Part shown: positions 1-64,000 of the stretch, one piece after another
Position numbering within the stretch: position 1 is the stretch's first letter
How the letters are laid out: every line of letters starts with the position of its first letter
Assembly: GCA_963709485.1 (NCBI GenBank)
Contig: CAVPWE010000001.1
Location: 11,810 to 75,809 of the forward strand
From: an uncultured delta proteobacterium
GTDB taxonomy: Bacteria; Desulfobacterota; Syntrophia; Syntrophales; Fen-1087
DNA length: 64,000 nucleotides
Direction: 5' to 3'
Position numbers and translations under genes: made by a program
Notes under the pieces: generated by a model
Told to the model about the DNA's origin: nothing
The model's input: the letters and a program-made list of their open reading frames with translations, nothing else
Database searches by the model: none

Positions 1-1
1 T

Positions 2-1094
2 CCGGACAACCTCCAGGGCCAGTGCGGGGCATGCCATCCGGATATCCGCCCGAGGTTCGTGTCCTTCGAGGCCCATCCGGACCCGGGAAATTTCAGCAAG
101 TACCCTGTTCTTTTCGGAACAACCGTTTTCATGATCGGGCTGCTGGCCGGAACCTTCCTCTTTTTCTGGGTGCATACCCTCCTGTGGTGGCGGCGAACCT
201 ACGTTCAGCAGTGCAAAATCGTCAAGACGGGCGTCCGCCCCCAAACGCTTCTGCCGGAATGCGATGCCGCACAGCAGGTGCAGCGGTTTTCCGTGCGCGA
301 CCGGGTCATGCATATCTTTCTCATTCTGTCCTTTTTCACCCTTGTCACGACGGGATTTCCGTTGAAGTACCACTATACGGCCTGGGCGAAAATCATGATC
401 AATTTCTGGGGCGGGGCTGCCCAGGCGGGCTTTTATCACCGCGCGGCCGCGGCCGTCCTGATTGCCCTGTTCCTGTACACGCTGTGGCTGTCCATTCGCT
501 TCCTCTTCCCCGGCTGGAAGGCGAAGGGCTGGATCGGCCGTCTGCTGGGTCCGGATTCGCTCTGCCCGAACCTGAAAGACCTGCAGGATATCAAAGGGAT
601 GTTCCGCTGGTTCTTCAATCGCGGCGACATGCCGAAGTTCGACCGCTGGACCTACTGGGAGAAGTTCGACTTCCTGGCTGTCTTCTGGGGAATGACGGCC
701 ATCGGCGGTTCCGGGCTGATGCTCTGGTTTCCGGAGGCGTCCTCCTATATTTTCCCGGGCTGGCTGCTGAACGTGGCCACGGTGGTGCACTCGGAGGAGG
801 CTTTTCTGGCGGCGGTCTTTATCTTCACGGTGCATTTTTTCAACAATCACCTCGTGCCGAACAAGTTCCCGCTGGAACCGAACATTTTCACGGGACGATA
901 CACGGTCGAGGCGCTTCAGCATGAGCGCCCCCTGGAGTACGAGCGCCTGGTTGCCGAAGGCCGGCTGGATGCCATGAAACGGGAAGGGCCCCGGCCTGCT
1001 GACCCAGTTCTTCGCGTCGCTTTTCGGCCTGGCGAGCCTGCTGTTCGGCCTGTTCCTCACCGCGCTGATCTTCTGGGCCGCGTTCTTCTATTAG
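2..1094 (+). CDS. Cytochrome c / b-type cytochrome membrane-domain fusion protein; 5' end lies outside the window and there is an apparent +1 frameshift near 986-992
   Basis: Frame 2 is open from the window edge and reads QCGACHPD (CXXCH haem-c motif, nt 23-37) straight into listed ORF 59..1132. RFSVRDRVMH plus several hydrophobic helices resemble FdnI/HydC-type cytochrome b. After about nt 990 that frame turns R/P-rich, while frame 3 reads GLLTQFFASLFGLASLLFGLFLTALIFWAAFFY with its stop at 1092-1094. Confidence 0.6.
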
Positions 1095-1128
1095 CGGGCG
1101 CAGGCGGCGGGGACCTCTGTTTTCACCG

Positions 1129-2577
1129 TTGATTTCGTTCCCCTTCGATGGTATTAGCCTGATCCATCACAAATTGAAGAGGTTCGCCGTTTTGCCGAAA
1201 AAAAATCCGGTCTGGTCTTTTTTCACGTCCGTGAAACTGGCCATCGTTCTTCTGGTCCTCATCTCCATTGCCTCCATCCTCGGCACCCTCATTCCGCAGC
1301 AGGGCGCGGCAGGGCCTCTGATCGGCCGCCTGAGCCCCGGGGTCGTCGATTTCATGCGATCCCTGCAGCTCTTCAACATCTTTCATTCCGCCTGGTTCAT
1401 GATTCTCATGGCGCTCCTCGCCGTGAACCTGATCGTCTGTTCCGCCAACCGCTTTCCCACGGCCTGGAGCCGTTTTCGAAAGAAGCCGGAACCGGACCGG
1501 GAGGACATTTTTGAAAAGATGCCGACCGATCGGACCGTTCTGGTGGATGCCCCTTTATCTGCCGCATCAGTGGCCCTGGAAAACCTGCTGAAGAAGCGTT
1601 TCAGGGGAGTCCTTCGCCGCGATGCGGGCGAACGGTCCTGCCTCTACGGGGAAAAGGGCGCTTATTCTCATTTCGGGGTCTACATCATCCATGCCAGCGT
1701 TCTCATCATGATGGCCGGCGTCATTATCGGGTTTCTGTTCGGTTTCGAGGGGTCCGTGGACATCCCGGAAGGAGAAGCAACGGACGTCGTGGCGCTCAAA
1801 GGGGGCCGCGGCATGAAAAACCTGGATTTCGCCGTCCGCTGCGATAAGTTCTTCATCGACTTCTATGAAAACGGGATGCCGAAAACCTACCGCTCCGATC
1901 TCAGCTTTCTCAGGGACGGCCGGGTCGTGCAGGCATCGCCGGTGCTGGTCAATCATCCGGTCGCCTTTGCCGGAATGCGCTTCTACCAGGCGAATTACGG
2001 CACGGTCCCCTCCGGCGATCCGGTCCTGGTGGTGACGGAGGGGGGCAAGAAGATCAGTGATGTGAAGGTGGCCATCGGCATGGAGTTCGACCTCCCCGGA
2101 AAAAAGGCGAAAGCCCGGATGATCCGGGTCGAGGAGGATCTCATGGGCATGGGGCCGGCGGTGAAGCTGAGCATTCAGTCGGATGCAGGCAATGTCCAGC
2201 TCTGGGTATTCCAGGCCATCGAGCAGATCAGGCAGGCCAACCCCGGCCTGCTTGAGCAGGTTCCCCTCTTCAACCCGGAACTCTTCGCCCCCTATGTCTT
2301 TTCCCTGGGCCAGGCGGGCAGCCGGTATTACACGGGTCTTCAGGTCGCGCAGGACCCGGGTGTCCCGGTCGTGGCCGTCGGCGCCCTGCTCATGGTGATC
2401 GGCTTCATGGTCGTCTTTTTCGGTTCGCACCGGCAGGTCTGGGTCCGGCTGGACAGGAAAGGGGACAGGACATACGTCCGCATCGCCGGCAGGTGCAATC
2501 GGGACGAGGTCGGCCTGGACCGTGAAGTCCGGAAGCTGTTGGGCGAGGTTAAATTGCACAAGGAGTCGGTTTCATGA
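1129..2577 (+). CDS. ccsB: System II cytochrome c biogenesis protein CcsB/ResB
   Basis: N-terminus SVKLAIVLLVLISIASILGTLIPQ, a large soluble loop and a C-terminal TM segment are typical of ResB. The gene overlaps ccsA by 4 nt. The start is uncertain; an in-frame TTG at 1174 is also possible. Confidence 0.8.
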   Translation: MISFPFDGISLIHHKLKRFAVLPKKNPVWSFFTSVKLAIVLLVLISIASILGTLIPQQGAAGPLIGRLSPGVVDFMRSLQLFNIFHSAWFMILMALLAVNLIVCSANRFPTAWSRFRKKPEPDREDIFEKMPTDRTVLVDAPLSAASVALENLLKKRFRGVLRRDAGERSCLYGEKGAYSHFGVYIIHASVLIMMAGVIIGFLFGFEGSVDIPEGEATDVVALKGGRGMKNLDFAVRCDKFFIDFYENGMPKTYRSDLSFLRDGRVVQASPVLVNHPVAFAGMRFYQANYGTVPSGDPVLVVTEGGKKISDVKVAIGMEFDLPGKKAKARMIRVEEDLMGMGPAVKLSIQSDAGNVQLWVFQAIEQIRQANPGLLEQVPLFNPELFAPYVFSLGQAGSRYYTGLQVAQDPGVPVVAVGALLMVIGFMVVFFGSHRQVWVRLDRKGDRTYVRIAGRCNRDEVGLDREVRKLLGEVKLHKESVS

Positions 2578-3416
2578 TCAACACGGTCATCCTGAGCTGG
2601 GTCACCTTCATCTATTTTGCCGCCTTTGCATTCTATCTGGTCCGAATGGTCAGCGGCCGGGAGCTCTGGGGGCGGATCGCCACGATCATTGCAGCGACCG
2701 GCCTTCTTGCCCAGACGGGCGCTTTGATCCTGCGATGGGTCGCCTCCTACCGGATGGGCATCGGCCACGCGCCCCTGACCAACCTTTACGAATCCCTGAT
2801 CTTCTTTGCCTGGGCGACGATGGCGCTCTATCTTACCATCGAATGGCGCACGAAAAATCGAAGCCTCGGCGCTTTCGTCGTCCCCGTTGCCTTTTTGTGC
2901 ATGGCTTTCGCTTCGCTGTCCCCCGGAATCAACAGCCGGATCCAGCCGCTGATCCCGGCACTGCAGAGCAACTGGCTGACGACCCACGTGCTGACCTGCT
3001 TTCTCGGCTATGCCGCTTTCACCGTGGCCTTTGCCCTGGGGCTGATGGTCCTTCTGAAAGCCCGTGAAGGGAACCCCGCCGAAAACAGGCCGCGATTCCT
3101 GAGGCTCATTCCGGCAGCGGACTCGCTGGACGAGCTCATCTACCAGAGCACGGTGCTGGGCTTTATCTTTCTCACCCTCGGGATCATGACCGGCTCGATC
3201 TGGGCGCATTATGCCTGGGGGTCATACTGGAGCTGGGACCCCAAGGAAACCTGGTCGCTGATCACCTGGCTGGTCTATGCAATCATGCTGCATTCCCGCT
3301 ACGTCCGGGGCTGGCGGGGGAAGCGCATGGCCGTCATGGCCATCGTCGGGTTCGTTTCCGTGCTGATCACCTACCTGGGCGTGAACTATCTGCCCGGCCT
3401 GCACAGCTACCAGTAA
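2574..3416 (+). CDS. ccsA: System II cytochrome c biogenesis protein CcsA/ResC (haem exporter/lyase)
   Basis: Polytopic membrane protein carrying the Trp-rich WGSYWSWDPKETWSLITW (WWD-type) motif. It is translationally coupled to ccsB. Confidence 0.85.
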   Translation: MINTVILSWVTFIYFAAFAFYLVRMVSGRELWGRIATIIAATGLLAQTGALILRWVASYRMGIGHAPLTNLYESLIFFAWATMALYLTIEWRTKNRSLGAFVVPVAFLCMAFASLSPGINSRIQPLIPALQSNWLTTHVLTCFLGYAAFTVAFALGLMVLLKAREGNPAENRPRFLRLIPAADSLDELIYQSTVLGFIFLTLGIMTGSIWAHYAWGSYWSWDPKETWSLITWLVYAIMLHSRYVRGWRGKRMAVMAIVGFVSVLITYLGVNYLPGLHSYQ

Positions 3417-3447
3417 ACAACCGATACATCAAAGGAGGAAAACGGAT

Positions 3448-4212
3448 ATGAGCATCATCAAGATCATGCCTTGCCTGGATATGAAGAACGGACGGGTGGT
3501 AAAGGGCGTCCATTTCGTGGACATCAAGGATGCAGGCGATCCGGTTGAGAACGCGGCCTTCTACCAGAAGGAGGGGGCCGACGAGCTGGCCATGCTGGAT
3601 ATCGCCGCGACGCTGGAAAACCGCAAGACGCGCCTCGAATGGGTGCGCCAGGTGGCCGCCGTCATCGACATTCCGCTGACCGTGGGCGGGGGCATCAACA
3701 GCGTGGAGGACATTGAAATGGTGCTTGCCGCCGGCGCGGCGAAGGTGTCCATGAACAGCGCGGCGGTCGCGAATCCCGAACTGGTCCGGCAGGCGGCGCA
3801 GAAATTCGGTTCCGAGCGGGTGACCGTGGCCATCGATGCCAGGCGAAACGCCGCCATGCCCTCCGGGTTCGAGCTGGTCGTGTCCGGGGGCACGCAGCCG
3901 GTGGGAAAGGATGCCATTGCCTGGGCCGGGCAATGCCAGGAGCTGGGCGCCGGCGTGATCCTGCCGACGAGCATGGACGGCGACGGCACCCTGGCCGGCT
4001 ACGACCTGCCCTTCACCCGTGCGGTGGCCGATGCCGTGAAGGTGCCGGTGGTCGCCTCCGGCGGCGCCGGGACCCTGGAGCATTTTTACGAGGGGGTCGT
4101 CAAGGGCGGCGCCGGCGTGCTGCTGGCCGCGTCGGTCTTTCATTTCCGCACCTTCAGCATCCGGCAGGTGAAGGCCTATCTCCGTGACAAGGGTTTGCAG
4201 GTGCTTCTATAG
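3448..4212 (+). CDS. hisF: Imidazole glycerol phosphate synthase cyclase subunit HisF
   Basis: IMPCLDMKNGRVVKGVHF, DAGDPVE, GADELAMLDI and PLTVGGGINSVED match the HisF (beta/alpha)8 signature along the whole length. Confidence 0.9.
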   Translation: MSIIKIMPCLDMKNGRVVKGVHFVDIKDAGDPVENAAFYQKEGADELAMLDIAATLENRKTRLEWVRQVAAVIDIPLTVGGGINSVEDIEMVLAAGAAKVSMNSAAVANPELVRQAAQKFGSERVTVAIDARRNAAMPSGFELVVSGGTQPVGKDAIAWAGQCQELGAGVILPTSMDGDGTLAGYDLPFTRAVADAVKVPVVASGGAGTLEHFYEGVVKGGAGVLLAASVFHFRTFSIRQVKAYLRDKGLQVLL

Positions 4213-4233
4213 TTCTGTAGAAGGTTCGCCCCC

Positions 4234-4554
4234 ATGATCCGGGAAGATGTTGTCAAAGTGCCCTGTGTGGGCTGCGGCTACTGCTGCATCCGCAACACCT
4301 GCACCTTCGGAGTGGCCCTGCATCCCGACGACCGGGAGCGGATCTGTCCGGAGCTGGAATGGACGGGGACCCGCTATGCCTGCCGCCTGATGGCGCCCTC
4401 AAACCGGCTGGCGGATTTCTACCGCAGGGAGCTGCAGGCCGGCGGCGGCTGCCGGTCTTTCAACAATCCCTGGCGCCGGGACATCCGGGAAAGGAAAGAG
4501 GACGAGGCCGTTCCCGTGCGGGACGGGACCCCCTGGCCCGCAACCCCGGAATAA
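4234..4554 (+). CDS. Small Cys-rich hypothetical protein
   Basis: 106-aa ORF with CVGCGYCCIRNTC and further Cys residues. I recognise no family. Confidence 0.4.
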   Translation: MIREDVVKVPCVGCGYCCIRNTCTFGVALHPDDRERICPELEWTGTRYACRLMAPSNRLADFYRRELQAGGGCRSFNNPWRRDIRERKEDEAVPVRDGTPWPATPE

Positions 4555-4627
4555 GGCAGACGGGACAGACTGCCCCTCCCCGCTGGTATCTTTCAAAAAA
4601 TCAACTCCACCCCAAGGAAGTGCATCC

Positions 4628-4897
4628 ATGAGCCCTTTTGAAGGCATTATGCTGATCTGCTTCGGCGTCAGTTGGCCCATCTCCATCGTCAAATCCATCC
4701 GCGTCAAGCGGGTCGAGGGCAAGAGCCCCCTGTTCATGGGCGTTATCTGCCTCGGCTACGCCAGCGGGATCGTCCACAAGATCCTCTACTCCCTGGACTG
4801 GATCATCCTCCTGTACGGCCTCAACATGGCCATGATCCTCGTCGACCTGTTCCTGTACGCCCACTACAACCGGAAAAACAATCTCATGCCGGCCTGA
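4628..4897 (+). CDS. Small 3-TM membrane protein, possibly SemiSWEET/PQ-loop-like
   Basis: 89 aa with three hydrophobic segments. A WPISIVKSIRVKR loop follows TM1, where PQ-loop proteins carry PQxxK. The family assignment is weak. Confidence 0.4.
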   Translation: MSPFEGIMLICFGVSWPISIVKSIRVKRVEGKSPLFMGVICLGYASGIVHKILYSLDWIILLYGLNMAMILVDLFLYAHYNRKNNLMPA

Positions 4898-4936
4898 CTT
4901 TGCGCTCCCGGCGCGAGAAGCGGCCTGCGGCCCGTA

Positions 4937-4966
4937 TTGACAGCCTTCGCCAAAATGAAGTATGAA
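4937..4966 (+). promoter_or_regulatory. Candidate sigma-70 promoter for the first OMP paralog
   Basis: TTGACA (4937-4942), an 18-nt spacer, then TATGAA (4961-4966). Confidence 0.3.
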
Positions 4967-5022
4967 GAAGATGAAGGGCAAGTCGAGGATGTTCCATAAC
5001 AATCAAACAGGGAAGGAGATGG

Positions 5023-5649
5023 ATGATGAAAAGACTTTCGGTCATCGGATGCCTCGTTGCGGTATTCATCTTTGTCGGTTCGGCGCACGCGGCGGTCGGC
5101 ATAGGGCCATACTTCGGAATCGGAGGTTCGTACGCCATTCAGAATTTTAATAACGATGAGCTGGACGCCCTTCGCTTTTACGGATTCGACCCGGAATTCG
5201 ACAACACATGGGGTGTAAACGCAAGGTTAGGCTATCAATTCAATCCGGTAATCGCCCTTGAAGTCGCTTTCGAGTATCTGCCGGGATTCAATTACAGCGA
5301 AACTTCCAGGTGGGGTAATCCCCCAGTCAGTATCGATGCAGACCTTGACGTGTGGACAATTGTGCTTGCAGCCAAAGTATACCCTTTCCCGGGAAATGTC
5401 AGGCCCTACTTCACGGCCGGATTGGGCATTATGAATGCATCGATGGATGCAACGGTCAGCGCCGCGGGATATTACCCTGAGTCGGCAAAGGAATACGATG
5501 CAAATCCCTGCGGCAAAATCGGATTCGGCGTGGATTTCTTTATCAACCCGAGCCTGTCATTCAATGTGGAAGGAGCTTACACTGCCGGGTTCAATGATTT
5601 GGACGATATCGGCTATTTTACGGTAAGCATCGGCCTGGGGTTTCATTAA
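5023..5649 (+). CDS. Outer-membrane beta-barrel protein (OmpA-N/OmpW-like small porin), paralog 1
   Basis: Signal peptide ending SAHA. Alternating aromatic/aliphatic beta-strand pattern (YFGIGGSYA, LEVAFEY, YFTAGLGI, FNVEGAYTAGF). It is a close paralog of 5930..6556. Confidence 0.7.
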   Translation: MMKRLSVIGCLVAVFIFVGSAHAAVGIGPYFGIGGSYAIQNFNNDELDALRFYGFDPEFDNTWGVNARLGYQFNPVIALEVAFEYLPGFNYSETSRWGNPPVSIDADLDVWTIVLAAKVYPFPGNVRPYFTAGLGIMNASMDATVSAAGYYPESAKEYDANPCGKIGFGVDFFINPSLSFNVEGAYTAGFNDLDDIGYFTVSIGLGFH

Positions 5650-5680
5650 TGAGTGCATGAGCGGGATAGGGAAAGTCCGG

Positions 5681-5708
5681 CGGGCGACCTGAGCGTCGCC
5701 CGTTTTTT
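5681..5708 (+). terminator. Rho-independent terminator
   Basis: Stem CGGGCGAC (5681-5688) pairs with GTCGCCCG (5695-5702), followed by a T6 tract. Confidence 0.8.
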
Positions 5709-5779
5709 GATTTCATGGAATGAAACAGGACACATCGGCAACGTTTAACATTTTTTTACCAACACCTTGACAAGCAGGA

Positions 5780-5808
5780 TTGACATTTCAGACGAATAGC
5801 GGTAACAA
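5780..5808 (+). promoter_or_regulatory. Candidate sigma-70 promoter for the second OMP paralog
   Basis: TTGACA (5780-5785), a 17-nt spacer, then TAACAA (5803-5808). A second TTGACA lies at 5767. Confidence 0.35.
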
Positions 5809-5929
5809 TATCCCCGCAATGTAAGTCCCATCCCAAAATCCTACTCCACATAACAAAGCACACACCAACATGATTGGTGGTAAGTCACGGATGTTCCATA
5901 ACAATCAATCAGGAAAGGAGATGGATTTT

Positions 5930-6556
5930 ATGAAAAGACTTTCAATCATCGGTTGCATCATTGCGGTATTCATCTTTGTCGGTTCAGCGCATGCGGCGGT
6001 AGACAGAGGGCCATACATCGGCATCGGGGGTTCATACGCCATACAAAATTTCGACACGGATGAACTAAATGACCTTCGCGGTTATGGCTACGATCCGGAA
6101 TTTGACAATACATGGGGTATAAACGCAAAGATTGGCTACAAATTCAATCCGGTAATCGCCCTTGAAGTCGCTTTTGAGTATCTGCCGGGCTTCAATTACA
6201 ACGAAACTTCCAGGTGGGGTTATCCGCCAGTCAGTATCGATGCAGACATTGACGTATGGACGGCTGTGCTGGCAGCCAAAGTATACCCATTCCCGGGAAA
6301 TGTCAGACCCTACTTTACGGCCGGCTTAGGCATTATGAATGCATCGATGGATGCCCAAGTCAGTGCCGCTGGCTACTTTCCTGAGTCAGCAAAAGAGGAC
6401 CAAACGGAAGCCTGTGGTAAGATCGGATTCGGCATCGATTTCTTCATAAACCCCAACCTTTCATTCAATGTAGAGGGTGCTTACACCGCCGGGTTCGGTG
6501 ATTTGGACAATATCGGCTATTTTGTAGTAAGCGCCGGTCTGGGTTTCCATTTTTAA
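5930..6556 (+). CDS. Outer-membrane beta-barrel protein, paralog 2
   Basis: Same architecture as 5023..5649, ending GLGFHF. The ATG at 5930 sits about 9 nt after GGAG, whereas the ATG at 5921 abuts it. Confidence 0.7.
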   Translation: MKRLSIIGCIIAVFIFVGSAHAAVDRGPYIGIGGSYAIQNFDTDELNDLRGYGYDPEFDNTWGINAKIGYKFNPVIALEVAFEYLPGFNYNETSRWGYPPVSIDADIDVWTAVLAAKVYPFPGNVRPYFTAGLGIMNASMDAQVSAAGYFPESAKEDQTEACGKIGFGIDFFINPNLSFNVEGAYTAGFGDLDNIGYFVVSAGLGFHF

Positions 6557-6589
6557 GCGATGCACGTGAGCGGTGGGCGACAAGTCCGA

Positions 6590-6618
6590 CGGGCGGCCTC
6601 CGCGCCGCCCGGTTTTTT
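6590..6618 (+). terminator. Rho-independent terminator
   Basis: Stem CGGGCGGC (6590-6597) pairs with GCCGCCCG (6604-6611), followed by a T6 tract. It is homologous to the terminator at 5681. Confidence 0.8.
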
Positions 6619-6781
6619 ATCTCCAGGCGTTTAAAGGATGCGCGTGTTACAGTCAATCCGCATGTCAGTGGAATTGATTGACATATATTTTGAAAAAGCA
6701 GATATGGACGGAGCGATCAGATTCTGAATAACACCCGTACATTATACGGAATGGCTGGTAATGGTTCGATCTCTGAAAAAT

Positions 6782-6810
6782 CCCGCTTGATATGAGAGAG
6801 CGGGGTTTTG
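6782..6810 (+). terminator. Orphan hairpin plus T-tract with no annotated gene upstream
   Basis: CCCGCT (6782-6787) pairs with AGCGGG (6799-6804), followed by GTTTTG. An A-tract precedes it, so it could act in both directions. Confidence 0.35.
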
Positions 6811-6840
6811 GTTTGAGATTAAAAGAGCCCGAATATTGAA

Positions 6841-7979
6841 ATGGCTATAAAAAAATCGAGATATTTTGAAACAATCACGCGAAGCTTTGTCTCGTTGTTC
6901 GTCGTCGTGATCTCACTGCTCATCGGTTGCGGCGGAGGCGGTGATGACGGCGGAGGTGGCGGGTCTGCCCAGCCTTCGGACAGTTTCGGAACCATCCTGT
7001 CTTCCGGAACCCTGACCGGGATCGTCTCCGGATTGGATCAGGAAGAACCCCTATCGGAGTACTGGACGAAAGAGCGGATGTCGCGGGCGATGAAAAATTC
7101 CAGGGATCTGAAGAAGCCCGTTGACCTGAAAGCCGGCCTGTCGGCGTTGGGAAAAATGACGCGGCAGGTCCCGGAGGGCATCGGAAAGCGATTCGCGCCT
7201 TACAATCCGGACGCCGGAGGGGAAACAAAATCGGCAAGCTACGGATCGGTATCATCCGGGGCGAGTCCATCGTGGAAATCGGGGGCTGACTTCAGTTGCC
7301 CGCCGTCGAGCTACAAGACTCTATTCCACAAGGGGACACGAATATTATCCGGAAAGAACGATGGGCGCTCTTTTTTTCGTAGCAAATGAGGACGTCTATA
7401 TGTGCAGCGCGGCCCTGGTCGGCAGGCGCATGGTCCTGACCGCCGCCCACTGCGTGTCCTCCGGCGCCGTCTGGCACGGCAATTTCATGTTTGTGCCCGG
7501 ATTCAACAGCGGGAGCAATTGGGAACCCTACGGCCGCTTTTCCGCTTCGCAGGTTCTGGTTTATTCGGGATGGTTCAACAATGAATTCGTGCCCGCCGAT
7601 TACGCCATCATTTTACTGAACAAACCGGCTCGGGGATCAGGTCGGCTGGGTCGGCTTTTCATATGACTATGCCACGGATGGGCAGACATGGGACCAGTGG
7701 GGGTATCCCGGCGAGCCTGTCGGCGACAGCATGACCCTGATCATGAACCGTTCCGCATATGGCGGGGAGGAATGTTCGGCAGGAGCCCCGTGCAGGCTGG
7801 TCGTCGGCTCCGGACTGGTCGAGGGCACGAGCGGCGGCCCGTGGATTCTTTGGGACGCGTCGAATCCCTATGCCAACAGCGTGGAATCCTACTACCTCCC
7901 TTCGTGCCGCGCGTCTGTTTCACCTTATTTCGATCGGCACGCCGGCGATTTATTCATGGCGGCCGAGCGCCTGCAATGA
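6841..7979 (+). pseudogene. Trypsin-like (S1, V8/Glu-specific-type) serine protease lipoprotein, interrupted by two +1 frameshifts
   Basis: Lipobox LLIGC and a G/D-rich linker in frame 1. YYPERTMGALFF...VLTAAHC (catalytic His) in frame 2. GDQVGWVGFSY...GTSGGPW (catalytic Ser) in frame 3. The shifts are placed at G-runs 7332-7335 and 7632-7635. Confidence 0.7.
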
Positions 7980-8020
7980 TGAAGGTCTGCACCGGCGGGA
8001 CGGAAAAGATTGAACGGGGA

Positions 8021-9034
8021 ATGGGAAACAGCGTGAAAAAGCGGTTTGCGCTGATCCTGTCGTTTCTCATCCTTGCCTGTCCCGGGTCCCTTCATGCATT
8101 CGAAATCCTGCCTTTCAACACCCAGAACCAGAGCCCCTTCATTCAGATTTACGGCCTGCCGTTCCCCGGGCAGGCGCAATTGACGCCGCCGGGCGGCAGG
8201 GATTTCAAGGTCGTCTTCGATCTGGCCAATACCTGTGTGGAGGATTCCGCGTCTGGGGAAAAGATCACCATCGACGGCGAGACCTATCGAACGACGGTGG
8301 TGGGGCGGTACGGGGTTGCTCGGGATTTCGAGATGGGCGTTGAAATACCCTATGTCGTGCAGGGCGGCGGCTTCCTCGATGCATTCATTGAAAACTACCA
8401 TGACGCATTCGGCTTTTCCCAGGGGGACCGCAAGCAGGGCCCCAGGAATCGGCTGCTCTACCGATACGAGCGTGACGGAGCGGAACGGATTCATGTCGAC
8501 AGCTCCGGTTCCGGCCTGGGGGACATTCGCCTGACGGCGGCATATCAGCTTTACCGGAATTCAAGCGAAAGCCCGGCGGCGCTGGCCTTGCGGGCCGGGC
8601 TGAAACTGCCGACGGGGGACTCGGACCAACTGTACGGAAGCGGCGGTACGGACTTGGCTTTGTGGCTGTCCGCAAGCCAGGCATATCAGACCGGATGGGG
8701 TCGTTGGACGCTCTTCGGGGCAGCCGGCGTCCTGGGGATGAGTGATGGAAAAATTCTGGAAGATCAGCAGCGGAACCTGGTGGAATTCGGCACCATCGGG
8801 ATCGGCTGGCGGCCCCTCGACCGGTTCGCGCTGAAGATGCAGGTCAACGCGCACACGCCTTTCTTCAGGGACAGCGATCTGGTGGAGCTCAGCAGCAGCT
8901 CGGCGCAACTGGTGATCGGAGGCACGTTCGCGCTTTCCGAACGGACAACGATCGACATCGGGATCGGCGAGGACATCGTCATCAAGACCTCGCCGGACGT
9001 CGTTTTCCACCTTGCCGTTCAGAGCCGTTTTTAA
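8021..9034 (+). CDS. Outer-membrane protein, DUF3187-like
   Basis: Signal peptide ending SLHA, beta-strand-rich sequence and a C-terminal aromatic residue (SRF). The family name comes from memory of overall sequence character only. Confidence 0.5.
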   Translation: MGNSVKKRFALILSFLILACPGSLHAFEILPFNTQNQSPFIQIYGLPFPGQAQLTPPGGRDFKVVFDLANTCVEDSASGEKITIDGETYRTTVVGRYGVARDFEMGVEIPYVVQGGGFLDAFIENYHDAFGFSQGDRKQGPRNRLLYRYERDGAERIHVDSSGSGLGDIRLTAAYQLYRNSSESPAALALRAGLKLPTGDSDQLYGSGGTDLALWLSASQAYQTGWGRWTLFGAAGVLGMSDGKILEDQQRNLVEFGTIGIGWRPLDRFALKMQVNAHTPFFRDSDLVELSSSSAQLVIGGTFALSERTTIDIGIGEDIVIKTSPDVVFHLAVQSRF

Positions 9035-9095
9035 TGAAATGGTCCGGAAATTCAGGCCGCCTTCGCGAGCAGCCTTCCGCGTCGATGGAAGGCGC

Positions 9096-9524
9096 TCATT
9101 CAACCTTGAAATCTTTTGCGGCAACCTTCAATGCCTCGTTTTTATCATAGGCAAGCGCCATTGAACTGTGAAGACCCTTTTCCAGGGGTATCTTTTCCAC
9201 TACCCGCCACCCCGATTTCAGCCAGCGCTCGTTTTTATACATAACGGACACGTCCGACCTGTCGGTGTAATATTTCGCTTCACCAACCGCTTTTCCGTCA
9301 ACATAAACAATGATCTTCTTGAGGGGCGCCCCGTCCTCTTTATCGGCAGCCCAACCGATCCCCGTAAATACGCCCTTGTCGTATGTCACGACATCGTAGA
9401 AGCACACAGGGGCAACATTGGGTGTGTCAAAATTTCTAGCGTAATCCTTTTCCTCGGAACAGGCGCTGATCAGTATTGCCAAACCTGCAAATCCAATTGC
9501 GATCAGCCTTGCGGCGCATTTCAT
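9096..9524 (-). CDS. Hypothetical lipoprotein
   Basis: Signal peptide with lipobox LISAC. It lies in AT-richer DNA. Confidence 0.55.
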   Translation of the reverse strand: MKCAARLIAIGFAGLAILISACSEEKDYARNFDTPNVAPVCFYDVVTYDKGVFTGIGWAADKEDGAPLKKIIVYVDGKAVGEAKYYTDRSDVSVMYKNERWLKSGWRVVEKIPLEKGLHSSMALAYDKNEALKVAAKDFKVE

Positions 9525-9599
9525 ATCAAACCTCCAGTGTCTTTTTTTATCCCGCGCTTAGCTATACAGAACAGCCCTGTATGTCAATAAGATTTTTAT

Positions 9600-9938
9600 C
9601 TATTTTTCCAATATCTCAAGGATAAAAGAATCTCTCTCTTCAGGGTAAAGTATGATTTTGTCTCCCTTGAAAATATGGATTTCAGCAAGCGCATCAACCA
9701 GTCTTTTCTTCTCTCTTTTCAGACCCTCTTTATACAGCACCGATGACAGCCATACATCACCTTTCCCAGTTTCATGGACACCAGCTTTATATGTTTCATT
9801 TCCAATATTTAGATAGATCTTTTTCTTCTCTCCATGCTGGTGAGGAAGTGATGCCGATGTTTCCCTGGAGATGATTATTTGACACATATCCTTTCCGTCA
9901 GCATAAACACCCTGGCTTGTTACAGTGCCTCTTATCAT
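9600..9938 (-). CDS. Hypothetical protein
   Basis: 112-aa ORF with GAGGAGG 6 nt upstream of its ATG. I recognise no family. Confidence 0.5.
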   Translation of the reverse strand: MIRGTVTSQGVYADGKDMCQIIISRETSASLPHQHGEKKKIYLNIGNETYKAGVHETGKGDVWLSSVLYKEGLKREKKRLVDALAEIHIFKGDKIILYPEERDSFILEILEK

Positions 9939-10442
9939 GGCGCTACCTCCTCATCTTTTTTTCAATGCAAAACCCCGCTCTCTTTTTGAGAAACGGGGTT
10001 TCAATCATCTCTTCATGGCATCACCCTTATAAAAAAGGTACTGATTGGTTGTTTGCCTTTTGAGGACGCCCTGTTTGCATATGATCCTTTTTTTGTGCCG
10101 AAATCTCTAAAAAGTCAATAAACAAATTTCATTGCTGATCATTTACAAGGGTGGGCGGCCATCGAAAAAAACAGCCTTTCTGATTTCAGTATGTTACAAA
10201 GTCATTTGAAAAAGCCCCCATGCCAGATGAAAAAAAAGGGCTTTTCCGGTTAAATTGCCATCGTGATTTATTTTGTTTCTCAAAAAAAGCAAGGGCGGAG
10301 TCAGTGACTCTCTCTGCCGGCCCCTCGTATTATCCCCCGTGTATGAGGGGCTTTGATATTCTGATTAAGGAATATAGTAGGGTCTTTCAGCGGGTTAAAA
10401 AGAAAAACGCCAATATCCGGGAAAGGCCCCTTCCATTGGCAT

Positions 10443-10459
10443 TGTCGGAATCCTTTACA
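10443..10459 (+). promoter_or_regulatory. TGT-N11-ACA enhancer-like element (copy 1)
   Basis: TGTCGGAATCCTTTACA, one mismatch to the window consensus TGTCGGAWTTCTTTACA. Confidence 0.6.
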
Positions 10460-10631
10460 ACTTTGAAAACGCCTTAAATCATAAAACTTCTTGTATGATA
10501 ATTGTTAAACAATCATGCCATAAATTTCAAGTATTTGTATTTTTTGCATAATTGTCTTATGTCATGATTGTCAGGATGGTTTGTCATCCCTGTAACATAA
10601 TAAAATGAGAGCCATTTTGCCAATAAATCAG

Positions 10632-10648
10632 TGTCGGAATTCTTTACA
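10632..10648 (+). promoter_or_regulatory. TGT-N11-ACA enhancer-like element (copy 2)
   Basis: TGTCGGAATTCTTTACA, an exact consensus match. The element ends 62 nt before the -24/-12 element at 10711. Confidence 0.65.
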
Positions 10649-10710
10649 GGTTTGTTTTTTCATATCTCCATGCAAATCACAAACTTTGTGATTTCAAGTA
10701 TATGCCGGAT

Positions 10711-10726
10711 TGGCATTGTTTGTGCT
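10711..10726 (+). promoter_or_regulatory. Sigma-54 (-24/-12) promoter
   Basis: TGGCAT-TGTTT-GTGCT with GG and GC in canonical GG-N10-GC spacing, about 120 nt upstream of the ATG at 10846. Confidence 0.6.
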
Positions 10727-10845
10727 TTATGTAACACGCGAATAGTATTACCGATTCTTTTTCAAGTCATTTCTCATCATGGGTTCAACTTTTTTGCCGG
10801 AGCACAGAAAAGTGAATATTCTATAGATTCTCGGGGGCAAACGAC

Positions 10846-11340
10846 ATGGCGAAGGACATCACCGTCTGCTTTCAAACCACTTCAGAAACTGCCAACGCTT
10901 TGGAGAAGATCGCAAGGGAGGGCGATCAGAGCATCTCAACAATGGTTGAATCCATCGTCCAGCATTATCTCAGGGAAAACGGGGAGTGTAAGGGCCTCCA
11001 TCAGGGCCGCCGCTGTATGGAACGGAAGAAGGTCCGTATTCCGGCCTTCATTGGCGACCCGCGATGGCAACGGAAGGATTTTGAAAGGTGCAATATCCTC
11101 GACATCTCCTTCAGCGGGATTCAGGTAACCGTTCCGAAGGGGACGAAGATTGAATTTCAGAGCGACGGGAATCCCCGGGAGATCAGGGTCATCTTCTCTT
11201 TGGAAGATTGTCCCTGGCCTGTCCATTTGAAATGCCAACCCAGGCGGTCATCTATATTGGAGGAGGAAGTCCGGATCGGGGCAAGTTTCGTTGACCCCGA
11301 CTTCTACACATACACAACTTTGCAGAGGCATCTGATCTGA
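10846..11340 (+). CDS. Ribbon-helix-helix (CopG-like) / PilZ-domain fusion protein
   Basis: The N-terminus (ITVCF strand plus two helices) looks RHH-like. The C-terminus carries the PilZ c-di-GMP motifs RKKVR (RxxxR) and DISFSG (DxSxxG). Confidence 0.65.
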   Translation: MAKDITVCFQTTSETANALEKIAREGDQSISTMVESIVQHYLRENGECKGLHQGRRCMERKKVRIPAFIGDPRWQRKDFERCNILDISFSGIQVTVPKGTKIEFQSDGNPREIRVIFSLEDCPWPVHLKCQPRRSSILEEEVRIGASFVDPDFYTYTTLQRHLI

Positions 11341-11375
11341 CATTAAACGCCTTTTCTTAATGCGGGAGGGAAAAA

Positions 11376-11405
11376 GCAGGGTCGGAAATGGCCCTGCTTT
11401 TTTGT
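11376..11405. terminator. Bidirectional rho-independent terminator between convergent genes
   Basis: GCAGGG (11376-11381) pairs with CCCTGC (11392-11397). It is flanked by an A5 tract upstream and a T6 tract downstream. Confidence 0.7.
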
Positions 11406-11415
11406 CAGATTCGCC

Positions 11416-11808
11416 CTACTTTGATTCCCTTGGATCCAATGGTGAGGGAAGACACATTAAAGTATCGGTTCGCCTTGTCCCGGCAGTCTTATCATCACTG
11501 CCCTTAAAATGAATAATCAATAAGTCCGGTTTTCTTGCATCTACTTTTTCAACAGCCTTTGCCTCGGGATTGCTCCAGACGATTTTTCTTTGTTTCCATG
11601 TTTGCTCCAGTCCCTGTGTGCATTGTTTATATGCAGGAAAGGCATTTATGATTTCCCAGTTTCTGCTTTCTTTCGGGACGCCACCTTTTTCAAAAGAAAG
11701 CAATTCGTTTTTTGACCACAACACCCATGCCTCCGACCTTGCAGTGGCGGGCGCAAAAATGATTGTTAAAACCATAATGCATAATAAGAAAATCAGTCTC
11801 GAATACAT
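11416..11808 (-). CDS. Hypothetical secreted protein
   Basis: 130 aa with an N-terminal signal peptide (cleavage near ARSEA) and GGAGG 9 nt upstream of the ATG. Confidence 0.5.
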   Translation of the reverse strand: MYSRLIFLLCIMVLTIIFAPATARSEAWVLWSKNELLSFEKGGVPKESRNWEIINAFPAYKQCTQGLEQTWKQRKIVWSNPEAKAVEKVDARKPDLLIIHFKGSDDKTAGTRRTDTLMCLPSPLDPRESK

Positions 11809-11873
11809 TTTTCGGGCCTCCGTTTGAAAAAACAGCTGTACCGGTAAGATGACATAACCAGTTGGTTTATAAT

Positions 11874-11949
11874 TGGCGTCCCCACGGGGAGTCGAACCCC
11901 GGTTACAGGCGTGAAAGGCCCGTGTCCTAGGCCACTAGACGATGGGGAC
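11874..11949 (-). tRNA. tRNA-Glu (anticodon UUC)
   Basis: The reverse complement reads GTCCCCATCGTCTAGTGGCCTAGGACACGGGCCTTTCACGCCTGTAACCGGGGTTCGACTCCCCGTGGGGACGCCA. It has a cloverleaf, a CTTTCAC anticodon loop and an encoded CCA end. Confidence 0.95.
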
Positions 11950-12042
11950 GCAATCGAGACAGAAGGGCTGGTCAGCGTGGAAGACGGCTTATATCCTTTT
12001 GCCGCGTGCAGATGTCAAGAAGCAATTGAGCAAAATATGCGC

Positions 12043-14118
12043 TCATTCGAAAATCACCGGCTCCCGCAAAATGGTTTCCCGGGCTTTCATCGCAAGCTCC
12101 GCGATGTCCGGATGCGTTTCTTTCAGGGAGGTGAGCTGGCGCAGGTTGTCGGCTGTCCTGAGAACCAGCATGGCCATGTCGCCGTCGACGATGCCGGCAC
12201 GCTGCACGATCTCGTCCCAGTCGCCGCCCTTCGCCCATTCATACATGACCATGCTGGTCCACAGGTAGCGGTCGGAGACGGAAAAGCCGGCCTCCTCCAT
12301 CCGCTTCGACAGGGGAGACAGCGTTGAAACGACCCGGCGGCATGCGAGCCCCAGCTTCCTCGGCATTTTCTTGAGATCGACCCGGCTTTCCTGGTCTCCG
12401 TCATAGACGAAAGGCGCTACCACGGCCGCCAGCAGCCTTTCATCCCGCCGCGGGAAGGCGTCGCGCCGCAGGCATTCGGCAATGAGAAGGGGCTGGTCCA
12501 GCCTCAGCTTCGATGCCCAGAGTCCCGTGTCGGTCAGGCGGTCGCTTTCGTCCACAAACCCCTCCGCTCTCAGGAAATCCAGATGGATGAGAAAATTATC
12601 CCACAGATCCGAGCCCTTTTTCCCGAGTGCAAGCGAGGTTCCCCGCTGCTTCCGCTGGTAGCTCGCCAGGGATTTCGCGAAGATATCCCGGATGTCGTCC
12701 GGGGTCTGCGACAGCAGGAGGTTCAGAATCATGGAAAAATCGTTGCGGATCCGGCTGAAGATGTCTTCCGGCTCCAGGAACAGGAGTTTCCGGATATGGG
12801 CAATATCCATGAAGCGGCCCGGTACGATCATGAGAAAGCCGATGCGGTCCTGGCCGCGCCGCCCGGCCCGCCCGGTCATCTGGTGAAATTCCGTTCCCCG
12901 CAGGGGGCTGAATTCATGTCCGTTGAACTGGTCTGAATTGAACAGGACGATCGTGCGGGCGGGAAAGTTGACGCCCGCGGCGACGGTGGAGGTGGCGAAG
13001 ATGGCGTCCAGGTGCCCCTTTTTCATCATCGTTTCCACGAGAAATTTCCAGGCCGGGAGCTGTCCGCCGTGGTGGGCGGCGACCCGGGCTTGCCGAAGAT
13101 GGTGGAGCTGCCTGTGGTTTTCCAGGTAGGGGGAGCGGCTGAGGACTTCTTCCAGGTCGTAGCCGAAGGCGTCGTCTTCGTCCCGGCCGGAACCGCCGAG
13201 GCAGGTCTTGAGGGCGGTATCGCATTCGGATCGCGATTTGAGGAAAAAAATGGCCGGCAGGAGCCGGAACCGGTCGAGCACGCGGACGATGTCTCCGAAA
13301 TGGGGTGGCGCTCCGCGGCGCTGCCGGTTTTGGGTTTTGTCTTCCTGAAACTGCGTGATCCGCCCGTAGATCCTGTTTTTCTCCAGGCAGGGCATGATCC
13401 GGCCGGAAGGGTGCAAAAACAGCGGATAAAGGGGGACAGGCCTTTTTTCCTCCCGGATGACGGCGCAGGTTTTCCCGCGGATCGAACGCAGCCAGCCTGC
13501 AATCTCCGCGGCGTTGCCGATGGTCGCCGACAGAAGCAGAACATTGATGCGGACCGGCAGATAGATCAGGATTTCCTCCCAGACGACGCCCCGGTCCGGG
13601 TCCCCCAGGAAATGGGCTTCATCCAGGATCACCAGGTCGCACTCCATGTTTTCGCCGCGGTGCATCACATCGTAGAGCTGATTTCTCAGGATTTCCGTGG
13701 TGCCGACGATGATCGGGGCATCGGCGTTCTCCTTGGTGTCGCCCGTCAGAATGCCGACCTCGCCGTCTCCGAAGACATGCCGGAATTCGACCCACTTGGC
13801 GTTGGAGAGGGCCTTGAGGGGAGAGGCGTACCAGCATCGCCCGCCTCTGCCGAAAAAGGACCGGATCGCCTCCTGCGCGATCCAGGTTTTTCCGGACCCT
13901 GTCGGGGCCACGACCAGGCAGTCCGCTTCCTGAATCGTCCGCAGGGCCTCGATCTGAAAGGGGTCGGGAACAAATGGCGCATCAGCGGGCTTCCCGATCC
14001 TTGCGAAAACACCTTTCAGGATCGGTTCCGCATCCGCCCTCATGCGGGGAAGATCATGGTGCCTGTGAACCTTCTGATGCCTTCGTTTCGGGGCGCTGCG
14101 GGGGTAGTTGTGCTGCAT
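12043..14118 (-). CDS. DEAD/DEAH-box superfamily 2 helicase, Ski2/HelY-like
   Basis: Walker A APTGSGKT, motif II ILDEAHF, SAT, and HHGGQLP...VATSTVAAGVNFPAR with a long C-terminal extension. Confidence 0.8.
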   Translation of the reverse strand: MQHNYPRSAPKRRHQKVHRHHDLPRMRADAEPILKGVFARIGKPADAPFVPDPFQIEALRTIQEADCLVVAPTGSGKTWIAQEAIRSFFGRGGRCWYASPLKALSNAKWVEFRHVFGDGEVGILTGDTKENADAPIIVGTTEILRNQLYDVMHRGENMECDLVILDEAHFLGDPDRGVVWEEILIYLPVRINVLLLSATIGNAAEIAGWLRSIRGKTCAVIREEKRPVPLYPLFLHPSGRIMPCLEKNRIYGRITQFQEDKTQNRQRRGAPPHFGDIVRVLDRFRLLPAIFFLKSRSECDTALKTCLGGSGRDEDDAFGYDLEEVLSRSPYLENHRQLHHLRQARVAAHHGGQLPAWKFLVETMMKKGHLDAIFATSTVAAGVNFPARTIVLFNSDQFNGHEFSPLRGTEFHQMTGRAGRRGQDRIGFLMIVPGRFMDIAHIRKLLFLEPEDIFSRIRNDFSMILNLLLSQTPDDIRDIFAKSLASYQRKQRGTSLALGKKGSDLWDNFLIHLDFLRAEGFVDESDRLTDTGLWASKLRLDQPLLIAECLRRDAFPRRDERLLAAVVAPFVYDGDQESRVDLKKMPRKLGLACRRVVSTLSPLSKRMEEAGFSVSDRYLWTSMVMYEWAKGGDWDEIVQRAGIVDGDMAMLVLRTADNLRQLTSLKETHPDIAELAMKARETILREPVIFE

Positions 14119-14134
14119 TCAGCCTTCTCCGGGA

Positions 14135-14683
14135 TCAGCAGCCCGCATCGGCCGGGTCGGGGGGTATGAGCCTTGAAAGGCAGGAGGACAGGGATCCGGA
14201 GAGCCGCTCGAGCAGGCTCGTGTCAAGGTCCGGTTCGTAGCGCGTGTGGGACGCATCCCCGTGATTGATGCTGCCGATGATGCGCCCGTTCAGCGCGATC
14301 GGGACCACGGCAATGGATTTGATGAAATATTTCTTTTCTTTTGGGAAAAGCCGGTAAAAGGGCCGCAGGTCTCGGTTTGCCAGGACCGGTTTCACATCGG
14401 CAGCCAGACCGAGGAATACCGCCTCGTCGATGAGGTTCAGGTGATCCTTCAGCAGGGCGGATGATTCCAGCAACCGGATCAGATGGCTCGTTTCCGGCCG
14501 CCGGATGATGGATATCCAGACGAAGGGGATTGAAAATTCGACGCGTAGCCGGGGCACCAGTTTTTCGAACAGGTCCCCTGCGTCGGTGAATGAGGCCAGG
14601 GATTGCTCGATTGCGTAAAATTTTTCGGCAATCTCATTGTTTTTCCGAATGGTTTCGGCAATCTCGTCCATATGGGGGCTCAC
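14135..14683 (-). CDS. DUF484-family (GAF-like) protein
   Basis: The length and the N-terminal coiled segment followed by a GAF-like fold ([20 protein letters not shown]) fit DUF484. It overlaps xth by 4 nt. Confidence 0.55.
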
Positions 14684-15468
14684 GGCCTGAACTCGGCGAC
14701 CAGAATGGTGTGGTCGGATGGCTTTTCCGAGTTCCGGGGCTGCATGTCGATGCGGCAGCCGATGGATTTTTCAGCCAGCGGCGCCGTGGCCAGGATGTGG
14801 TCGATGCGCCATCCCAGTCCGCGCTTTACCGAGTTCGGCACCCGGTAATCGAAAAAGGTGTAATTTTTCGCCTCCCCGGGGTGATGCTTGCGAAAGATGT
14901 CCGTCAGCCCCCAGGATTTGACGCCTGCAAACGCCTCCCACACCTCCGGCGTGAAGCAGACATGCCCGAGCAACCGGTTCGGGTCGTGGACATCAATGTC
15001 TTCCGGAGCGACGTTCAGGTCGCCGAGCCACATCAGCGGCCTGTCTGGAGAACCATGCTTCTCCAGAAAATTCCGGAAGCGGCTGAACCACTGAAGCTTA
15101 TAGGCGAATTGCGGCAGTTCCCGGTCTCGGCCCTGCGGGACGTAGCTGTTCAGCAGTGTGATTCCCGACAGATCGACCAGGATCAGACGGTCTGCGTCAT
15201 CCGGACCTTCCCCGTCGCTCAGGCCGAAGGAAACCCGTTCCGGCTTCCGCAGCGAGGCCACGGCAACACCGTTGTACTGTTTTTCTCCCTTGAAGACGAC
15301 GTGGTAACCAACGTCCTCGAATTCAGCGGCGGGGAACCGGGCGTCATTGACCTTGGTTTCCTGCATGCACAGAACGTCGGGTCGGTTTTCCTTGAGCCAG
15401 GGGATGATGATGTGAAGGCGCGAGCGGATGGAGTTCACATTGTAAGTCGCGGCCTTGAATGTGTTCAT
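14680..15468 (-). CDS. xth: Exodeoxyribonuclease III
   Basis: [34 protein letters not shown] and SDHTIL are ExoIII/AP-endonuclease signatures. Confidence 0.9.
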
Positions 15469-15602
15469 GCCTCGTTTCCTGCCTGTCTCGTCATTTCCGG
15501 ATTCCGCGGTTTACGGGTCTGTATCCTCGGGAGCCCTTTCGCCACGATCCCTGAATAGCACGATCATATCGGATATTCAATTGTTTTTGTCCCGTCAGAA
15601 GA

Positions 15603-17018
15603 TCATCCGCGCTTCCGCTTGTCGCTTTTTTCAAGGAGAAATGCCACGATCCGGCTGTAATGTTTTTTCAGAATCTTTTTTGAGCGGAAAAGGGCCATGT
15701 GCCCGCCTTCGCAGGTCATGGCCAGTTTGTCTTCCGGCGCCACGGAATCAAGCAGGTCCATGTGACCGGTGGCCTGCCCGGGCGGGCAAATCTGGTCCAC
15801 AGTCCCGCCCAGCGCCCAGATCGGAACAGAGGCGGGATAGTCCTTGATGCCGATTTTTCTTCCGCCGATTTCCAGGGTTCCCCGGATCAGTTCGTTGCCG
15901 ATGAAGATCTTTTTGTAGGTGTCCCGGATGAAGCTGACGGGAAAATGAAGGACGTAATTATACCACTGGTAAAAGACCTTCTGACGCGCGGCGGCCTCCT
16001 GGTTGCCGTGCCTCAAATCCGACAGCAGGTTGTTGAAATTGGCAAGGTGCTGGTCCATGCCCAGCAGGTAGAATCCGAGAACGTGAATGCGGCCGTCGAA
16101 GCATTTCCTGCCCACGCCGACATGCTCGTCCGAGACGGTGTGGCAAAACAGGGAGATCAGTTTGTCGATGTAATCCGCTCCCATGACCCTGGCAAAATCG
16201 GTCAGGTAGCCGTGTTCGGCCTCCGTGTGCATGGGCGATCCCGCTGAGCCGAAGGTCTTTCCCAGCTCCGGATGCAGGATGAGGGTCATCATCAGGAGCG
16301 GTCCGGGCTGGCAGATTGCCACCAGGTGGGCGGGACGGCCGGTCAGTTCTCTGACATGCTCCAGGACCTGCCGGTACTGTTCGATCTGGTTTTCAAAATC
16401 CTCATGGTGCCTCTTCCCATCGACGAAAAGAGGAATGTCTTCGGCGCATTTTTGCTCCACCACCGCCATCCGGGTCAGGCCGTGGTCCCGCATATAGATT
16501 GCCGTCTGCTCCGCAATGTTGGAGTGGTGCCCGGCGCGGGGGGCAAAAACGACGGTATAGTTCTGAACCTGATGCGGGGCCTTGGCAGAGATGTCGATCA
16601 GCCTGAGGCTCGGCAGATCGAGCAGCAAGTTCCGGGATTCGTTCCGGATCGTCCAGTCCTGGCAGGGCTGCTCCTCCGTGAAGAGCCTGATGAATTCGAG
16701 TTCGCCCTGACGCTCCTGGTGAAAACGGTCAAAATGTTCGGTAATGCTGTCTTTCGTATGTTTCAGCAATCTGTCCGAACCTTCCTGGCAGAGGTCCAGG
16801 AATTTGGAAACGGTATTTTGCGAAAATGGACCGCCCCACGGCAGGAAATGGTGCGTGGTGTTCCATCCCGCGTCGCTAAAGTTTTTCATCATTTCGATTT
16901 CATAGGAGATTAACTGGTCGCCGAGCTCGACAAGGGTGTCGGTGGCTTTGACGGGGACCTTGATTAGTTCCATTCCGCTCAATATCGGCGTAATGGCGCT
17001 CATGAATGATGCGGGCAT
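15603..17018 (-). CDS. Alpha/beta hydrolase, intracellular polyhydroxyalkanoate depolymerase (PhaZ)-like
   Basis: VAICQPGPLL resembles the AVCQP nucleophile box of PhaZ-type PHB depolymerases, and the C-terminal GGHMALF fits as well. Assignment is from memory of these motifs. Confidence 0.5.
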   Translation of the reverse strand: MPASFMSAITPILSGMELIKVPVKATDTLVELGDQLISYEIEMMKNFSDAGWNTTHHFLPWGGPFSQNTVSKFLDLCQEGSDRLLKHTKDSITEHFDRFHQERQGELEFIRLFTEEQPCQDWTIRNESRNLLLDLPSLRLIDISAKAPHQVQNYTVVFAPRAGHHSNIAEQTAIYMRDHGLTRMAVVEQKCAEDIPLFVDGKRHHEDFENQIEQYRQVLEHVRELTGRPAHLVAICQPGPLLMMTLILHPELGKTFGSAGSPMHTEAEHGYLTDFARVMGADYIDKLISLFCHTVSDEHVGVGRKCFDGRIHVLGFYLLGMDQHLANFNNLLSDLRHGNQEAAARQKVFYQWYNYVLHFPVSFIRDTYKKIFIGNELIRGTLEIGGRKIGIKDYPASVPIWALGGTVDQICPPGQATGHMDLLDSVAPEDKLAMTCEGGHMALFRSKKILKKHYSRIVAFLLEKSDKRKRG

Positions 17019-17254
17019 AAAGTGATCAGTCCTTTCTTGAAAATTCTATTTTACATCTGTTGTTTAGAGTGGCTTATTTATTCCTCTCATGCCCGTTTGT
17101 CAAGGCCCGGAAGGGTGAAAATATCAGAATATCAGCAAATTCAATGTCATGGACCTCTAAGACGCCGGCATTTGTGAAAATGATTGCTTTTTCAATTCAG
17201 TTTATGGCAGATAAACACCGTTTTCCAAATCATTCTCAGGACAAAAAGCCTTCC

Positions 17255-18991
17255 ATGCGGACATTGAATCGCAGGTTCCTCACCGTTGCGGGGATCGGTG
17301 TTGTGATCTCCCTGTTTCTCTTTGCCGGGGTTTTAATGGCGAAAAGTACGCTGGCCCCCCTCACGGCACAGATCGAGAAGCGGTTTGATGCGGCGGAAGC
17401 CGATTCCCGGATGTCCTGCGGAAAGAGTTTCGTTTACGCACCCTCGGCGCTTCTGGAACTTTACCGCGACAGGCATTTTCAGCCTGCCTGGATCGGTGAC
17501 GAGGGTCCCCTGCCCCATGTCGAATCCTTTCTGCGGGCGGTCCGCATGGCCGATCGCGAAGGTCTGAAACCTTCGGATTACCACCTCGATCACACTGCTT
17601 CGCTGGTTTCGGAGTGGCAGAACAGCATCGCAAGGAAAGAGAGATTCCCCCTGCCCCGACGGATCGACCTTGAGCTTCTGCTGACGGATGCCTTTGTCCT
17701 GTACGGGCACCATCTGTTGAACGGACGTGTCGATCCGGAAAAGCTTTATCCGGAATGGCTTGCCTATCAGAAAGATGCCTCTCTTCTCGATATTGTCGCC
17801 GAAGCCATCGAATCCGGCCATGTCGAAGATGCTTTGCAGCGTCTGACCCCGCAGGATCCCCTTTACGAAAATCTGAAAAAAAACCTTTCGGCATATATGC
17901 AATTATCGGGAGAAGGCGGATGGCCCGTCATTCCCCATCCCCGAACTTTGAAAAACAGGAAGGACTATGGCAGGTACTTTTCCCTGTTGCAAAAGCGTCT
18001 TGAATTGTCCGGAGACCTTGAAAAGGCTGAGCATTCCCATCCCCGTTCCCATGACGAATCCCTGAAAAAGGCGCTTCAGAAATTCCAGAAGAGACAGGGA
18101 CTGAAGGCCGACGGGCTCATCAACACGTCAACCCTGAAAGAGCTGAATGTTCCCGTGGAAACGCGGATCAGCCAGATTTCCATCAATATGGAGCGGCTGC
18201 GCTGGCTTCCCGAAGACAACGGGCATCGTCATATTCTCGTGAACATTGCAGATTTTAACCTGGAAGTTCTGGAAGCCGGCCGGGTCGTCATGAACATGCC
18301 CATCGTGGTGGGAAAGCAGAACCAGCGAACAGCGGTTTTCAGCGGTAAAATGACTTATATCGAGCTGAATCCCTACTGGAACATTCCCCAGTCCATAGCC
18401 GTCAAGGAGATTCTGCCCAGCGTCCAAAAGGACCCGGCCTACCTGGACCGCAAGAAAATAAAGGTCATCGAATACTGGCAGCGCCAGGAGCGGCTGGTGA
18501 ATCCGGCCAAGGTCAACTGGTCCCGCCTGAATGAGGATAATCTCAAATACTATTTCCGGCAGGATTACGGCCCGGGCAATGCGCTTGGCCGCGTGAAATT
18601 CATGTTTCCCAATAAATTCGACATTTACCTTCATGACACGCCGGAACGCCATCTTTTCAAGAGAACCAGGCGGACCTTCAGCCACGGCTGCATTCGCATC
18701 GCCAGACCCATCGCCCTGGCCGAGTACCTGCTGAAGGATGATCTGCAGTGGGACCGCCTGAAAATTCTGGCCGAGATCGGAAAGGGGAAAAGACAGATCC
18801 TGAAACTGAAAAAGCCGATCGACGTCCATATTCTCTATCTGACGGCCTGGGCGGATCGTCATGGCGAGGTTCAGTTCCGTCCGGACATCTACGAGGGGGA
18901 TGCCGTGCTGATGCAGGCCATGCTGGAAAAGCCCTCATCGCTCCTGCCCGGGGATCTCGACCCGCAGCGGGAGATTGCCGGTCATCGATAG
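17255..18991 (+). CDS. L,D-transpeptidase (YkuD domain) with a peptidoglycan-binding domain, YcbB-like
   Basis: Active-site motif HDTPERHLF...SHGCIRIARP and an upstream PG-binding-like repeat (LQKFQKRQGLKADGLI). The start is set at the Met preceding the TM anchor. Confidence 0.8.
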   Translation: MRTLNRRFLTVAGIGVVISLFLFAGVLMAKSTLAPLTAQIEKRFDAAEADSRMSCGKSFVYAPSALLELYRDRHFQPAWIGDEGPLPHVESFLRAVRMADREGLKPSDYHLDHTASLVSEWQNSIARKERFPLPRRIDLELLLTDAFVLYGHHLLNGRVDPEKLYPEWLAYQKDASLLDIVAEAIESGHVEDALQRLTPQDPLYENLKKNLSAYMQLSGEGGWPVIPHPRTLKNRKDYGRYFSLLQKRLELSGDLEKAEHSHPRSHDESLKKALQKFQKRQGLKADGLINTSTLKELNVPVETRISQISINMERLRWLPEDNGHRHILVNIADFNLEVLEAGRVVMNMPIVVGKQNQRTAVFSGKMTYIELNPYWNIPQSIAVKEILPSVQKDPAYLDRKKIKVIEYWQRQERLVNPAKVNWSRLNEDNLKYYFRQDYGPGNALGRVKFMFPNKFDIYLHDTPERHLFKRTRRTFSHGCIRIARPIALAEYLLKDDLQWDRLKILAEIGKGKRQILKLKKPIDVHILYLTAWADRHGEVQFRPDIYEGDAVLMQAMLEKPSSLLPGDLDPQREIAGHR

Positions 18992-19043
18992 CATGGCCGG
19001 CCGCGGCACCGAAGGGCGTCAGAGGGGGATAAACCGAATGATG

Positions 19044-19072
19044 TTGTCAATTGTCGTTGAATTGGCTATAGA
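19044..19072 (+). promoter_or_regulatory. Candidate sigma-70 promoter
   Basis: TTGTCA (19044-19049), a 17-nt spacer, then TATAGA (19067-19072). Confidence 0.35.
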
Positions 19073-19125
19073 GGCAGGAAATGAGGGCATGACGGATATT
19101 CCTTGATCAGGAAAGGGAGGAGGAA

Positions 19126-19614
19126 ATGAATATGCGGAGATTATCGGTATTTCACGTGTTGATGTTTATGGCGCTGGCTTTTTCCTGTCTGGGCTGTGCC
19201 GGCATGCTTTCCGGCAAATACGGCGCCATCGTTCCGGACGGTAACGCAAGGACGGCCTTTGAATCTTTTCAGCTCAGCGCCGGGCTCAACTACTATGTGA
19301 GCGGTGCGGAAGAGCATCCCAACGCGATGCTGGGCCTCAACAGGGAATATACGCTCGATTCGACGCTCTGGAAGCGGATCGATCCCACGCCGGCGCGTTT
19401 TCGGGACCTGGTTTTGCAGATGCAGACCCGGGCCCTCCAGGTCGGTCACCGGCAGTACGGATGTGCCGTTGTCGACGACCAGGGCCGTCAGATCGGGATC
19501 TGGTACTCCATCCTCCCCGCCAGGACGCCTGTCGTGATGAAGGAGGACCGGCATGTCGAGATTTACACGCCCGATATCGACACCTATATAAGATACGAGA
19601 ACAGAGCTGACTGA
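19126..19614 (+). CDS. Hypothetical lipoprotein
   Basis: Signal peptide with lipobox CLGC and a GGAGGAGG RBS. The ATG at 19132 is equally possible. Confidence 0.55.
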   Translation: MNMRRLSVFHVLMFMALAFSCLGCAGMLSGKYGAIVPDGNARTAFESFQLSAGLNYYVSGAEEHPNAMLGLNREYTLDSTLWKRIDPTPARFRDLVLQMQTRALQVGHRQYGCAVVDDQGRQIGIWYSILPARTPVVMKEDRHVEIYTPDIDTYIRYENRAD

Positions 19615-19667
19615 AGGGCAGGTTGATGCCCCGGAATAGATACCCGATTCTTTGACAGGAGGAAGAG

Positions 19668-20171
19668 ATGAAAGCATTGGTCGCATACTTCACACAGACA
19701 GGAAATACGGAAAAGGTTGCACGGGCGATATTCGAGGCGCTTCCCGTGGACAAGGAATTGCTGCCGATCCGGGATGTAAAAAACACGAAGGGATACGATC
19801 TGATTTTCTGCGGATTTCCCGTTCAGATCCACAGTGTGCCCGGCGACGCGCAACCCTTCATCAAGTCGCTCGAGGCGGATCAGAAGGTGGCCTTTTTCTC
19901 GACCCACGGTTCCCTTAGAGGCGGGCAGCTGCCGAAGCAGGCATTTGAAAATGCCATCGGACTGGCAGCCAGGGCTAAGGTGCTCGGGCACTTCGGCTGC
20001 AGGGGGAAGGTGGATCCGAAAGTTATTGAATTCCTGATGAAAAAACCGGAAAGCAAGGCCTGGGCCGAAGAGGCGCAGAGCGCAGCCGGACACCCGGACA
20101 AGGCCGATCTGGCCGATGCGCAGGATTTTGCGCTGCAGATTTTGAAAAAAGTTTCCTCGAAACCGCTTTGA
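19668..20171 (+). CDS. Flavodoxin-family protein
   Basis: The N-terminus MKALVAYFTQTGNTEKVA is the flavodoxin FMN phosphate-binding loop. Confidence 0.7.
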   Translation: MKALVAYFTQTGNTEKVARAIFEALPVDKELLPIRDVKNTKGYDLIFCGFPVQIHSVPGDAQPFIKSLEADQKVAFFSTHGSLRGGQLPKQAFENAIGLAARAKVLGHFGCRGKVDPKVIEFLMKKPESKAWAEEAQSAAGHPDKADLADAQDFALQILKKVSSKPL

Positions 20172-20176
20172 GACAT

Positions 20177-20204
20177 AAGGGCGGGTCAGCACCCGCCCTT
20201 TTCA
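20177..20204. terminator. Bidirectional rho-independent terminator (flavodoxin gene / alaS convergent)
   Basis: AAGGGCGGGT (20177-20186), loop CAGC, then ACCCGCCCTT (20191-20200). Confidence 0.75.
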
Positions 20205-20228
20205 CTTTGGCTCTGAAGTTGATGGGGT

Positions 20229-22862
20229 TTAGATCAGCTCCTTGAGCTTTTTCAAGGCTTTTGCCAGCTTCTCGGACTTCGGGCCGCCCGCCTGCGCCAT
20301 ATCAGGCCGCCCGCCGCCGCTGCCCCCGACGATCGGGGCGATCTCCTTGATGATGTTCCCCGCGTGGTATTTGTCGGCCAGGTCCTTGGTGACGAGGCAC
20401 AGGAGCATGGCCTTGTCGCCGGCCTTGCTGCCGATCAGGATGATGCCCGACTGGATTTTATCCCGCAGTTTGTCGCCGTAGTCGCGCAGGGTCTTGACAT
20501 CGGTGGCATCCACGACCGTGGCCAGAATGCGGATGCCCTTGACCTCCTTGACCTTTTTGAACAGATCGGACAGGTCCTTCGCGGCCAGCCTGCTTTTCAA
20601 GGTTTCGATCTCCTTTTCCAGATCCTTCTGGTTTTTCTGGATTTTTTCGACCCGTTCGGACAGCTCCAGGGGATTGGCCCTTAAAAGGGCCGCTGATTTT
20701 TTCAGTTCCGTTTCAACCTTCTTGAAGTATTTCAACGCCTCCTCTCCGGTGACCGCCTCGATTCGCCGGACACCGGCCGCGACGGCCGATTCGCTGACCA
20801 CCTTCAATGCCCCGATGTCCCCGGTTCTCTCCACATGCGTGCCGCCGCAGAGCTCCATGCTGTGATCGCCCATCCGGACCAGCCGCACGACATCTCCGTA
20901 TTTTTCGTCAAAGACCGCGGCCGCCCCCGTTTTCATCGCTTCCTCCCTGGGCAAAAGCCTGGTTTCGACGGATGCGTTTTCGCGGATGATCTGATTGGCG
21001 ATGGTTTCGATCCGGTCCATCTCCGCCTCGTCGATTTTTGAGAAATGGGTGAAGTCGAAGCGAAGCCGCTCCGGGTTGACCAGTGAGCCGGATTGCTTGA
21101 CGTGATCCCCGAGGATCTTTTTCAGGGCGGCATTGAGGACGTGCGTTCCGGAATGGTGGGCCTCCGTCGACCGGCGGACATTGCGGTCCACCTTCATCTC
21201 CGCCCGGTCGCCGACCTTCAGGCTGCCCTGCTTCAGTTTTCCGATGTGCGTGATCAGGTTGTCCAGGGGCCACTGGGTGTCCCAGACCTCAAAACGGAAA
21301 CCGTCCCCCTCGATCACGCCCGTGTCTCCAACCTGGCCGCCTTTTTCCCCGTAGAAGGGCGTTTCCTCGACAAAGATTTCCGCGTTCTCCCCTTCCGAAA
21401 GCGAGTCCACGGCCTCGTCCTTCTTCATGATTGCCGTAATGCGGGAGACGGACTCGGTCACGCCGTGGTATCCGACGAAGTCCGTGGCGACTCCCTTGAC
21501 GGACAGCTTCATGTAACTGTCGGCAATGGCCTGCTCGCCGCTTCCCTTCCAGGATTCGCGGGCCCGTTCCCGCTGGGCCTCCATGGCCTTTTCAAAACCG
21601 TCGTTGTCCAGCGTCAGGCCGTCTTTCCGGACGATGTCCGCCGTCAGATCCACAGGAAATCCAAAAGTATCGTAAAGCTTGAACACCACTTCGCCGGGCA
21701 CGACGGTCCGGCCCGCCTTTTTCAGAACTTCAACCTCGTCGCCCAGTATGCGGAGTCCGGAGTCCAGAGTTTCAATGAAGCGCTGCTCCTCGTTGACAAT
21801 CACTTTCCGGATGAAGGATTCCTTGTCGATCAGGTCCGGGTAGGCGTCCTTCATGGTTGCAACCACCACGGAGACCACCTCGTTCAGAAAGGGCTTTTCC
21901 AGCCCCAGCATCTTGCCGTGGCGCGCCGCCCGGCGCAGGATGCGCCTCAGGACATAGCCGCGACCCTCGTTGCTGGGGAGGCAGCCGTCGCCGATCAGGA
22001 AGGTCACGGCCCGGCTGTGATCAGCGATGACGCGCATGGAGACATCGCTGTCTTCGAAGGCGCCGTAGGCTTTCCCGCTGATTTTTGCCACAAAACGGAT
22101 AATCGGCGTGAAAAGATCGGAGTCATAGTTGCTGCGGACCCCCTGTATGACGGCGGCCAGACGCTCCAACCCCATGCCCGTGTCGATATTCGGCTTCGGC
22201 AGGGGGTGGAAGTTCCCGTCCTTGTCCCGGTCGAACTGGGTGAATACGTGGTTCCAGAGTTCCAGGTGGCGGTCGCAGTCACACTGGACGCTGCATTCCG
22301 GACGGCCGCAGCCCACGCCGGGGCCCTGATCATAGAGAATTTCCGAACAGGGGCCGCAGGGGCCCGTCTCTCCCATCATCCAGAAATTGCTGTCCATTCC
22401 CATCCGGACGATCCGCTCCGCCGGGACGCCCATCTGCCTGTTCCAGATTTCAAAGGCTTCATCGTCATCCTGGTAGATGGTGATCCAGAGCTTGTCCTTG
22501 GGCAGCCCCATTTTTTCAGTCAGGAATTCCCAGCCCCAGGAGATGGATTCCCTTTTGAAGTAATCACCGAAGGAGAAGTTTCCCAGCATCTCGAAGAACG
22601 TGTGATGACGTGCGGTGAAGCCGACATTTTCCAGGTCGTTGTGCTTGCCTCCGGCCCGGACGGATTTCTGCGAACTGGCCGCCCGGGTATAGCCCCGGTC
22701 TTCCAGGCCGAGAAAACAGTTCTTGAACTGCACCATGCCGGAGTTGGTGAAGAGAAGCGTGGGATCGTCCTTTGGAATGAGCCCCGAACTGGCGACGATC
22801 GTATGTCCGTATTCCTCGAAATATTTAAGGAATTTTTCTCTGATCTCACTGCCTGTCATCAT
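20229..22862 (-). CDS. alaS: Alanine--tRNA ligase
   Basis: Full-length match to the AlaRS pattern (FTNSGMVQFK, HHTFFEMLGNFSFGDYFK, editing-domain HSGTHVLN, CGGTHV, C-terminal DHHA1-like GGGGGRPDMAQAGG). The start is set at the ATG 7 nt after GGAGGGA. Confidence 0.95.
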   Translation of the reverse strand: MMTGSEIREKFLKYFEEYGHTIVASSGLIPKDDPTLLFTNSGMVQFKNCFLGLEDRGYTRAASSQKSVRAGGKHNDLENVGFTARHHTFFEMLGNFSFGDYFKRESISWGWEFLTEKMGLPKDKLWITIYQDDDEAFEIWNRQMGVPAERIVRMGMDSNFWMMGETGPCGPCSEILYDQGPGVGCGRPECSVQCDCDRHLELWNHVFTQFDRDKDGNFHPLPKPNIDTGMGLERLAAVIQGVRSNYDSDLFTPIIRFVAKISGKAYGAFEDSDVSMRVIADHSRAVTFLIGDGCLPSNEGRGYVLRRILRRAARHGKMLGLEKPFLNEVVSVVVATMKDAYPDLIDKESFIRKVIVNEEQRFIETLDSGLRILGDEVEVLKKAGRTVVPGEVVFKLYDTFGFPVDLTADIVRKDGLTLDNDGFEKAMEAQRERARESWKGSGEQAIADSYMKLSVKGVATDFVGYHGVTESVSRITAIMKKDEAVDSLSEGENAEIFVEETPFYGEKGGQVGDTGVIEGDGFRFEVWDTQWPLDNLITHIGKLKQGSLKVGDRAEMKVDRNVRRSTEAHHSGTHVLNAALKKILGDHVKQSGSLVNPERLRFDFTHFSKIDEAEMDRIETIANQIIRENASVETRLLPREEAMKTGAAAVFDEKYGDVVRLVRMGDHSMELCGGTHVERTGDIGALKVVSESAVAAGVRRIEAVTGEEALKYFKKVETELKKSAALLRANPLELSERVEKIQKNQKDLEKEIETLKSRLAAKDLSDLFKKVKEVKGIRILATVVDATDVKTLRDYGDKLRDKIQSGIILIGSKAGDKAMLLCLVTKDLADKYHAGNIIKEIAPIVGGSGGGRPDMAQAGGPKSEKLAKALKKLKELI

Positions 22863-23334
22863 GCCGATGTCCCTCCTCTGTGCCTCTGATCGATTCAAAT
22901 ATCAGGTCCGGCTTAAACCCCCTGCCCAGCAGGTACTGCGCCAGGGATCGCCTCGCCCTGTCATCCGGTTGCCCGCCTTTCAACTTCCCGCGAATCAGTT
23001 TTTCCACCGCCTCGCTTTCCGGGAACTCCAAGCGGATCTCGGCGATCATCCGCTTACCCAGATCCTTCGAAATGCCTTTTTCACGCAGGCTTGCCTCGAT
23101 CCTGCGGTTGCCGGAAAGCTTGTCAACGGCGAGATGGCGGACCCACTGCCTGGCAAATGCCTCATCGTCCAGATAGCCGAGCTCGGAAAGCCTGGACACC
23201 ACGCGGTCGATCACGCCGCAATCATATTTTTTTTCCTTCAGCTTGTCGCGAAGTTCCTTTTCACTCCTTGCCCGCCGCGCCAAAAGGCGAAAGGCTTTCT
23301 GCTTCGCCTTCTCGAAGCCCGGATCGTCGTCCAT
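22846..23334 (-). CDS. recX: Recombination regulator RecX
   Basis: Lies immediately downstream of recA with a TGATG stop/start overlap. The sequence is a helical-repeat type with RARSEKELRDKL. Confidence 0.8.
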   Translation of the reverse strand: MDDDPGFEKAKQKAFRLLARRARSEKELRDKLKEKKYDCGVIDRVVSRLSELGYLDDEAFARQWVRHLAVDKLSGNRRIEASLREKGISKDLGKRMIAEIRLEFPESEAVEKLIRGKLKGGQPDDRARRSLAQYLLGRGFKPDLIFESIRGTEEGHRHDDRQ

Positions 23335-24356
23335 CAGGGCTTCTCTTTGGGCTCAGCCCGGACCAGGCCCAGTTTCTCCCGAACGGCCGCCTCGATTTCC
23401 TTCAGGGTATCCTCATTTTCCTTGAGAAAAGTCTTGGTGTTGTCCCGGCCCTGGCCGAGGCGCTCGCCCTTGTAGGAATACCAGGAGCCGCTCTTTTCGA
23501 GGATGCCTTTTTCCGCCGCCAGGTCGAGGATGTCACCTTCCCTGGAGATCCCTTCGCCGAAGATGATGTCGAATTCCGTTTCCCGGAAGGGAGGCGCCAC
23601 CTTGTTCTTGACGACCTTGACCCGGGTTCGCATGCCGATTACGTCCTGACCCTGCTTGAGGGCCGTCACTTTCCGGATGTCGAGCCGCATGGAGGAATAG
23701 AATTTCAGCGCGTTGCCGCCTGTCGTCGTTTCGGGATTTCCGAAAAATACCCCGATCTTCATCCTGAGCTGGTTGATGAAGATGACGGAGGTCCTGGATT
23801 TGCTGATGCTTCCGGTCAGCTTGCGGAGCGCCTGCGACATGAGGCGGGCCTGAAGGCCCATCTGGGCGTCGCCCATCTCCCCCTCCAGTTCGGCCTTGGG
23901 GACCAGGGCCGCGACGGAATCGACGACAAGGACGTCCAGGGCGCCGCTGCGGACGAGGGTTTCGGCAATTTCGAGGGCCTGTTCACCGCTGTCGGGCTGC
24001 GAGATCAGCAGGTCGTCCGTATTGACGCCGATCTTGCTGGCGTAGGACACGTCCAGGGCATGCTCGGCATCGATGAACGCCGCCAGACCGTTCTGCTTCT
24101 GCGCCTCGGCCACGATGTGCAGGGCGAGGGTCGTTTTGCCGCCCGATTCGGGACCGAAAATCTCGATCACCCGGCCCCGGGGAATGCCGCCCACGCCCAA
24201 CGCGGCATCAAGACCGATGGAGCCCGTCGGGATGACGGGGATGTCGGCGACCTTGTCACTGCCGCCCAGCCTCATGATGGAGCCCTTTCCAAACTGACGT
24301 TCGATCTGGGTGATAGCCAGATCCACCGCCTTTGTCCGATCCGTATCCGATGCCAT
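23334..24356 (-). CDS. recA: Recombinase RecA
   Basis: [15 protein letters not shown], Walker [21 protein letters not shown] and VVDSVAAL. Confidence 0.97.
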
Positions 24357-24374
24357 TTTGACCTCCCTGGGTAT

Positions 24375-24962
24375 TTATTGTGATCCCTGAAACGGAAAAT
24401 CGGCCAATACGGTGTAGATGGCCCCCTTTGGCGTCAGATCGCTCTTGAACAGGGTCAGCCCCTTCGCCTCGAAAGACCCGGCCGATTCAGGTCCTTTTTC
24501 GGCAAGTGTTTTATCAATCCCGGCCAGCCCCTGGGGGGATTTGATCCGGGCCAGCGTGAGATGCGCCCGGAACGGCCGCTCCTCCCTTTTGAATCCGCAT
24601 GCCTCAAGTCCCCTGTCGATGGCATGCTGCAGGTCGATCAGCCTCACTACATCTCCGCCCACACCGATCCACAGCACCCGTGGCCGCCTGGTGTTCGGGA
24701 AAACGCCGAGCCCCTGAACGTCCAGTTTCAGTTCCCGGCTCGCCGCGGCATGTCCGGAGACAAGCCTGGAAATTTCCCCGATGTCTTTTCTACCAATATC
24801 GCCGAAAAATTTCAATGTCAGGTGAATGCCCTGCGGCCGGACCCAACTGATCGAGCCGTGGATGTTCTTTCTCAATTCTTCCTGGATGGCGGCGATTTTT
24901 TTGAGTACCGCTTCGGGCGGGTCTATGGCCAGGAATGCACGCACTTTTTCTTCTTCAGCCAT
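24375..24962 (-). CDS. thpR: RNA 2',3'-cyclic phosphodiesterase (2'-5' RNA ligase family, ThpR/LigT)
   Basis: Two HxTxK/R motifs: HLTLKF and HLTLAR. Confidence 0.8.
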   Translation of the reverse strand: MAEEEKVRAFLAIDPPEAVLKKIAAIQEELRKNIHGSISWVRPQGIHLTLKFFGDIGRKDIGEISRLVSGHAAASRELKLDVQGLGVFPNTRRPRVLWIGVGGDVVRLIDLQHAIDRGLEACGFKREERPFRAHLTLARIKSPQGLAGIDKTLAEKGPESAGSFEAKGLTLFKSDLTPKGAIYTVLADFPFQGSQ

Positions 24963-26211
24963 CTTCCCGCTCTCCTTCCAGATGGCGTTTCAGCATGAGC
25001 AGCGCCGCCTGGGATGAGATAATCTTGTTGCGGCGGCGGTCCCATCGGAAAGCGTGGCGGCGGCAAAGGGTTTCGCTCCCGTCCGCCAGCGCGATGTAAA
25101 CCGTGCCCACCGGCTTCTGATCCGTTCCCCCCGTCGGGCCGGCAATCCCGGTAATGGCCAGCCCAAGGTCAGTGCGGGCAAGCTTCCGGATCCCTTCGGC
25201 CATGCGGCGGGCTGTCTGCTCGCTCACCGCGCCGCATGCCTCAAGCATATCCGCCGGTACTCCCAGCAGGTCCGTTTTCGCGGCATTGCTGTAGGTGACC
25301 ACGCTCCGCTCGAGAAAGGCCGAACTGCCCGGGATGTCCGTCAGGCGGTCCGTCACCAGGCCGCCCGTGCAGGATTCCGCCACCGCCAGGGTCCAGCCCC
25401 TTGCGATCAGGAATTTCGCCACGAGTCCCTCGAGGGTCTCGCCATCGTATGCGAAGATGTGCTTTTTCAGCCTGTGAATGACTGCTTCCCTTGCCTCGTC
25501 AACCCTTGCCGCCGCCAGCGTCTCTTCGGCGTCTCTCGCCGTCAGGACGATGTGGTTTTCCGGAAAGTTCGGGTAAAAGCCGATGCCGACACCGAGACGG
25601 GCCGGGTCCAGATCCGCCAGCGCCTGGTCGACAGCCGCCTCGGAAAGGCCGAATGTTTTGATCGTCCGCACGGCTGCATGCCGGGCTGCTTCGGGGAATT
25701 CCCGCCGCAGGATCGGGAGAACCCCTTCGGGCAGCATCCTTTGGACTTCCCGGGGCACGCCGGGGATGACGGCAATCACCTTGCCCTTCTGCTTGAGGGC
25801 GAAACCGGCCGCCGTCCCGACCGGGTTGGGGATCACTTCCGCCCCTGCGGGAAAGTCCGCCTGTTTGGCATTGTTCTCCGTCCAGTTCAGACGGTATTTT
25901 TCAAAGAGTCCCCGAATGTTCCGAAGGACGGCTTCATCCCGGCAAAGCTCCAGTCCGAAGGCCCGGGCAATCGCCGCGGTCGTGATGTCGTCCGCCGTGG
26001 GTCCGAGTCCCCCCGTCACAACGACCGCATCGCTCTGTGCCAGAATATACCCCAGGGCCTGCTTGATGAGGCGGTCGTCATCGCCGACGGACATCAACAG
26101 GCTCACCCGCCATCCCTGCGTTGTGAAAACACGGGCCATCATGGAAGAATTGGTGTCCTGTGTCCGGCCGCTGGTCAGCTCGTTGCCGATGGTGAGAATG
26201 CCGATTTTCAT
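24955..26211 (-). CDS. cinA: Competence/damage-inducible protein CinA (MoCF-binding domain plus PncC-type NMN deamidase domain)
   Basis: MKIGILTIGNELTSGRTQDTN at the N-terminus and the C-terminal CinA domain motif AESCTGG. The cinA-thpR-recA order is conserved in many bacteria. Confidence 0.85.
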   Translation of the reverse strand: MKIGILTIGNELTSGRTQDTNSSMMARVFTTQGWRVSLLMSVGDDDRLIKQALGYILAQSDAVVVTGGLGPTADDITTAAIARAFGLELCRDEAVLRNIRGLFEKYRLNWTENNAKQADFPAGAEVIPNPVGTAAGFALKQKGKVIAVIPGVPREVQRMLPEGVLPILRREFPEAARHAAVRTIKTFGLSEAAVDQALADLDPARLGVGIGFYPNFPENHIVLTARDAEETLAAARVDEAREAVIHRLKKHIFAYDGETLEGLVAKFLIARGWTLAVAESCTGGLVTDRLTDIPGSSAFLERSVVTYSNAAKTDLLGVPADMLEACGAVSEQTARRMAEGIRKLARTDLGLAITGIAGPTGGTDQKPVGTVYIALADGSETLCRRHAFRWDRRRNKIISSQAALLMLKRHLEGEREDG

Positions 26212-26234
26212 TTCCGAATTTGCACCGCAGTTTT

Positions 26235-26795
26235 TTATATTTTCCAGAATTTCAACAAGATCTGGAGCGACAGGTTCGCGTATATTCCCGCCGCCACATC
26301 ATCCATGACAACCCCGTAGCCCCCCGGAAGCCGGTTTTGAACAAGGCGGGCGGGAAAGGGTTTGAGTATGTCGAACAGTCTGAAAAAAGCAAAGCCCAGC
26401 AGGATGTGCCAGCCGGTCGGGGCCACCAGAAACATGGTCCACATGAAGCCGGTGATCTCGTCGATCACGATCTGTGGCGCGTCCTTTTTCAGAAAAATCT
26501 TTTCCGCCTCCTGCGATACGTAAATGGCCAGGAAGGTCAGGGCCAGAGCCGACAGCAGGTAGAGGGGCCAGGACAGGGGGGAAAAGATCAGATAAATCGG
26601 TATCGCGACAACCGTTCCCGCCGTTCCCGGGGCGAAAGGAGCGAAGCCGCTGCCGAGACCGGTAGCGAGGGCCTTGATGAATTTTTCGTTCAGAAAACAC
26701 CTCTCTTCAGGCCAACCGGGCGGCGACAATTCTCTGATCCGTGGCAAATTACATACTTTCCCACATCTGTCAATGATTTTGATCGGCACTGTCAT
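26235..26795 (-). CDS. pgpA: Phosphatidylglycerophosphatase A
   Basis: LATGLGSGFAPFAPGTAGT and the DILKPFP motif. The true start may lie downstream of the listed ATG. Confidence 0.75.
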   Translation of the reverse strand: MTVPIKIIDRCGKVCNLPRIRELSPPGWPEERCFLNEKFIKALATGLGSGFAPFAPGTAGTVVAIPIYLIFSPLSWPLYLLSALALTFLAIYVSQEAEKIFLKKDAPQIVIDEITGFMWTMFLVAPTGWHILLGFAFFRLFDILKPFPARLVQNRLPGGYGVVMDDVAAGIYANLSLQILLKFWKI

Positions 26796-27011
26796 CGCAA
26801 CGGCCGTTTGAAATAGAACAAACGTTCTATTATGTCAAATAAAAAAATATTGGGCATAAAAAATATTGGACGCCTGAAAAGTAAGAAAAAGGAGATCCGA
26901 TCCCAAAAGGATTCGTTTTACCCATGACCGGAGGGAAGTGACATGATTGTGCTCCCGGTTTTCCAAATGCAGAAGGCACGGCTGCAAATGAAGGTTTGGA
27001 GCTGTATTTTA

Positions 27012-27040
27012 TTGACATTTCGGAGTCATTTTCCTATTGT
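27012..27040 (+). promoter_or_regulatory. Candidate sigma-70 promoter of the AT-rich secreted-protein operon
   Basis: TTGACA (27012-27017), a 17-nt spacer, then TATTGT (27035-27040). Confidence 0.45.
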
Positions 27041-27120
27041 GGATGCATCCTTTACGCACATTCAGTGCCACGGATTCAGGGAATAGAAAAAGAAACTACC
27101 TTAAGTTGAAGGGAAATATT

Positions 27121-28368
27121 ATGATTAAGAATCATTTCAAGAAAATTGTTGTCTTGTTGTGCTTTATTATTACGGTTTTAATCGCTTTTCCCGCACATAG
27201 CGCCACTGTGTTTGGACCGAAGCAATATGTGAGAACCAGTGGGTCGCCGAATGCCTATACAGATACTTTCCAATCATTAGGAGGACCCGGAAGCCTTATT
27301 ATCAGAAATGGAAATACTTCTGGAGGAAACAAAGTCGAAGGAACTGATACCATTACGAGCGGGAAAGTCTATATCAACGGTACACTCATATTTGGTCCAA
27401 GCGATTTTAAGAGTTCCGTTTATTATATGGCAAGATCCGTTCAATTAAGCAATGGGACCAATACTTTATATGCCGAATTAGGCAGTTCTCCGGGGAGTTA
27501 TTTTTCCGCTGAAGTTACTGGCGTTGCCATGCCATCGCCGCTAACATTGGAAATAACTTCTCCTTTAGATGGGGTTACTATATTTCGGCATGATGTTAGC
27601 GTACAGGGAATAATCTCTAACTCCTCCGGTGTTGAGACTGGCGTAGTTGTCAACGGCATCGTAGCTCATGTATTTGGCAATCAATTTGTGGCAAATCACG
27701 TCCCACTGGCTGAAGGTCAAAATAGCATTGCCGTCAGCGCCACGGATGTCAATGGCGCCACAAAGTCAAAATCTGTTACGATAAACGCGGCTTCAGGTAA
27801 ATTCATTGAACTTACCTCATTATGGGATTCAGGAGTAGCACCCCTGGATGTAATATTGCGGATCAACGGCTCCTTCTCCATTACCAATCCGGTCATTACC
27901 CCAACTGGTCCAGATTCTATAGAACGTCTCGCAAGTGATAATCCCGATGAATACAAATATCGGATTGCCACGGAGGGTTTCTATACTTTCACAGCCACCG
28001 TGACCGGACCAGACGGCAGTGTCTATTCAGACGCAGTAGGCATAACTTCTTTTTCTCTCGCGCAGATTGACACGCTGCTCAGATCAAAATGGGCAAAATT
28101 GGAGAACGCCTTGTCGAATAAAGACATTTCCACAGCGCTAACATTGCTTTGCCCCATCAGTAGAAGCCGCTATCAGACAATGTTTAATCTTCTGAAAGAT
28201 CAATTGCCGGCAATAGTTGCAGCGCGCACTGATCTTGTTTTGGATTCGATAAAAGGAGATTTTGCTTTTTATGAGCAGAATAAATTAGAAAATGGTTCTG
28301 TCTTCAGTTACCCGGTTAGATTTGCCAGAGATCCATCATCAGGGTTATGGCTGATTAAAGAATTCTAG
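27121..28368 (+). CDS. Secreted protein with an Ig-like domain (unknown function)
   Basis: Signal peptide ending AHSA. N-terminal FGPKQYVRTSGSPN...LIIRNGN module, then an Ig-like segment (LTLEITSPLDG...SATDVNGATKSKSVTINA). The start is set downstream of the predicted promoter. Confidence 0.6.
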   Translation: MIKNHFKKIVVLLCFIITVLIAFPAHSATVFGPKQYVRTSGSPNAYTDTFQSLGGPGSLIIRNGNTSGGNKVEGTDTITSGKVYINGTLIFGPSDFKSSVYYMARSVQLSNGTNTLYAELGSSPGSYFSAEVTGVAMPSPLTLEITSPLDGVTIFRHDVSVQGIISNSSGVETGVVVNGIVAHVFGNQFVANHVPLAEGQNSIAVSATDVNGATKSKSVTINAASGKFIELTSLWDSGVAPLDVILRINGSFSITNPVITPTGPDSIERLASDNPDEYKYRIATEGFYTFTATVTGPDGSVYSDAVGITSFSLAQIDTLLRSKWAKLENALSNKDISTALTLLCPISRSRYQTMFNLLKDQLPAIVAARTDLVLDSIKGDFAFYEQNKLENGSVFSYPVRFARDPSSGLWLIKEF

Positions 28369-28377
28369 GAGAGAAAG

Positions 28378-29016
28378 ATGACAACAATATGCAAGGTGAT
28401 CCTTTCTTTATCTTTGATGATTATTGGTTGTTTCTCATATGCAACTTCAGCTTATTCTTGGCTCCTGTATAATAAGCCGGAGTTTCGAGGAGGTGTGATT
28501 GATGCGGAGACAAAGCAACCGGTCGAAGGCGCAGTGGTTGTGGTTTTGTATGAAAAGTGGGAATTCGGCGGGCCGGGAGGCGGCAATACTTTCCCGATAG
28601 ATGCAAAAGAAACACTGACTGATAAAGCTGGAGATTTTTACTTCCCTTCATACAAGACCCTGATAGGCCCTCTGTCTCGGGTATCTAATGTTTCCTTCAT
28701 CATCTTCAAACCCGGATACATGTCCATAAATAGAATTAAAGGAATAGAGATTCCTGATGAAAAATATTTTGCAATTAAACAAGACATGATCGGCAAGGAA
28801 GGGGAAATTAAACATGTCGATACTCGCTTTGCAGAGCCGGTCACTTATACGTGGAAGGGTTTGATGGGAATTGTGGAGCTGAAAAAGGCGAAGACATATG
28901 ACGAAAGAAGAAAAGGAGTGCCAAGTACTCCAACTGGTTACACTGCCAAAGATTTGCCGCTTATCTTCAAAGCAATTACTGATGACCGCAAAGATCGCGG
29001 ATTGGAGGTGAGATAA
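28378..29016 (+). CDS. Secreted/anchored protein with a carboxypeptidase-regulatory-like domain, copy A
   Basis: N-terminal signal/anchor, then GGVIDAETKQPVEGAVVVV (CarboxypepD_reg-like strand pattern). It is a paralog of 29595..30206. Confidence 0.55.
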   Translation: MTTICKVILSLSLMIIGCFSYATSAYSWLLYNKPEFRGGVIDAETKQPVEGAVVVVLYEKWEFGGPGGGNTFPIDAKETLTDKAGDFYFPSYKTLIGPLSRVSNVSFIIFKPGYMSINRIKGIEIPDEKYFAIKQDMIGKEGEIKHVDTRFAEPVTYTWKGLMGIVELKKAKTYDERRKGVPSTPTGYTAKDLPLIFKAITDDRKDRGLEVR

Positions 29017-29592
29017 ATGGAAAATAAAACCAGAACAATGTGTACAATATTAGTGATAATAGCCTGCTCGATGTTATTTGCATTTACTCAACCAAGTTTT
29101 GCTCTTGATACGAGTACTCATAAGGCACTGAACGAGTATATTGTACAGCAAAGTCTCAATGGTTTCTCTCTTAATGATTATTTAAAAACCCAATTGGGAA
29201 TAGAAGATGGAACAGAGGCTTACTTTAAAAACAGTGAGCTAAACCAACAAGTATTCAGGTGGGTTGGAGACGGTGGCGCATTTGAAGACAATCCTCCTGA
29301 ATGCTTTATTCCTTACATGCGTTCGCGTCATCATTTTCACAATCCCATAGACAATAGCGGTTTTTCGGGTATCTCGGACACAGGTATTTTATCGGGCATG
29401 TCTGCAACAGACTGGGCTATGCAACCTGTCGGTTCCCAGAGTTGCGGATGTTATTCGTGGAACGATGCGCGAGATTATTATTACAAAGCACTAACATCTG
29501 CCGACAAAGCAACCAGGGAAGCAAATTTTGCTGCAACTTTCAGAGCGGTAGGACAAGTCATGCATCTGGTGCAGGATATAAGGGAGGTTTGA
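29017..29592 (+). pseudogene. Truncated N-terminal copy of a zinc-dependent phospholipase C-like protein
   Basis: It has its own signal peptide and a diverged first ~84 codons, followed by 312 bp near-identical to 30477..30788. It ends abruptly (VQDIREV*) just before the metal-binding MSMPEH of the full-length copy. Confidence 0.65.
29268..29579 (+). repeat. 312-bp direct repeat, copy 1
   Basis: Base-by-base comparison with 30477..30788 shows one difference (T at 29292 versus G at 30501). The offset is 1209 bp. Confidence 0.95.
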
Positions 29593-29594
29593 TA

Positions 29595-30206
29595 ATGACG
29601 AAACTCATTTCGACCATTATTTCGGTATTTGTAATCTTCATTGCGGTATCAGCACATGCATGGCTCTACTACAGCAAGCCTGAATTCCGTGGGAGAGTGA
29701 TTGATGCTGAGACAAAACAACCGATTGAAGGCGCAGTCGTTGTTGTCGTGTATAATAAATGGGAGTTTGGCGGGCCGGGCGGCGGCAATACTGTACCTTT
29801 CGATGCAAAGGAAACCCTGACGAATCAAGACGGAGATTTCAACTTCCCTTCATACAAAACCATGATCGGTCCTTTATCAAGAGTGTCTGATGTTTCCTTC
29901 ATCATCTACAAACCCAGATATATGTCCGTAAATAGAATTGAAGGAATAAATATTCCTGATGAAAAATATTTTGCCATTGGGAAAGACGTGATCGGCATTG
30001 AAGGGGAAATTAAATATGTTGATACTCGCTTTGCAGAACCCGTCGCTTATACCTGGAAAGGCTTCAGGGGGATTGCGGAGTTAAAAAAGGCAAAGACAAA
30101 CGAGGAAAGAAGAAAAACGAGACCAAGTAGGGGTGGATTGGATGAATATCAATTACCCCTTTTTTTTAAAATATTAGAGGAAGAATATAAGCATGTCTAC
30201 AATTAA
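29595..30206 (+). CDS. Secreted/anchored protein with a carboxypeptidase-regulatory-like domain, copy B
   Basis: AGGGAGG RBS 7 nt upstream. The protein is clearly homologous to copy A over its full length, but the DNA has diverged. Confidence 0.55.
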   Translation: MTKLISTIISVFVIFIAVSAHAWLYYSKPEFRGRVIDAETKQPIEGAVVVVVYNKWEFGGPGGGNTVPFDAKETLTNQDGDFNFPSYKTMIGPLSRVSDVSFIIYKPRYMSVNRIEGINIPDEKYFAIGKDVIGIEGEIKYVDTRFAEPVAYTWKGFRGIAELKKAKTNEERRKTRPSRGGLDEYQLPLFFKILEEEYKHVYN

Positions 30207-30240
30207 GGAAAAGGTGTTTTAATCCTTGAGGAGGTCGAAA

Positions 30241-31842
30241 ATGAGCAACAGGAAAGAGAAGATATTTCTTGTAATCAATATTTCGTTAGCTTTTTTGCTA
30301 ATAGTCGTTAATAGTCTTTATGCGCTAGAAGTGGTAACTCACAGAGCCATAAACGAATATATTGCCAAAAGCGCATTTGTTGGATTTTCTTTAGATGATT
30401 ACATAAAACAGCAATTAGGCATGCAGAAGGGATATGATGAAAAATTATTGGGCAAAGAAGTATTCCTATGGCTATCAGACGGTGGCGCATTTGAAGACAA
30501 GCCTCCTGAATGCTTTATTCCTTACATGCGTTCGCGTCATCATTTTCACAATCCCATAGACAATAGCGGTTTTTCGGGTATCTCGGACACAGGTATTTTA
30601 TCGGGCATGTCTGCAACAGACTGGGCTATGCAACCTGTCGGTTCCCAGAGTTGCGGATGTTATTCGTGGAACGATGCGCGAGATTATTATTACAAAGCAC
30701 TAACATCTGCCGACAAAGCAACCAGGGAAGCAAATTTTGCTGCAACTTTCAGAGCGGTAGGACAAGTCATGCATCTGGTGCAGGATATGTCCATGCCGGA
30801 ACACACTCATAACGATGGTCACTTATTTAGCCAGTATGAGGACTGGGTCAAAGGCCAGAATGTCAGTTATTATTCAGTTTCAGTCGTCTCGTTTACGCCC
30901 AGCGCTTCAATCCCTTTATCGATTTATAATCTTTTTGATACGGAGCAGTATAGCGGTATGAATCCCGATATTACAGCTCAATCAACAATTGGTCTTGCAG
31001 AATACAGCAATGCCAACTTTCTCAGCCCTGACAAGATCTTTTCGGGTTTTGCCTACCCATCTTATAACGACGCAGCAGCAAGAATAGAGCGCGATCCGGC
31101 TACTGATAAAGATATCTTATACCTTGATAAAATCGGCCATGGCGAAAATATAAATTACTTAGCGCGAGCACAAGAATTTTATAACTATCTTCCCTCAGAT
31201 TACAAGAAATTATCCTTAACTCTTGACGATGCAAAGGTATATTCGAGCTATGCTGGCTTTCTCATGCCTCGCGCCATCGGCTATTCTTCTCAGGTATTGA
31301 GCTATTTTTTCCGTGGGCAATTGGAAGTAAAAATGGGTGACGGAACTTTAAAGGTTAAAAATGCTTCAGCGGAAACAATTTCAAGCGGAACATTTGCACT
31401 CTATTACGACAATGCCGACGGCGTGAGGTCTATCTTAACAAGCATGCAGGCCAACACTCTTACACCCGGAGGAGAACAAACGATTAATTTTACTCCGCTT
31501 GTCGGCGCGACAACCTATATGCTCGTATATCAAGGTCAGCTTGGCGATGAATCTAATGCTGTAATTGGTAAGTTTATTCCTATTCCTGTCGAACTTGTGA
31601 TGTTTACTGTGTCGCTTAGTGGTATTACTGGAGAGAATATGACAAAAAAATCAGTTTTAGTCTGGAACCCAGTAAGCAACGGTCTGGAAAAGCCACCCAT
31701 GGATAATGATGACCCTGATTTCCAAGGCTGGCTAATAGAGAAGAGGGACGTGGGTTATCCGATGTTTTCCGGTTTTTCCGGTGACATGGGGCAAATTGGG
31801 AATGGCGACAGTCAAAGAAGACATATGTGGGATGATGCTTGA
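30241..31842 (+). CDS. Zinc-dependent phospholipase C-like / S1-P1 nuclease-fold secreted protein
   Basis: Signal peptide, THRAINEY, HHFHNP and GQVMHLVQDMSMPEHTHND (HxxxDxxxPxH metal-ligand pattern). GAGGAGG RBS upstream. Confidence 0.55.
   Translation: MSNRKEKIFLVINISLAFLLIVVNSLYALEVVTHRAINEYIAKSAFVGFSLDDYIKQQLGMQKGYDEKLLGKEVFLWLSDGGAFEDKPPECFIPYMRSRHHFHNPIDNSGFSGISDTGILSGMSATDWAMQPVGSQSCGCYSWNDARDYYYKALTSADKATREANFAATFRAVGQVMHLVQDMSMPEHTHNDGHLFSQYEDWVKGQNVSYYSVSVVSFTPSASIPLSIYNLFDTEQYSGMNPDITAQSTIGLAEYSNANFLSPDKIFSGFAYPSYNDAAARIERDPATDKDILYLDKIGHGENINYLARAQEFYNYLPSDYKKLSLTLDDAKVYSSYAGFLMPRAIGYSSQVLSYFFRGQLEVKMGDGTLKVKNASAETISSGTFALYYDNADGVRSILTSMQANTLTPGGEQTINFTPLVGATTYMLVYQGQLGDESNAVIGKFIPIPVELVMFTVSLSGITGENMTKKSVLVWNPVSNGLEKPPMDNDDPDFQGWLIEKRDVGYPMFSGFSGDMGQIGNGDSQRRHMWDDA
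30477..30788 (+). repeat. 312-bp direct repeat, copy 2
   Basis: See 29268..29579. Confidence 0.95.
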
Positions 31843-31933
31843 CGCCGAATGGTGTTCCTCCCTGGTTATGGGAAGACGGCTGGTTCTATAATAGGAGGAG
31901 AAACTAACGCTATTCATTCCTGATTGGGGAGCT

Positions 31934-32332
31934 ATGACTTATCGGAATCCTTCTTGGTCAGATGAAGAGTGGTATATGTATCAAAGAGTCTGGTACGATA
32001 ACTTTATCTGTGGGCAATATACCGATAAAATAGTTGCTGATGTTTCCATGGTTCAGTACACACCTTATACCACCTATAGCAAAAGTTATGACGAACTGTA
32101 TAATACGCCTGCGCTCCCAACAACTTGGACATGTATGAATAGAAGCATCTTTGTGCAGGCACAGGCTCTTTATGTCCCACAGGGCACTGCTGGATTTGAT
32201 TGGATTGCGCAAGGCAGAAATACAGCTTTGGAAACACAAATTATTACGGCAATTAATATGGCCTATACTTTAAACAATATTCCGGCTAATGAAATACGCC
32301 AAACTTCCATAGAAATTAATATTGTGAAATGA
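31934..32332 (+). CDS. Hypothetical protein
   Basis: 132-aa ORF, W/Y-rich with no signal peptide. It is the last gene of the AT-rich block. Confidence 0.4.
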   Translation: MTYRNPSWSDEEWYMYQRVWYDNFICGQYTDKIVADVSMVQYTPYTTYSKSYDELYNTPALPTTWTCMNRSIFVQAQALYVPQGTAGFDWIAQGRNTALETQIITAINMAYTLNNIPANEIRQTSIEINIVK

Positions 32333-32457
32333 AGTAACAAATTAAGAAGACGGAATATGCGTTTCATCCGGTTGATGCGTACTTTTAGCAGTTGAAAAAA
32401 ATTGACATCGCGATGCGACAGCGGGACCATGCGGAAGCGCACCAGATCAGGAGGTTT

Positions 32458-33294
32458 ATGGAAATGAGTTACGAAACGGAAACGTATGTGAAGGGTCAAC
32501 TCTACAACATTCCCCTCAACCTCCTCCAGGCCGATCCCGACCAGCCCCGGAAGCATCTCGATCCCCAGGCGCTGGAAGAACTGACACAGTCCATCCTCAG
32601 ATATGGCCTTCTGCAGCCTGTACTTTTCCGCATGGACGGCAATCATCGCCTTTTCGTCGTGGCCGGGGAACGCCGCATTGAAGCCGCCCGCAAGGCGGAC
32701 ATGAAGACAATTCCGGGCGTTTACGTCGAAGGCAAACCGGCCGAACTTTCCCTGATCGAAAACCTTGTCCGGCAGAACCTGACGGCGATGGAAGAGGCGG
32801 AAGCGCTGCAAAGGCTGATTGAGAATCTGGGCTACACACAGGATGATCTGGCATCCATCTTCAGCAGATCGAAGGCCACGATTTCGGAAACGCTCTCTCT
32901 CAACCGCCTGCCCCGGCAGGTCCGTGATGAATGCCGGAACGATCCCACCATCCCGAAGCGGGCCCTGATCGTGATTGCGAGGAGCAAACAGCAGCGGAGC
33001 ATGGTCACACTTTTCCGGAAGTACCGGGAACGGCAGCTTGCACAGGAAAAGCCGAAGAAAAAAAAGCTCCGGGTGAAGAACACGAGACTTCAGGAGATCG
33101 CTTATTTTGAGGCGGCGTGGGCGCGGGTCGCCGCCATTGATCTTGAGGGTTTCATGCCTGAAGAAAGAGAATCCTTTATCAAGATTTTTGAGGCCCTCAA
33201 AGGCGCCATTGAGGAAAAACTGGCCGGCCTGACAGGCGTCGGCAAGTCTCAAGGAAGTTCGGGTGACAACCCATCACCCGATCAGGCATCCTGA
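32458..33294 (+). CDS. ParB/Srx-fold (ParB N-terminal domain) protein
   Basis: LLQPVLF...VVAGERRIEAARKA (GERR box) followed by an HTH-like segment. No parA is adjacent. The start is ATG 32458 or 32464, after AGGAGG. Confidence 0.7.
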   Translation: MEMSYETETYVKGQLYNIPLNLLQADPDQPRKHLDPQALEELTQSILRYGLLQPVLFRMDGNHRLFVVAGERRIEAARKADMKTIPGVYVEGKPAELSLIENLVRQNLTAMEEAEALQRLIENLGYTQDDLASIFSRSKATISETLSLNRLPRQVRDECRNDPTIPKRALIVIARSKQQRSMVTLFRKYRERQLAQEKPKKKKLRVKNTRLQEIAYFEAAWARVAAIDLEGFMPEERESFIKIFEALKGAIEEKLAGLTGVGKSQGSSGDNPSPDQAS

Positions 33295-33493
33295 GCGATA
33301 CAGCGGCCCAAGTCCGGATTCAAACATTGCAGAAAGCAAAAATAAAAGTGAAATTTACTTATTTATTAATTATATCAAATATATAAGTCAGTTCGGCGCG
33401 TCGAACGGATTGCTTTTGATCATTTCTTGACGATCTGTACCATAGATGGGAGAACAGAACGTCTCAAAGCAGCATGCGGAGAAGGAGAAGTCC

Positions 33494-35173
33494 ATGTCGG
33501 CTCAACGTGTCCTTGGCCCGGAACTGAAGCAAAAGTACGATTCACTGAGGGATATCCTCCAGCGATGCCTGTCGCTGACTGACAGGTGCGCTGAAACGGG
33601 TGCTTCGGCGATTCTGAGGGATCGGCTGGCGCTTCTGCAATCGGCAGCGCTTTTCGTGATTGTCGGCGAGGTAAAGTCCGGAAAGAGCAGTTTTATCAAT
33701 GCGCTTCTCGGAGAGGATGTCTGCGAGGTTGCACCGGACCCGTGCACGGCCGGAATTCAGGAACTGGTCTACGGCGAAGAACGGTCGAAGGCAGTGCTGG
33801 GCGATCACTGGGAGAGGGTGCGTTTGCCCAAACCGGTGCTTCAGGACATCACGATTGTCGATACGCCGGGAACGAATTCCATCATTCGCAATCACCAGAC
33901 GATAACGGAAAACTATATTCCGAAGAGCGACCTTGTTGTCTTCGTTTTTCCGGCCAAGAACCCCCATACCGCCACCGCGTGGGAACTCCTTTCCTTCGTG
34001 CGAAAGGACTGGCACCGCAAGACCGTTTTCGTGCTGCAGCAGGCGGACCTTGCCAGCCAGCGCGAGCTTGCCATCAATCAGGAGCGGGTGAGGCAGTACG
34101 CGCATGAACGAAATGTTCAGAGTCCGGTTTTGTTCACGTTGTCTGCGAAACGTGAACTGGAGGGGGCCTCGGACAGCGGTTTTGCGGAGTTCCGGGAATT
34201 TCTGAGAAGCGCCGTTGAGAGCGGCGATGTCTGGCGGATGAAGGTGGAGGGGTCACGGGACACGGTCAGGAAGATCGTCAACGACCTGATCGCGAGACTG
34301 CACAGGGAGGAGGCATCCCTTGCGGAGGACAAGGCGTTTTACCGGGACTTGTTATCCAGGGTGGAGGGGAGACGGGTGAAGGCCCATTCGCTCAGGCGTT
34401 TGGTCGTGGACAGCCTCGGCCTTTCCTACGACCGTCTTGCCTCCAGACTTGAAGAGGATTTCAAGGAAGGACTGGAAATAGGGACGATCCTGAGACGGTC
34501 CATCCCTTTTCTTCGCGATAAGGATGTGAAGACGTGGATCAGGGAAACCCAGGAGAAGTTCGAGAAAACAGCGAAAGAAGAGATTGAGGCCGAGTCCTCC
34601 CGCGTTTCGAAAGACCTCTCCGATGAGATGAAAGCCATGCTTGACGATCTGGCCGCGGCCATTGCCCATCGGCAGGAACGTCAACACAAGGGGGAACGCC
34701 CGGTTGCTTCAGACCGCATCGACATCCTCGAACGGTTGCGGAGCCAGCTCCGGGATCTACGCATTTCTGACATTGTTGACGAAAAAGGCATTCAGGGCTC
34801 CGATCTCGGCAAACTCACGCTTGCCGGTGGGGGTATCGCGGCCCTTGGCGCCGTGATCGCGATGGCAACGCACCTTATTGCCTTCGACATCACCGGCGGC
34901 ATCCTGGCGGCGGTTGGCGCCGGCCTTGTGGCCGTGACACTGCTCTGGAAGCGCTCGGCAATCATGAATGACTTTTCACAGAAGATGGAAAAATCGCGGG
35001 ATGAGTTCCGGGGGCGGCTGGATCAGGAGATCACGCAAATCTTCGAACGCCTCTTTCTCGAGATTCAGCATGACCTGAAAGAGCCATTGTCGCGCCTGGA
35101 AGAGGAAACGGAACGCATTTCAACCCTCGCCGAGGAGGCGCGTCTTGTCAGCGAGGCGGCAGACTCGCTGTGA
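33494..35173 (+). CDS. Bacterial dynamin-like GTPase with a C-terminal membrane hairpin
   Basis: G1 GEVKSGKSSFINALLG, G3 DTPGTNS, a long helical stalk and two adjacent hydrophobic segments (GGGIAALGAVIAMA / GGILAAVGAGLVAVTLLW). Confidence 0.7.
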   Translation: MSAQRVLGPELKQKYDSLRDILQRCLSLTDRCAETGASAILRDRLALLQSAALFVIVGEVKSGKSSFINALLGEDVCEVAPDPCTAGIQELVYGEERSKAVLGDHWERVRLPKPVLQDITIVDTPGTNSIIRNHQTITENYIPKSDLVVFVFPAKNPHTATAWELLSFVRKDWHRKTVFVLQQADLASQRELAINQERVRQYAHERNVQSPVLFTLSAKRELEGASDSGFAEFREFLRSAVESGDVWRMKVEGSRDTVRKIVNDLIARLHREEASLAEDKAFYRDLLSRVEGRRVKAHSLRRLVVDSLGLSYDRLASRLEEDFKEGLEIGTILRRSIPFLRDKDVKTWIRETQEKFEKTAKEEIEAESSRVSKDLSDEMKAMLDDLAAAIAHRQERQHKGERPVASDRIDILERLRSQLRDLRISDIVDEKGIQGSDLGKLTLAGGGIAALGAVIAMATHLIAFDITGGILAAVGAGLVAVTLLWKRSAIMNDFSQKMEKSRDEFRGRLDQEITQIFERLFLEIQHDLKEPLSRLEEETERISTLAEEARLVSEAADSL

Positions 35174-35273
35174 CGAGGGGTGCAACGGAAGAGCTTGAGC
35201 GGGGCTAACATTTTACCGTGATTGATTGAATGCAAGGGAACGGCGGTTTACAGTAAATTGGAGGAGGTGAAAG

Positions 35274-35492
35274 GTGAAACAGGAAAAGGAAATCGAAAAA
35301 TCTTATTCCAAAAAAGAGGTGGCGGCGAAGTTGAGGCGCCTCGCCGATTCGCTGGAACACAATAAAACATTTCAGATACAGATTGCGGGCGAGCGCATAC
35401 ACATTCCGCCCGCCGCGACGGTCGAGTTTGAATACGCCCGTGACGGCGCTGAAGAAGAGGTTGAAATCGAAGTGAAATGGACGCGCAAATGA
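35274..35492 (+). CDS. Amphi-Trp domain small protein
   Basis: 72 aa, GTG start after GGAGGAGG. EVAAKLRRLADSLE...IPPAATVEFEYARDG..EVEIEVKW matches my recollection of the amphi-Trp family. Confidence 0.5.
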   Translation: MKQEKEIEKSYSKKEVAAKLRRLADSLEHNKTFQIQIAGERIHIPPAATVEFEYARDGAEEEVEIEVKWTRK

Positions 35493-35659
35493 AGATCTCA
35501 AAGGCCTCTCTGATTTCCTATTACCGAAGGTGAAACCAATGCTCAGGATCAACAATTTTTAGTGGCAATGAGCGCTAATTTGTTGCAATATCGACACAGT
35601 CATGTGGCATATCAGCCATCAACCCGACTCTTGGTGATGCCGGATATCAGTAGTTCATC

Positions 35660-36061
35660 ATGAAAGTCGTAAATTTTGCAGTTCGGACATTTCGATACCT
35701 CTGGGCCATGCCATGGTCTCTGGTGGGGCTGTTGGCTGCGCTTGCCGTAATCCCTTTCGGCGCGACCGCCCGCATCGGCGAGGGAACGCTTGAAGTTTCC
35801 GGTGGCAGGCTCGGTGAATGGGTGACCCGCCTCCCTTTTTCCTTTCAGATCTGCGCCATCACCTTCGGCCACATCATCCTCGGCATCGACCAGGCTTCAC
35901 TTTCAGCCTGCCGTTCACACGAACGCGTTCATGTGCGCCAATACGAGCGGTGGGGCATCCTGTTCATCCCGCTTTACTGCGGTTCCAGCATCCTGCAGCT
36001 TCTTTGCGGCCGTGATCCTTACCTCCAGAACCGCTTTGAGCGGGAGGCCCATTCACAGTGA
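35660..36061 (+). CDS. Small membrane protein with an HExxH motif (putative metallopeptidase-like)
   Basis: 133 aa with hydrophobic segments and SHERVHVRQYE. There is no clear RBS. Confidence 0.35.
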   Translation: MKVVNFAVRTFRYLWAMPWSLVGLLAALAVIPFGATARIGEGTLEVSGGRLGEWVTRLPFSFQICAITFGHIILGIDQASLSACRSHERVHVRQYERWGILFIPLYCGSSILQLLCGRDPYLQNRFEREAHSQ

Positions 36062-36082
36062 AGCGTTTGCAATGGAGTCCCT

Positions 36083-36862
36083 ATGACATTAGACCAGTTT
36101 GATTTGAAGGATTTGAAAAGGGCGAGGCTCCTGCTTGAAAACCCGGGCGTTGCCGCAAAGATTACAAATGCGCTGGGCATGCCCATTGAAAAGGGATTCA
36201 AGCTGCTGCCTGAAAACTGGAAGGAAAAGGTGGGTGAAATCACGCAGGCCGCACTGTACAAGGCGGTGCACGCGGCGGTGAACACAATGAAGGACATTCC
36301 CGGAGAAGCGTCATCGGACATGCTCCATAAAATCGCCGTCGCGGCGACGGGCGGCATCGGGGGGTTCTTCGGACTGCCGGCTCTGGCGGCGGAGCTTCCG
36401 CTATCGACGGCGATCATGCTGCGTTCCATCGCCGACATCGCAAGAAGCGAAGGAGAATACATCAGCAACATCGGTTCCAAAATGGCCTGTCTCGAGGTGT
36501 TCGCCCTGGGCGGAACGAGCCGAAGCGACGATGCCTCCGAAACCGGGTACTTTGCGGTTCGAGCCGCGCTGGCACAGTCTGTTACGGACGCCGCCAGGCA
36601 TATTGCGGAAAGGGGCCTGACCGGAAAAGGGAGTCCCGCCCTTCTTCGTCTGATCATCCAGATTGCGGAAAGATTCGGAATCCAGGTTTCAGAGAAGGCG
36701 GCAGCACAGGCGGTGCCGGCCATCGGGGCGGCGGGAGGCGCCCTGATCAACACGCTGTTTATCGACCATTTCCAGGACAGGGCGCGTGGTCATTTTATTG
36801 TAAGGCGCCTCGAGAGAAAATACGGAACGGAAATCGTCAAAGCGGCATTCAACAGTCTCTGA
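36083..36862 (+). CDS. EcsC-family protein
   Basis: LLENPGVAAKITNALGMPIEKG, AAELPLSTAIMLRSIADIARSEGE and HFIVRRLERKYG resemble the EcsC family. Confidence 0.6.
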   Translation: MTLDQFDLKDLKRARLLLENPGVAAKITNALGMPIEKGFKLLPENWKEKVGEITQAALYKAVHAAVNTMKDIPGEASSDMLHKIAVAATGGIGGFFGLPALAAELPLSTAIMLRSIADIARSEGEYISNIGSKMACLEVFALGGTSRSDDASETGYFAVRAALAQSVTDAARHIAERGLTGKGSPALLRLIIQIAERFGIQVSEKAAAQAVPAIGAAGGALINTLFIDHFQDRARGHFIVRRLERKYGTEIVKAAFNSL

Positions 36863-36952
36863 TCGGATGTGCCGACGAATCATTTCCGAAAGGGATGAAA
36901 TGCCCGTTGCGGTCCGATGTATCGCTCGCGGGTTCAGGCTGGACGGTTCAGT

Positions 36953-37993
36953 ATGAGAAAATGGAACAGAGATGAAAGAGCCGTGCGGATGCTTTCCATG
37001 CCGGGCATCCTGCTGATGACGGTCCTCCTCGCTTCCTGCGCCGCTTCCCCGAGATGCGATGTCCAGAAGTTCTACGCCGGTCCGCCGCTGCCGAAAGAGG
37101 AAATATCCATACTGATTATATCCGAAAATGTAAGGATAAGCCGAATCAATGCGGCAAGCAGTGGGATTGTCCAGCTCGTTTCGGAGTCTTCCCTTATGGA
37201 GCTTCTTCCGGGACGCTATGCTGTCGAGGCCTCCTGTGACGATATCGGGACGAACTTGAGGACTTACTCTTCAGCCCCTGTAAGAATGGAAATGGATTTG
37301 AAGCCCGGGCGCATCTACGAGGTGTATGCGATTAAACCGGAAAGGGGAACCTGGTACCCGGCCATACGGGATGTCACAGGCCAAAAGTGGTTTGAGGAAG
37401 CGACTCTTGCCAACCGCGCGAGACGATGGGAGCGGGAGCACCCTTCGAAATCGAAGATCTCGTTCCTTGAAAACTTCGATCGCAGCGACCGCGGCTGGAG
37501 CGTTCACGAAAGCCGGGATTATGACGCCTATTTCTCGTCGGGCGGCTACATCATAAAAACAAAGCATGACCGATGTTCAACGGAGGTTATTGAGATTCCC
37601 CTCCGTCTTCCGGAAAATTTCGACGTCGAATTGAAAAGCGCCTGGAGTGCAGGGCTTGACAATATTCCCTACGGTCTTGTCATCGGGAGCAGCAAGGAGG
37701 ATTCCTGCCGTTTTCATATCTCGAAAAACGGATGCGCAAACGCATCGGCCGTCATCGACGGAAAAATCATTTCCAAAACGAATTGGGCCTGCGGCAGCGC
37801 CGCTGTGAAATCCGGCACGGATGTCATACAGACCGTTGAGGCAAGGGGCAGGTTCTTCAGATATTATGTAAATGGAGAGCTGGCGGGCACTCTCTTCCTT
37901 TACCCGGAAAGAATGGAATTAAGGGTCATCGGCGTCACGGTCTGCGGCCCCCAGAAGGTTTCCTTTGATGAACTGAAGATCGTGCCCCACTGA
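36953..37993 (+). CDS. Hypothetical lipoprotein with a C-terminal jelly-roll-like domain
   Basis: Lipobox LLASC and a beta-rich C-terminal half. The alternative start at 36989 is possible. Confidence 0.5.
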   Translation: MRKWNRDERAVRMLSMPGILLMTVLLASCAASPRCDVQKFYAGPPLPKEEISILIISENVRISRINAASSGIVQLVSESSLMELLPGRYAVEASCDDIGTNLRTYSSAPVRMEMDLKPGRIYEVYAIKPERGTWYPAIRDVTGQKWFEEATLANRARRWEREHPSKSKISFLENFDRSDRGWSVHESRDYDAYFSSGGYIIKTKHDRCSTEVIEIPLRLPENFDVELKSAWSAGLDNIPYGLVIGSSKEDSCRFHISKNGCANASAVIDGKIISKTNWACGSAAVKSGTDVIQTVEARGRFFRYYVNGELAGTLFLYPERMELRVIGVTVCGPQKVSFDELKIVPH

Positions 37994-38237
37994 TTCTGAC
38001 GCCCCATGATCGCGTCATTGTTCCCGTCCACATCGGCTTCGGCTGAATCCGCCCACCCTATAATCTATAAATAATTGAAAATATTATATATTTATAAATT
38101 ACCCCGGCATCGAAAAGAACACGGGGCAACGGTCGGACAGTGCGTTGTATGCCGCATGCGCAGGAAAGCCGGACCCCCGTGGCGCCTTACAGCAGGGATT
38201 CGGCCTTCGCATGAAAGCGGCGTATTCAGTGGATGAA

Positions 38238-38774
38238 TCAGGTTGCCACGTTGTAGGCCGCCGGATCGAATGGCGATCCGGCCGGGAATGCCCGGGCGCC
38301 GAGTTCCCGGTCCAGCATGAAGATGCCCTGCCTGCTTTCGCCGACCATCTCCATCTGACGAAGTATCTTTTCGGAGGTGGCCTCCTCTTCCACCTGCTCC
38401 TTCGAGAACCAGTTCAACAAGGTATCCGAGGAAATGTCATTCTCTTTTCTGGAGAGCTTCACCAGGTCATGGATCTTTGAGGTGATGAATTTCTCGTGCT
38501 CCAGCGTGTCCTGCCAGACTTCCAGGGGTGACTTCCAGGCGGTCTTGAGCTGTTTCAGGTTCAAGAGGCTTACCGCTTCGCCACGGTCGTTGATGTGGTC
38601 GAAGAACTTCATGGCATGGATCGTCTCCTCGTGGGCCTGACACCGCATCCAATGCGCCATTCCATCCAGGTTCTGGGCATGGAAGTAAGCTGCCATGGAC
38701 AGGTAGATGTAGGCCGACTCCAGTTCATTCTTGATCTGCTCGTTCATTAAGTCGCGCATCTTTTTCCCGATCAT
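38238..38774 (-). CDS. ftn: Ferritin
   Basis: Ferroxidase-centre pattern: NELESAYIYLSMAAYF, HEETIHAMKFFDH and EQVEEE. Confidence 0.85.
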   Translation of the reverse strand: MIGKKMRDLMNEQIKNELESAYIYLSMAAYFHAQNLDGMAHWMRCQAHEETIHAMKFFDHINDRGEAVSLLNLKQLKTAWKSPLEVWQDTLEHEKFITSKIHDLVKLSRKENDISSDTLLNWFSKEQVEEEATSEKILRQMEMVGESRQGIFMLDRELGARAFPAGSPFDPAAYNVAT

Positions 38775-38869
38775 ATTTCCTCCTTGGACAAATTTTTTTC
38801 GAGTTCAGGCAACTTTCCATAAAGATAGTGCCTGCCTCTTTGAAAATCAATGACTGAATAAAATAATGA

Positions 38870-39556
38870 TCAGAAAGAGCTTTCCCAATTTTTGATTTTT
38901 TCGATTTCCGCCGAGAGCCACTGCGCCCAGTCGTCGATCCCCTGTCCGGTCCGGCAGGATACCGGAAAGATCCGGATGCCGGGATTCAGCCTGAGGACGC
39001 GCTCTTTCAGGGCTTCCATGTCGAAGTCGGAACCTTCGAGATAATCGGTTTTATTGACCACAAGGACATCGCATACGGAGAACATCAGAGGGTATTTGAG
39101 GGGTTTGTCATCCCCTTCGGGCACGCTGAGGATCATAACGCTGCGCGTCGAACCGATGTCGAATTCGGCCGGGCACACCAGGTTCCCGATGTTTTCGACG
39201 ATGATGGCATCCAGCGCAGCCATGTCCAGCTCTTTCAGGGCTCTCTCGATCATGGTTGCGTCCAGGTGGCAGAACCCGCCCGTCCGGATCTGCACGGCGG
39301 GGATGTCCTCCCGTATGATTTTTTCGGCGTCCACCTGGGAATCGATGTCCCCTTCGATGACGGCCATGCGGAATCTTTCCCTGAGGCGTTTCAGGGTCTG
39401 CAGGATCAGGCTGGTTTTGCCGCCTCCGGGAGAGGCCATGAGATTCATCAGGAAAACCCGCTTTCCGCGAAGATCGTCCCGGATCTGACCGGCGAGGGCC
39501 TGGTTGTCGGAAAGGATGTCTTCCTTGATATCGATCAGTTTGATTTCAGCCATCAC
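38870..39556 (-). CDS. hypB: Hydrogenase nickel-incorporation GTPase HypB
   Basis: P-loop SPGGGKTS, CHLDA, ENIGNLVCPAEFD and NKTDYL. Confidence 0.9.
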   Translation of the reverse strand: MMAEIKLIDIKEDILSDNQALAGQIRDDLRGKRVFLMNLMASPGGGKTSLILQTLKRLRERFRMAVIEGDIDSQVDAEKIIREDIPAVQIRTGGFCHLDATMIERALKELDMAALDAIIVENIGNLVCPAEFDIGSTRSVMILSVPEGDDKPLKYPLMFSVCDVLVVNKTDYLEGSDFDMEALKERVLRLNPGIRIFPVSCRTGQGIDDWAQWLSAEIEKIKNWESSF

Positions 39557-39903
39557 ATCACCTCGATATTCTTGATAAAAAATTCCCGGCCGGACTTCAG
39601 GCGGGCCTTGTTTCCACCGCAGGCCGGGCAGGCCGTGTCACGGACTTCCCTGATGTTGACCGGAAACTCCGTGCCGCAGGATTCGCATTGAAAAACGACA
39701 GGAACCCGCTCGATCTTGAGAACCGCCCCGGCTGCGACGGTTTTGTCGCTGAGGTAGTCGAAATAGCGCTGCATCCATTCATCGATGAGATCGGTCATTT
39801 CACCCACCCTCAGGCTGACAGCCACGACCCTTTGAACCTCGTGCTGACGGGCATGTTTGAGCACCACATTCAGAATGCTTTCCATTACGGACAATTCGTG
39901 CAT
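39553..39903 (-). CDS. hypA: Hydrogenase nickel-insertion protein HypA
   Basis: N-terminal MHELS and zinc site CESCG...CPACG. It overlaps hypB by 4 nt. Confidence 0.9.
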   Translation of the reverse strand: MHELSVMESILNVVLKHARQHEVQRVVAVSLRVGEMTDLIDEWMQRYFDYLSDKTVAAGAVLKIERVPVVFQCESCGTEFPVNIREVRDTACPACGGNKARLKSGREFFIKNIEVM

Positions 39904-40056
39904 CGGCGGAGGGGCTCGCGTCTTCGGGATTTGCGGGCATTATAAAAACAAGCATCCGTAATATCAATCAAAAAGTAATCAACAATCTGATTGACACTAC
40001 GGATTTGCTTCTCTATACTGCCGGCACTTTTCAGGATTCTGAACCGGAACCCCCTT

Positions 40057-40698
40057 ATGGAACTGCTCCTGTGGCTCATTGATATTTTTGTTCACCTCGA
40101 TCGCCATCTCGTCTGGCTCATTCAGAATTTCGGCGGATGGGCTTATCTTGTTGTCTTTCTCGTGGTTTTCTGTGAAACAGGCCTGGTTGTAACCCCGATC
40201 CTGCCCGGCGATTCCCTGCTTTTCGGCCTGGGCGCCCTGGCGGCCGTCGGCGGGCTCAATGTGGATTGGCTGTTCCTCCTGCTGTGCGTGGCTGCGATTG
40301 CCGGGGATACCGTCAACTACATGGTCGGGCATTATGTTGGCCCCCGTGTGTTTCAAGAAGACACGAGCCGTTTTTTCAAGAGGGAATACCTGGAGCGGAC
40401 ACACCGGTTCTATGAGAAACATGGGGGAAAAACCATTGTGATTGCAAGGTTTATCCCCATTATCCGGACGTTTGCTCCATTTGTCGCCGGGATCGGAAGC
40501 ATGACCTATTCCCATTTCATCGTTTACAATGTCACCGGGGGGATTTTATGGGTGGCGGTCTTCATCTTCGGCGGCTATTACTTCGGCAACCTGCCGGTGG
40601 TGAGACAGAACTTTACGCTGGTCATCGTTGCCATTATCATAATTTCCGTACTCCCCGGCGTGATTGAGTTCCTTCGGCAGCGCCGGAAACCGTCCTGA
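40057..40698 (+). CDS. DedA-family membrane protein
   Basis: FCETGLVVTPILPGDSLLF and the RFIPIIRTFAPFVAG motif. Confidence 0.8.
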   Translation: MELLLWLIDIFVHLDRHLVWLIQNFGGWAYLVVFLVVFCETGLVVTPILPGDSLLFGLGALAAVGGLNVDWLFLLLCVAAIAGDTVNYMVGHYVGPRVFQEDTSRFFKREYLERTHRFYEKHGGKTIVIARFIPIIRTFAPFVAGIGSMTYSHFIVYNVTGGILWVAVFIFGGYYFGNLPVVRQNFTLVIVAIIIISVLPGVIEFLRQRRKPS

Positions 40699-40798
40699 TG
40701 ATTGCATAAAAACCGGTGAAGATGTTTCGCGGGCAGCGTCGGAGCCTTTTTTGCAGAGCGTCTGTTTTGAAAAATATTTAAATGAAAGGGTTTCATCC

Positions 40799-41638
40799 AT
40801 GAACAGGGTTTTTGCCTGCTTTCTGTTTTTCCTGATGCTCCTGGGCTTTTCCACGGACGCCGGCGCGGAGCCGAACAGTCTCGTCAAGATCAACAGCGAT
40901 GTCGTGGTCGAAGAAAACATGAAGGTCCGGAACGTGGTCGTCTTCGGGGGGCAGATCACGGTCAACGGCACGGTTGAACAGCACGCCGTCGCCATCGGCG
41001 GCACCGTGGTGCTGGGCACGACGGCCGTCGTCAGGGGGGATGTGGTTGCCCTGGGCGGAATCGTCGTCGAGGGAAGGGGATCGAGTGTTTCGGGAACGAT
41101 CACCGAGATCAACTCTTCGAACATCTCTGCGGCCATATCCGATATTCTCAGCGACGACTGGGAGGGCTGGTCATGGCTGTTTGCCATCTTTTCGATCGTC
41201 ATCTTTGTCGGGATGCTCATCCTGGCCCTGCTCCTGGTCACGCTGATCCCAAAACCCATTCAGGTCATCGCTGCGGCCATCCGGACAAACACGCTCAAGG
41301 TCACCCTGGCGGGGCTTCTCTGTCTGCTTCTGATCGTGCCCCTTGCCGTGCTGCTGACCATATCCGTGGTCGGGATCGTCCTGATCCCGCTGGAGATCAT
41401 CCTGGTTGTTTGCGGCGCTTTGCTGGGCTTCATTGCCGTCTCGCAACTGGTCGGCCGGGGGGTGCTGCTGCGGATTAAAAAGTCCGAGGGGCGGATCGTC
41501 CTTCAGACATTCTGGGGGCTGGTGATCCTGTGGCTGGTCGGCTGGATCCCCTATGTGGGCTGGATGATCAAGGTCCTGGCCATTATCCTGGGCATGGGCG
41601 GGGTGATCATGACCCGTTTCGGAACGAAAGAGGTCTGA
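40799..41638 (+). CDS. Membrane protein with an N-terminal bactofilin-like beta-helical repeat region
   Basis: Signal peptide, repetitive V/G-rich repeats (VVVFGGQITVNGTV / AIGGTVVLGTTAVVRGDVVALGGIVV), then 4-5 TM helices. Confidence 0.45.
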   Translation: MNRVFACFLFFLMLLGFSTDAGAEPNSLVKINSDVVVEENMKVRNVVVFGGQITVNGTVEQHAVAIGGTVVLGTTAVVRGDVVALGGIVVEGRGSSVSGTITEINSSNISAAISDILSDDWEGWSWLFAIFSIVIFVGMLILALLLVTLIPKPIQVIAAAIRTNTLKVTLAGLLCLLLIVPLAVLLTISVVGIVLIPLEIILVVCGALLGFIAVSQLVGRGVLLRIKKSEGRIVLQTFWGLVILWLVGWIPYVGWMIKVLAIILGMGGVIMTRFGTKEV

Positions 41639-41653
41639 ATTGGGGGATTTGAA

Positions 41654-43534
41654 ATGACGGAGAAAAAACCCGCGCCCTGGCGGGAAAAAATCGTTTCCCC
41701 GGAACAGGCGCTGGAGCGCGTGCAACCGGGGATGAGCATCTTCCTGGGGACGGGCATGGCCGAACCCCGCACGCTGGTGAAGCACCTCATGGCGTCCGGC
41801 CAGCCGAACCTGCAGGATCTGGAGCTGATCCAGCTCATCAGCCTGGGGGACCCCCTATCGATCGATTCCCGCTATTCGAAAAAGTACCGCCTCAAAACCT
41901 TTTATGCAGGCTGGATGGCCAGCGAGTCCATTCGGGAGGGGCGGGTCGACCTGATTCCGAGCCGCTTTTCCCGCATTCCCTGGCTCTTCAAATCCGGAGC
42001 GATCCGGATCGACATCGCCTTCATCCAGATCACCCCCCCCAACGATTCCGGCTACGCCAGCCTGGGTGTGGGGGTGGATGTCGCCCGGCATGCCATGGAG
42101 CATGCCGATGTGGTCGTGGGCGAGATCAATGAATCGAGTCCCCACACCCTGGGGGACACGATCGTCCACGCCGACGAGTTCGACTGTCTGGTCCACGCCA
42201 CGGAGCCGCCCCTTTACCTCGCCCGATGGCCTGTGGACGAGGTTTATCAGAAACTGGCCGCGCACGTGGCATCCGTCATCCCGGACGGGAGCTGCTTTTC
42301 CTTCTCCATCGGCCCCCTCTACGATGCGCTGGCCCTCCACCTGGTGCGGAAGAAGCACCTCGGCGTTCACACCTCCTTCTTCACGGACGCCCTTATGGAC
42401 CTGGTGAAAAGCGGCGCCGTCACGAACCGCCGGAAGGCGTTCTACCCGGGTAAGTCGCTGACGTCCTATGCCCTCGGCACTGCCGAACTCATGCGCTGGC
42501 TGGACCGGAACCCGCTCGTGGAGTTCCAACCGATCGACGTCACGCACGAGCCGAAGAATGTCGGCATGAACAGCAATTACGTCGCCATCCTGCCGGCCCG
42601 CAAGGCGGACCTGACCGGGGACATCGCCCTGCATGCCGGCCGGGGAAACGTCACCGCGGGACCGGGCGTGGTCCAGGAGCTCTTTGCCGGTGCGGCGCTC
42701 TCCAAAAACGGCCGGACCCTCTTTGCCCTGCCCAGCCGGAACCGCAGGGGCGAGTCGAACATCGTCCTTTCCGTCGACGACTACCCCTATCAGTTTTCCA
42801 ACCGGGAATCCCTCGACATGGTGATCACCGAGTACGGCGTGGCTTATCTGACGGGCCGGACCGTCCGCGAGCGGTCGCAGGCCCTGATCGATATCGCCCA
42901 TCCGGACGACCGGGCAGGGCTGGTCCGGCAGGCCAAGGAGTCCAGGCTGCTTTACGCGGACCAGATCTACCTGGCCGAGTCGGGGCGCCTTTATCCGGAA
43001 AAGATCGCCTGTTCCCATGCCTTCAAGGGCGACCTGACGGTCCGCTTCCGGGCCATCAAGCCCTCGGACGAGGACGAGATGCGCCGGCTGTTTTACCGCT
43101 TTTCCGATCAGGCGGTCTACTACCGCTACTTCAGCCCCGTCAAGACCATGCCCCATGTCCGCATGCAGGAGTATGTCAATGTGGACTATGTCAACACCAT
43201 GTCCATCGTCGGCATCGTCGCGGAATCGGGTCTGGAGAAAATCATTGCCGAGGGCCGCTATGTCCGCCGAAAGGACATGGACCGGCCCTTTGCCGACACT
43301 GCCTTTGTCGTGGACGAAGATTATCAGGGGCGGGGGATTGCGACCTTCCTGTTCGACCTGCTCATTCGCGTGGCCCGGGAGCAGGGCGTGGAGGGTTTCA
43401 CGGCGGATGTCCTGGCGGACAACAAATCCATGCTGAAGGTTTTTGAAAAGGCGCCCTTCCCGGTCAAGGCCGTCCTGAACTACGGCGCCTACGAACTGAC
43501 GATCCCCTTCGTGGACAAGAACGACGCCTCCTGA
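41654..43534 (+). CDS. Acetyl-CoA hydrolase/transferase-family protein fused to a C-terminal GNAT acetyltransferase domain
   Basis: The N-terminal ~420 aa have the acetyl-CoA hydrolase/transferase pattern. The C-terminus has the GNAT motif DEDYQGRGIATFLFDLL. Confidence 0.7.
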   Translation: MTEKKPAPWREKIVSPEQALERVQPGMSIFLGTGMAEPRTLVKHLMASGQPNLQDLELIQLISLGDPLSIDSRYSKKYRLKTFYAGWMASESIREGRVDLIPSRFSRIPWLFKSGAIRIDIAFIQITPPNDSGYASLGVGVDVARHAMEHADVVVGEINESSPHTLGDTIVHADEFDCLVHATEPPLYLARWPVDEVYQKLAAHVASVIPDGSCFSFSIGPLYDALALHLVRKKHLGVHTSFFTDALMDLVKSGAVTNRRKAFYPGKSLTSYALGTAELMRWLDRNPLVEFQPIDVTHEPKNVGMNSNYVAILPARKADLTGDIALHAGRGNVTAGPGVVQELFAGAALSKNGRTLFALPSRNRRGESNIVLSVDDYPYQFSNRESLDMVITEYGVAYLTGRTVRERSQALIDIAHPDDRAGLVRQAKESRLLYADQIYLAESGRLYPEKIACSHAFKGDLTVRFRAIKPSDEDEMRRLFYRFSDQAVYYRYFSPVKTMPHVRMQEYVNVDYVNTMSIVGIVAESGLEKIIAEGRYVRRKDMDRPFADTAFVVDEDYQGRGIATFLFDLLIRVAREQGVEGFTADVLADNKSMLKVFEKAPFPVKAVLNYGAYELTIPFVDKNDAS

Positions 43535-46350
43535 CCCGGGTCCGGCAGAGTCCTGCGCAAGTAGCGGCCGGTGTGGGACGCCTCGTTCGCGGCCACCTCC
43601 TCCGGGGTTCCCGCGGCAACGATCCGGCCTCCGCCGGGTCCTCCCTCCGGGCCCAGATCGATCAGGTAATCCGCCGATTTGATGATGTCCAGGTTGTGCT
43701 CGATGACCACCACGGTGTTCCCCATGTCAACCAGCCGCATCAGCACATCGACCAGTTTCTGGATATCGGCAAAGTGCAGGCCGATGGTGGGCTCGTCCAG
43801 GATGTAGAGGGTGTTGCTGTTTGTCCTCTTGCCGAGCTCCCGGGAAAGCTTGATCCGCTGGGCTTCACCTCCGGAGAGGGTGGTCGCGGACTGTCCGAGG
43901 CGGAGGTAGCCCAGGCCCACCTCGAACAGGAGCTGAAGCTTGGACCGGACGGCGGGGATGTTCTCGAAGAAGGAGAGGCCCTGGCTGACCGTCATGTCCA
44001 GGACCTCGGCGATGTTCTTTTCCTTGTAGCGGATCTCGAGGGTGTCCGGGTTGAAGCGCTTCCCGCGGCAGGCATCGCAGGTCACGTAAACGTCGGGCAG
44101 GAAGTGCATCTCGATCTTGATCAGGCCGTTCCCTTCGCAGGCCTCGCATCTTCCGCCCTTGACGTTGAAGCTGAAACGGCCGGGCTTGTATCCCCGGATC
44201 CTCGATTCGCTCAGCCCGGTGAAGAGGTCCCGGATCGGGGTGAACGCGCCGGTGTAGGTGACCGGGTTGGAACGGGGGGTCCGCCCGATCGGCTGCTGGT
44301 TCATCAGGATGACCCGTTCGATGCCGCCCAGGTCCGCAATCCGGCGGATCTTTCCCGAAGCGCCCTTCTGCCGGTAAAGTCTTCGGGCCATCACCTTGCA
44401 GAGCGTTTCGATGATCATCGTGCTCTTTCCCGAGCCGGACACCCCGGTCACGGCGGTGAAGAGGCCCACCGGAATTTTGATGTCGATGTCGCGCAGGTTG
44501 TGCTCGTGGGCCCCCTCCAGAAGGATGTACCGCGCGGGCAGCGGCCTCCGCCGCTCCGGGACGGGAATGGTCCGCCTGCCCGAGAGGTACTGCCCGGTCA
44601 GGGACTCTTCCGCCCGGCAGATCTCTTCCGGCGTTCCCTGAAAGACGACCTCTCCGCCGTGGATGCCGGCTCCGGGCCCCATGTCGATGATGTGGTCGGC
44701 CGACATCATCATGTCCATGTCGTGTTCGACCACCAGCACCGTGTTTCCCATGTCCCGCAGTTTCTTGAGGGTGGCGATCAGCCGGATGTTGTCCCGCTGG
44801 TGCAGCCCCACCGTCGGCTCGTCGAGGACATAGAGAACGCCCACCAGCCCCGATCCGATCTGCGTCGCCAGCCGGATGCGCTGCCCTTCTCCCCCGGAGA
44901 GACTGCCGGAGGCCCGTTCCAGCGTGATGTAGTCCATGCCCACGTCCATCAGGAACCGCAGGCGCTCGTGGATTTCCTTCAGGATCCGTTCCGAGATGAG
45001 GATCTCCTGTTCCGTCAGTCGCAGCGACGCGAAGAAATCGAGGCACTCCCCGATGGACAGCCGGCATAGCCCGTAGATGCTCCGGCTCTGAATGGTGACG
45101 GACAGGCTTTCCTTCTTCAGACGGGCGCCCCGGCAGCCGGGGCATTCCCTGAGGTTGATGTACCTGGACAGGTCCATGCGGACGGCGTTGGAAGCCGTTT
45201 CCCGGTATCTGCGGTTAAGCTGGTTGAGCACCCCTTCGAAAGGCCTGCTGTAAAAATAGCGCCGCCCGCCGCGGTCGGCATGAAACCTGATTTTCTCCGT
45301 TCCGGAACCGTTGAGAAGCATGTTCCGGATCCCTTCAGGAAGCTGGCGAAAGGGGGTGTTGATGTCGAAACGGTAATGCTGGGACAGGGCGTCCAGCATC
45401 TGGTGGTAGTGCAGGGAGTTCCGGCCGGCCCAGGGCAGGATGGCCCCCTCGCGTATGGATAGTTCGGGATCGGGAACCACCAGCTCGTCGTCGAAATACA
45501 TCCGCGTGCCGAGCCCGCCGCAGTCCGGGCAGGCCCCGTAAGGGCTGTTGAAGGAAAACATGCGGGGCGCCAGTTCCGGGACGCTGATGCCGCACTGGGC
45601 ACAGGCGTACCGTTCGCTGAAGAGGATTTCCTCGCCGCCCGCCGCGTCGATGCTGACGAGCCCGCCGGTCAGCCGGGATGCCGTTTCCAGAGAATCCCGA
45701 AGGCGTTTGCGGATCCCTTCCCGAATGATCAGCCGGTCCACGACGACGTCGATGTCATGGCGCCTGTTCTTGTCGAGGGCGATTTCCTCGCCCAGGTCTC
45801 TCATCCGGCCGTCGACGCGGACCCGGACGAAGCCGTCCTTCAGCAGTTTTTTGAATTCCTTTTGAAATTCGCCCTTCTTTCCCCTGACCAGGGGGGCAAG
45901 GAGGTTGATCCGCGTATTGTCGGGAAAGGCAAGGACCTGATCCACCATCATGTCGATGGTCTGTGCCTTGATTTCCTTTCCGCACTGATGGCAGTGGGGA
46001 ATGCCGATCCTGGCGAAGAGAAGGCGTAGGTAATCGTAGATCTCGGTGACCGTTCCCACCGTCGAGCGGGGATTCTGGCTGGCGGCCCGCTGTTCGATGG
46101 CAATGGCCGGCGAGAGGCCTTCGATCGATTCGACATCGGGCTTGTCCATCTGGCCGATGAACTGCCGGGCGTAGGTCGATAGCGACTCCACGTACCGGCG
46201 CTGCCCTTCGGCGTAGATGGTGTCGAAGGCCAGGGAGGACTTGCCGGAGCCGCTGAGGCCGGTAATGATGACAAGCCGGTCCCTGGGGATGTCGATGCTG
46301 ATGTGCTTCAGATTGTGCTGGGCGGCGCCCTTGATGCGAATGTAGTTCAA
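43489..46350 (-). CDS. uvrA: Excinuclease ABC subunit A
   Basis: Two ABC modules (GLSGSGKSSLAFDT, GVSGSGKST, LSGGE x2), zinc-finger Cys pairs and 953 aa. Confidence 0.97.
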   Translation of the reverse strand: MNYIRIKGAAQHNLKHISIDIPRDRLVIITGLSGSGKSSLAFDTIYAEGQRRYVESLSTYARQFIGQMDKPDVESIEGLSPAIAIEQRAASQNPRSTVGTVTEIYDYLRLLFARIGIPHCHQCGKEIKAQTIDMMVDQVLAFPDNTRINLLAPLVRGKKGEFQKEFKKLLKDGFVRVRVDGRMRDLGEEIALDKNRRHDIDVVVDRLIIREGIRKRLRDSLETASRLTGGLVSIDAAGGEEILFSERYACAQCGISVPELAPRMFSFNSPYGACPDCGGLGTRMYFDDELVVPDPELSIREGAILPWAGRNSLHYHQMLDALSQHYRFDINTPFRQLPEGIRNMLLNGSGTEKIRFHADRGGRRYFYSRPFEGVLNQLNRRYRETASNAVRMDLSRYINLRECPGCRGARLKKESLSVTIQSRSIYGLCRLSIGECLDFFASLRLTEQEILISERILKEIHERLRFLMDVGMDYITLERASGSLSGGEGQRIRLATQIGSGLVGVLYVLDEPTVGLHQRDNIRLIATLKKLRDMGNTVLVVEHDMDMMMSADHIIDMGPGAGIHGGEVVFQGTPEEICRAEESLTGQYLSGRRTIPVPERRRPLPARYILLEGAHEHNLRDIDIKIPVGLFTAVTGVSGSGKSTMIIETLCKVMARRLYRQKGASGKIRRIADLGGIERVILMNQQPIGRTPRSNPVTYTGAFTPIRDLFTGLSESRIRGYKPGRFSFNVKGGRCEACEGNGLIKIEMHFLPDVYVTCDACRGKRFNPDTLEIRYKEKNIAEVLDMTVSQGLSFFENIPAVRSKLQLLFEVGLGYLRLGQSATTLSGGEAQRIKLSRELGKRTNSNTLYILDEPTIGLHFADIQKLVDVLMRLVDMGNTVVVIEHNLDIIKSADYLIDLGPEGGPGGGRIVAAGTPEEVAANEASHTGRYLRRTLPDPGQEASFLSTKGIVSS

Positions 46351-46495
46351 CTTGAACCGTCTCGAAAGGTATCGTCATTCCCGCGGGTTCGGGACGACTG
46401 TTCATGGCGGGGGCGGGACGGTGCGCCCTCCGGCGTGAAGCCCGTCCCTGCAGATGCGGCGTGAATGCCGGTCTGTGTGATGCCGGGCCGGGTTT

Positions 46496-47479
46496 TTAGG
46501 GAGCCGCCGATTTCTTGATCTCGATGCGGGATTGCCTGCGGAGATCGCCGATCCACTGCTCGTATTTTTTTTCCGTCTTTTCATCCTCGAGCTTCGTTTT
46601 GATCTCCTCGCGAATGGCTTCGATGGGTTTTTTTCCGCCCCCCCGCTTGTCCAGGACTTTGATGATGTGAAAACCCACGGGCGAGGCGATGACCTCGCTG
46701 ATCTCGTCGATCTTCAGCCTTTCCGCCGCCTGGTCGACTTCGGGAAGCATCGTGCCCGCTTCAACGAACCCGATGTCGCCGCCCGCGGCAGCCGCCGGTC
46801 CCTGCGAAAACCGGGCAGCCAGCAGGTCGAAGGATTCCCCGTCTTTCAGCCGCTTGCGGATGCTCTCGGCATCCTCGAGCCGTTTCGCTCTTCTGGCGCG
46901 ATCCTGGTTTTCAGGCGCCAGGAGCAGGATCTGCTTGATCCGGAAAGACTCCTTGCCTTCGTAATCCTCCCGGTGCTTGACGTAATAGTCGCCGATCTCC
47001 TCATCGGTAACCATGATGCCCAAACGGATTTCCCGGCGCAGCAGCCGCATCCGGACCATCTGATCCCGGATTTCCCGCTTGTAGGCGTCGAATGTTGACC
47101 CTTCCCGCTCCAGCGTCTTCAGAAAATCATCCATCTGGATGTTTCTTTTGTCCAGGAGGTCCTTGATGGCGGCCATGACTTCCTCGTCGCGCACCGTCAA
47201 CCCCTGCTTGGCCGCCCGCTGCTCGATGAGTTTGCCGTCGATCATCCGGCTCAGGACGTGCATTCTGCCTTCGGCGATGACCTTATCCCTGTCCGAACCC
47301 TTGTAGGAGGCCTCGATCCGCTTCTGAACCAGCGCAAAAGCGGACTCCAGCTCGTTCTCGGTGATGATGTCGTTGTTCACCACGGCAATGATGCGATCGA
47401 CCGTGGCGGCATGCGCGGCTGCGGCGGCCAGCCACAGTCCGGCAAAAAGTGCGATCAGGATGCGGTTTCCCTTCTTCAA
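46496..47479 (-). CDS. Periplasmic peptidyl-prolyl isomerase, SurA/PpiC-type
   Basis: Signal peptide ending AAHA, a SurA-like N-terminal chaperone region and a C-terminal parvulin domain (GGDIGFVEAG...GFHIIKV). TTG start after GGAGG. Confidence 0.75.
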   Translation of the reverse strand: MKKGNRILIALFAGLWLAAAAAHAATVDRIIAVVNNDIITENELESAFALVQKRIEASYKGSDRDKVIAEGRMHVLSRMIDGKLIEQRAAKQGLTVRDEEVMAAIKDLLDKRNIQMDDFLKTLEREGSTFDAYKREIRDQMVRMRLLRREIRLGIMVTDEEIGDYYVKHREDYEGKESFRIKQILLLAPENQDRARRAKRLEDAESIRKRLKDGESFDLLAARFSQGPAAAAGGDIGFVEAGTMLPEVDQAAERLKIDEISEVIASPVGFHIIKVLDKRGGGKKPIEAIREEIKTKLEDEKTEKKYEQWIGDLRRQSRIEIKKSAAP

Positions 47480-47701
47480 AATAAACCTCCGGGGCTGTGC
47501 GACAGGACCTGCAATCAGGATTAATTTGTATATCTGCCTGTTTATCATGTCCCGCGTCAAGTAAAAAGATTGAACCAGACGGGAACGGCATGAAGGCATT
47601 GGCGCAAAGGGGGATCCAAATAATCGCTTGAAGTCGGCAGACAAAGCATATATACAGCTTCTGTCTTGAAAATACCGTACGGGAACGGGAGATTGCGGGA
47701 G

Positions 47702-48529
47702 ATGCCCAAAATGCTCAAAGAGTCACTGAAAACCATTGAAAGCTACAAATCGACGAGCCCTCACTATGAGGAGCTGCTCGACGTTCTGGGGGATATTCTG
47801 ATCCTGCGCGAGGAGTACCGCCGAAAGATGCCGGAAGGACTGTTTCCGGTCGACGAGAGCCTGATCGGGAAGAAAATGGCGGGCGGCCTGCCGCTCATCG
47901 ACTTTTCCGTGGGGCATTTCGACCTGTCCAGACCGAAGGAATACTTTCTGGCCCTCCTCGAGGTGGCGGAGAAGCGGGCGCCCGGCGAAACCGGGGCGCT
48001 GGTCGAGAAGATCGAGAGCGGCGCCGTCGACTATGAAAAAATGGTCCTTAATTCCTTCTTCACTCGCGAGGAGGACGACGACGAGGAACCGGAGGAAGAC
48101 TTCTTCGATCTGGTCGAGCTGTTTCTCGAAGAGAGCCTGAGGCCGTCTCTGGAAGAGGTCGCGAAAAAATATGCCGATTCCATTCGCTGCTGCCAGTGGT
48201 CTGAAGGATATTGCCCGGTCTGCGGGAAGGAACCCAAAATCGGACAAATCCGCGAGGAGATCGGGCGCTTCCTGTTCTGCAACCAGTGCGGCTTTGAATG
48301 GCACTTTCCAAGGATCAAATGCCCCTTCTGCGGCAACGAGGAGCAGCAGACCCTGTCCTATTTCACCGTCGAGGGCGATGAGCGGTACCGCGTCGACGTC
48401 TGCAACGAGTGCAAGCGGTACATCAAGATCGTCGACTTCCGGGAATCCAAGAAGGACGCGAACATGGACGTCGAGGACATCGCCACCCTCCACCTGGACA
48501 TCCTGGCCAACGAAGAGGGTTATGAATGA
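47702..48529 (+). CDS. fdhE: Formate dehydrogenase accessory protein FdhE
   Basis: Four CxxC pairs in FdhE spacing (CPVCG, CNQCG, CPFCG, CNEC). The ATG at 47711 is also possible. Confidence 0.8.
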   Translation: MPKMLKESLKTIESYKSTSPHYEELLDVLGDILILREEYRRKMPEGLFPVDESLIGKKMAGGLPLIDFSVGHFDLSRPKEYFLALLEVAEKRAPGETGALVEKIESGAVDYEKMVLNSFFTREEDDDEEPEEDFFDLVELFLEESLRPSLEEVAKKYADSIRCCQWSEGYCPVCGKEPKIGQIREEIGRFLFCNQCGFEWHFPRIKCPFCGNEEQQTLSYFTVEGDERYRVDVCNECKRYIKIVDFRESKKDANMDVEDIATLHLDILANEEGYE

Positions 48530-49178
48530 CGGGGACATCCGCGGGATCATCCGCGCGCTGCGGAAAAACCTGGAATCCTGGGGCATGCCCATCGTGTCCC
48601 ACCTGGCGGAGGAGAGGCGCGACCCCTTCGAGATCCTGATCTCGACCCTCCTGAGCCTGCGGACGAAGGACGAGGTCACCGCCGCGGCGTCGGAGAGGCT
48701 TTTCCGGCTGGCCGATACGCCGGCCCGAATGCTCGGGCTTTCGGAGGCGGTCATCGCCAAAGCCATCTATCCGGTCGGTTTCTATCGCAACAAGGCCGGG
48801 ACGATCCGCGAGATCTGCGGGGAACTGATCCGCCGGTTCGAGGCCACCGTCCCCGACGACATCGATACGCTGCTCACGCTGCGGGGCGTCGGCCGGAAGA
48901 CGGCGAACCTCGTGGTTTCGCTCGGCTACGGCAAGCCGGGGATGTGCGTGGATACGCATGTGCACCGGATCTCCAACCGCCTCGGATACGTCTCCACGAA
49001 AACCCCCGAGGAGACGGAATTTGCCCTGAGGGCGAAGCTGCCCCGGCCCTACTGGACGGATTACAATACCCTGATGGTAACCTTCGGGCGGCAGGTCTGC
49101 CGGCCCGTTTCCCCCCTTTGCAGCCGCTGTCCGGTGTTCCGCTTTTGCGACCGGAAAAATGTCGTCCGAAGCCGCTGA
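48522..49178 (+). CDS. nth: Endonuclease III
   Basis: HhH-GPD LRGVGRKTANLV, catalytic DTHVHR and the Fe-S cluster CRPVSPLCSRCPVFRFC. It overlaps fdhE by 8 nt. Confidence 0.9.
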   Translation: MNDGDIRGIIRALRKNLESWGMPIVSHLAEERRDPFEILISTLLSLRTKDEVTAAASERLFRLADTPARMLGLSEAVIAKAIYPVGFYRNKAGTIREICGELIRRFEATVPDDIDTLLTLRGVGRKTANLVVSLGYGKPGMCVDTHVHRISNRLGYVSTKTPEETEFALRAKLPRPYWTDYNTLMVTFGRQVCRPVSPLCSRCPVFRFCDRKNVVRSR

Positions 49179-49220
49179 TCCGGCCCGGCAATCCGCGCCT
49201 TCACCGCCGCCAAAAAAGGA

Positions 49221-49249
49221 TTGACTTAAACAGGTTGTGCCGCTATGAT
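49221..49249 (+). promoter_or_regulatory. Sigma-70 promoter of the gap-tpiA-secG operon
   Basis: TTGACT (49221-49226), a 17-nt spacer, then TATGAT (49244-49249). Confidence 0.6.
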
Positions 49250-49305
49250 CCGCTCGCTTCGGCGAGCAGTTCCAAATATCTCGGGATCGAGCAAGGAGGT
49301 TCATC

Positions 49306-50313
49306 ATGGGCATCAAGGTGGCAATCAACGGATTCGGCAGGGTGGGCAGGTATCTGGTCCGCGCTTGCGTCGGATATGACGACATCGACATCGTGGCCAT
49401 CAATTCAAGGGCGAAAACAGAGATCCTGGCGCATCTTCTCAAGTATGATTCCGTCCACGGGAAGATGGACGCCGAAATCGCCTGCGATGACCGTCACCTG
49501 ATCGTCAACGGCAAAAAAATTCAGGTGACGAACGTCACCCAGGACCTGGCCGATCTTCCCTGGGGGAAGCTGGGGATCGACATCGTTCTCGAATCGACCG
49601 GAAAATTCAGGAAGAAGGACGAGCTTTCCGCGCACATCAAGGCGGGCGCCAGGAAGGTGATCCTGGCGGTCCCCGGCAAGGGCGTGGACGGGACGTTCGT
49701 CATGGGGGTCAACGAGAGCTCCTACGACCCGAAGAAGCATCACATCGTCTCCAACGCCTCCTGCACCACCAACTGCCTGGCGCCGGTGGCCAAGGTCCTG
49801 CACGAGAACTTCAAGATCGTCCGGGGGCTGATGACGACGGTCCACGCCTACACGATGGATCAGCGGCTTCTGGACGGTTCCCACAAGGACCTGAGAAGGG
49901 CCAGGGCGGCCGCGCTTTCCATCGTCCCCACGTCAACCGGCGCAGCGACGGCCGTCGGGGAGGTCATTCCGGAACTCAAGGGGAAACTGAACGGCGTGGC
50001 CCTGCGGGTGCCGACCGCGAATGTCTCCCTGGTGGACCTGGCGGTCGAGGTCGGGCGGCCCGTCACCGTCGCCGACGTGAACGGAGCGCTGAAGGCGGCA
50101 TCCGAAGGCAATCTGAAGGGCATCATGGCCTTCTGCGAGGAGGAGCTCGTCTCCGTGGATTTCACGAGCAGCCCCTACTCCTCCATTGTCGACGCCCCGC
50201 TGACCAGCGTCATGGACGGCACCTTCGTGAAGGTTTTCTCCTGGTACGACAACGAGAGCGGCTACGCCTGCAGGATGCGGGACCTGGCGCTCTATATCGG
50301 GAAGAAATTGTAG
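49306..50313 (+). CDS. gap: Glyceraldehyde-3-phosphate dehydrogenase
   Basis: INGFGRVGR and the active site SNASCTTNCLAP. Confidence 0.97.
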   Translation: MGIKVAINGFGRVGRYLVRACVGYDDIDIVAINSRAKTEILAHLLKYDSVHGKMDAEIACDDRHLIVNGKKIQVTNVTQDLADLPWGKLGIDIVLESTGKFRKKDELSAHIKAGARKVILAVPGKGVDGTFVMGVNESSYDPKKHHIVSNASCTTNCLAPVAKVLHENFKIVRGLMTTVHAYTMDQRLLDGSHKDLRRARAAALSIVPTSTGAATAVGEVIPELKGKLNGVALRVPTANVSLVDLAVEVGRPVTVADVNGALKAASEGNLKGIMAFCEEELVSVDFTSSPYSSIVDAPLTSVMDGTFVKVFSWYDNESGYACRMRDLALYIGKKL

Positions 50314-50325
50314 GAAGCGCGGCGC

Positions 50326-51084
50326 ATGATCAGACCGCTGATTGCCGGCAACTGGAAGATGTTCAAGACCGTCCGGGAATCCCTTGATTTCGTGGGGCGG
50401 CTGAAGGAGGCCCTCCGCGACGTCCGGGAGCGGGATGTGGTCATCGCACCCCCGTTCACGTCGCTGTACCCGGTGGGCGAGGCGCTGAAGGGGTCGAACA
50501 TCCGGCTGGCGGCGCAGAACCTGTCCGACCGGCCGGAGGGGGCCTGTACGGGGGAGATCTCGGCCCGCATGCTGGTCGACTGCGGCTGCACCCATGTGAT
50601 CGTCGGCCATTCGGAGCGCCGGACGCTCTTCGGCGAACAGGACGCGGCCGTCGCCGCCAAGCTCAAGGCGGCCGTCCGCTCCGGCCTCACGGCCATCTTC
50701 TGCATCGGGGAGACCCTGGCGGAGCGTGAAGGGGGCCGGACCTTTGCGGTCATCGAAAGGCAGATAAAAGAAGGATTGAATCAACTGAGCGCTGATGATA
50801 TAAAGTATCTGTTGATCGCCTACGAGCCGGTATGGGCGATCGGCACCGGCAGGACGGCAACACCGGAGCAGGCGCAGGAAGCGCATGCATTCATCCGGAG
50901 GGTTGTGGCGGGCTGCTGTGCGGGGGCGCCGGCCGACGGCCTTCCCATCCTCTACGGGGGGAGCGTCAACGCGGACAACATCGGCAGGCTCATGGCCCAG
51001 CGGGACATCAACGGCGCCCTGGTGGGAGGCGCCAGCCTGGACGCGGATTCATTTGCCGGAATCGTCAAATATCGAGCATCATAA
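50326..51084 (+). CDS. tpiA: Triosephosphate isomerase
   Basis: AGNWKM, GHSERR, AYEPVWAIGTG and YGGSV. Confidence 0.97.
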   Translation: MIRPLIAGNWKMFKTVRESLDFVGRLKEALRDVRERDVVIAPPFTSLYPVGEALKGSNIRLAAQNLSDRPEGACTGEISARMLVDCGCTHVIVGHSERRTLFGEQDAAVAAKLKAAVRSGLTAIFCIGETLAEREGGRTFAVIERQIKEGLNQLSADDIKYLLIAYEPVWAIGTGRTATPEQAQEAHAFIRRVVAGCCAGAPADGLPILYGGSVNADNIGRLMAQRDINGALVGGASLDADSFAGIVKYRAS

Positions 51085-51099
51085 GAAGGGGTATTCAAC

Positions 51100-51468
51100 G
51101 TGCAAATTATTTTAACGATCGTTCATATCATTGCCTGCATCGTCCTGATCCTCGTCATCCTGCTTCAGGCGGGGAAGGGCGCAAGCATGGGGGCCGCCTT
51201 TGGCGGTTCGAGCCAGACGGTTTTCGGAAGCAGCGGCCCGGCCAGCTTTCTCGGGAAGCTCACGACGGGGATCGCCGTCCTCTTCATGATCACTTCGCTC
51301 GGCCTCTCCTATTCGGCCGTGCACAAGGGGAAGACGGTCATGGAAGCCGCTCCCAGGCCCGCTGCGGAAACGAAAGCTCCCCTGCCGCAACCGCAGACAG
51401 TCCCGGCCCAGCCGGGGGCGCCGGCGGCAGGACAGGCGCAGCAGCCCGCGCCCGCGCCGGCAAAGTAA
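51100..51468 (+). CDS. secG: Preprotein translocase subunit SecG
   Basis: LLQAGKGASMGAAFGG motif and two TM helices, in the conserved tpiA-secG-tRNA-Leu order. GTG start. Confidence 0.85.
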   Translation: MQIILTIVHIIACIVLILVILLQAGKGASMGAAFGGSSQTVFGSSGPASFLGKLTTGIAVLFMITSLGLSYSAVHKGKTVMEAAPRPAAETKAPLPQPQTVPAQPGAPAAGQAQQPAPAPAK

Positions 51469-51498
51469 CATTTGCCTTGGTGATGCGCCGGTTTCGTG

Positions 51499-51527
51499 TT
51501 GACAAATCCTCCGGCAGGATGTTAGAT
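51499..51527 (+). promoter_or_regulatory. Candidate sigma-70 promoter for tRNA-Leu
   Basis: TTGACA (51499-51504), a 17-nt spacer, then TTAGAT (51522-51527). Confidence 0.45.
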
Positions 51528-51571
51528 GAAAGCCGTCTCCGAATCTTTTTAGTTCGGACGGCTGCAACGAT

Positions 51572-51658
51572 GCCGAAGTGGTGGAATCTGGTAGACACGC
51601 TATCTTGAGGGGGTAGTGAGCACCGCTCGTCCGGGTTCAAGTCCCGGCTTCGGCACCA
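51572..51658 (+). tRNA. tRNA-Leu (anticodon GAG)
   Basis: GCCGAAGTGGTGGAATCTGGTAGACAC..CTTGAGG..long variable arm..GGTTCAAGTCCCGGCTTCGGCACCA. This is a class II tRNA with a TTGAGGG anticodon loop. Confidence 0.95.
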
Positions 51659-51827
51659 TTAACAAAAACAGGGGGTTGGCTCAGTTGCTGGGTTAACCCT
51701 CTTTTCCTTTGCGGCGTGCCCGGTCAGGTTTTTGGGCAACACTTTCTGAACAGATTCAGCAGATCATGCCCGGACAAGAAACCAGCATCAGCAATTCACA
51801 CCCCGCCGCGGGACGGATCAGGACGAC

Positions 51828-52775
51828 GTGCGGAGTTTCCTCTTCGGCGGGGCGGAGATTCGCCGGAGTGAGCAGGGCGTTCGGGCCGTCCTTCACATGG
51901 ACCTGCACACCGAGGGCTGGGTCGGGATCCCCCACGGCGGGATCGGCATGGGGGCCGTCATGGACCTTGCCGCGATGCTCGACGGCTATCCGCGGGAGGA
52001 AGCGTCCCTCTACCCGCTGTCCGCCGAGTTCCGCCTGGGCGGCGCGAGCGTGCGGATCGGCGAGAGCGTCCTGGTGCGCGTTTTCCCGGAGGACGGCGGC
52101 GCCGGCGGGATCATCAGCGCGGAAGCGGATGGGCCGCCCTACATGACAGCATCCCTTGCGTTTGGAAAAGACGAACCCGGGAGGCGGGAACTTTTCGGGT
52201 CGTACATGCCCGGCCGTCTTGCCGATGTCTCCGGCGGCCTGGTCGATATGCCCTCCTACCGGAACTGCTTCGTCTGCGGCGTCGCGCGCCGCCACCCCGG
52301 CCTGAGACGGCGCTTTCAACTGCAAGACAGCGGGCGGGCGGGGAAGATCGTCATCGCCCGGGCCGGCTTCGATCCCGAAGACCGGAAAAGCTTTTATCTA
52401 TTTCGCAGAGACGGGCTTGTCCACCCGGTCGCTTTGATCGCTCTGCTGGACGAGGTCGTCGGGTGGGGCGGCTTTCTCATTGCCGGCAGCGGCGGCGTGA
52501 CCGTCCGCATCGGCTACACCTTTTACCGCCCGGTCGCGGTCGGGGAGAAGATTGTCGCCTTCGGGCGGGGAGAGAAGGTGAGGGGCCGCGGGTCGCGCCT
52601 GCTGTTCTGGGCCTCCGGAGGGGCCGCGGCCGTGAAAGACGATGGGGGCCTGGAGCCGGTCGTTGCCGTGTCGGCGCAGTATTACGGCGTGCCGGAGCTG
52701 ACGGAGCAGATGAAGGCCCATCTCATCCCGGAAGATCTGACCGCACGGTTCTTCGCGCTGGCGGGGTTTGACTGA
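51828..52775 (+). CDS. Double hotdog-fold (PaaI-like) thioesterase-family protein
   Basis: Two hotdog halves: GIPHGGIGMGAVMD, then NCFVCG...HPVALIALLDEVVGW. Confidence 0.5.
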   Translation: MRSFLFGGAEIRRSEQGVRAVLHMDLHTEGWVGIPHGGIGMGAVMDLAAMLDGYPREEASLYPLSAEFRLGGASVRIGESVLVRVFPEDGGAGGIISAEADGPPYMTASLAFGKDEPGRRELFGSYMPGRLADVSGGLVDMPSYRNCFVCGVARRHPGLRRRFQLQDSGRAGKIVIARAGFDPEDRKSFYLFRRDGLVHPVALIALLDEVVGWGGFLIAGSGGVTVRIGYTFYRPVAVGEKIVAFGRGEKVRGRGSRLLFWASGGAAAVKDDGGLEPVVAVSAQYYGVPELTEQMKAHLIPEDLTARFFALAGFD

Positions 52776-52802
52776 TTTTCATTCAATGCAGGGAGGTTGA
52801 CC

Positions 52803-54300
52803 ATGAATGGTTATGAAGCGGTCGTCATCGGGGCGGGGAACGCCGGCATGACCGCCGCGGCGACGCTGGCCAAGAGCGGGGTGCGGACGCTGCTCCTGGA
52901 GCGGCACAACATCCCCGGCGGCTGCGCCACGAGCTTCTGCCGCGGGCGCTTCGAGTTCGAGGTGGCCCTCCACCAGTTGAGCGGCCTGGGCAGCGCGGCC
53001 GCGCCGGGGCCGCTCCGCTCGACCCTCTACGGCCTCGACGTCCTGGACAGGGTCGAATTCGTGGAGATGAAAAACCTCTACCGTGTCGCCGTCCCGGGAC
53101 AGCTCGACATCACCCTGCCCGCGAACCGCGAGGGCGTCGTCCGGGCGCTTCAGGAGCGCTTCCCCGAAGAGGGGGAGGCCATTGAGGCCTTCTTCGACCT
53201 CGTCTACGACTACTTCAACCAGTTCATCGCCATCTTCTTCCTTCGGGACCCCGAGGTCACCCGCGAGAAATACCCCCTGTACTTCGAGTACGCCCTGAAG
53301 CCCGCGCAGGAGGTCCTCGACCGCCATTTCCGCGACCCCCTGCTCAAACTGGCGCTCGGCGCTTACTGGTGCTACATCGGCGTGCCGCCCCGCCTTCTGC
53401 CCTTCGGCGACCTGGCCGCCCTCCTGTTACGCCTACATCGAGTTCAAGCCGTACCACATTCGGGGCGGCTCCCAGGCCCTCTCCAACGCCCTCGTCGACG
53501 CCTTCATCCGGAGCGGGGGCGAGGTCCGCTTCAACTGCCCCGTCGCGAAGATTTCCGTCGCGGACGGCCGCGTCGCCGGCGTCGTCACCGCGGCGGGCGA
53601 GGCGATTTCCGCGAAGTGTGTCATCTCCAACGCCTCCACCCTGACGACGTTCACGGAGCTGATCGACCGGAAGGACTGCCCGCCGGGGCCGCTGGAAACC
53701 ATGAGCGGCATGACGGTGGGGCCGTCGGTGGTTTGCCTCTACGTCGGGCTCGACTGCCCGCCGGAGGCCGTCGGCATTCATGAGGAGACGAACTTCCTCT
53801 GCGCCCACACGGACATGGAGCGCGCCTTTGCCGGGTACCGGTCCATCGAGGAGCCGCCGGGCATGGTGCTGCTCACCTGCTTCAACATCTCCGACCCCGA
53901 CGCCTCCCCGCCGGGGACTGCGCAGGTCGCCGTCGTAGACCTGAAATACGCCGACCCCTGGCTCGCCGTACCGCCGGAGCGCTACGCGGCGGAGAAGTAC
54001 CGCTACGCCGAGGGGCTGCTCGCCCTGGCCGAGGCGCACTGCCCCGGCTTCCGGTCGCACATCGAGGAGATCGAGGTCTCCACGCCGCTGACCCACCTGC
54101 GCTACCTGAATCACCCGGGCGGGGCGATCTACGGGTTCGACCAGTACGCCCGGGACAGCCGGCTCTTCCAGCCCCTGAAGCCCGGCATCCCCGGTCTGTA
54201 CTGCACCGGGGCGTGGGCGGGCGAGGGCGGGTTCCAGCCGACGCTGATGGCCGGGGCCGCGACGGCCCGCGCGGCCGTCAAGTACATTCGGGGAAAGTGA
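52803..54300 (+). CDS. CrtI/phytoene-desaturase-family FAD-dependent oxidoreductase with an apparent +1 frameshift at ~53427
   Basis: Dinucleotide fold AVVIGAGNAGMTAA...LLERHNIPGG in frame 3. After DLAALL, the sequence YAYIEFKPYHIRGGSQALSNAL...GKCVISNAS... and listed ORF 53701..54300 continue in frame 1. Confidence 0.7.
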
Positions 54301-54309
54301 GGTGAGGGC

Positions 54310-55470
54310 ATGAGCGCAAAGGACTTCATTCGGGACATCGACGGTTACGAGGCGCTTCAGCGGGAGATCGCCGCCAGCCGGAAGTACGCGGCGGACCAGA
54401 CCGCGGAAAAGGGGAAGTGGGCGCGGATTCTGGATCTGCTCCACCCCGACCGGCTTTCGCTCCGGGTGAGCGAGATCATCGACGAGACGCCGACGGCAAA
54501 GACGCTGCGCCTCGTTTCCGCGACGGGATACCTGCCCCCCTTCCAGGCCGGGCAGTACATCAGCCTCTTCGTGGAGGCGGGCGGCGTCCGGACGAGCCGG
54601 CCCTACAGCATCTCCTCGTCGCCCCGCCAGCGGGCCTGCTACGACATCACCATCCGACGGGTGGAGGGTGGCTTCGTCTCCGATGTCCTGCTCACCGAAG
54701 CGAGGGTGGGCGCCGTGCTGGAGAGCACCGCCCCGGCCGGGAATTTCTATTTCAACCCCCTTTTCCACAGCCCCCACATGGTCTGCCTCGCCGGAGGGAG
54801 CGGCGTCACCCCCTTCATGAGCATGATCCGAGAGATCGCCGAGGCGGGCCTCGACCGGCGCCTGACGCTCCTCTACGGGAGCCGGAGCGAGGATGACATC
54901 ATTTTCGCGGAGGAACTCGAGGGGATCGCGGCGCGGCACGAAAACATCCGCTTCGTTCCGGTCATCTCCGAGCCGGGGACGGGGTGCCGACACCGGACCG
55001 GATTCCTCACCGCCGCCCTGATCCGGGAGGTCCTGGGCGACACGGACGGCCGGACCTTCTACCTCTGCGGCCCCGCCGAGATGTACGCCTTCTGCCTGCC
55101 GGAGCTGGAGAAGCTGGGCATCCCCCGCAGGCGGGTGAGGCGGGAGATGTACGGCCCGCCGCGAGATGTCACGGCGGACCCGGCCTGGCCCGCGGACGTG
55201 GCGGCCGGAAAGGTGTTCGAGGTCGCGATCCGGGGGAGGAAAAAGATCCCCGCCCGGGCCGGCGAGCCGCTGCTGGTCGCCCTCGAGCGCGCCGGCATCG
55301 CCGTCCCGGCCCAGTGCCGGTCCGGGGAGTGCAGCCTCTGCCGGGTGAAGCTCCTGGGCGGAAAGGTCTTCCAGCCCCAAGGCGTGCTGCTGCGCAAGTC
55401 GGACCGGGAATTCGGCTACATCCACTCGTGCATGGCCTGGCCCGTCTCGGACCTGGAGATCATGGTTTGA
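54310..55470 (+). CDS. FNR-like FAD/NAD(P)-binding oxidoreductase with a C-terminal plant-type 2Fe-2S ferredoxin domain
   Basis: RPYSISS (FAD), GGSGVTPFMSM (NAD) and C-terminal CRSGECSLCRV. Confidence 0.75.
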   Translation: MSAKDFIRDIDGYEALQREIAASRKYAADQTAEKGKWARILDLLHPDRLSLRVSEIIDETPTAKTLRLVSATGYLPPFQAGQYISLFVEAGGVRTSRPYSISSSPRQRACYDITIRRVEGGFVSDVLLTEARVGAVLESTAPAGNFYFNPLFHSPHMVCLAGGSGVTPFMSMIREIAEAGLDRRLTLLYGSRSEDDIIFAEELEGIAARHENIRFVPVISEPGTGCRHRTGFLTAALIREVLGDTDGRTFYLCGPAEMYAFCLPELEKLGIPRRRVRREMYGPPRDVTADPAWPADVAAGKVFEVAIRGRKKIPARAGEPLLVALERAGIAVPAQCRSGECSLCRVKLLGGKVFQPQGVLLRKSDREFGYIHSCMAWPVSDLEIMV

Positions 55471-55716
55471 GCGGCGTCCGCCGGGGCGGCATGCAACGGA
55501 ACGCGCACGTCAAACACCATATCTTGTGGTCAGCCTTATAAGCGCCCACCACATATCCTGTGCAGCCCCTCTTCACGGCTGAACAGCAGTCACGCCGCGA
55601 CGGCGGAGACCCTTTCGCCGCAGGGATGATTTCGAGAATGCGGCACCCATCCCACACCCTGCCGAAAATGTAATATCACCATAATTATCAGTTACTTGCA
55701 CGCTCTGAATCCGAAG

Positions 55717-55733
55717 TGTAAGAAATTCCGACA
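55717..55733 (-). promoter_or_regulatory. TGT-N11-ACA enhancer-like element (copy 3, inverted)
   Basis: The reverse complement reads TGTCGGAATTTCTTACA, two mismatches to the consensus. Confidence 0.5.
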
Positions 55734-55830
55734 CGGCGGCGGCGCGATTATGCATCCCGAGGGAGTGTAAAAAAGCTGAATGATGAAAAATAACTATAAG
55801 TTGCAATGATAATACCCCTAAAAAGAAAAG

Positions 55831-55847
55831 TGTAAAGAAATCCGACA
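55831..55847 (-). promoter_or_regulatory. TGT-N11-ACA enhancer-like element (copy 4, inverted)
   Basis: The reverse complement reads TGTCGGATTTCTTTACA, matching the consensus. Confidence 0.55.
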
Positions 55848-56121
55848 AGGGAACGCCATAATCTCCGGATCTGGTCATGCCGGTCCGGGAGTCCCGGCCA
55901 ATTTTCTTGCCCGCAGTCCCGGTTGCATCACCGGGGTCATCCCGTCGCGAGGAATGCCGATCTCATGCGATATCTGCATATGTCGTATCAATGCAATGGT
56001 TTAACCAATCAATCCAAGAAGATTGTGCGGGTGCCTTTTCCGATCGAAGATCGTTGCCCGGGAGTTTGTCGATGTGAGACGTCAAGGGGGGGCCGGGGAT
56101 GCTCCTGTTTGGATATTCATG

Positions 56122-56138
56122 TGTCGGAATACTTTACA
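56122..56138 (+). promoter_or_regulatory. TGT-N11-ACA enhancer-like element (copy 5)
   Basis: TGTCGGAATACTTTACA, one mismatch. The element ends 129 nt before the -24/-12 element at 56268. Confidence 0.6.
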
Positions 56139-56267
56139 ATATGAAACTGCGGGCATAGAGCGAATACAGCGCGCTTTATAGTGTAAGAAAATCAAAATAA
56201 AAATCTGCGAATAAATCCAAATATATATCATCATCGCGGGGGCGTCCCGCAACCGGCGGATTAATTA

Positions 56268-56283
56268 TGGCACGGTGTTTGTA
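56268..56283 (+). promoter_or_regulatory. Sigma-54 (-24/-12)-like promoter
   Basis: TGGCAC-GGTGT-TTGTA. The -24 element is perfect, but the -12 element reads TTGT instead of TTGC. Confidence 0.5.
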
Positions 56284-56347
56284 TGTAATCACCACAAAAG
56301 GGACTGCGAATCTTTTTAAAAAAAATATAAATTAAGGAGGTAAGAGT

Positions 56348-57100
56348 ATGAGAAAATTTTTAGTGGTCTTGACTGTAGCGATGTTTGTCGCAATGACAGG
56401 TGTAGTGCAGGCAAACACTTTCGTCAACGGGGGCTTTGAAAATGGTGATTTTAACGGTTGGAGCCAGGGTGGAGGTTTTTGGTACGGAGGCGGCGCACCG
56501 GTAAATCCTACCGTTTACCTTGGGGGTCAACCCAATAACTACATTATGAGCGCCGGTGCATTCGATCCTTATACGGGGGCTCAGGTTGTGTACAATGGCC
56601 TATACTCTGCGCGGGCAAATGACAATAACAACAACTACTCCGTATCCACTATCTATCAGTCAGTCACAAACTATACGGACAATAACATATATTTCGCATG
56701 GAACGCAGTTCTGGAGGCATCACATGGCTTGTATGACTCCGACTACTTCTCTCTGACACTGCATGATGACACCACCGGCACTGACATTGTCAGCCGTGCA
56801 TACAGCTCTGCGGGCGCCATTGGCGCTGGTACACAGGGTGTAACATGGACAAATTATAGCGGTGTGTATAGCTCCGGCTGGGTGACTGAACAGGTGGACC
56901 TCGCTGCGTTGGGTGTGGTTGGGCATAATTTCACCCTGACTTTGCTGGCTTCCGATTGTCCTTATTCAGGCCACTGGGGCTACGTGTATCTGGATGGTTT
57001 TGGTGGAAAGCCCCCGGTTCAGACGACTCCTGAACCGGCAACGCTGATCCTTCTTGGCCTGGGCCTGGCCGGGATGGCGACGCTGAGGAAGAAATTCTAA
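56348..57100 (+). CDS. PEP-CTERM sorting-domain secreted protein
   Basis: AAGGAGG RBS and a signal peptide ending VQA. The C-terminus TPEPATLILLGLGLAGMATLRKKF is PEP plus a TM helix plus a basic tail. Confidence 0.85.
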   Translation: MRKFLVVLTVAMFVAMTGVVQANTFVNGGFENGDFNGWSQGGGFWYGGGAPVNPTVYLGGQPNNYIMSAGAFDPYTGAQVVYNGLYSARANDNNNNYSVSTIYQSVTNYTDNNIYFAWNAVLEASHGLYDSDYFSLTLHDDTTGTDIVSRAYSSAGAIGAGTQGVTWTNYSGVYSSGWVTEQVDLAALGVVGHNFTLTLLASDCPYSGHWGYVYLDGFGGKPPVQTTPEPATLILLGLGLAGMATLRKKF

Positions 57101-57140
57101 GAAGCGATTTCAGAGCGTAACAGATTAAAAGAAATGGAAT

Positions 57141-57177
57141 GCCCGCTTGCCGCAACGCAGGCGGGCTTTTTTTATTG
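57141..57177 (+). terminator. Rho-independent terminator
   Basis: GCCCGCTTGC (57141-57150) pairs with GCAGGCGGGC (57157-57166), followed by a T7 tract. Confidence 0.8.
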
Positions 57178-57261
57178 TGCAAAAGTCCCGTAAACCCGGA
57201 AGATGCAATCCGCTCTGATGTCCATGGATGAGAAAGCGGCTGGTCCTGATGCGGGTGAAAC

Positions 57262-57766
57262 CTATTCCTGAAGTTGAGCTGTTTGTGCACCCGTCAGCCG
57301 GAGGACGTTCCGGATGACGACGTTTTCGAAGTCGCCTGCACCCATGCCGAGATTCCTGACCTTCCACAGCTCATGGTAAGGGCTGCCGAAGGGGAAGTCG
57401 CTTCCAAAGAGAAGCCTGCTGCTGCCATACCGTTCCAGGAACTGAGACATTTCGTTACTTGACGCCAGCGCCGTGTCGACGTAAACGGTCCCGTCGGCCC
57501 AGACACTGGCGCGAAGCAGGGCCTGGAAGCCGCCATTCAGCATCCCGGGGTGGGGGATGATGACGGGAGTCCGCCCCCGTACCTGCCTGATAAAATAGAG
57601 CGTGTTCTCGTAAGGACTCCTCCAGCAGGATTGGCCCGCTGTCGGCAGGCGGCCCAAGCCGAGGTGTCCTCGAAATGGCAGTCGTACCAGTCGTAAATGT
57701 CCTCCACCGGCGCGTAGAGGCAGGCCCCCTGGCCCAACCCCACCCCCCTTCCTGAAGGTGGCCTTT
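57262..57766 (-). pseudogene. Decayed copy of the amidohydrolase gene at 60906..61679
   Basis: DNA and protein homology to 60941-61606. A ~200-bp internal deletion (junction near 57641) shifts the frame, and the first ~25 codons including the HxH metal site are missing. Confidence 0.8.
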
Positions 57767-58038
57767 AGAAGTAGGTGAGCAGGAAGGTCGTCCTGAGGGG
57801 GATCAGCAAAGTCGTCGCGACGCTGCGGGTCTTGGGCGGGCAGAGCCTCACGGTCGAGGCCCACACCCCCGCTCGAAAGACATCCGTCGGGAACGCGATC
57901 CCCTCCGCATCCTCAAAATAAAAAAGGGCTGAATCATTCACAGGCCGATCGTAGCTACTATATTCGGATTGTTGTCGTCCGCTGTGACAGATAGAATATT
58001 GAACAAAAACAAGAGAGAACAAGTTGTTATGATTGGAG

Positions 58039-58055
58039 TGTCGGAATTCTTTACA
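58039..58055 (+). promoter_or_regulatory. TGT-N11-ACA enhancer-like element (copy 6)
   Basis: TGTCGGAATTCTTTACA, exact consensus. Confidence 0.65.
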
Positions 58056-58151
58056 AAAGGGCGAATGAGTGTTATACATTGTATTATCAATATTTTATCC
58101 TCTGAAAAGGCTAAAATAGCCTCACAAATGGTATATTTCTGCCCGATTTAC

Positions 58152-58168
58152 TGTCGGAATTCTTTACA
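58152..58168 (+). promoter_or_regulatory. TGT-N11-ACA enhancer-like element (copy 7)
   Basis: TGTCGGAATTCTTTACA, exact consensus. The element ends 74 nt before the -24/-12 element at 58243. Confidence 0.65.
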
Positions 58169-58242
58169 AAAGTGAATGTGCCTAATTCTATGGTGTGCTG
58201 ATTCCGAAACGATTTCAAATAGATGAAAAATATAGTAAAAAA

Positions 58243-58258
58243 TGGCATGCAAACTGCT
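58243..58258 (+). promoter_or_regulatory. Sigma-54 (-24/-12) promoter
   Basis: TGGCAT-GCAAA-CTGCT with canonical GG-N10-GC spacing. Confidence 0.6.
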
Positions 58259-58410
58259 AATAATTCATCATACAAACTTGCATGACCGTCAGTTGCGAGG
58301 ATAACGTGTGTATTTTTGTTATTTCTGTGATACCTGATAGTCGGCATTTCATCATTGACGATTGAAGTGCCGGCTTATTGCAGGCTACAGTGCAGTTAGG
58401 AGGTACTATC

Positions 58411-60843
58411 ATGTTCAGATCGTTGTTCCCGAAGATGCATCATTGTTTTTGTACGGTTCAGTCATTGGTTCTTCTTTTCCTTTTACCGGCTGTTTGCATT
58501 GCCGTTCCCGGTAGTGACAGGTCCACACCGGACAAGCAGGCCGTCCTGAATAAGCTGTCCGGCATCCACGTTCCTTTTGTCGAGAACAGGGGACAGGTGG
58601 GAGACGAGCGGGTCAGGTACTATGCCCGCACCTTCGGGGGCACGCTCTTCGTGACAGAATCGGGGGAGATGGTCTATTCTCTTCCTTTCAGGGACAAGAG
58701 TAAAATCGGGGACAGGGATGCTTCAAGACGGGTTACTGAAGGAGCGAGGGTCAGCACCGCTGGAGGTGTTTCGCTGAAGGAGACCCTGGTGGGCGGTTCC
58801 GTCGAAACCATCCGTGGCGAGGGGGTGTCCCCTTCCAAGGTAAGCTACTTCCGTGAGAATGACTATTCCCGGTGGCAGAGTGGCCTCGTCACATATAACA
58901 CGGTTTCCCTGGGAGAGGTTTACCCGGGCATCGAACTTGCACTGAAGGCTTATGGGAACAATGTGGAAAAGCTCTTCACATTGAAACCACACAGTGATCC
59001 AAGTCTCATAAGGATTAATATAGAGGGTGCAAAGGCTGTCGAAATCGCAGCAAACGGTGAACTGAAAATAACAACGGATATGGGTTTGGTGCGTTTCACG
59101 AAGCCGATGGCCTTCCAGGAAATCGAAGGGAGGCGAATTGATGTGCCGGTTCAGTATGCCCTGCAGAAAGGAAGTGTCGCCTACGGTTTCGCGGTCTCTG
59201 ATTACGACCGTACCTGTGATCTTGTCATCGACCCACTTCTGGCCTCAACGTTCCTGGGGAAAGCCAGTTATGAAATGGCGCAGGCCATAGCACTGGACGC
59301 ATCGGGGAATGTCTATGTGACGGGATTTACAGATTCATCTGAGTTTCCGACCAAGACAGGGGCCTATGACTTATCGTATAATGGTATCTTTGACGTATTC
59401 ATTTCAAAAATAAGCAGCGATCTGACGCAGCTTCTTGCCTCGACCTACCTGGGTGGAAGCAATGATGATGAGGCGCAGGCCATAGCACTGGACGCTTCGG
59501 GGAATATCTACGTGACGGGATTGACAAGATCCTCCGATTTCCCGACTACGCCAGGGGCCTATGACTCGTCAAAAAAGTCAAGAGACACGGTCAATAAAAT
59601 TCTTTTCGATGTCTTCATATCCAAACTCAGCGGAGATCTAACGCAGCTTCTTGCCTCAACCTACTTGAGTGGAAGTGCTATGGATCCTAATAGGAAGGGT
59701 GGAGATGATTATGCATCCGCCATTGCTCTGGACGCCTCGGGCAACGTCTATGTGGCAGGATGCACAAGATCAGTGGATTTTCCCACGACAGCGGGGGCCT
59801 ACAACCCGACAGGGAGTGGAAGCGATGAAAAGGATGACGGTTTTATTTCCAAGCTGAATGGAAACTTGACACAACTTCTTGCTTCCACATTTTTGGAGGG
59901 GGGAGATCATGATAGAATAGCTGCCATGAAGTTGGACGGTTCCGGGAATGTTTATGTAGCGGGAACTACAAGGTCAGTGGATTTTCCCACCACGGCGGGG
60001 GCTTATAATGATAAATTTGACGCGTTCATTTCCAAGTTAGACGGTTCTCTCGGTACACTGCTGGCTTCCGCCTGCTTAGGTGGGAGTGGGAATGATTCTT
60101 CCACAGCCATCGCCCTGGATACTTTGGGAAACATCTATGTGACGGGCATTTCAGATTCATCAGGACCCGGGGATTTTCCGATCACATCGGAGGCCTATGA
60201 TATATCCTTCAATGGTGGGGCTTGCGATGCCTTTATTTCGAAACTGAGCAGTGATCTGACTCAGGTATCCGCCTCCACCTTTCTGGGAGGAAGCGGTGCC
60301 GATTATCCCTTTGCGCTGGCCCTTGATTCTGCAGGGAATGTCTATGTAGCCGGACGTGTTGAATACACATCGAATTTTCCAACCACGGCAAGGACCTATG
60401 ACGAATCATTCAACGGAATGCACGATGCCTTTATTTCCAAATTCAACAATAGCCTCAACAGGTTGCTTGCTTCCACTTTTTTAGGTGGATCCTATTTCGA
60501 TGCGGCACATGCAATGGTCCTGGATGCCTCAAGGAACGTTTATGTGACAGGAGTCACGAGCTCAACCAACTTTCCCACAACAGCAGCGGCATATAAAAGC
60601 TCAATCAATGGCAACTATGACGTCTTTGTTTCCAAATTCGACTCGACGCTCAGGAGGCTCGACCCGAAGGGCGATGTGGACAGGAATGACATTGTCGATC
60701 TTGCCGATGCGATCCTGGCCATTCAGGTTTCTTCCGGAATGAGCAGCACGAACGTCACCCTCGATGCGGACGTGAACAAGAATGATCGGATTGACCTTGC
60801 CGAGGTCATCTACATCCTGCAGAAGATAGCGGGGATGAGGTAA
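58411..60843 (+). CDS. Secreted SBBP beta-propeller-repeat protein with a C-terminal dockerin-like (EF-hand-type) module
   Basis: AGGAGG RBS and a signal peptide. About 9 repeats of the pattern LASTFLGGS..D.A.AIALD.SGNVYVTG.T.S.DFPTT.GAYD. The C-terminus reads GDVDRNDIVDLADAILAIQ...DVNKNDRIDLAEVIYILQKIAG. Confidence 0.8.
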   Translation: MFRSLFPKMHHCFCTVQSLVLLFLLPAVCIAVPGSDRSTPDKQAVLNKLSGIHVPFVENRGQVGDERVRYYARTFGGTLFVTESGEMVYSLPFRDKSKIGDRDASRRVTEGARVSTAGGVSLKETLVGGSVETIRGEGVSPSKVSYFRENDYSRWQSGLVTYNTVSLGEVYPGIELALKAYGNNVEKLFTLKPHSDPSLIRINIEGAKAVEIAANGELKITTDMGLVRFTKPMAFQEIEGRRIDVPVQYALQKGSVAYGFAVSDYDRTCDLVIDPLLASTFLGKASYEMAQAIALDASGNVYVTGFTDSSEFPTKTGAYDLSYNGIFDVFISKISSDLTQLLASTYLGGSNDDEAQAIALDASGNIYVTGLTRSSDFPTTPGAYDSSKKSRDTVNKILFDVFISKLSGDLTQLLASTYLSGSAMDPNRKGGDDYASAIALDASGNVYVAGCTRSVDFPTTAGAYNPTGSGSDEKDDGFISKLNGNLTQLLASTFLEGGDHDRIAAMKLDGSGNVYVAGTTRSVDFPTTAGAYNDKFDAFISKLDGSLGTLLASACLGGSGNDSSTAIALDTLGNIYVTGISDSSGPGDFPITSEAYDISFNGGACDAFISKLSSDLTQVSASTFLGGSGADYPFALALDSAGNVYVAGRVEYTSNFPTTARTYDESFNGMHDAFISKFNNSLNRLLASTFLGGSYFDAAHAMVLDASRNVYVTGVTSSTNFPTTAAAYKSSINGNYDVFVSKFDSTLRRLDPKGDVDRNDIVDLADAILAIQVSSGMSSTNVTLDADVNKNDRIDLAEVIYILQKIAGMR

Positions 60844-60905
60844 GAAAATATCATCCTTCGGGACGACCAAGCCCAAGCCTTATGCAGCGGTTTCCTTGAC
60901 GCTTA

Positions 60906-61679
60906 TTACGGGGGAAGAGGCCAAGGAGACGGCTGCGTCCCAGTCAGCCGGAGAACATTCCGGCTGACGACGTTTTCGAAGTCGTCCGCCTTCATCCCGA
61001 GGTTCCTGACCTTCTGCAGTTCGTGCCGGGGGCTGCCGAAGGGGAAGTCGCTTCCGAACAGCAGCCTGCTGCTTCCGTACCGCTCCAGGAACTGCGCCAT
61101 CTCGCTACTTGTCGCCAGCGCCGTGTCGGCGTAGACGGTCCCGTCATCCCAGACGCCGGCGCGGAAAAGGGCGTCAAAGCCGCCGTTCAGCATCCCCATG
61201 TGGGGGATGATGACGGGGGTCCGCCCCCCGACCCGCTTGATGAAATAGCGTGTGTTCTCGAAGGACTCCTCCAGCAGGATGGGAAGACGCAGGCGGTACG
61301 CCTCCTGGAGGAAATCCTCGCAGCGGGGATCGTCATAATGATAGACGGGCTCGTAGTCGTGGCGGTGCCACTTGATCCCCCGGTACCCTTTCCCCAGCTC
61401 CTCCTTCCGGAAATCGTTCCAGACGAAATAGTAGGCGAAGCGGCTCCGCTCCGGCTGCTGCAGGTCCAGCAGGTAGCGGTTGGCCCGCTGTCGGCAGGCG
61501 GCCCAGGGCGACGTATCCTGGAAATGGTAGTCGTACCGGTCGTAGATGTCCTCCACCGGCGCAAAGAGGCAGGCCCCCGAAATGCCCCCTTCCTGAAGGC
61601 GGCCTTGAACCTCCTCCCAGGGGAGGCTGACATTCTGGACCCCGCAGTGCATGTGCGAGTCGATGATCGTGACGCTCAT
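60906..61679 (-). CDS. Amidohydrolase-family (TIM-barrel metal-dependent hydrolase, Amidohydro_2-like) protein
   Basis: N-terminal IIDSHMHCG metal motif and C-terminal LLFGSDFPFG. Confidence 0.7.
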   Translation of the reverse strand: MSVTIIDSHMHCGVQNVSLPWEEVQGRLQEGGISGACLFAPVEDIYDRYDYHFQDTSPWAACRQRANRYLLDLQQPERSRFAYYFVWNDFRKEELGKGYRGIKWHRHDYEPVYHYDDPRCEDFLQEAYRLRLPILLEESFENTRYFIKRVGGRTPVIIPHMGMLNGGFDALFRAGVWDDGTVYADTALATSSEMAQFLERYGSSRLLFGSDFPFGSPRHELQKVRNLGMKADDFENVVSRNVLRLTGTQPSPWPLPP

Positions 61680-61689
61680 AGGCGGCCCC

Positions 61690-62124
61690 CTACGGGCAGT
61701 CTCCCACCCGCCTTCCGCTGACGTGCTGTATGATTTTCAGCGGACCGGCATCCGGGCGCTGCATGGCCAGGCTGATGATGCCGTCGAACCGGCCGCCCCG
61801 GTAGGTCATGCTGCCGCTCCCGTCGATCGATCCTTCGCCGGCCTCGCATTTCATCTTCCAGGAGACGCTGTCGCCCGCCGTTTTTGTTTCCGTGATCCGG
61901 CAGGAACTGTCCTTCTGGAGGAGCTGCGGGACCTGGCTCCCGTCCTTCAGGCAGTGCGCCGAGGCAACCGGCGCCGGGTTCGACGGCAGTCCGGGCACCT
62001 CCATCCGAATCGTGATTTCCCAGAGGCCTTCCTGGATATTGGTTTCGGCCATCGCCGGGGCAGCCCGAAGCAGCAGAGCCACAATGATAAGAACGATCAC
62101 TCCCGGCCAAAATTTCGTGGTCAT
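61690..62124 (-). CDS. DUF3617-like secreted protein
   Basis: Start set at MTTKFWPG after a GGGGGAGG RBS. Signal peptide ending AMA, then EGLWEITIRME and spaced Cys residues typical of DUF3617. Confidence 0.55.
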   Translation of the reverse strand: MTTKFWPGVIVLIIVALLLRAAPAMAETNIQEGLWEITIRMEVPGLPSNPAPVASAHCLKDGSQVPQLLQKDSSCRITETKTAGDSVSWKMKCEAGEGSIDGSGSMTYRGGRFDGIISLAMQRPDAGPLKIIQHVSGRRVGDCP

Positions 62125-62138
62125 GGCGGCCTCCCCCA

Positions 62139-62592
62139 TCAGTACTGCCCCACGATCTGCCGGACCTTGTCCAGGTAGCCTTTCCGCGCGGCGTCGTCGA
62201 CGTAGGGGACGGCGCCGAAGAACTGGTGCGCCAGGACTTTCACCCCGCAGAACTCGTAGATGCCCGTGTCGGAGGTCTTCCTCATCGCATCGAACATGCC
62301 GGACTTCTCGTAAACCTTCTCCGGCGTCCCCTGCGTGTTGAGGATGACGGCCTTCTTGTCCGTGAGCAGCTTGACGATTCCCTTGTCGTCGGAGCTGTAG
62401 GCGAAGCCGTAGCTGAACACCCGGTCGATGTAGCCCTTCATCATGGCCGGCAGGCCCGTCCACCAGACCGGGTGGATGACGGTCATGATGTCCGACCAGG
62501 CGATGTGGTCCTGTTCGGCCTTGATGTCGGCGGGCGTCTTTCCCTCCTGCATGGCTGCCAAATCGGCGGCCTTGAGGACCGGGTCGAAGCCC
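62139..62592 (-). pseudogene. 5'-truncated flavodoxin-like-fold NAD(P)H dehydrogenase (quinone) gene
   Basis: Recognisable from LGFDPVLKAADL...HPVWWTGLPAMMKGYIDRVF onwards. The ~45-aa N-terminal flavin-binding strand and loop are absent. The upstream part of listed ORF 62139..62717 is merely antisense to the gene fragment at 62593..62708. Confidence 0.65.
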
Positions 62593-62708
62593 AGGGCGGC
62601 AGGGTCTTCCAGCCCCAGGGGGTGCTGCTGCGCAAGTCGGATCGGGAATTCGGCTATATCCATTCCTGCATGGCCTGGCCCATCTCGGACCTCGAGATCA
62701 TGGTCTGA
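62593..62708 (+). pseudogene. Orphan 3'-terminal fragment of a paralog of the 54310..55470 oxidoreductase gene
   Basis: About 120 bp aligns with 55355..55476 at an offset of 7238 with scattered mismatches. It encodes GGRVFQPQGVLLRKSDREFGYIHSCMAWPISDLEIMV* versus ...GGKVFQPQGVLLRKSDREFGYIHSCMAWPVSDLEIMV*. Confidence 0.8.
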
Positions 62709-62929
62709 GTGGCGCAAACCACAGACGGGGGACCCGGGCCGGGCAGCAGTTCTGCCCGCCCTCGTCCCTACCGCCTTTGCGATACAAGCCTGGGAACAAT
62801 CGCCAAACGTGAAGCCTCAGCCATGCATGCCCGCCCGCCACTGCCGGAATATTTGCAATCGCAAACACATGCCAGGCTATTGAAATGATTGATATACGCT
62901 GGAATCGGCCCATGCGTCCGCGGGTCCGG

Positions 62930-62946
62930 TGTCGGATTTCTTTACA
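62930..62946 (+). promoter_or_regulatory. TGT-N11-ACA enhancer-like element (copy 8)
   Basis: TGTCGGATTTCTTTACA, matching the consensus. Confidence 0.6.
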
Positions 62947-63042
62947 AAATGCGATCATGGCCAAAATTTTTTTATATGATCGCAATTCTTGACGATTTGT
63001 CTAAAAAATCCATTTTCACTCCTCCCCGTCCCCTCAACAGGA

Positions 63043-63059
63043 TGTCGGATTTCTTTACA
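63043..63059 (+). promoter_or_regulatory. TGT-N11-ACA enhancer-like element (copy 9)
   Basis: TGTCGGATTTCTTTACA, matching the consensus. The element ends 62 nt before the -24/-12 element at 63122. Confidence 0.65.
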
Positions 63060-63121
63060 GGTTCGCGCTGACCGGAGTTCCGGCATATAAATTCTTCCTT
63101 GTATTCAACTACTTGTAAATA

Positions 63122-63137
63122 TGGCACAAGAAATGCT
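63122..63137 (+). promoter_or_regulatory. Sigma-54 (-24/-12) promoter
   Basis: TGGCAC-AAGAA-ATGCT with canonical GG-N10-GC spacing. It lies inside listed ORF 63099..63461, so that ORF's annotated start cannot be real. Confidence 0.6.
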
Positions 63138-63284
63138 AGTGATTTGTACAACATGCATCGGAGATTGCAGTCTTGGTATCAAAATGGTCCGCAGGGCGTT
63201 GGGGAAGGGGCTCAAACGTTCGCCTGTTTATCAACTATCAAACAATCAATCCAAAGACAGGAAGGAAGGAGGGAGGAAACAGAA

Positions 63285-63461
63285 ATAAAGAAATTATTTT
63301 ACTCGATTCTTGCCGTGCCGGCGTTGATCGTGTTCAGTTCCTCGGTTTGTTACGCGGGTGCCCCGCCTTTGAATGTACCCGAACTGGTGGCATGGGTTCT
63401 CCTTTCAGCAGGTGTAGCCGGGGTGGCAGCTTACAGGCTCATCAGAAACCATAAAAAGTGA
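63285..63461 (+). CDS. Minimal PEP-CTERM-like protein (signal peptide directly followed by a sorting signal); non-canonical ATA at the expected start
   Basis: GGAGGGAGG lies 8 nt before ATA (63285). The product reads (I/M)KKLFYSILAVPALIVFSSSVCYA / GAPPLN / VPELVAWVLLSAGVAGVAAYRLIRNHKK. There is no in-frame ATG, GTG or TTG between the sigma-54 promoter and the signal peptide. Confidence 0.5.
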   Translation: MKKLFYSILAVPALIVFSSSVCYAGAPPLNVPELVAWVLLSAGVAGVAAYRLIRNHKK

Positions 63462-63591
63462 TCAGCGTTTTTTTGACTGGAAGCAAAGCGTTACATTTTC
63501 GGATCCTCTCGTTGTTGCGTCCACAAAATCCGGTCCATTCCCTGTGAAGAGACGGATTTGCTTCCATTGTGATCCGATTGAAAGGAGACTT

Positions 63592-64000
63592 ATGATGAAA
63601 ATGAATACTCGTGTTTCAAAGGCAATCGCCTTGTGCCTGTTTCTGGCGACGGTCGTCTTTTTCGTAGCGCCTCCACAGGCCTTTTCTTCGGTCTGCTCGG
63701 GCACGATCGGCGATCGTGCGTGGATTGATACGAACGGCAACGGCTGCCAGGACGCTGGTGAGGCTGGCCTTGCGGGTGTGAAGGTGCACCTGTATGGGGG
63801 ATGCGACGGGAACACCGAAGTTCCATCCGCGGTCACCACGGATGCGAACGGAAACTACCTTTTTAGTGGCCTGTGTCCCGGAACCTACAGGGTTGAGTTT
63901 GAAACCCCGACAGGTTACAAGCAAACCCAACACAACCAGGTGTGTAATGACGATCCTGCTGTGAGTGACGGGCAGGACAGCGATTGCGGGAGTACTGACA
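63592..64000 (+). CDS. Secreted SdrD B-like (Cna-B-type) repeat protein; 3' end lies outside the window
   Basis: My own translation; the ORF is absent from the track because it runs off the window edge. AAAGGAGA RBS, MMKMNTRVSKAIALCLFLATVVFFVAPPQAFS signal peptide, then GDRAWIDTNGNGCQDAGEAGLAGVKVHLY...TTDANGNYLFSGLCPGTYRVEF. Confidence 0.7.
   Translation, partial: MMKMNTRVSKAIALCLFLATVVFFVAPPQAFSSVCSGTIGDRAWIDTNGNGCQDAGEAGLAGVKVHLYGGCDGNTEVPSAVTTDANGNYLFSGLCPGTYRVEFETPTGYKQTQHNQVCNDDPAVSDGQDSDCGSTD

Follow-up and report, generated by a model that had tools for sequence, protein, structure and literature searches.

The window, the whole 64-kb stretch of DNA analysed here, contains nine copies of a 17-nt element, TGTCGGAWTTCTTTACA, and four gene units that the element serves (Table 1). 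One of these units encodes a PEP-CTERM protein and has its own terminator; the others encode an SBBP/dockerin-like protein, a mini ORF together with an SdrD_B-domain protein, and a protein that combines a ribbon-helix-helix (RHH) with a PilZ domain. Gene fragments and segmental duplications are also present in the region.

Table 1. Coordinates of the boxes, predicted promoters, genes and other features in the window
Feature	Position	Strand	Remarks
Distal PEP-CTERM box, TGTCGGAATCCTTTACA	10443..10459	+	centre ~-286 from predicted start site
Proximal PEP-CTERM box, exact consensus	10632..10648	+	centre ~-97 from predicted start site
Predicted σ54 (-24/-12) promoter, TGGCAT-TGTTT-GTGCT	10711..10726	+	62 nt after box; conserved in L124 and L127
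Gene, 164-aa RHH + PilZ protein	10846..11340	+	RxxxR and DxSxxG motifs conserved
Weak GG-N10-GC element, TGGGAT-GGGTG-CCGCA	55639..55654	-	62-nt spacer after inverted proximal box; candidate only
Inverted box, 2 mismatches	55717..55733	-	proximal copy of minus-strand pair
Inverted box, exact	55831..55847	-	distal copy; 114 nt from partner 55717
Single box, 1 mismatch	56122..56138	+	upstream of PEP-CTERM gene; centre ~-164 from predicted start site
σ54-like promoter, TGGCAC-GGTGT-TTGTA	56268..56283	+	-12 is GT, not GC; 129 nt after box
Gene, 250-aa PEP-CTERM protein	56348..57100	+	signal peptide; C-terminal TPEPATLILLGLGLAGMATLRKKF; PF07589 30 bits, TIGR02595
Intrinsic terminator	57141..57176	+	10-bp stem, 8 GC pairs, T run
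Distal box, exact	58039..58055	+	centre ~-222 from predicted start site
Proximal box, exact	58152..58168	+	centre ~-109 from predicted start site; 113 nt from distal box
Predicted σ54 promoter, TGGCAT-GCAAA-CTGCT	58243..58258	+	spacer 74 nt
Gene, 810-aa DUF7948 + SBBP beta-propeller protein	58411..60843	+	weak dockerin-like C-terminus
Distal box, exact	62930..62946	+	centre ~-210 from predicted start site
Proximal box, exact	63043..63059	+	centre ~-97 from predicted start site; 113 nt from distal box
IHF-like site, ATTCAACTACTTG	63103..63115	+	between box and promoter; 1 mismatch to WATCAA-N4-TTR
Predicted σ54 promoter, TGGCAC-AAGAA-ATGCT	63122..63137	+	spacer 62 nt
58-codon ORF	63285..63461	+	signal-peptide-like N-terminus, then VPEL, hydrophobic stretch, basic tail
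5' part of gene for secreted SdrD_B-domain protein	63592..64000	+	PF17210 E=3e-27

The nine copies, found with at most 2 mismatches, compare with ~0.01 expected from dinucleotide shuffles, and loosening the threshold to 3 mismatches adds none. The conserved core, TGTCGG-N5-TTTACA, also has exactly nine sites in the window at ≤1 mismatch; core sites with 2 or 3 mismatches are near the shuffle level (6 vs 3.2 and 46 vs 35, respectively). The motif is real and non-random. It is strongly asymmetric and is used in a single orientation, forming an imperfect dyad rather than a palindrome. All nine copies are intergenic, lying in four long non-coding stretches (~9525-10845, 55471-56347, 57865-58410 and 62718-63284) of ~0.55-1.3 kb. 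The seven copies listed in the initial annotation, each with ≤2 mismatches, are present where it placed them and on the same strands, and its statement that all are intergenic extends to the two additional copies, 10443(+) and 10632(+).

The 17-mer is not a new element. It is the known "PEP-CTERM box", motif 1 of Haft et al. 2006 (BMC Biol 4:29, PMC1569441), as identified from the published description in words. Motif 1 is 17 nt long, ends with TTTACA at its 3' end, is sometimes repeated, and has a -24/-12 motif 62.8±10.6 nt downstream of it. It is located in long intergenic regions, never inside genes, upstream of PEP-CTERM genes, mostly in single-gene operons, and of a few other genes. Its phylogenetic profile is that of PrsK, PrsR, and PrsT, and according to the 2006 paper it is confined to Proteobacteria (PMC1569441). 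The modules in the window show no essential difference: length, TTTACA end, repeats, ~63-nt spacing, and intergenic site are all alike. However, most of the genes served here are not PEP-CTERM genes, one encodes an RHH + PilZ protein that is predicted to be cytoplasmic, and one inverted pair is an orphan. The initial annotation gave the 2006 work only in outline; its claim of novelty is largely wrong, and repeats and non-PEP-CTERM targets are already in that description (PMC1569441).

Perfect matches to TGGCAY-N6-TGCW occur just three times in the 64 kb (0.42 expected), at 10711, 58243, and 63122. When co-occurrence with the 17-mer was checked within the window, all three proved to lie downstream of a box, at nearest-box spacers of 62, 74, and 62 nt, respectively, which are within the published range of 32-92 nt. 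The promoters at 58243 and 63122 had been proposed before, as had the imperfect element at 56268, which indeed reads GG-N10-GT; the one at 10711 is additional. The spacer of the 56122 module, 129 nt, is outside the published range. However, since 129 equals 63 + 6 x 11, the 56268 promoter keeps the helical phase of the usual spacer class. Distances from box to promoter and from box to box are quantised in steps of ~11.1 bp. Among the matches listed from other genomes, taking one module per assembly (n=66), the spacers are quantised at 11.1 bp with R=0.70, and of the 37 modules that do not belong to the main class, 30 deviate by no more than 2.5 nt from 63+k*11.1 (p=8e-6). IHF-like sites are present in 32 of these 66 spacers vs 5.9±2.1 in shuffled spacers. 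The quantised distances and the common IHF-like site in the spacer are incremental additions of the present analysis.

The TTTACA end of the box could also be read as the -35 hexamer of ordinary σ70 promoters, with the remaining motif as an upstream extension. In a consensus scan, TTTACA of the 55831(-) box pairs with TATTAT at 16 nt (10/12 match). However, this is the only one of the nine boxes that the σ70 scan pairs with a -10-like hexamer, the sequences that follow the boxes differ, and σ70-like matches in the region are at the level of shuffles (11 vs 7.1±2.9). The conserved partner of the box is instead the -24/-12 element 50-130 nt away, leaving the σ70 reading hardly any chance of being correct.

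Among the served genes, only 56348-57100 encodes a protein with a PEP motif, hydrophobic helix, basic cluster, and N-terminal signal peptide; the two family models in Table 1 bear out its earlier assignment as a PEP-CTERM gene. The terminator that follows makes it a single-gene operon. Its module is the least canonical, having a single box as well as the long spacer and the GT at -12, and in the Nitrospirota locus L035 a 39% identical homolog is preceded by a canonical box and promoter. The 58411-60843 product, previously described as an SBBP/dockerin protein, contains DUF7948 and SBBP, but the dockerin match is weak (E=0.004, below the Pfam cut-off). Searches with TIGR02595/PF07589 and a tail HMM detect no PEP-CTERM tail on this protein. 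A 745-aa protein with a C-terminus that looks similarly dockerin-like by eye is encoded behind a box and promoter in a Pseudoduganella locus (L093). The mini ORF starts with ATA, 8 nt past GGGAGG, with no ATG, GTG, or TTG at the expected position, and it matches no Pfam or NCBIfam family. It had been labelled "mini PEP-CTERM-like", a name for which its tail gives no statistical support (E=1.2, tail HMM built here). No plus-strand terminator was found between 63461 and 63592. The SdrD_B gene lacks a separate box and may therefore share a transcript with the mini ORF.

The inverted pair has no gene downstream. The weak element at 55639 has 4 mismatches to the consensus and is aimed into the 3' end of a plus-strand gene, 54310-55470; neither an ORF with a ribosome-binding site nor a minus-strand terminator was found after it. 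Consequently, at least two copies of the box are without an evident regulatory target. This orphan pair is another incremental addition of the present analysis.

The fourth unit encodes the RHH + PilZ protein. Its Pfam matches are below cut-offs both for PilZ (E=3e-4, score 21.4 vs 22.5) and for RHH_1 (E=0.014). Across 25 homologs, R56, R60, S88, and G91 of the PilZ motifs R56xxxR60 and D86xS88xxG91 are invariant, and D86 is nearly so. The best Foldseek matches of its AlphaFold model (pLDDT 76.7) are the PilZ domains of BcsA, Alg44, MapZ, and MrkH, among them c-di-GMP-bound ones. With the fold and motifs of PilZ (PF07238), the protein is a predicted c-di-GMP receptor. No signal peptide is evident in it, and judging from its upstream region the gene would be a box-controlled member of the regulon that is not secreted cargo. 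The regulon in the window is thus wider than the secreted cargo of the earlier description. In the orthologous loci L124 and L127, the box-to-box spacing of 188-189 nt is kept, the proximal box is invariant in a three-way alignment with the window, and the boxes stand out as footprint islands in the orthologous intergenic regions.

An exact 17-mer search of other genomes returned at least 120 stretches. Among the matches listed, the same spacing with PEP-CTERM genes downstream is found in many Proteobacteria, Desulfobacterota, and other phyla, and the box sequence is identical across Alpha-, Beta-, and Gammaproteobacteria and beyond. Thiobacillus, Geobacter, Dechloromonas, and Azoarcus, all genera of the 2006 PrsKRT-positive list, are represented. 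Unlike in the 2006 paper, which had Proteobacteria only, full modules also occur among these matches in Nitrospirota, Verrucomicrobiota, and Acidobacteria MAGs. At the loci listed, at least 85 σ54-like sites follow boxes, most often at 60-69 nt, compared with controls of 3 upstream and 1 antisense. Of the 36 complete ORFs that come first after a box and promoter, 24 end in a PEP-CTERM tail (among the matches listed). In non-seed copies of the box from other genomes, the conserved positions are 1-6 and 12-17, and positions 7-11 vary.

These comparisons also bear on the idea that a small repeated or mobile element left the copies behind as remnants, in which case their proximity to promoters would be incidental. 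In Verrucomicrobiia MAGs, the 17-mer does form part of a longer repeat unit that carries ACGAACCC(A/G)AG repeats and lacks a σ54 promoter; the gene fragments and duplications of the window region and the pair that lacks a target gene would fit as well. However, the flanks of the nine copies are unrelated, with no longer duplication around them and no repeat family that extends past 17 nt in the window. Among the matches listed, boxes from different phyla keep the same orientation, spacing, and 11.1-bp phase with respect to the -24/-12 promoters, and the footprint islands likewise speak against remnants, an origin that is extremely unlikely.

The NifA upstream activator sequence, TGT-N10-ACA, is found together with IHF and the nifH σ54 promoter. 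The box is similar in its outer TGT...ACA, its location ~100 nt or more upstream of -24/-12, its dependence on the face of the helix, and the IHF bend site in between. However, it has N11 rather than N10, and an asymmetric TGTCGG interior with fixed orientation rather than TGTAAA half-sites. The geometry of the box, initially called typical of NtrC/NifA-type sites, is therefore similar to that of the NifA site but not identical. The activators also differ, PrsR being a receiver-domain regulator and NifA a GAF-domain protein. At the NtrC enhancer of glnAp2, a phosphorylated response regulator oligomerises on tandem sites and activates σ54 polymerase by looping. Those sites are tandem like the boxes, but they are dyad-symmetric and a few helical turns apart, whereas the boxes are separated by ~10 turns (99-114 nt). 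pepA promoters are described in the floc-forming Betaproteobacteria Aquincola tertiaricarbonis RN12 and Zoogloea resiniphila (PMC9850573). The Aquincola pepA promoter, TGGCAC/CTGCTT, is RpoN-dependent and start-site-mapped, with a "previously predicted enhancer sequence" upstream, and flocculation needs prsK and prsR (PMC9850573). These promoters share with the window a PEP-CTERM gene, a σ54 promoter, and an upstream enhancer; the organism is a different one, and enhancer binding is predicted in both.

The 17-mer is very probably the PEP-CTERM box in the sense of a predicted upstream activator site, used by a PrsR-type enhancer-binding protein at σ54 promoters. Bona fide PrsR genes (TIGR02915, 638 and 703 bits, cut-off 502.6) lie ≤8 kb from a box in L035 and L110. 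An NtrC-family, σ54-dependent response regulator of this type, for which PrsK is presumably the phosphorylating sensor kinase, would bind one or two boxes, whose centres are near -97/-109 and -210/-222 relative to the predicted start site; boxes and -24/-12 promoter would share one helix face. Once bound, the activator would oligomerise, loop across the AT-rich, often IHF-like spacer, and spend ATP to open the σ54 closed complex. Within the window, its mostly single-gene targets would be the PEP-CTERM surface protein, the SBBP/dockerin-like secreted protein, the RHH + PilZ protein, and the tiny signal-peptide ORF, probably together with the SdrD_B adhesin-like gene. The PrsR operator proposed in the initial annotation is supported to the extent that it is the published interpretation of the same element and the comparative data fit. 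On the other side, the box is not a true palindrome, as the site of a dimeric Fis-type helix-turn-helix protein would usually be, which counts against PrsR. So do three features of the window: a single PEP-CTERM gene among those served, its atypical module, and the inverted pair with no gene behind it. The 64-kb window has no prsR, prsK (TIGR02916), prsT (TIGR02917), rpoN, or exosortase (EpsH/XrtA) gene and no GAFTGA-type activator in any frame, and the literature searched yielded no direct experiment on PrsR-box binding or activation.

Alternatively, another lineage-specific regulator might bind the box, with PrsR uninvolved. The candidate is the RHH + PilZ protein, and since its own gene is behind a box, such a system would be autoregulatory. 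This gene follows boxes not only in the window but also in 4 of the 6 contexts that were picked by protein homology alone, it adjoins box-driven PEP-CTERM genes in four delta-type MAG loci, and the window shows no PrsR. However, the only members found of this family form a small group, ~30 clusters from uncultured relatives, whereas the box is identical across proteobacterial classes and other phyla. Furthermore, a fixed distance and phase to a σ54 promoter demand an AAA+ activator, which the RHH + PilZ protein is not, and both the 2006 phylogenetic profile and the PrsR genes near boxes in L035 and L110 point to PrsR. A role for the RHH + PilZ protein as the box binder is thus highly unlikely.

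With PrsR as the activator, a wider reading can be offered tentatively, as one that may well not hold. In this uncultured Desulfobacterota-like lineage, the PEP-CTERM-box regulon would extend past sorted surface proteins to the small RHH + PilZ protein, which would link the PrsK/PrsR pathway to DNA binding that depends on c-di-GMP, as part of a feed-forward or feedback loop. The modules would have a strictly stereospecific architecture, in which 11.1-bp steps keep boxes and promoter on one helix face and an IHF-type bend site is present. The inverted orphan pair would represent a module in decay, or else drive an antisense transcript that runs into the gene next to it. In related MAGs, the RHH + PilZ gene itself recurs under box control, which is an incremental addition to the published regulon.

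The 17-mer TGTCGGAWTTCTTTACA, the PEP-CTERM box, occurs 9 times in the window when up to 2 mismatches are allowed, compared with 0.01 occurrences in shuffled sequence. All seven copies reported in the initial annotation [55717(-), 55831(-), 56122(+), 58039(+), 58152(+), 62930(+), and 63043(+)] are recovered at this threshold, and two others are present at 10443(+) and 10632(+). Allowing a third mismatch adds no copies in the window, and the core TGTCGG-N5-TTTACA (at most 1 mismatch) likewise gives exactly 9 sites. Sites with 2-3 core mismatches are found in the window at roughly the frequency seen in shuffles, and extra degenerate boxes were rejected on this ground; by eye, an inverted, half-decayed candidate at 56182-56198 matches 11 of 17 positions. 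The copies had been described as intergenic, and all 9 do lie within four long, AT-rich, non-coding stretches. The sequences flanking them are unrelated to each other, and a repeat finder places none of the boxes within a longer duplication. The idea that the boxes belong to segmental duplications was rejected, as what is duplicated here consists of gene fragments (55341-55476 = 62579-62714; 57290-57589 = 60940-61239) and SBBP repeats rather than boxes. An Rfam scan of the window found neither riboswitches nor sRNAs in these long leaders, its sole match being a tRNA gene [11877-11949(-)] that adjoins the module of the RHH+PilZ (ribbon-helix-helix plus PilZ) gene. A reading of TTTACA as a σ70 element was also rejected. 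The box is a real, functional-looking element.

The element is not new. Haft et al. (2006) described "a 17 nucleotide motif, motif 1" at proteobacterial PEP-CTERM genes, with TTTACA at its 3' end (PMC1569441). Motif 1 is "sometimes repeated", and it is followed, at a mean distance of 62.8 nt (S.D. 10.6), by motif 2, a 17-nt sequence that fits the -24/-12 elements of a σ54 promoter (PMC1569441). The window element agrees with motif 1 on every point that can be checked. In addition, the phylogenetic profile of motif 1 is that of PrsK, PrsR, and PrsT (PMC1569441), and the proposed link to PrsR, an NtrC-family σ54 activator, is the same as the published interpretation. The window contains a new instance of an already described module (one or more boxes plus a -24/-12 promoter) with modest new detail, and in this sense the finding is ordinary.

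Only three matches to TGGCAY-N6-TGCW are present in the 64 kb (10711, 58243, and 63122; 0.42 expected), and each lies 62-74 nt 3' of a box. The promoters proposed at 58243 and 63122 are thus perfect matches at this distance. A third proposed promoter, TGGCAC-GGTGT-TTGTA at 56268, does lie downstream of a box (129 nt past 56122), but its -12 element is GT rather than GC. Neither the GAFTGA signature of σ54 activators, sought in all six frames, nor genes for an activator, RpoN, or an exosortase are found within the window.

Coordinates of the genes and other features associated with the boxes (window coordinates, except for the last row, which gives loci from other genomes)
Feature	Position	Strand	Description
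RHH+PilZ gene	10846-11340, behind promoter 10711	+	164 aa; weak RHH_1 match and PilZ domain
PEP-CTERM gene	56348-57100	+	250 aa; signal peptide and PEP-CTERM tail (PF07589, TIGR02595)
Strong terminator	about 57141-57166	+	3' of the PEP-CTERM gene
DUF7948 + SBBP propeller gene	58411-60843	+	weak Dockerin_1 match at C-terminus
Mini ORF	63285-63461, behind promoter 63122	+	58 codons; ATA 8 nt past GGGAGG, no normal start codon
SdrD_B-domain gene (start only)	3' of mini ORF	+	
Verrucomicrobiia element	L005, oriented position 152 (minus strand); L010, 2406; L017; L022; L067; L077, 5556		

The genes served were said to encode secreted cargo. This holds for the PEP-CTERM and SBBP genes, but since an RHH+PilZ protein is encoded behind promoter 10711, the regulon in the window is not purely one of secreted cargo. 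The SBBP assignment stands, with DUF7948 added, while its dockerin part comes down to a weak Dockerin_1 match. A 745-aa protein of Pseudoduganella buxea (locus L093, oriented position 1190) with a dockerin-like C-terminus (by eye) lies behind a canonical box and σ54 promoter, and represents non-PEP-CTERM cargo of the same kind. The "mini PEP-CTERM-like" label is dropped: the tail of the mini ORF has E=1.2 and is not scored as PEP-CTERM. This ORF has a strong GGAAGGAAGGAGGGAGG ribosome-binding site with ATA at the start-codon position (63285), and its frame contains no ATG, GTG, or TTG 3' of an ATG at 63153, about 5 nt past the predicted start site. The ATA may reflect a mutation or sequencing error, or it may be used as a rare start codon. 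Together, four transcription units of the window are assigned to a single predicted σ54/PrsR regulon of surface and aggregate-forming proteins, and many more units of this predicted regulon are probably present elsewhere in the genome.

The two inverted boxes, 55831(-) and 55717(-), are 114 nt apart, as are direct pairs, and are directed toward the 3' end of an oxidoreductase gene on the plus strand (54310-55470). Exactly 62 nt downstream of them is a poor GG-N10-GC element, TGGGAT-GGGTG-CCGCA [55654-55639 (-), 4 mismatches], beyond which there is neither an ORF with a ribosome-binding site nor a terminator. Because gene fragments and duplications surround the pair, the simplest reading is a decayed or rearranged module. 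Alternatively, the pair could drive an antisense transcript or serve as a remote enhancer for the gene at 56348; in other loci, boxes upstream of modules are in the opposite orientation in 6 cases versus 13 in the same orientation.

Rearrangements have made a patchwork of the cargo region. A second copy of the oxidoreductase gene's 3' end (55341-55476 versus 62579-62714, 87% identity) lies immediately 5' of the third box region, joined in antisense to a truncated flavodoxin-like ORF (62139-62717), and the amidohydrolase gene at 60906-61679 has a truncated copy at 57262-57864 (83-90% identity). A 4,967-nt Logan contig obtained by exact-protein look-up is identical to window positions 55431-60397. 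By alaS similarity (~70%), the source organism is a relative of Deltaproteobacteria MAG HGW-12. By eye, the translations of the overlapping ORFs 52797-53783 and 53701-54300 resemble the N-terminal and the C-terminal part of a single FAD-dependent oxidoreductase, which suggests a frameshift or assembly error near 53700-53780. The box regions (9500-11000, 55640-56340, 57900-58410, and 62880-63290) and the served genes have a GC3 of ~0.46-0.66 versus 0.7-0.9 for housekeeping genes, suggesting that the low-GC box regions and cargo belong to a gene pool that was acquired or evolves separately.

In a collection of species-representative genomes, the exact 17-mer is found in at least 120 stretches, with chance matches in these 596 Gb estimated by us to be on the order of 100. 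The matches listed include Alpha-, Beta-, and Gammaproteobacteria, Geobacter, Syntrophales, and Smithella-type MAGs, genera from the 2006 PrsKRT-positive table, and, in addition, Nitrospirota, Nitrospinota, Acidobacteria, and Verrucomicrobiota; a few in-gene matches in unrelated phyla look like chance. Among the loci listed, 85 σ54-like sites lie 3' of a box and share its orientation (peak at 60-69 nt), compared with 3 upstream and 1 antisense in the control counts, and a PEP-CTERM tail ends 24 of the 36 complete first ORFs behind box and promoter. In two loci (L035 and L110), PrsR proper is encoded beside a box (638 and 703 bits; cut-off, 502.6).

The published reading, in which the box would be an enhancer for PrsR and PrsR would activate σ54 polymerase through looping, is the best supported. 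In Aquincola, pepA is RpoN-dependent, its start site has been mapped, and a "previously predicted enhancer sequence" lies upstream (PMC9850573); genetic evidence also connects the PrsK/PrsR system to the formation of flocs by wastewater bacteria (PMC9850573). Binding of PrsR to the box is reported neither in the Aquincola study (PMC9850573) nor in any paper found in the searched literature. The module is a twenty-year-old prediction, for which the 6+5+6 core, fixed orientation, 11.1-bp phasing, frequent IHF-like site, and conserved RHH+PilZ target provide concrete handles for a PrsR-binding experiment; none of these alters the classification.

The information in the box is confined to positions 1-6 and 12-17, with the five between them free to vary, and the dyad formed by the half-sites (TGTCGG/TGTAAA) is imperfect. 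The box keeps a fixed orientation with respect to the promoter. The spacers between box and promoter fall into classes (51-53, 60-65, 73-77, 83-86, 97-99, 106-109 nt, and so on) with a period of 11.1 bp (Rayleigh R=0.70; n=66, one module per assembly). Outside the main class, 30 of 37 modules are within ±2.5 nt of 63+k*11.1, although the p value (8e-6) is only indicative because the shared descent of the promoters inflates the phasing statistics. Box-to-box distances follow the same period (88-89, 99-103, 108-114, 120-123, 133-137, and 188-189), and the window's spacers (62, 62, 74, and 129, the last being 63 plus 6 turns) and pair distances (113, 113, 114, and 189) fit this phasing. An IHF-like site is present in 32 of 66 spacers versus 5.9±2.1 after shuffling, ending mostly 5-19 nt upstream of the -24 element; in the window, the only clear one is at 63103-63115.

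Homologs of the RHH+PilZ protein (~30% identity) are encoded in four box-selected delta-type MAG loci, in the order box, RHH+PilZ gene, box pair, promoter, PEP-CTERM gene. When contexts are chosen by protein homology alone, boxes are again found upstream of the gene (L122, L124/L125, L126, and L127), and L124 and L127 retain the window's 188-189-nt box spacing and 63-nt spacer. In an alignment of the window with these two loci, both boxes and the promoter are conserved blocks, with 1 substitution in the window's distal box (10443) and 1 variable position in the promoter. The contexts of more distant homologs (L128, L129) have no box, and the gene is therefore not a universal box target. The PilZ motifs RxxxR and DxSxxG are invariant or nearly so across 25 homologs, and the structure model matches c-di-GMP-bound PilZ structures. 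This small uncharacterised family (~164 aa, with intact c-di-GMP motifs), which no NCBIfam model matches, recurs behind boxes and beside PEP-CTERM genes in Desulfobacterota-type MAGs (L007, L024, L047, L057, L122, L124, L126, and L127).

Elsewhere in the window, a low-GC island (26900-32400; 41-43%, compared with ~60% in the surrounding sequence) codes for several proteins that have a signal peptide but no family match. It contains internal paralogs and repeated 17-mers (29390 = 30599, 29490 = 30699), none of the island's sequence being a PEP-CTERM box. In Verrucomicrobiia MAGs, the identical 17-mer lies inside a longer repeated element, present in several copies per MAG, with 3-6 copies of (A)AACGAACCC(A/G)AG behind the 17-mer and, in L005, also a hairpin with a T run. 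This element has neither a -24/-12 promoter nor a PEP-CTERM gene directly behind it and matches no Rfam family. An sRNA and a binding-site array are both possible readings of the element, which is unrelated to the window.
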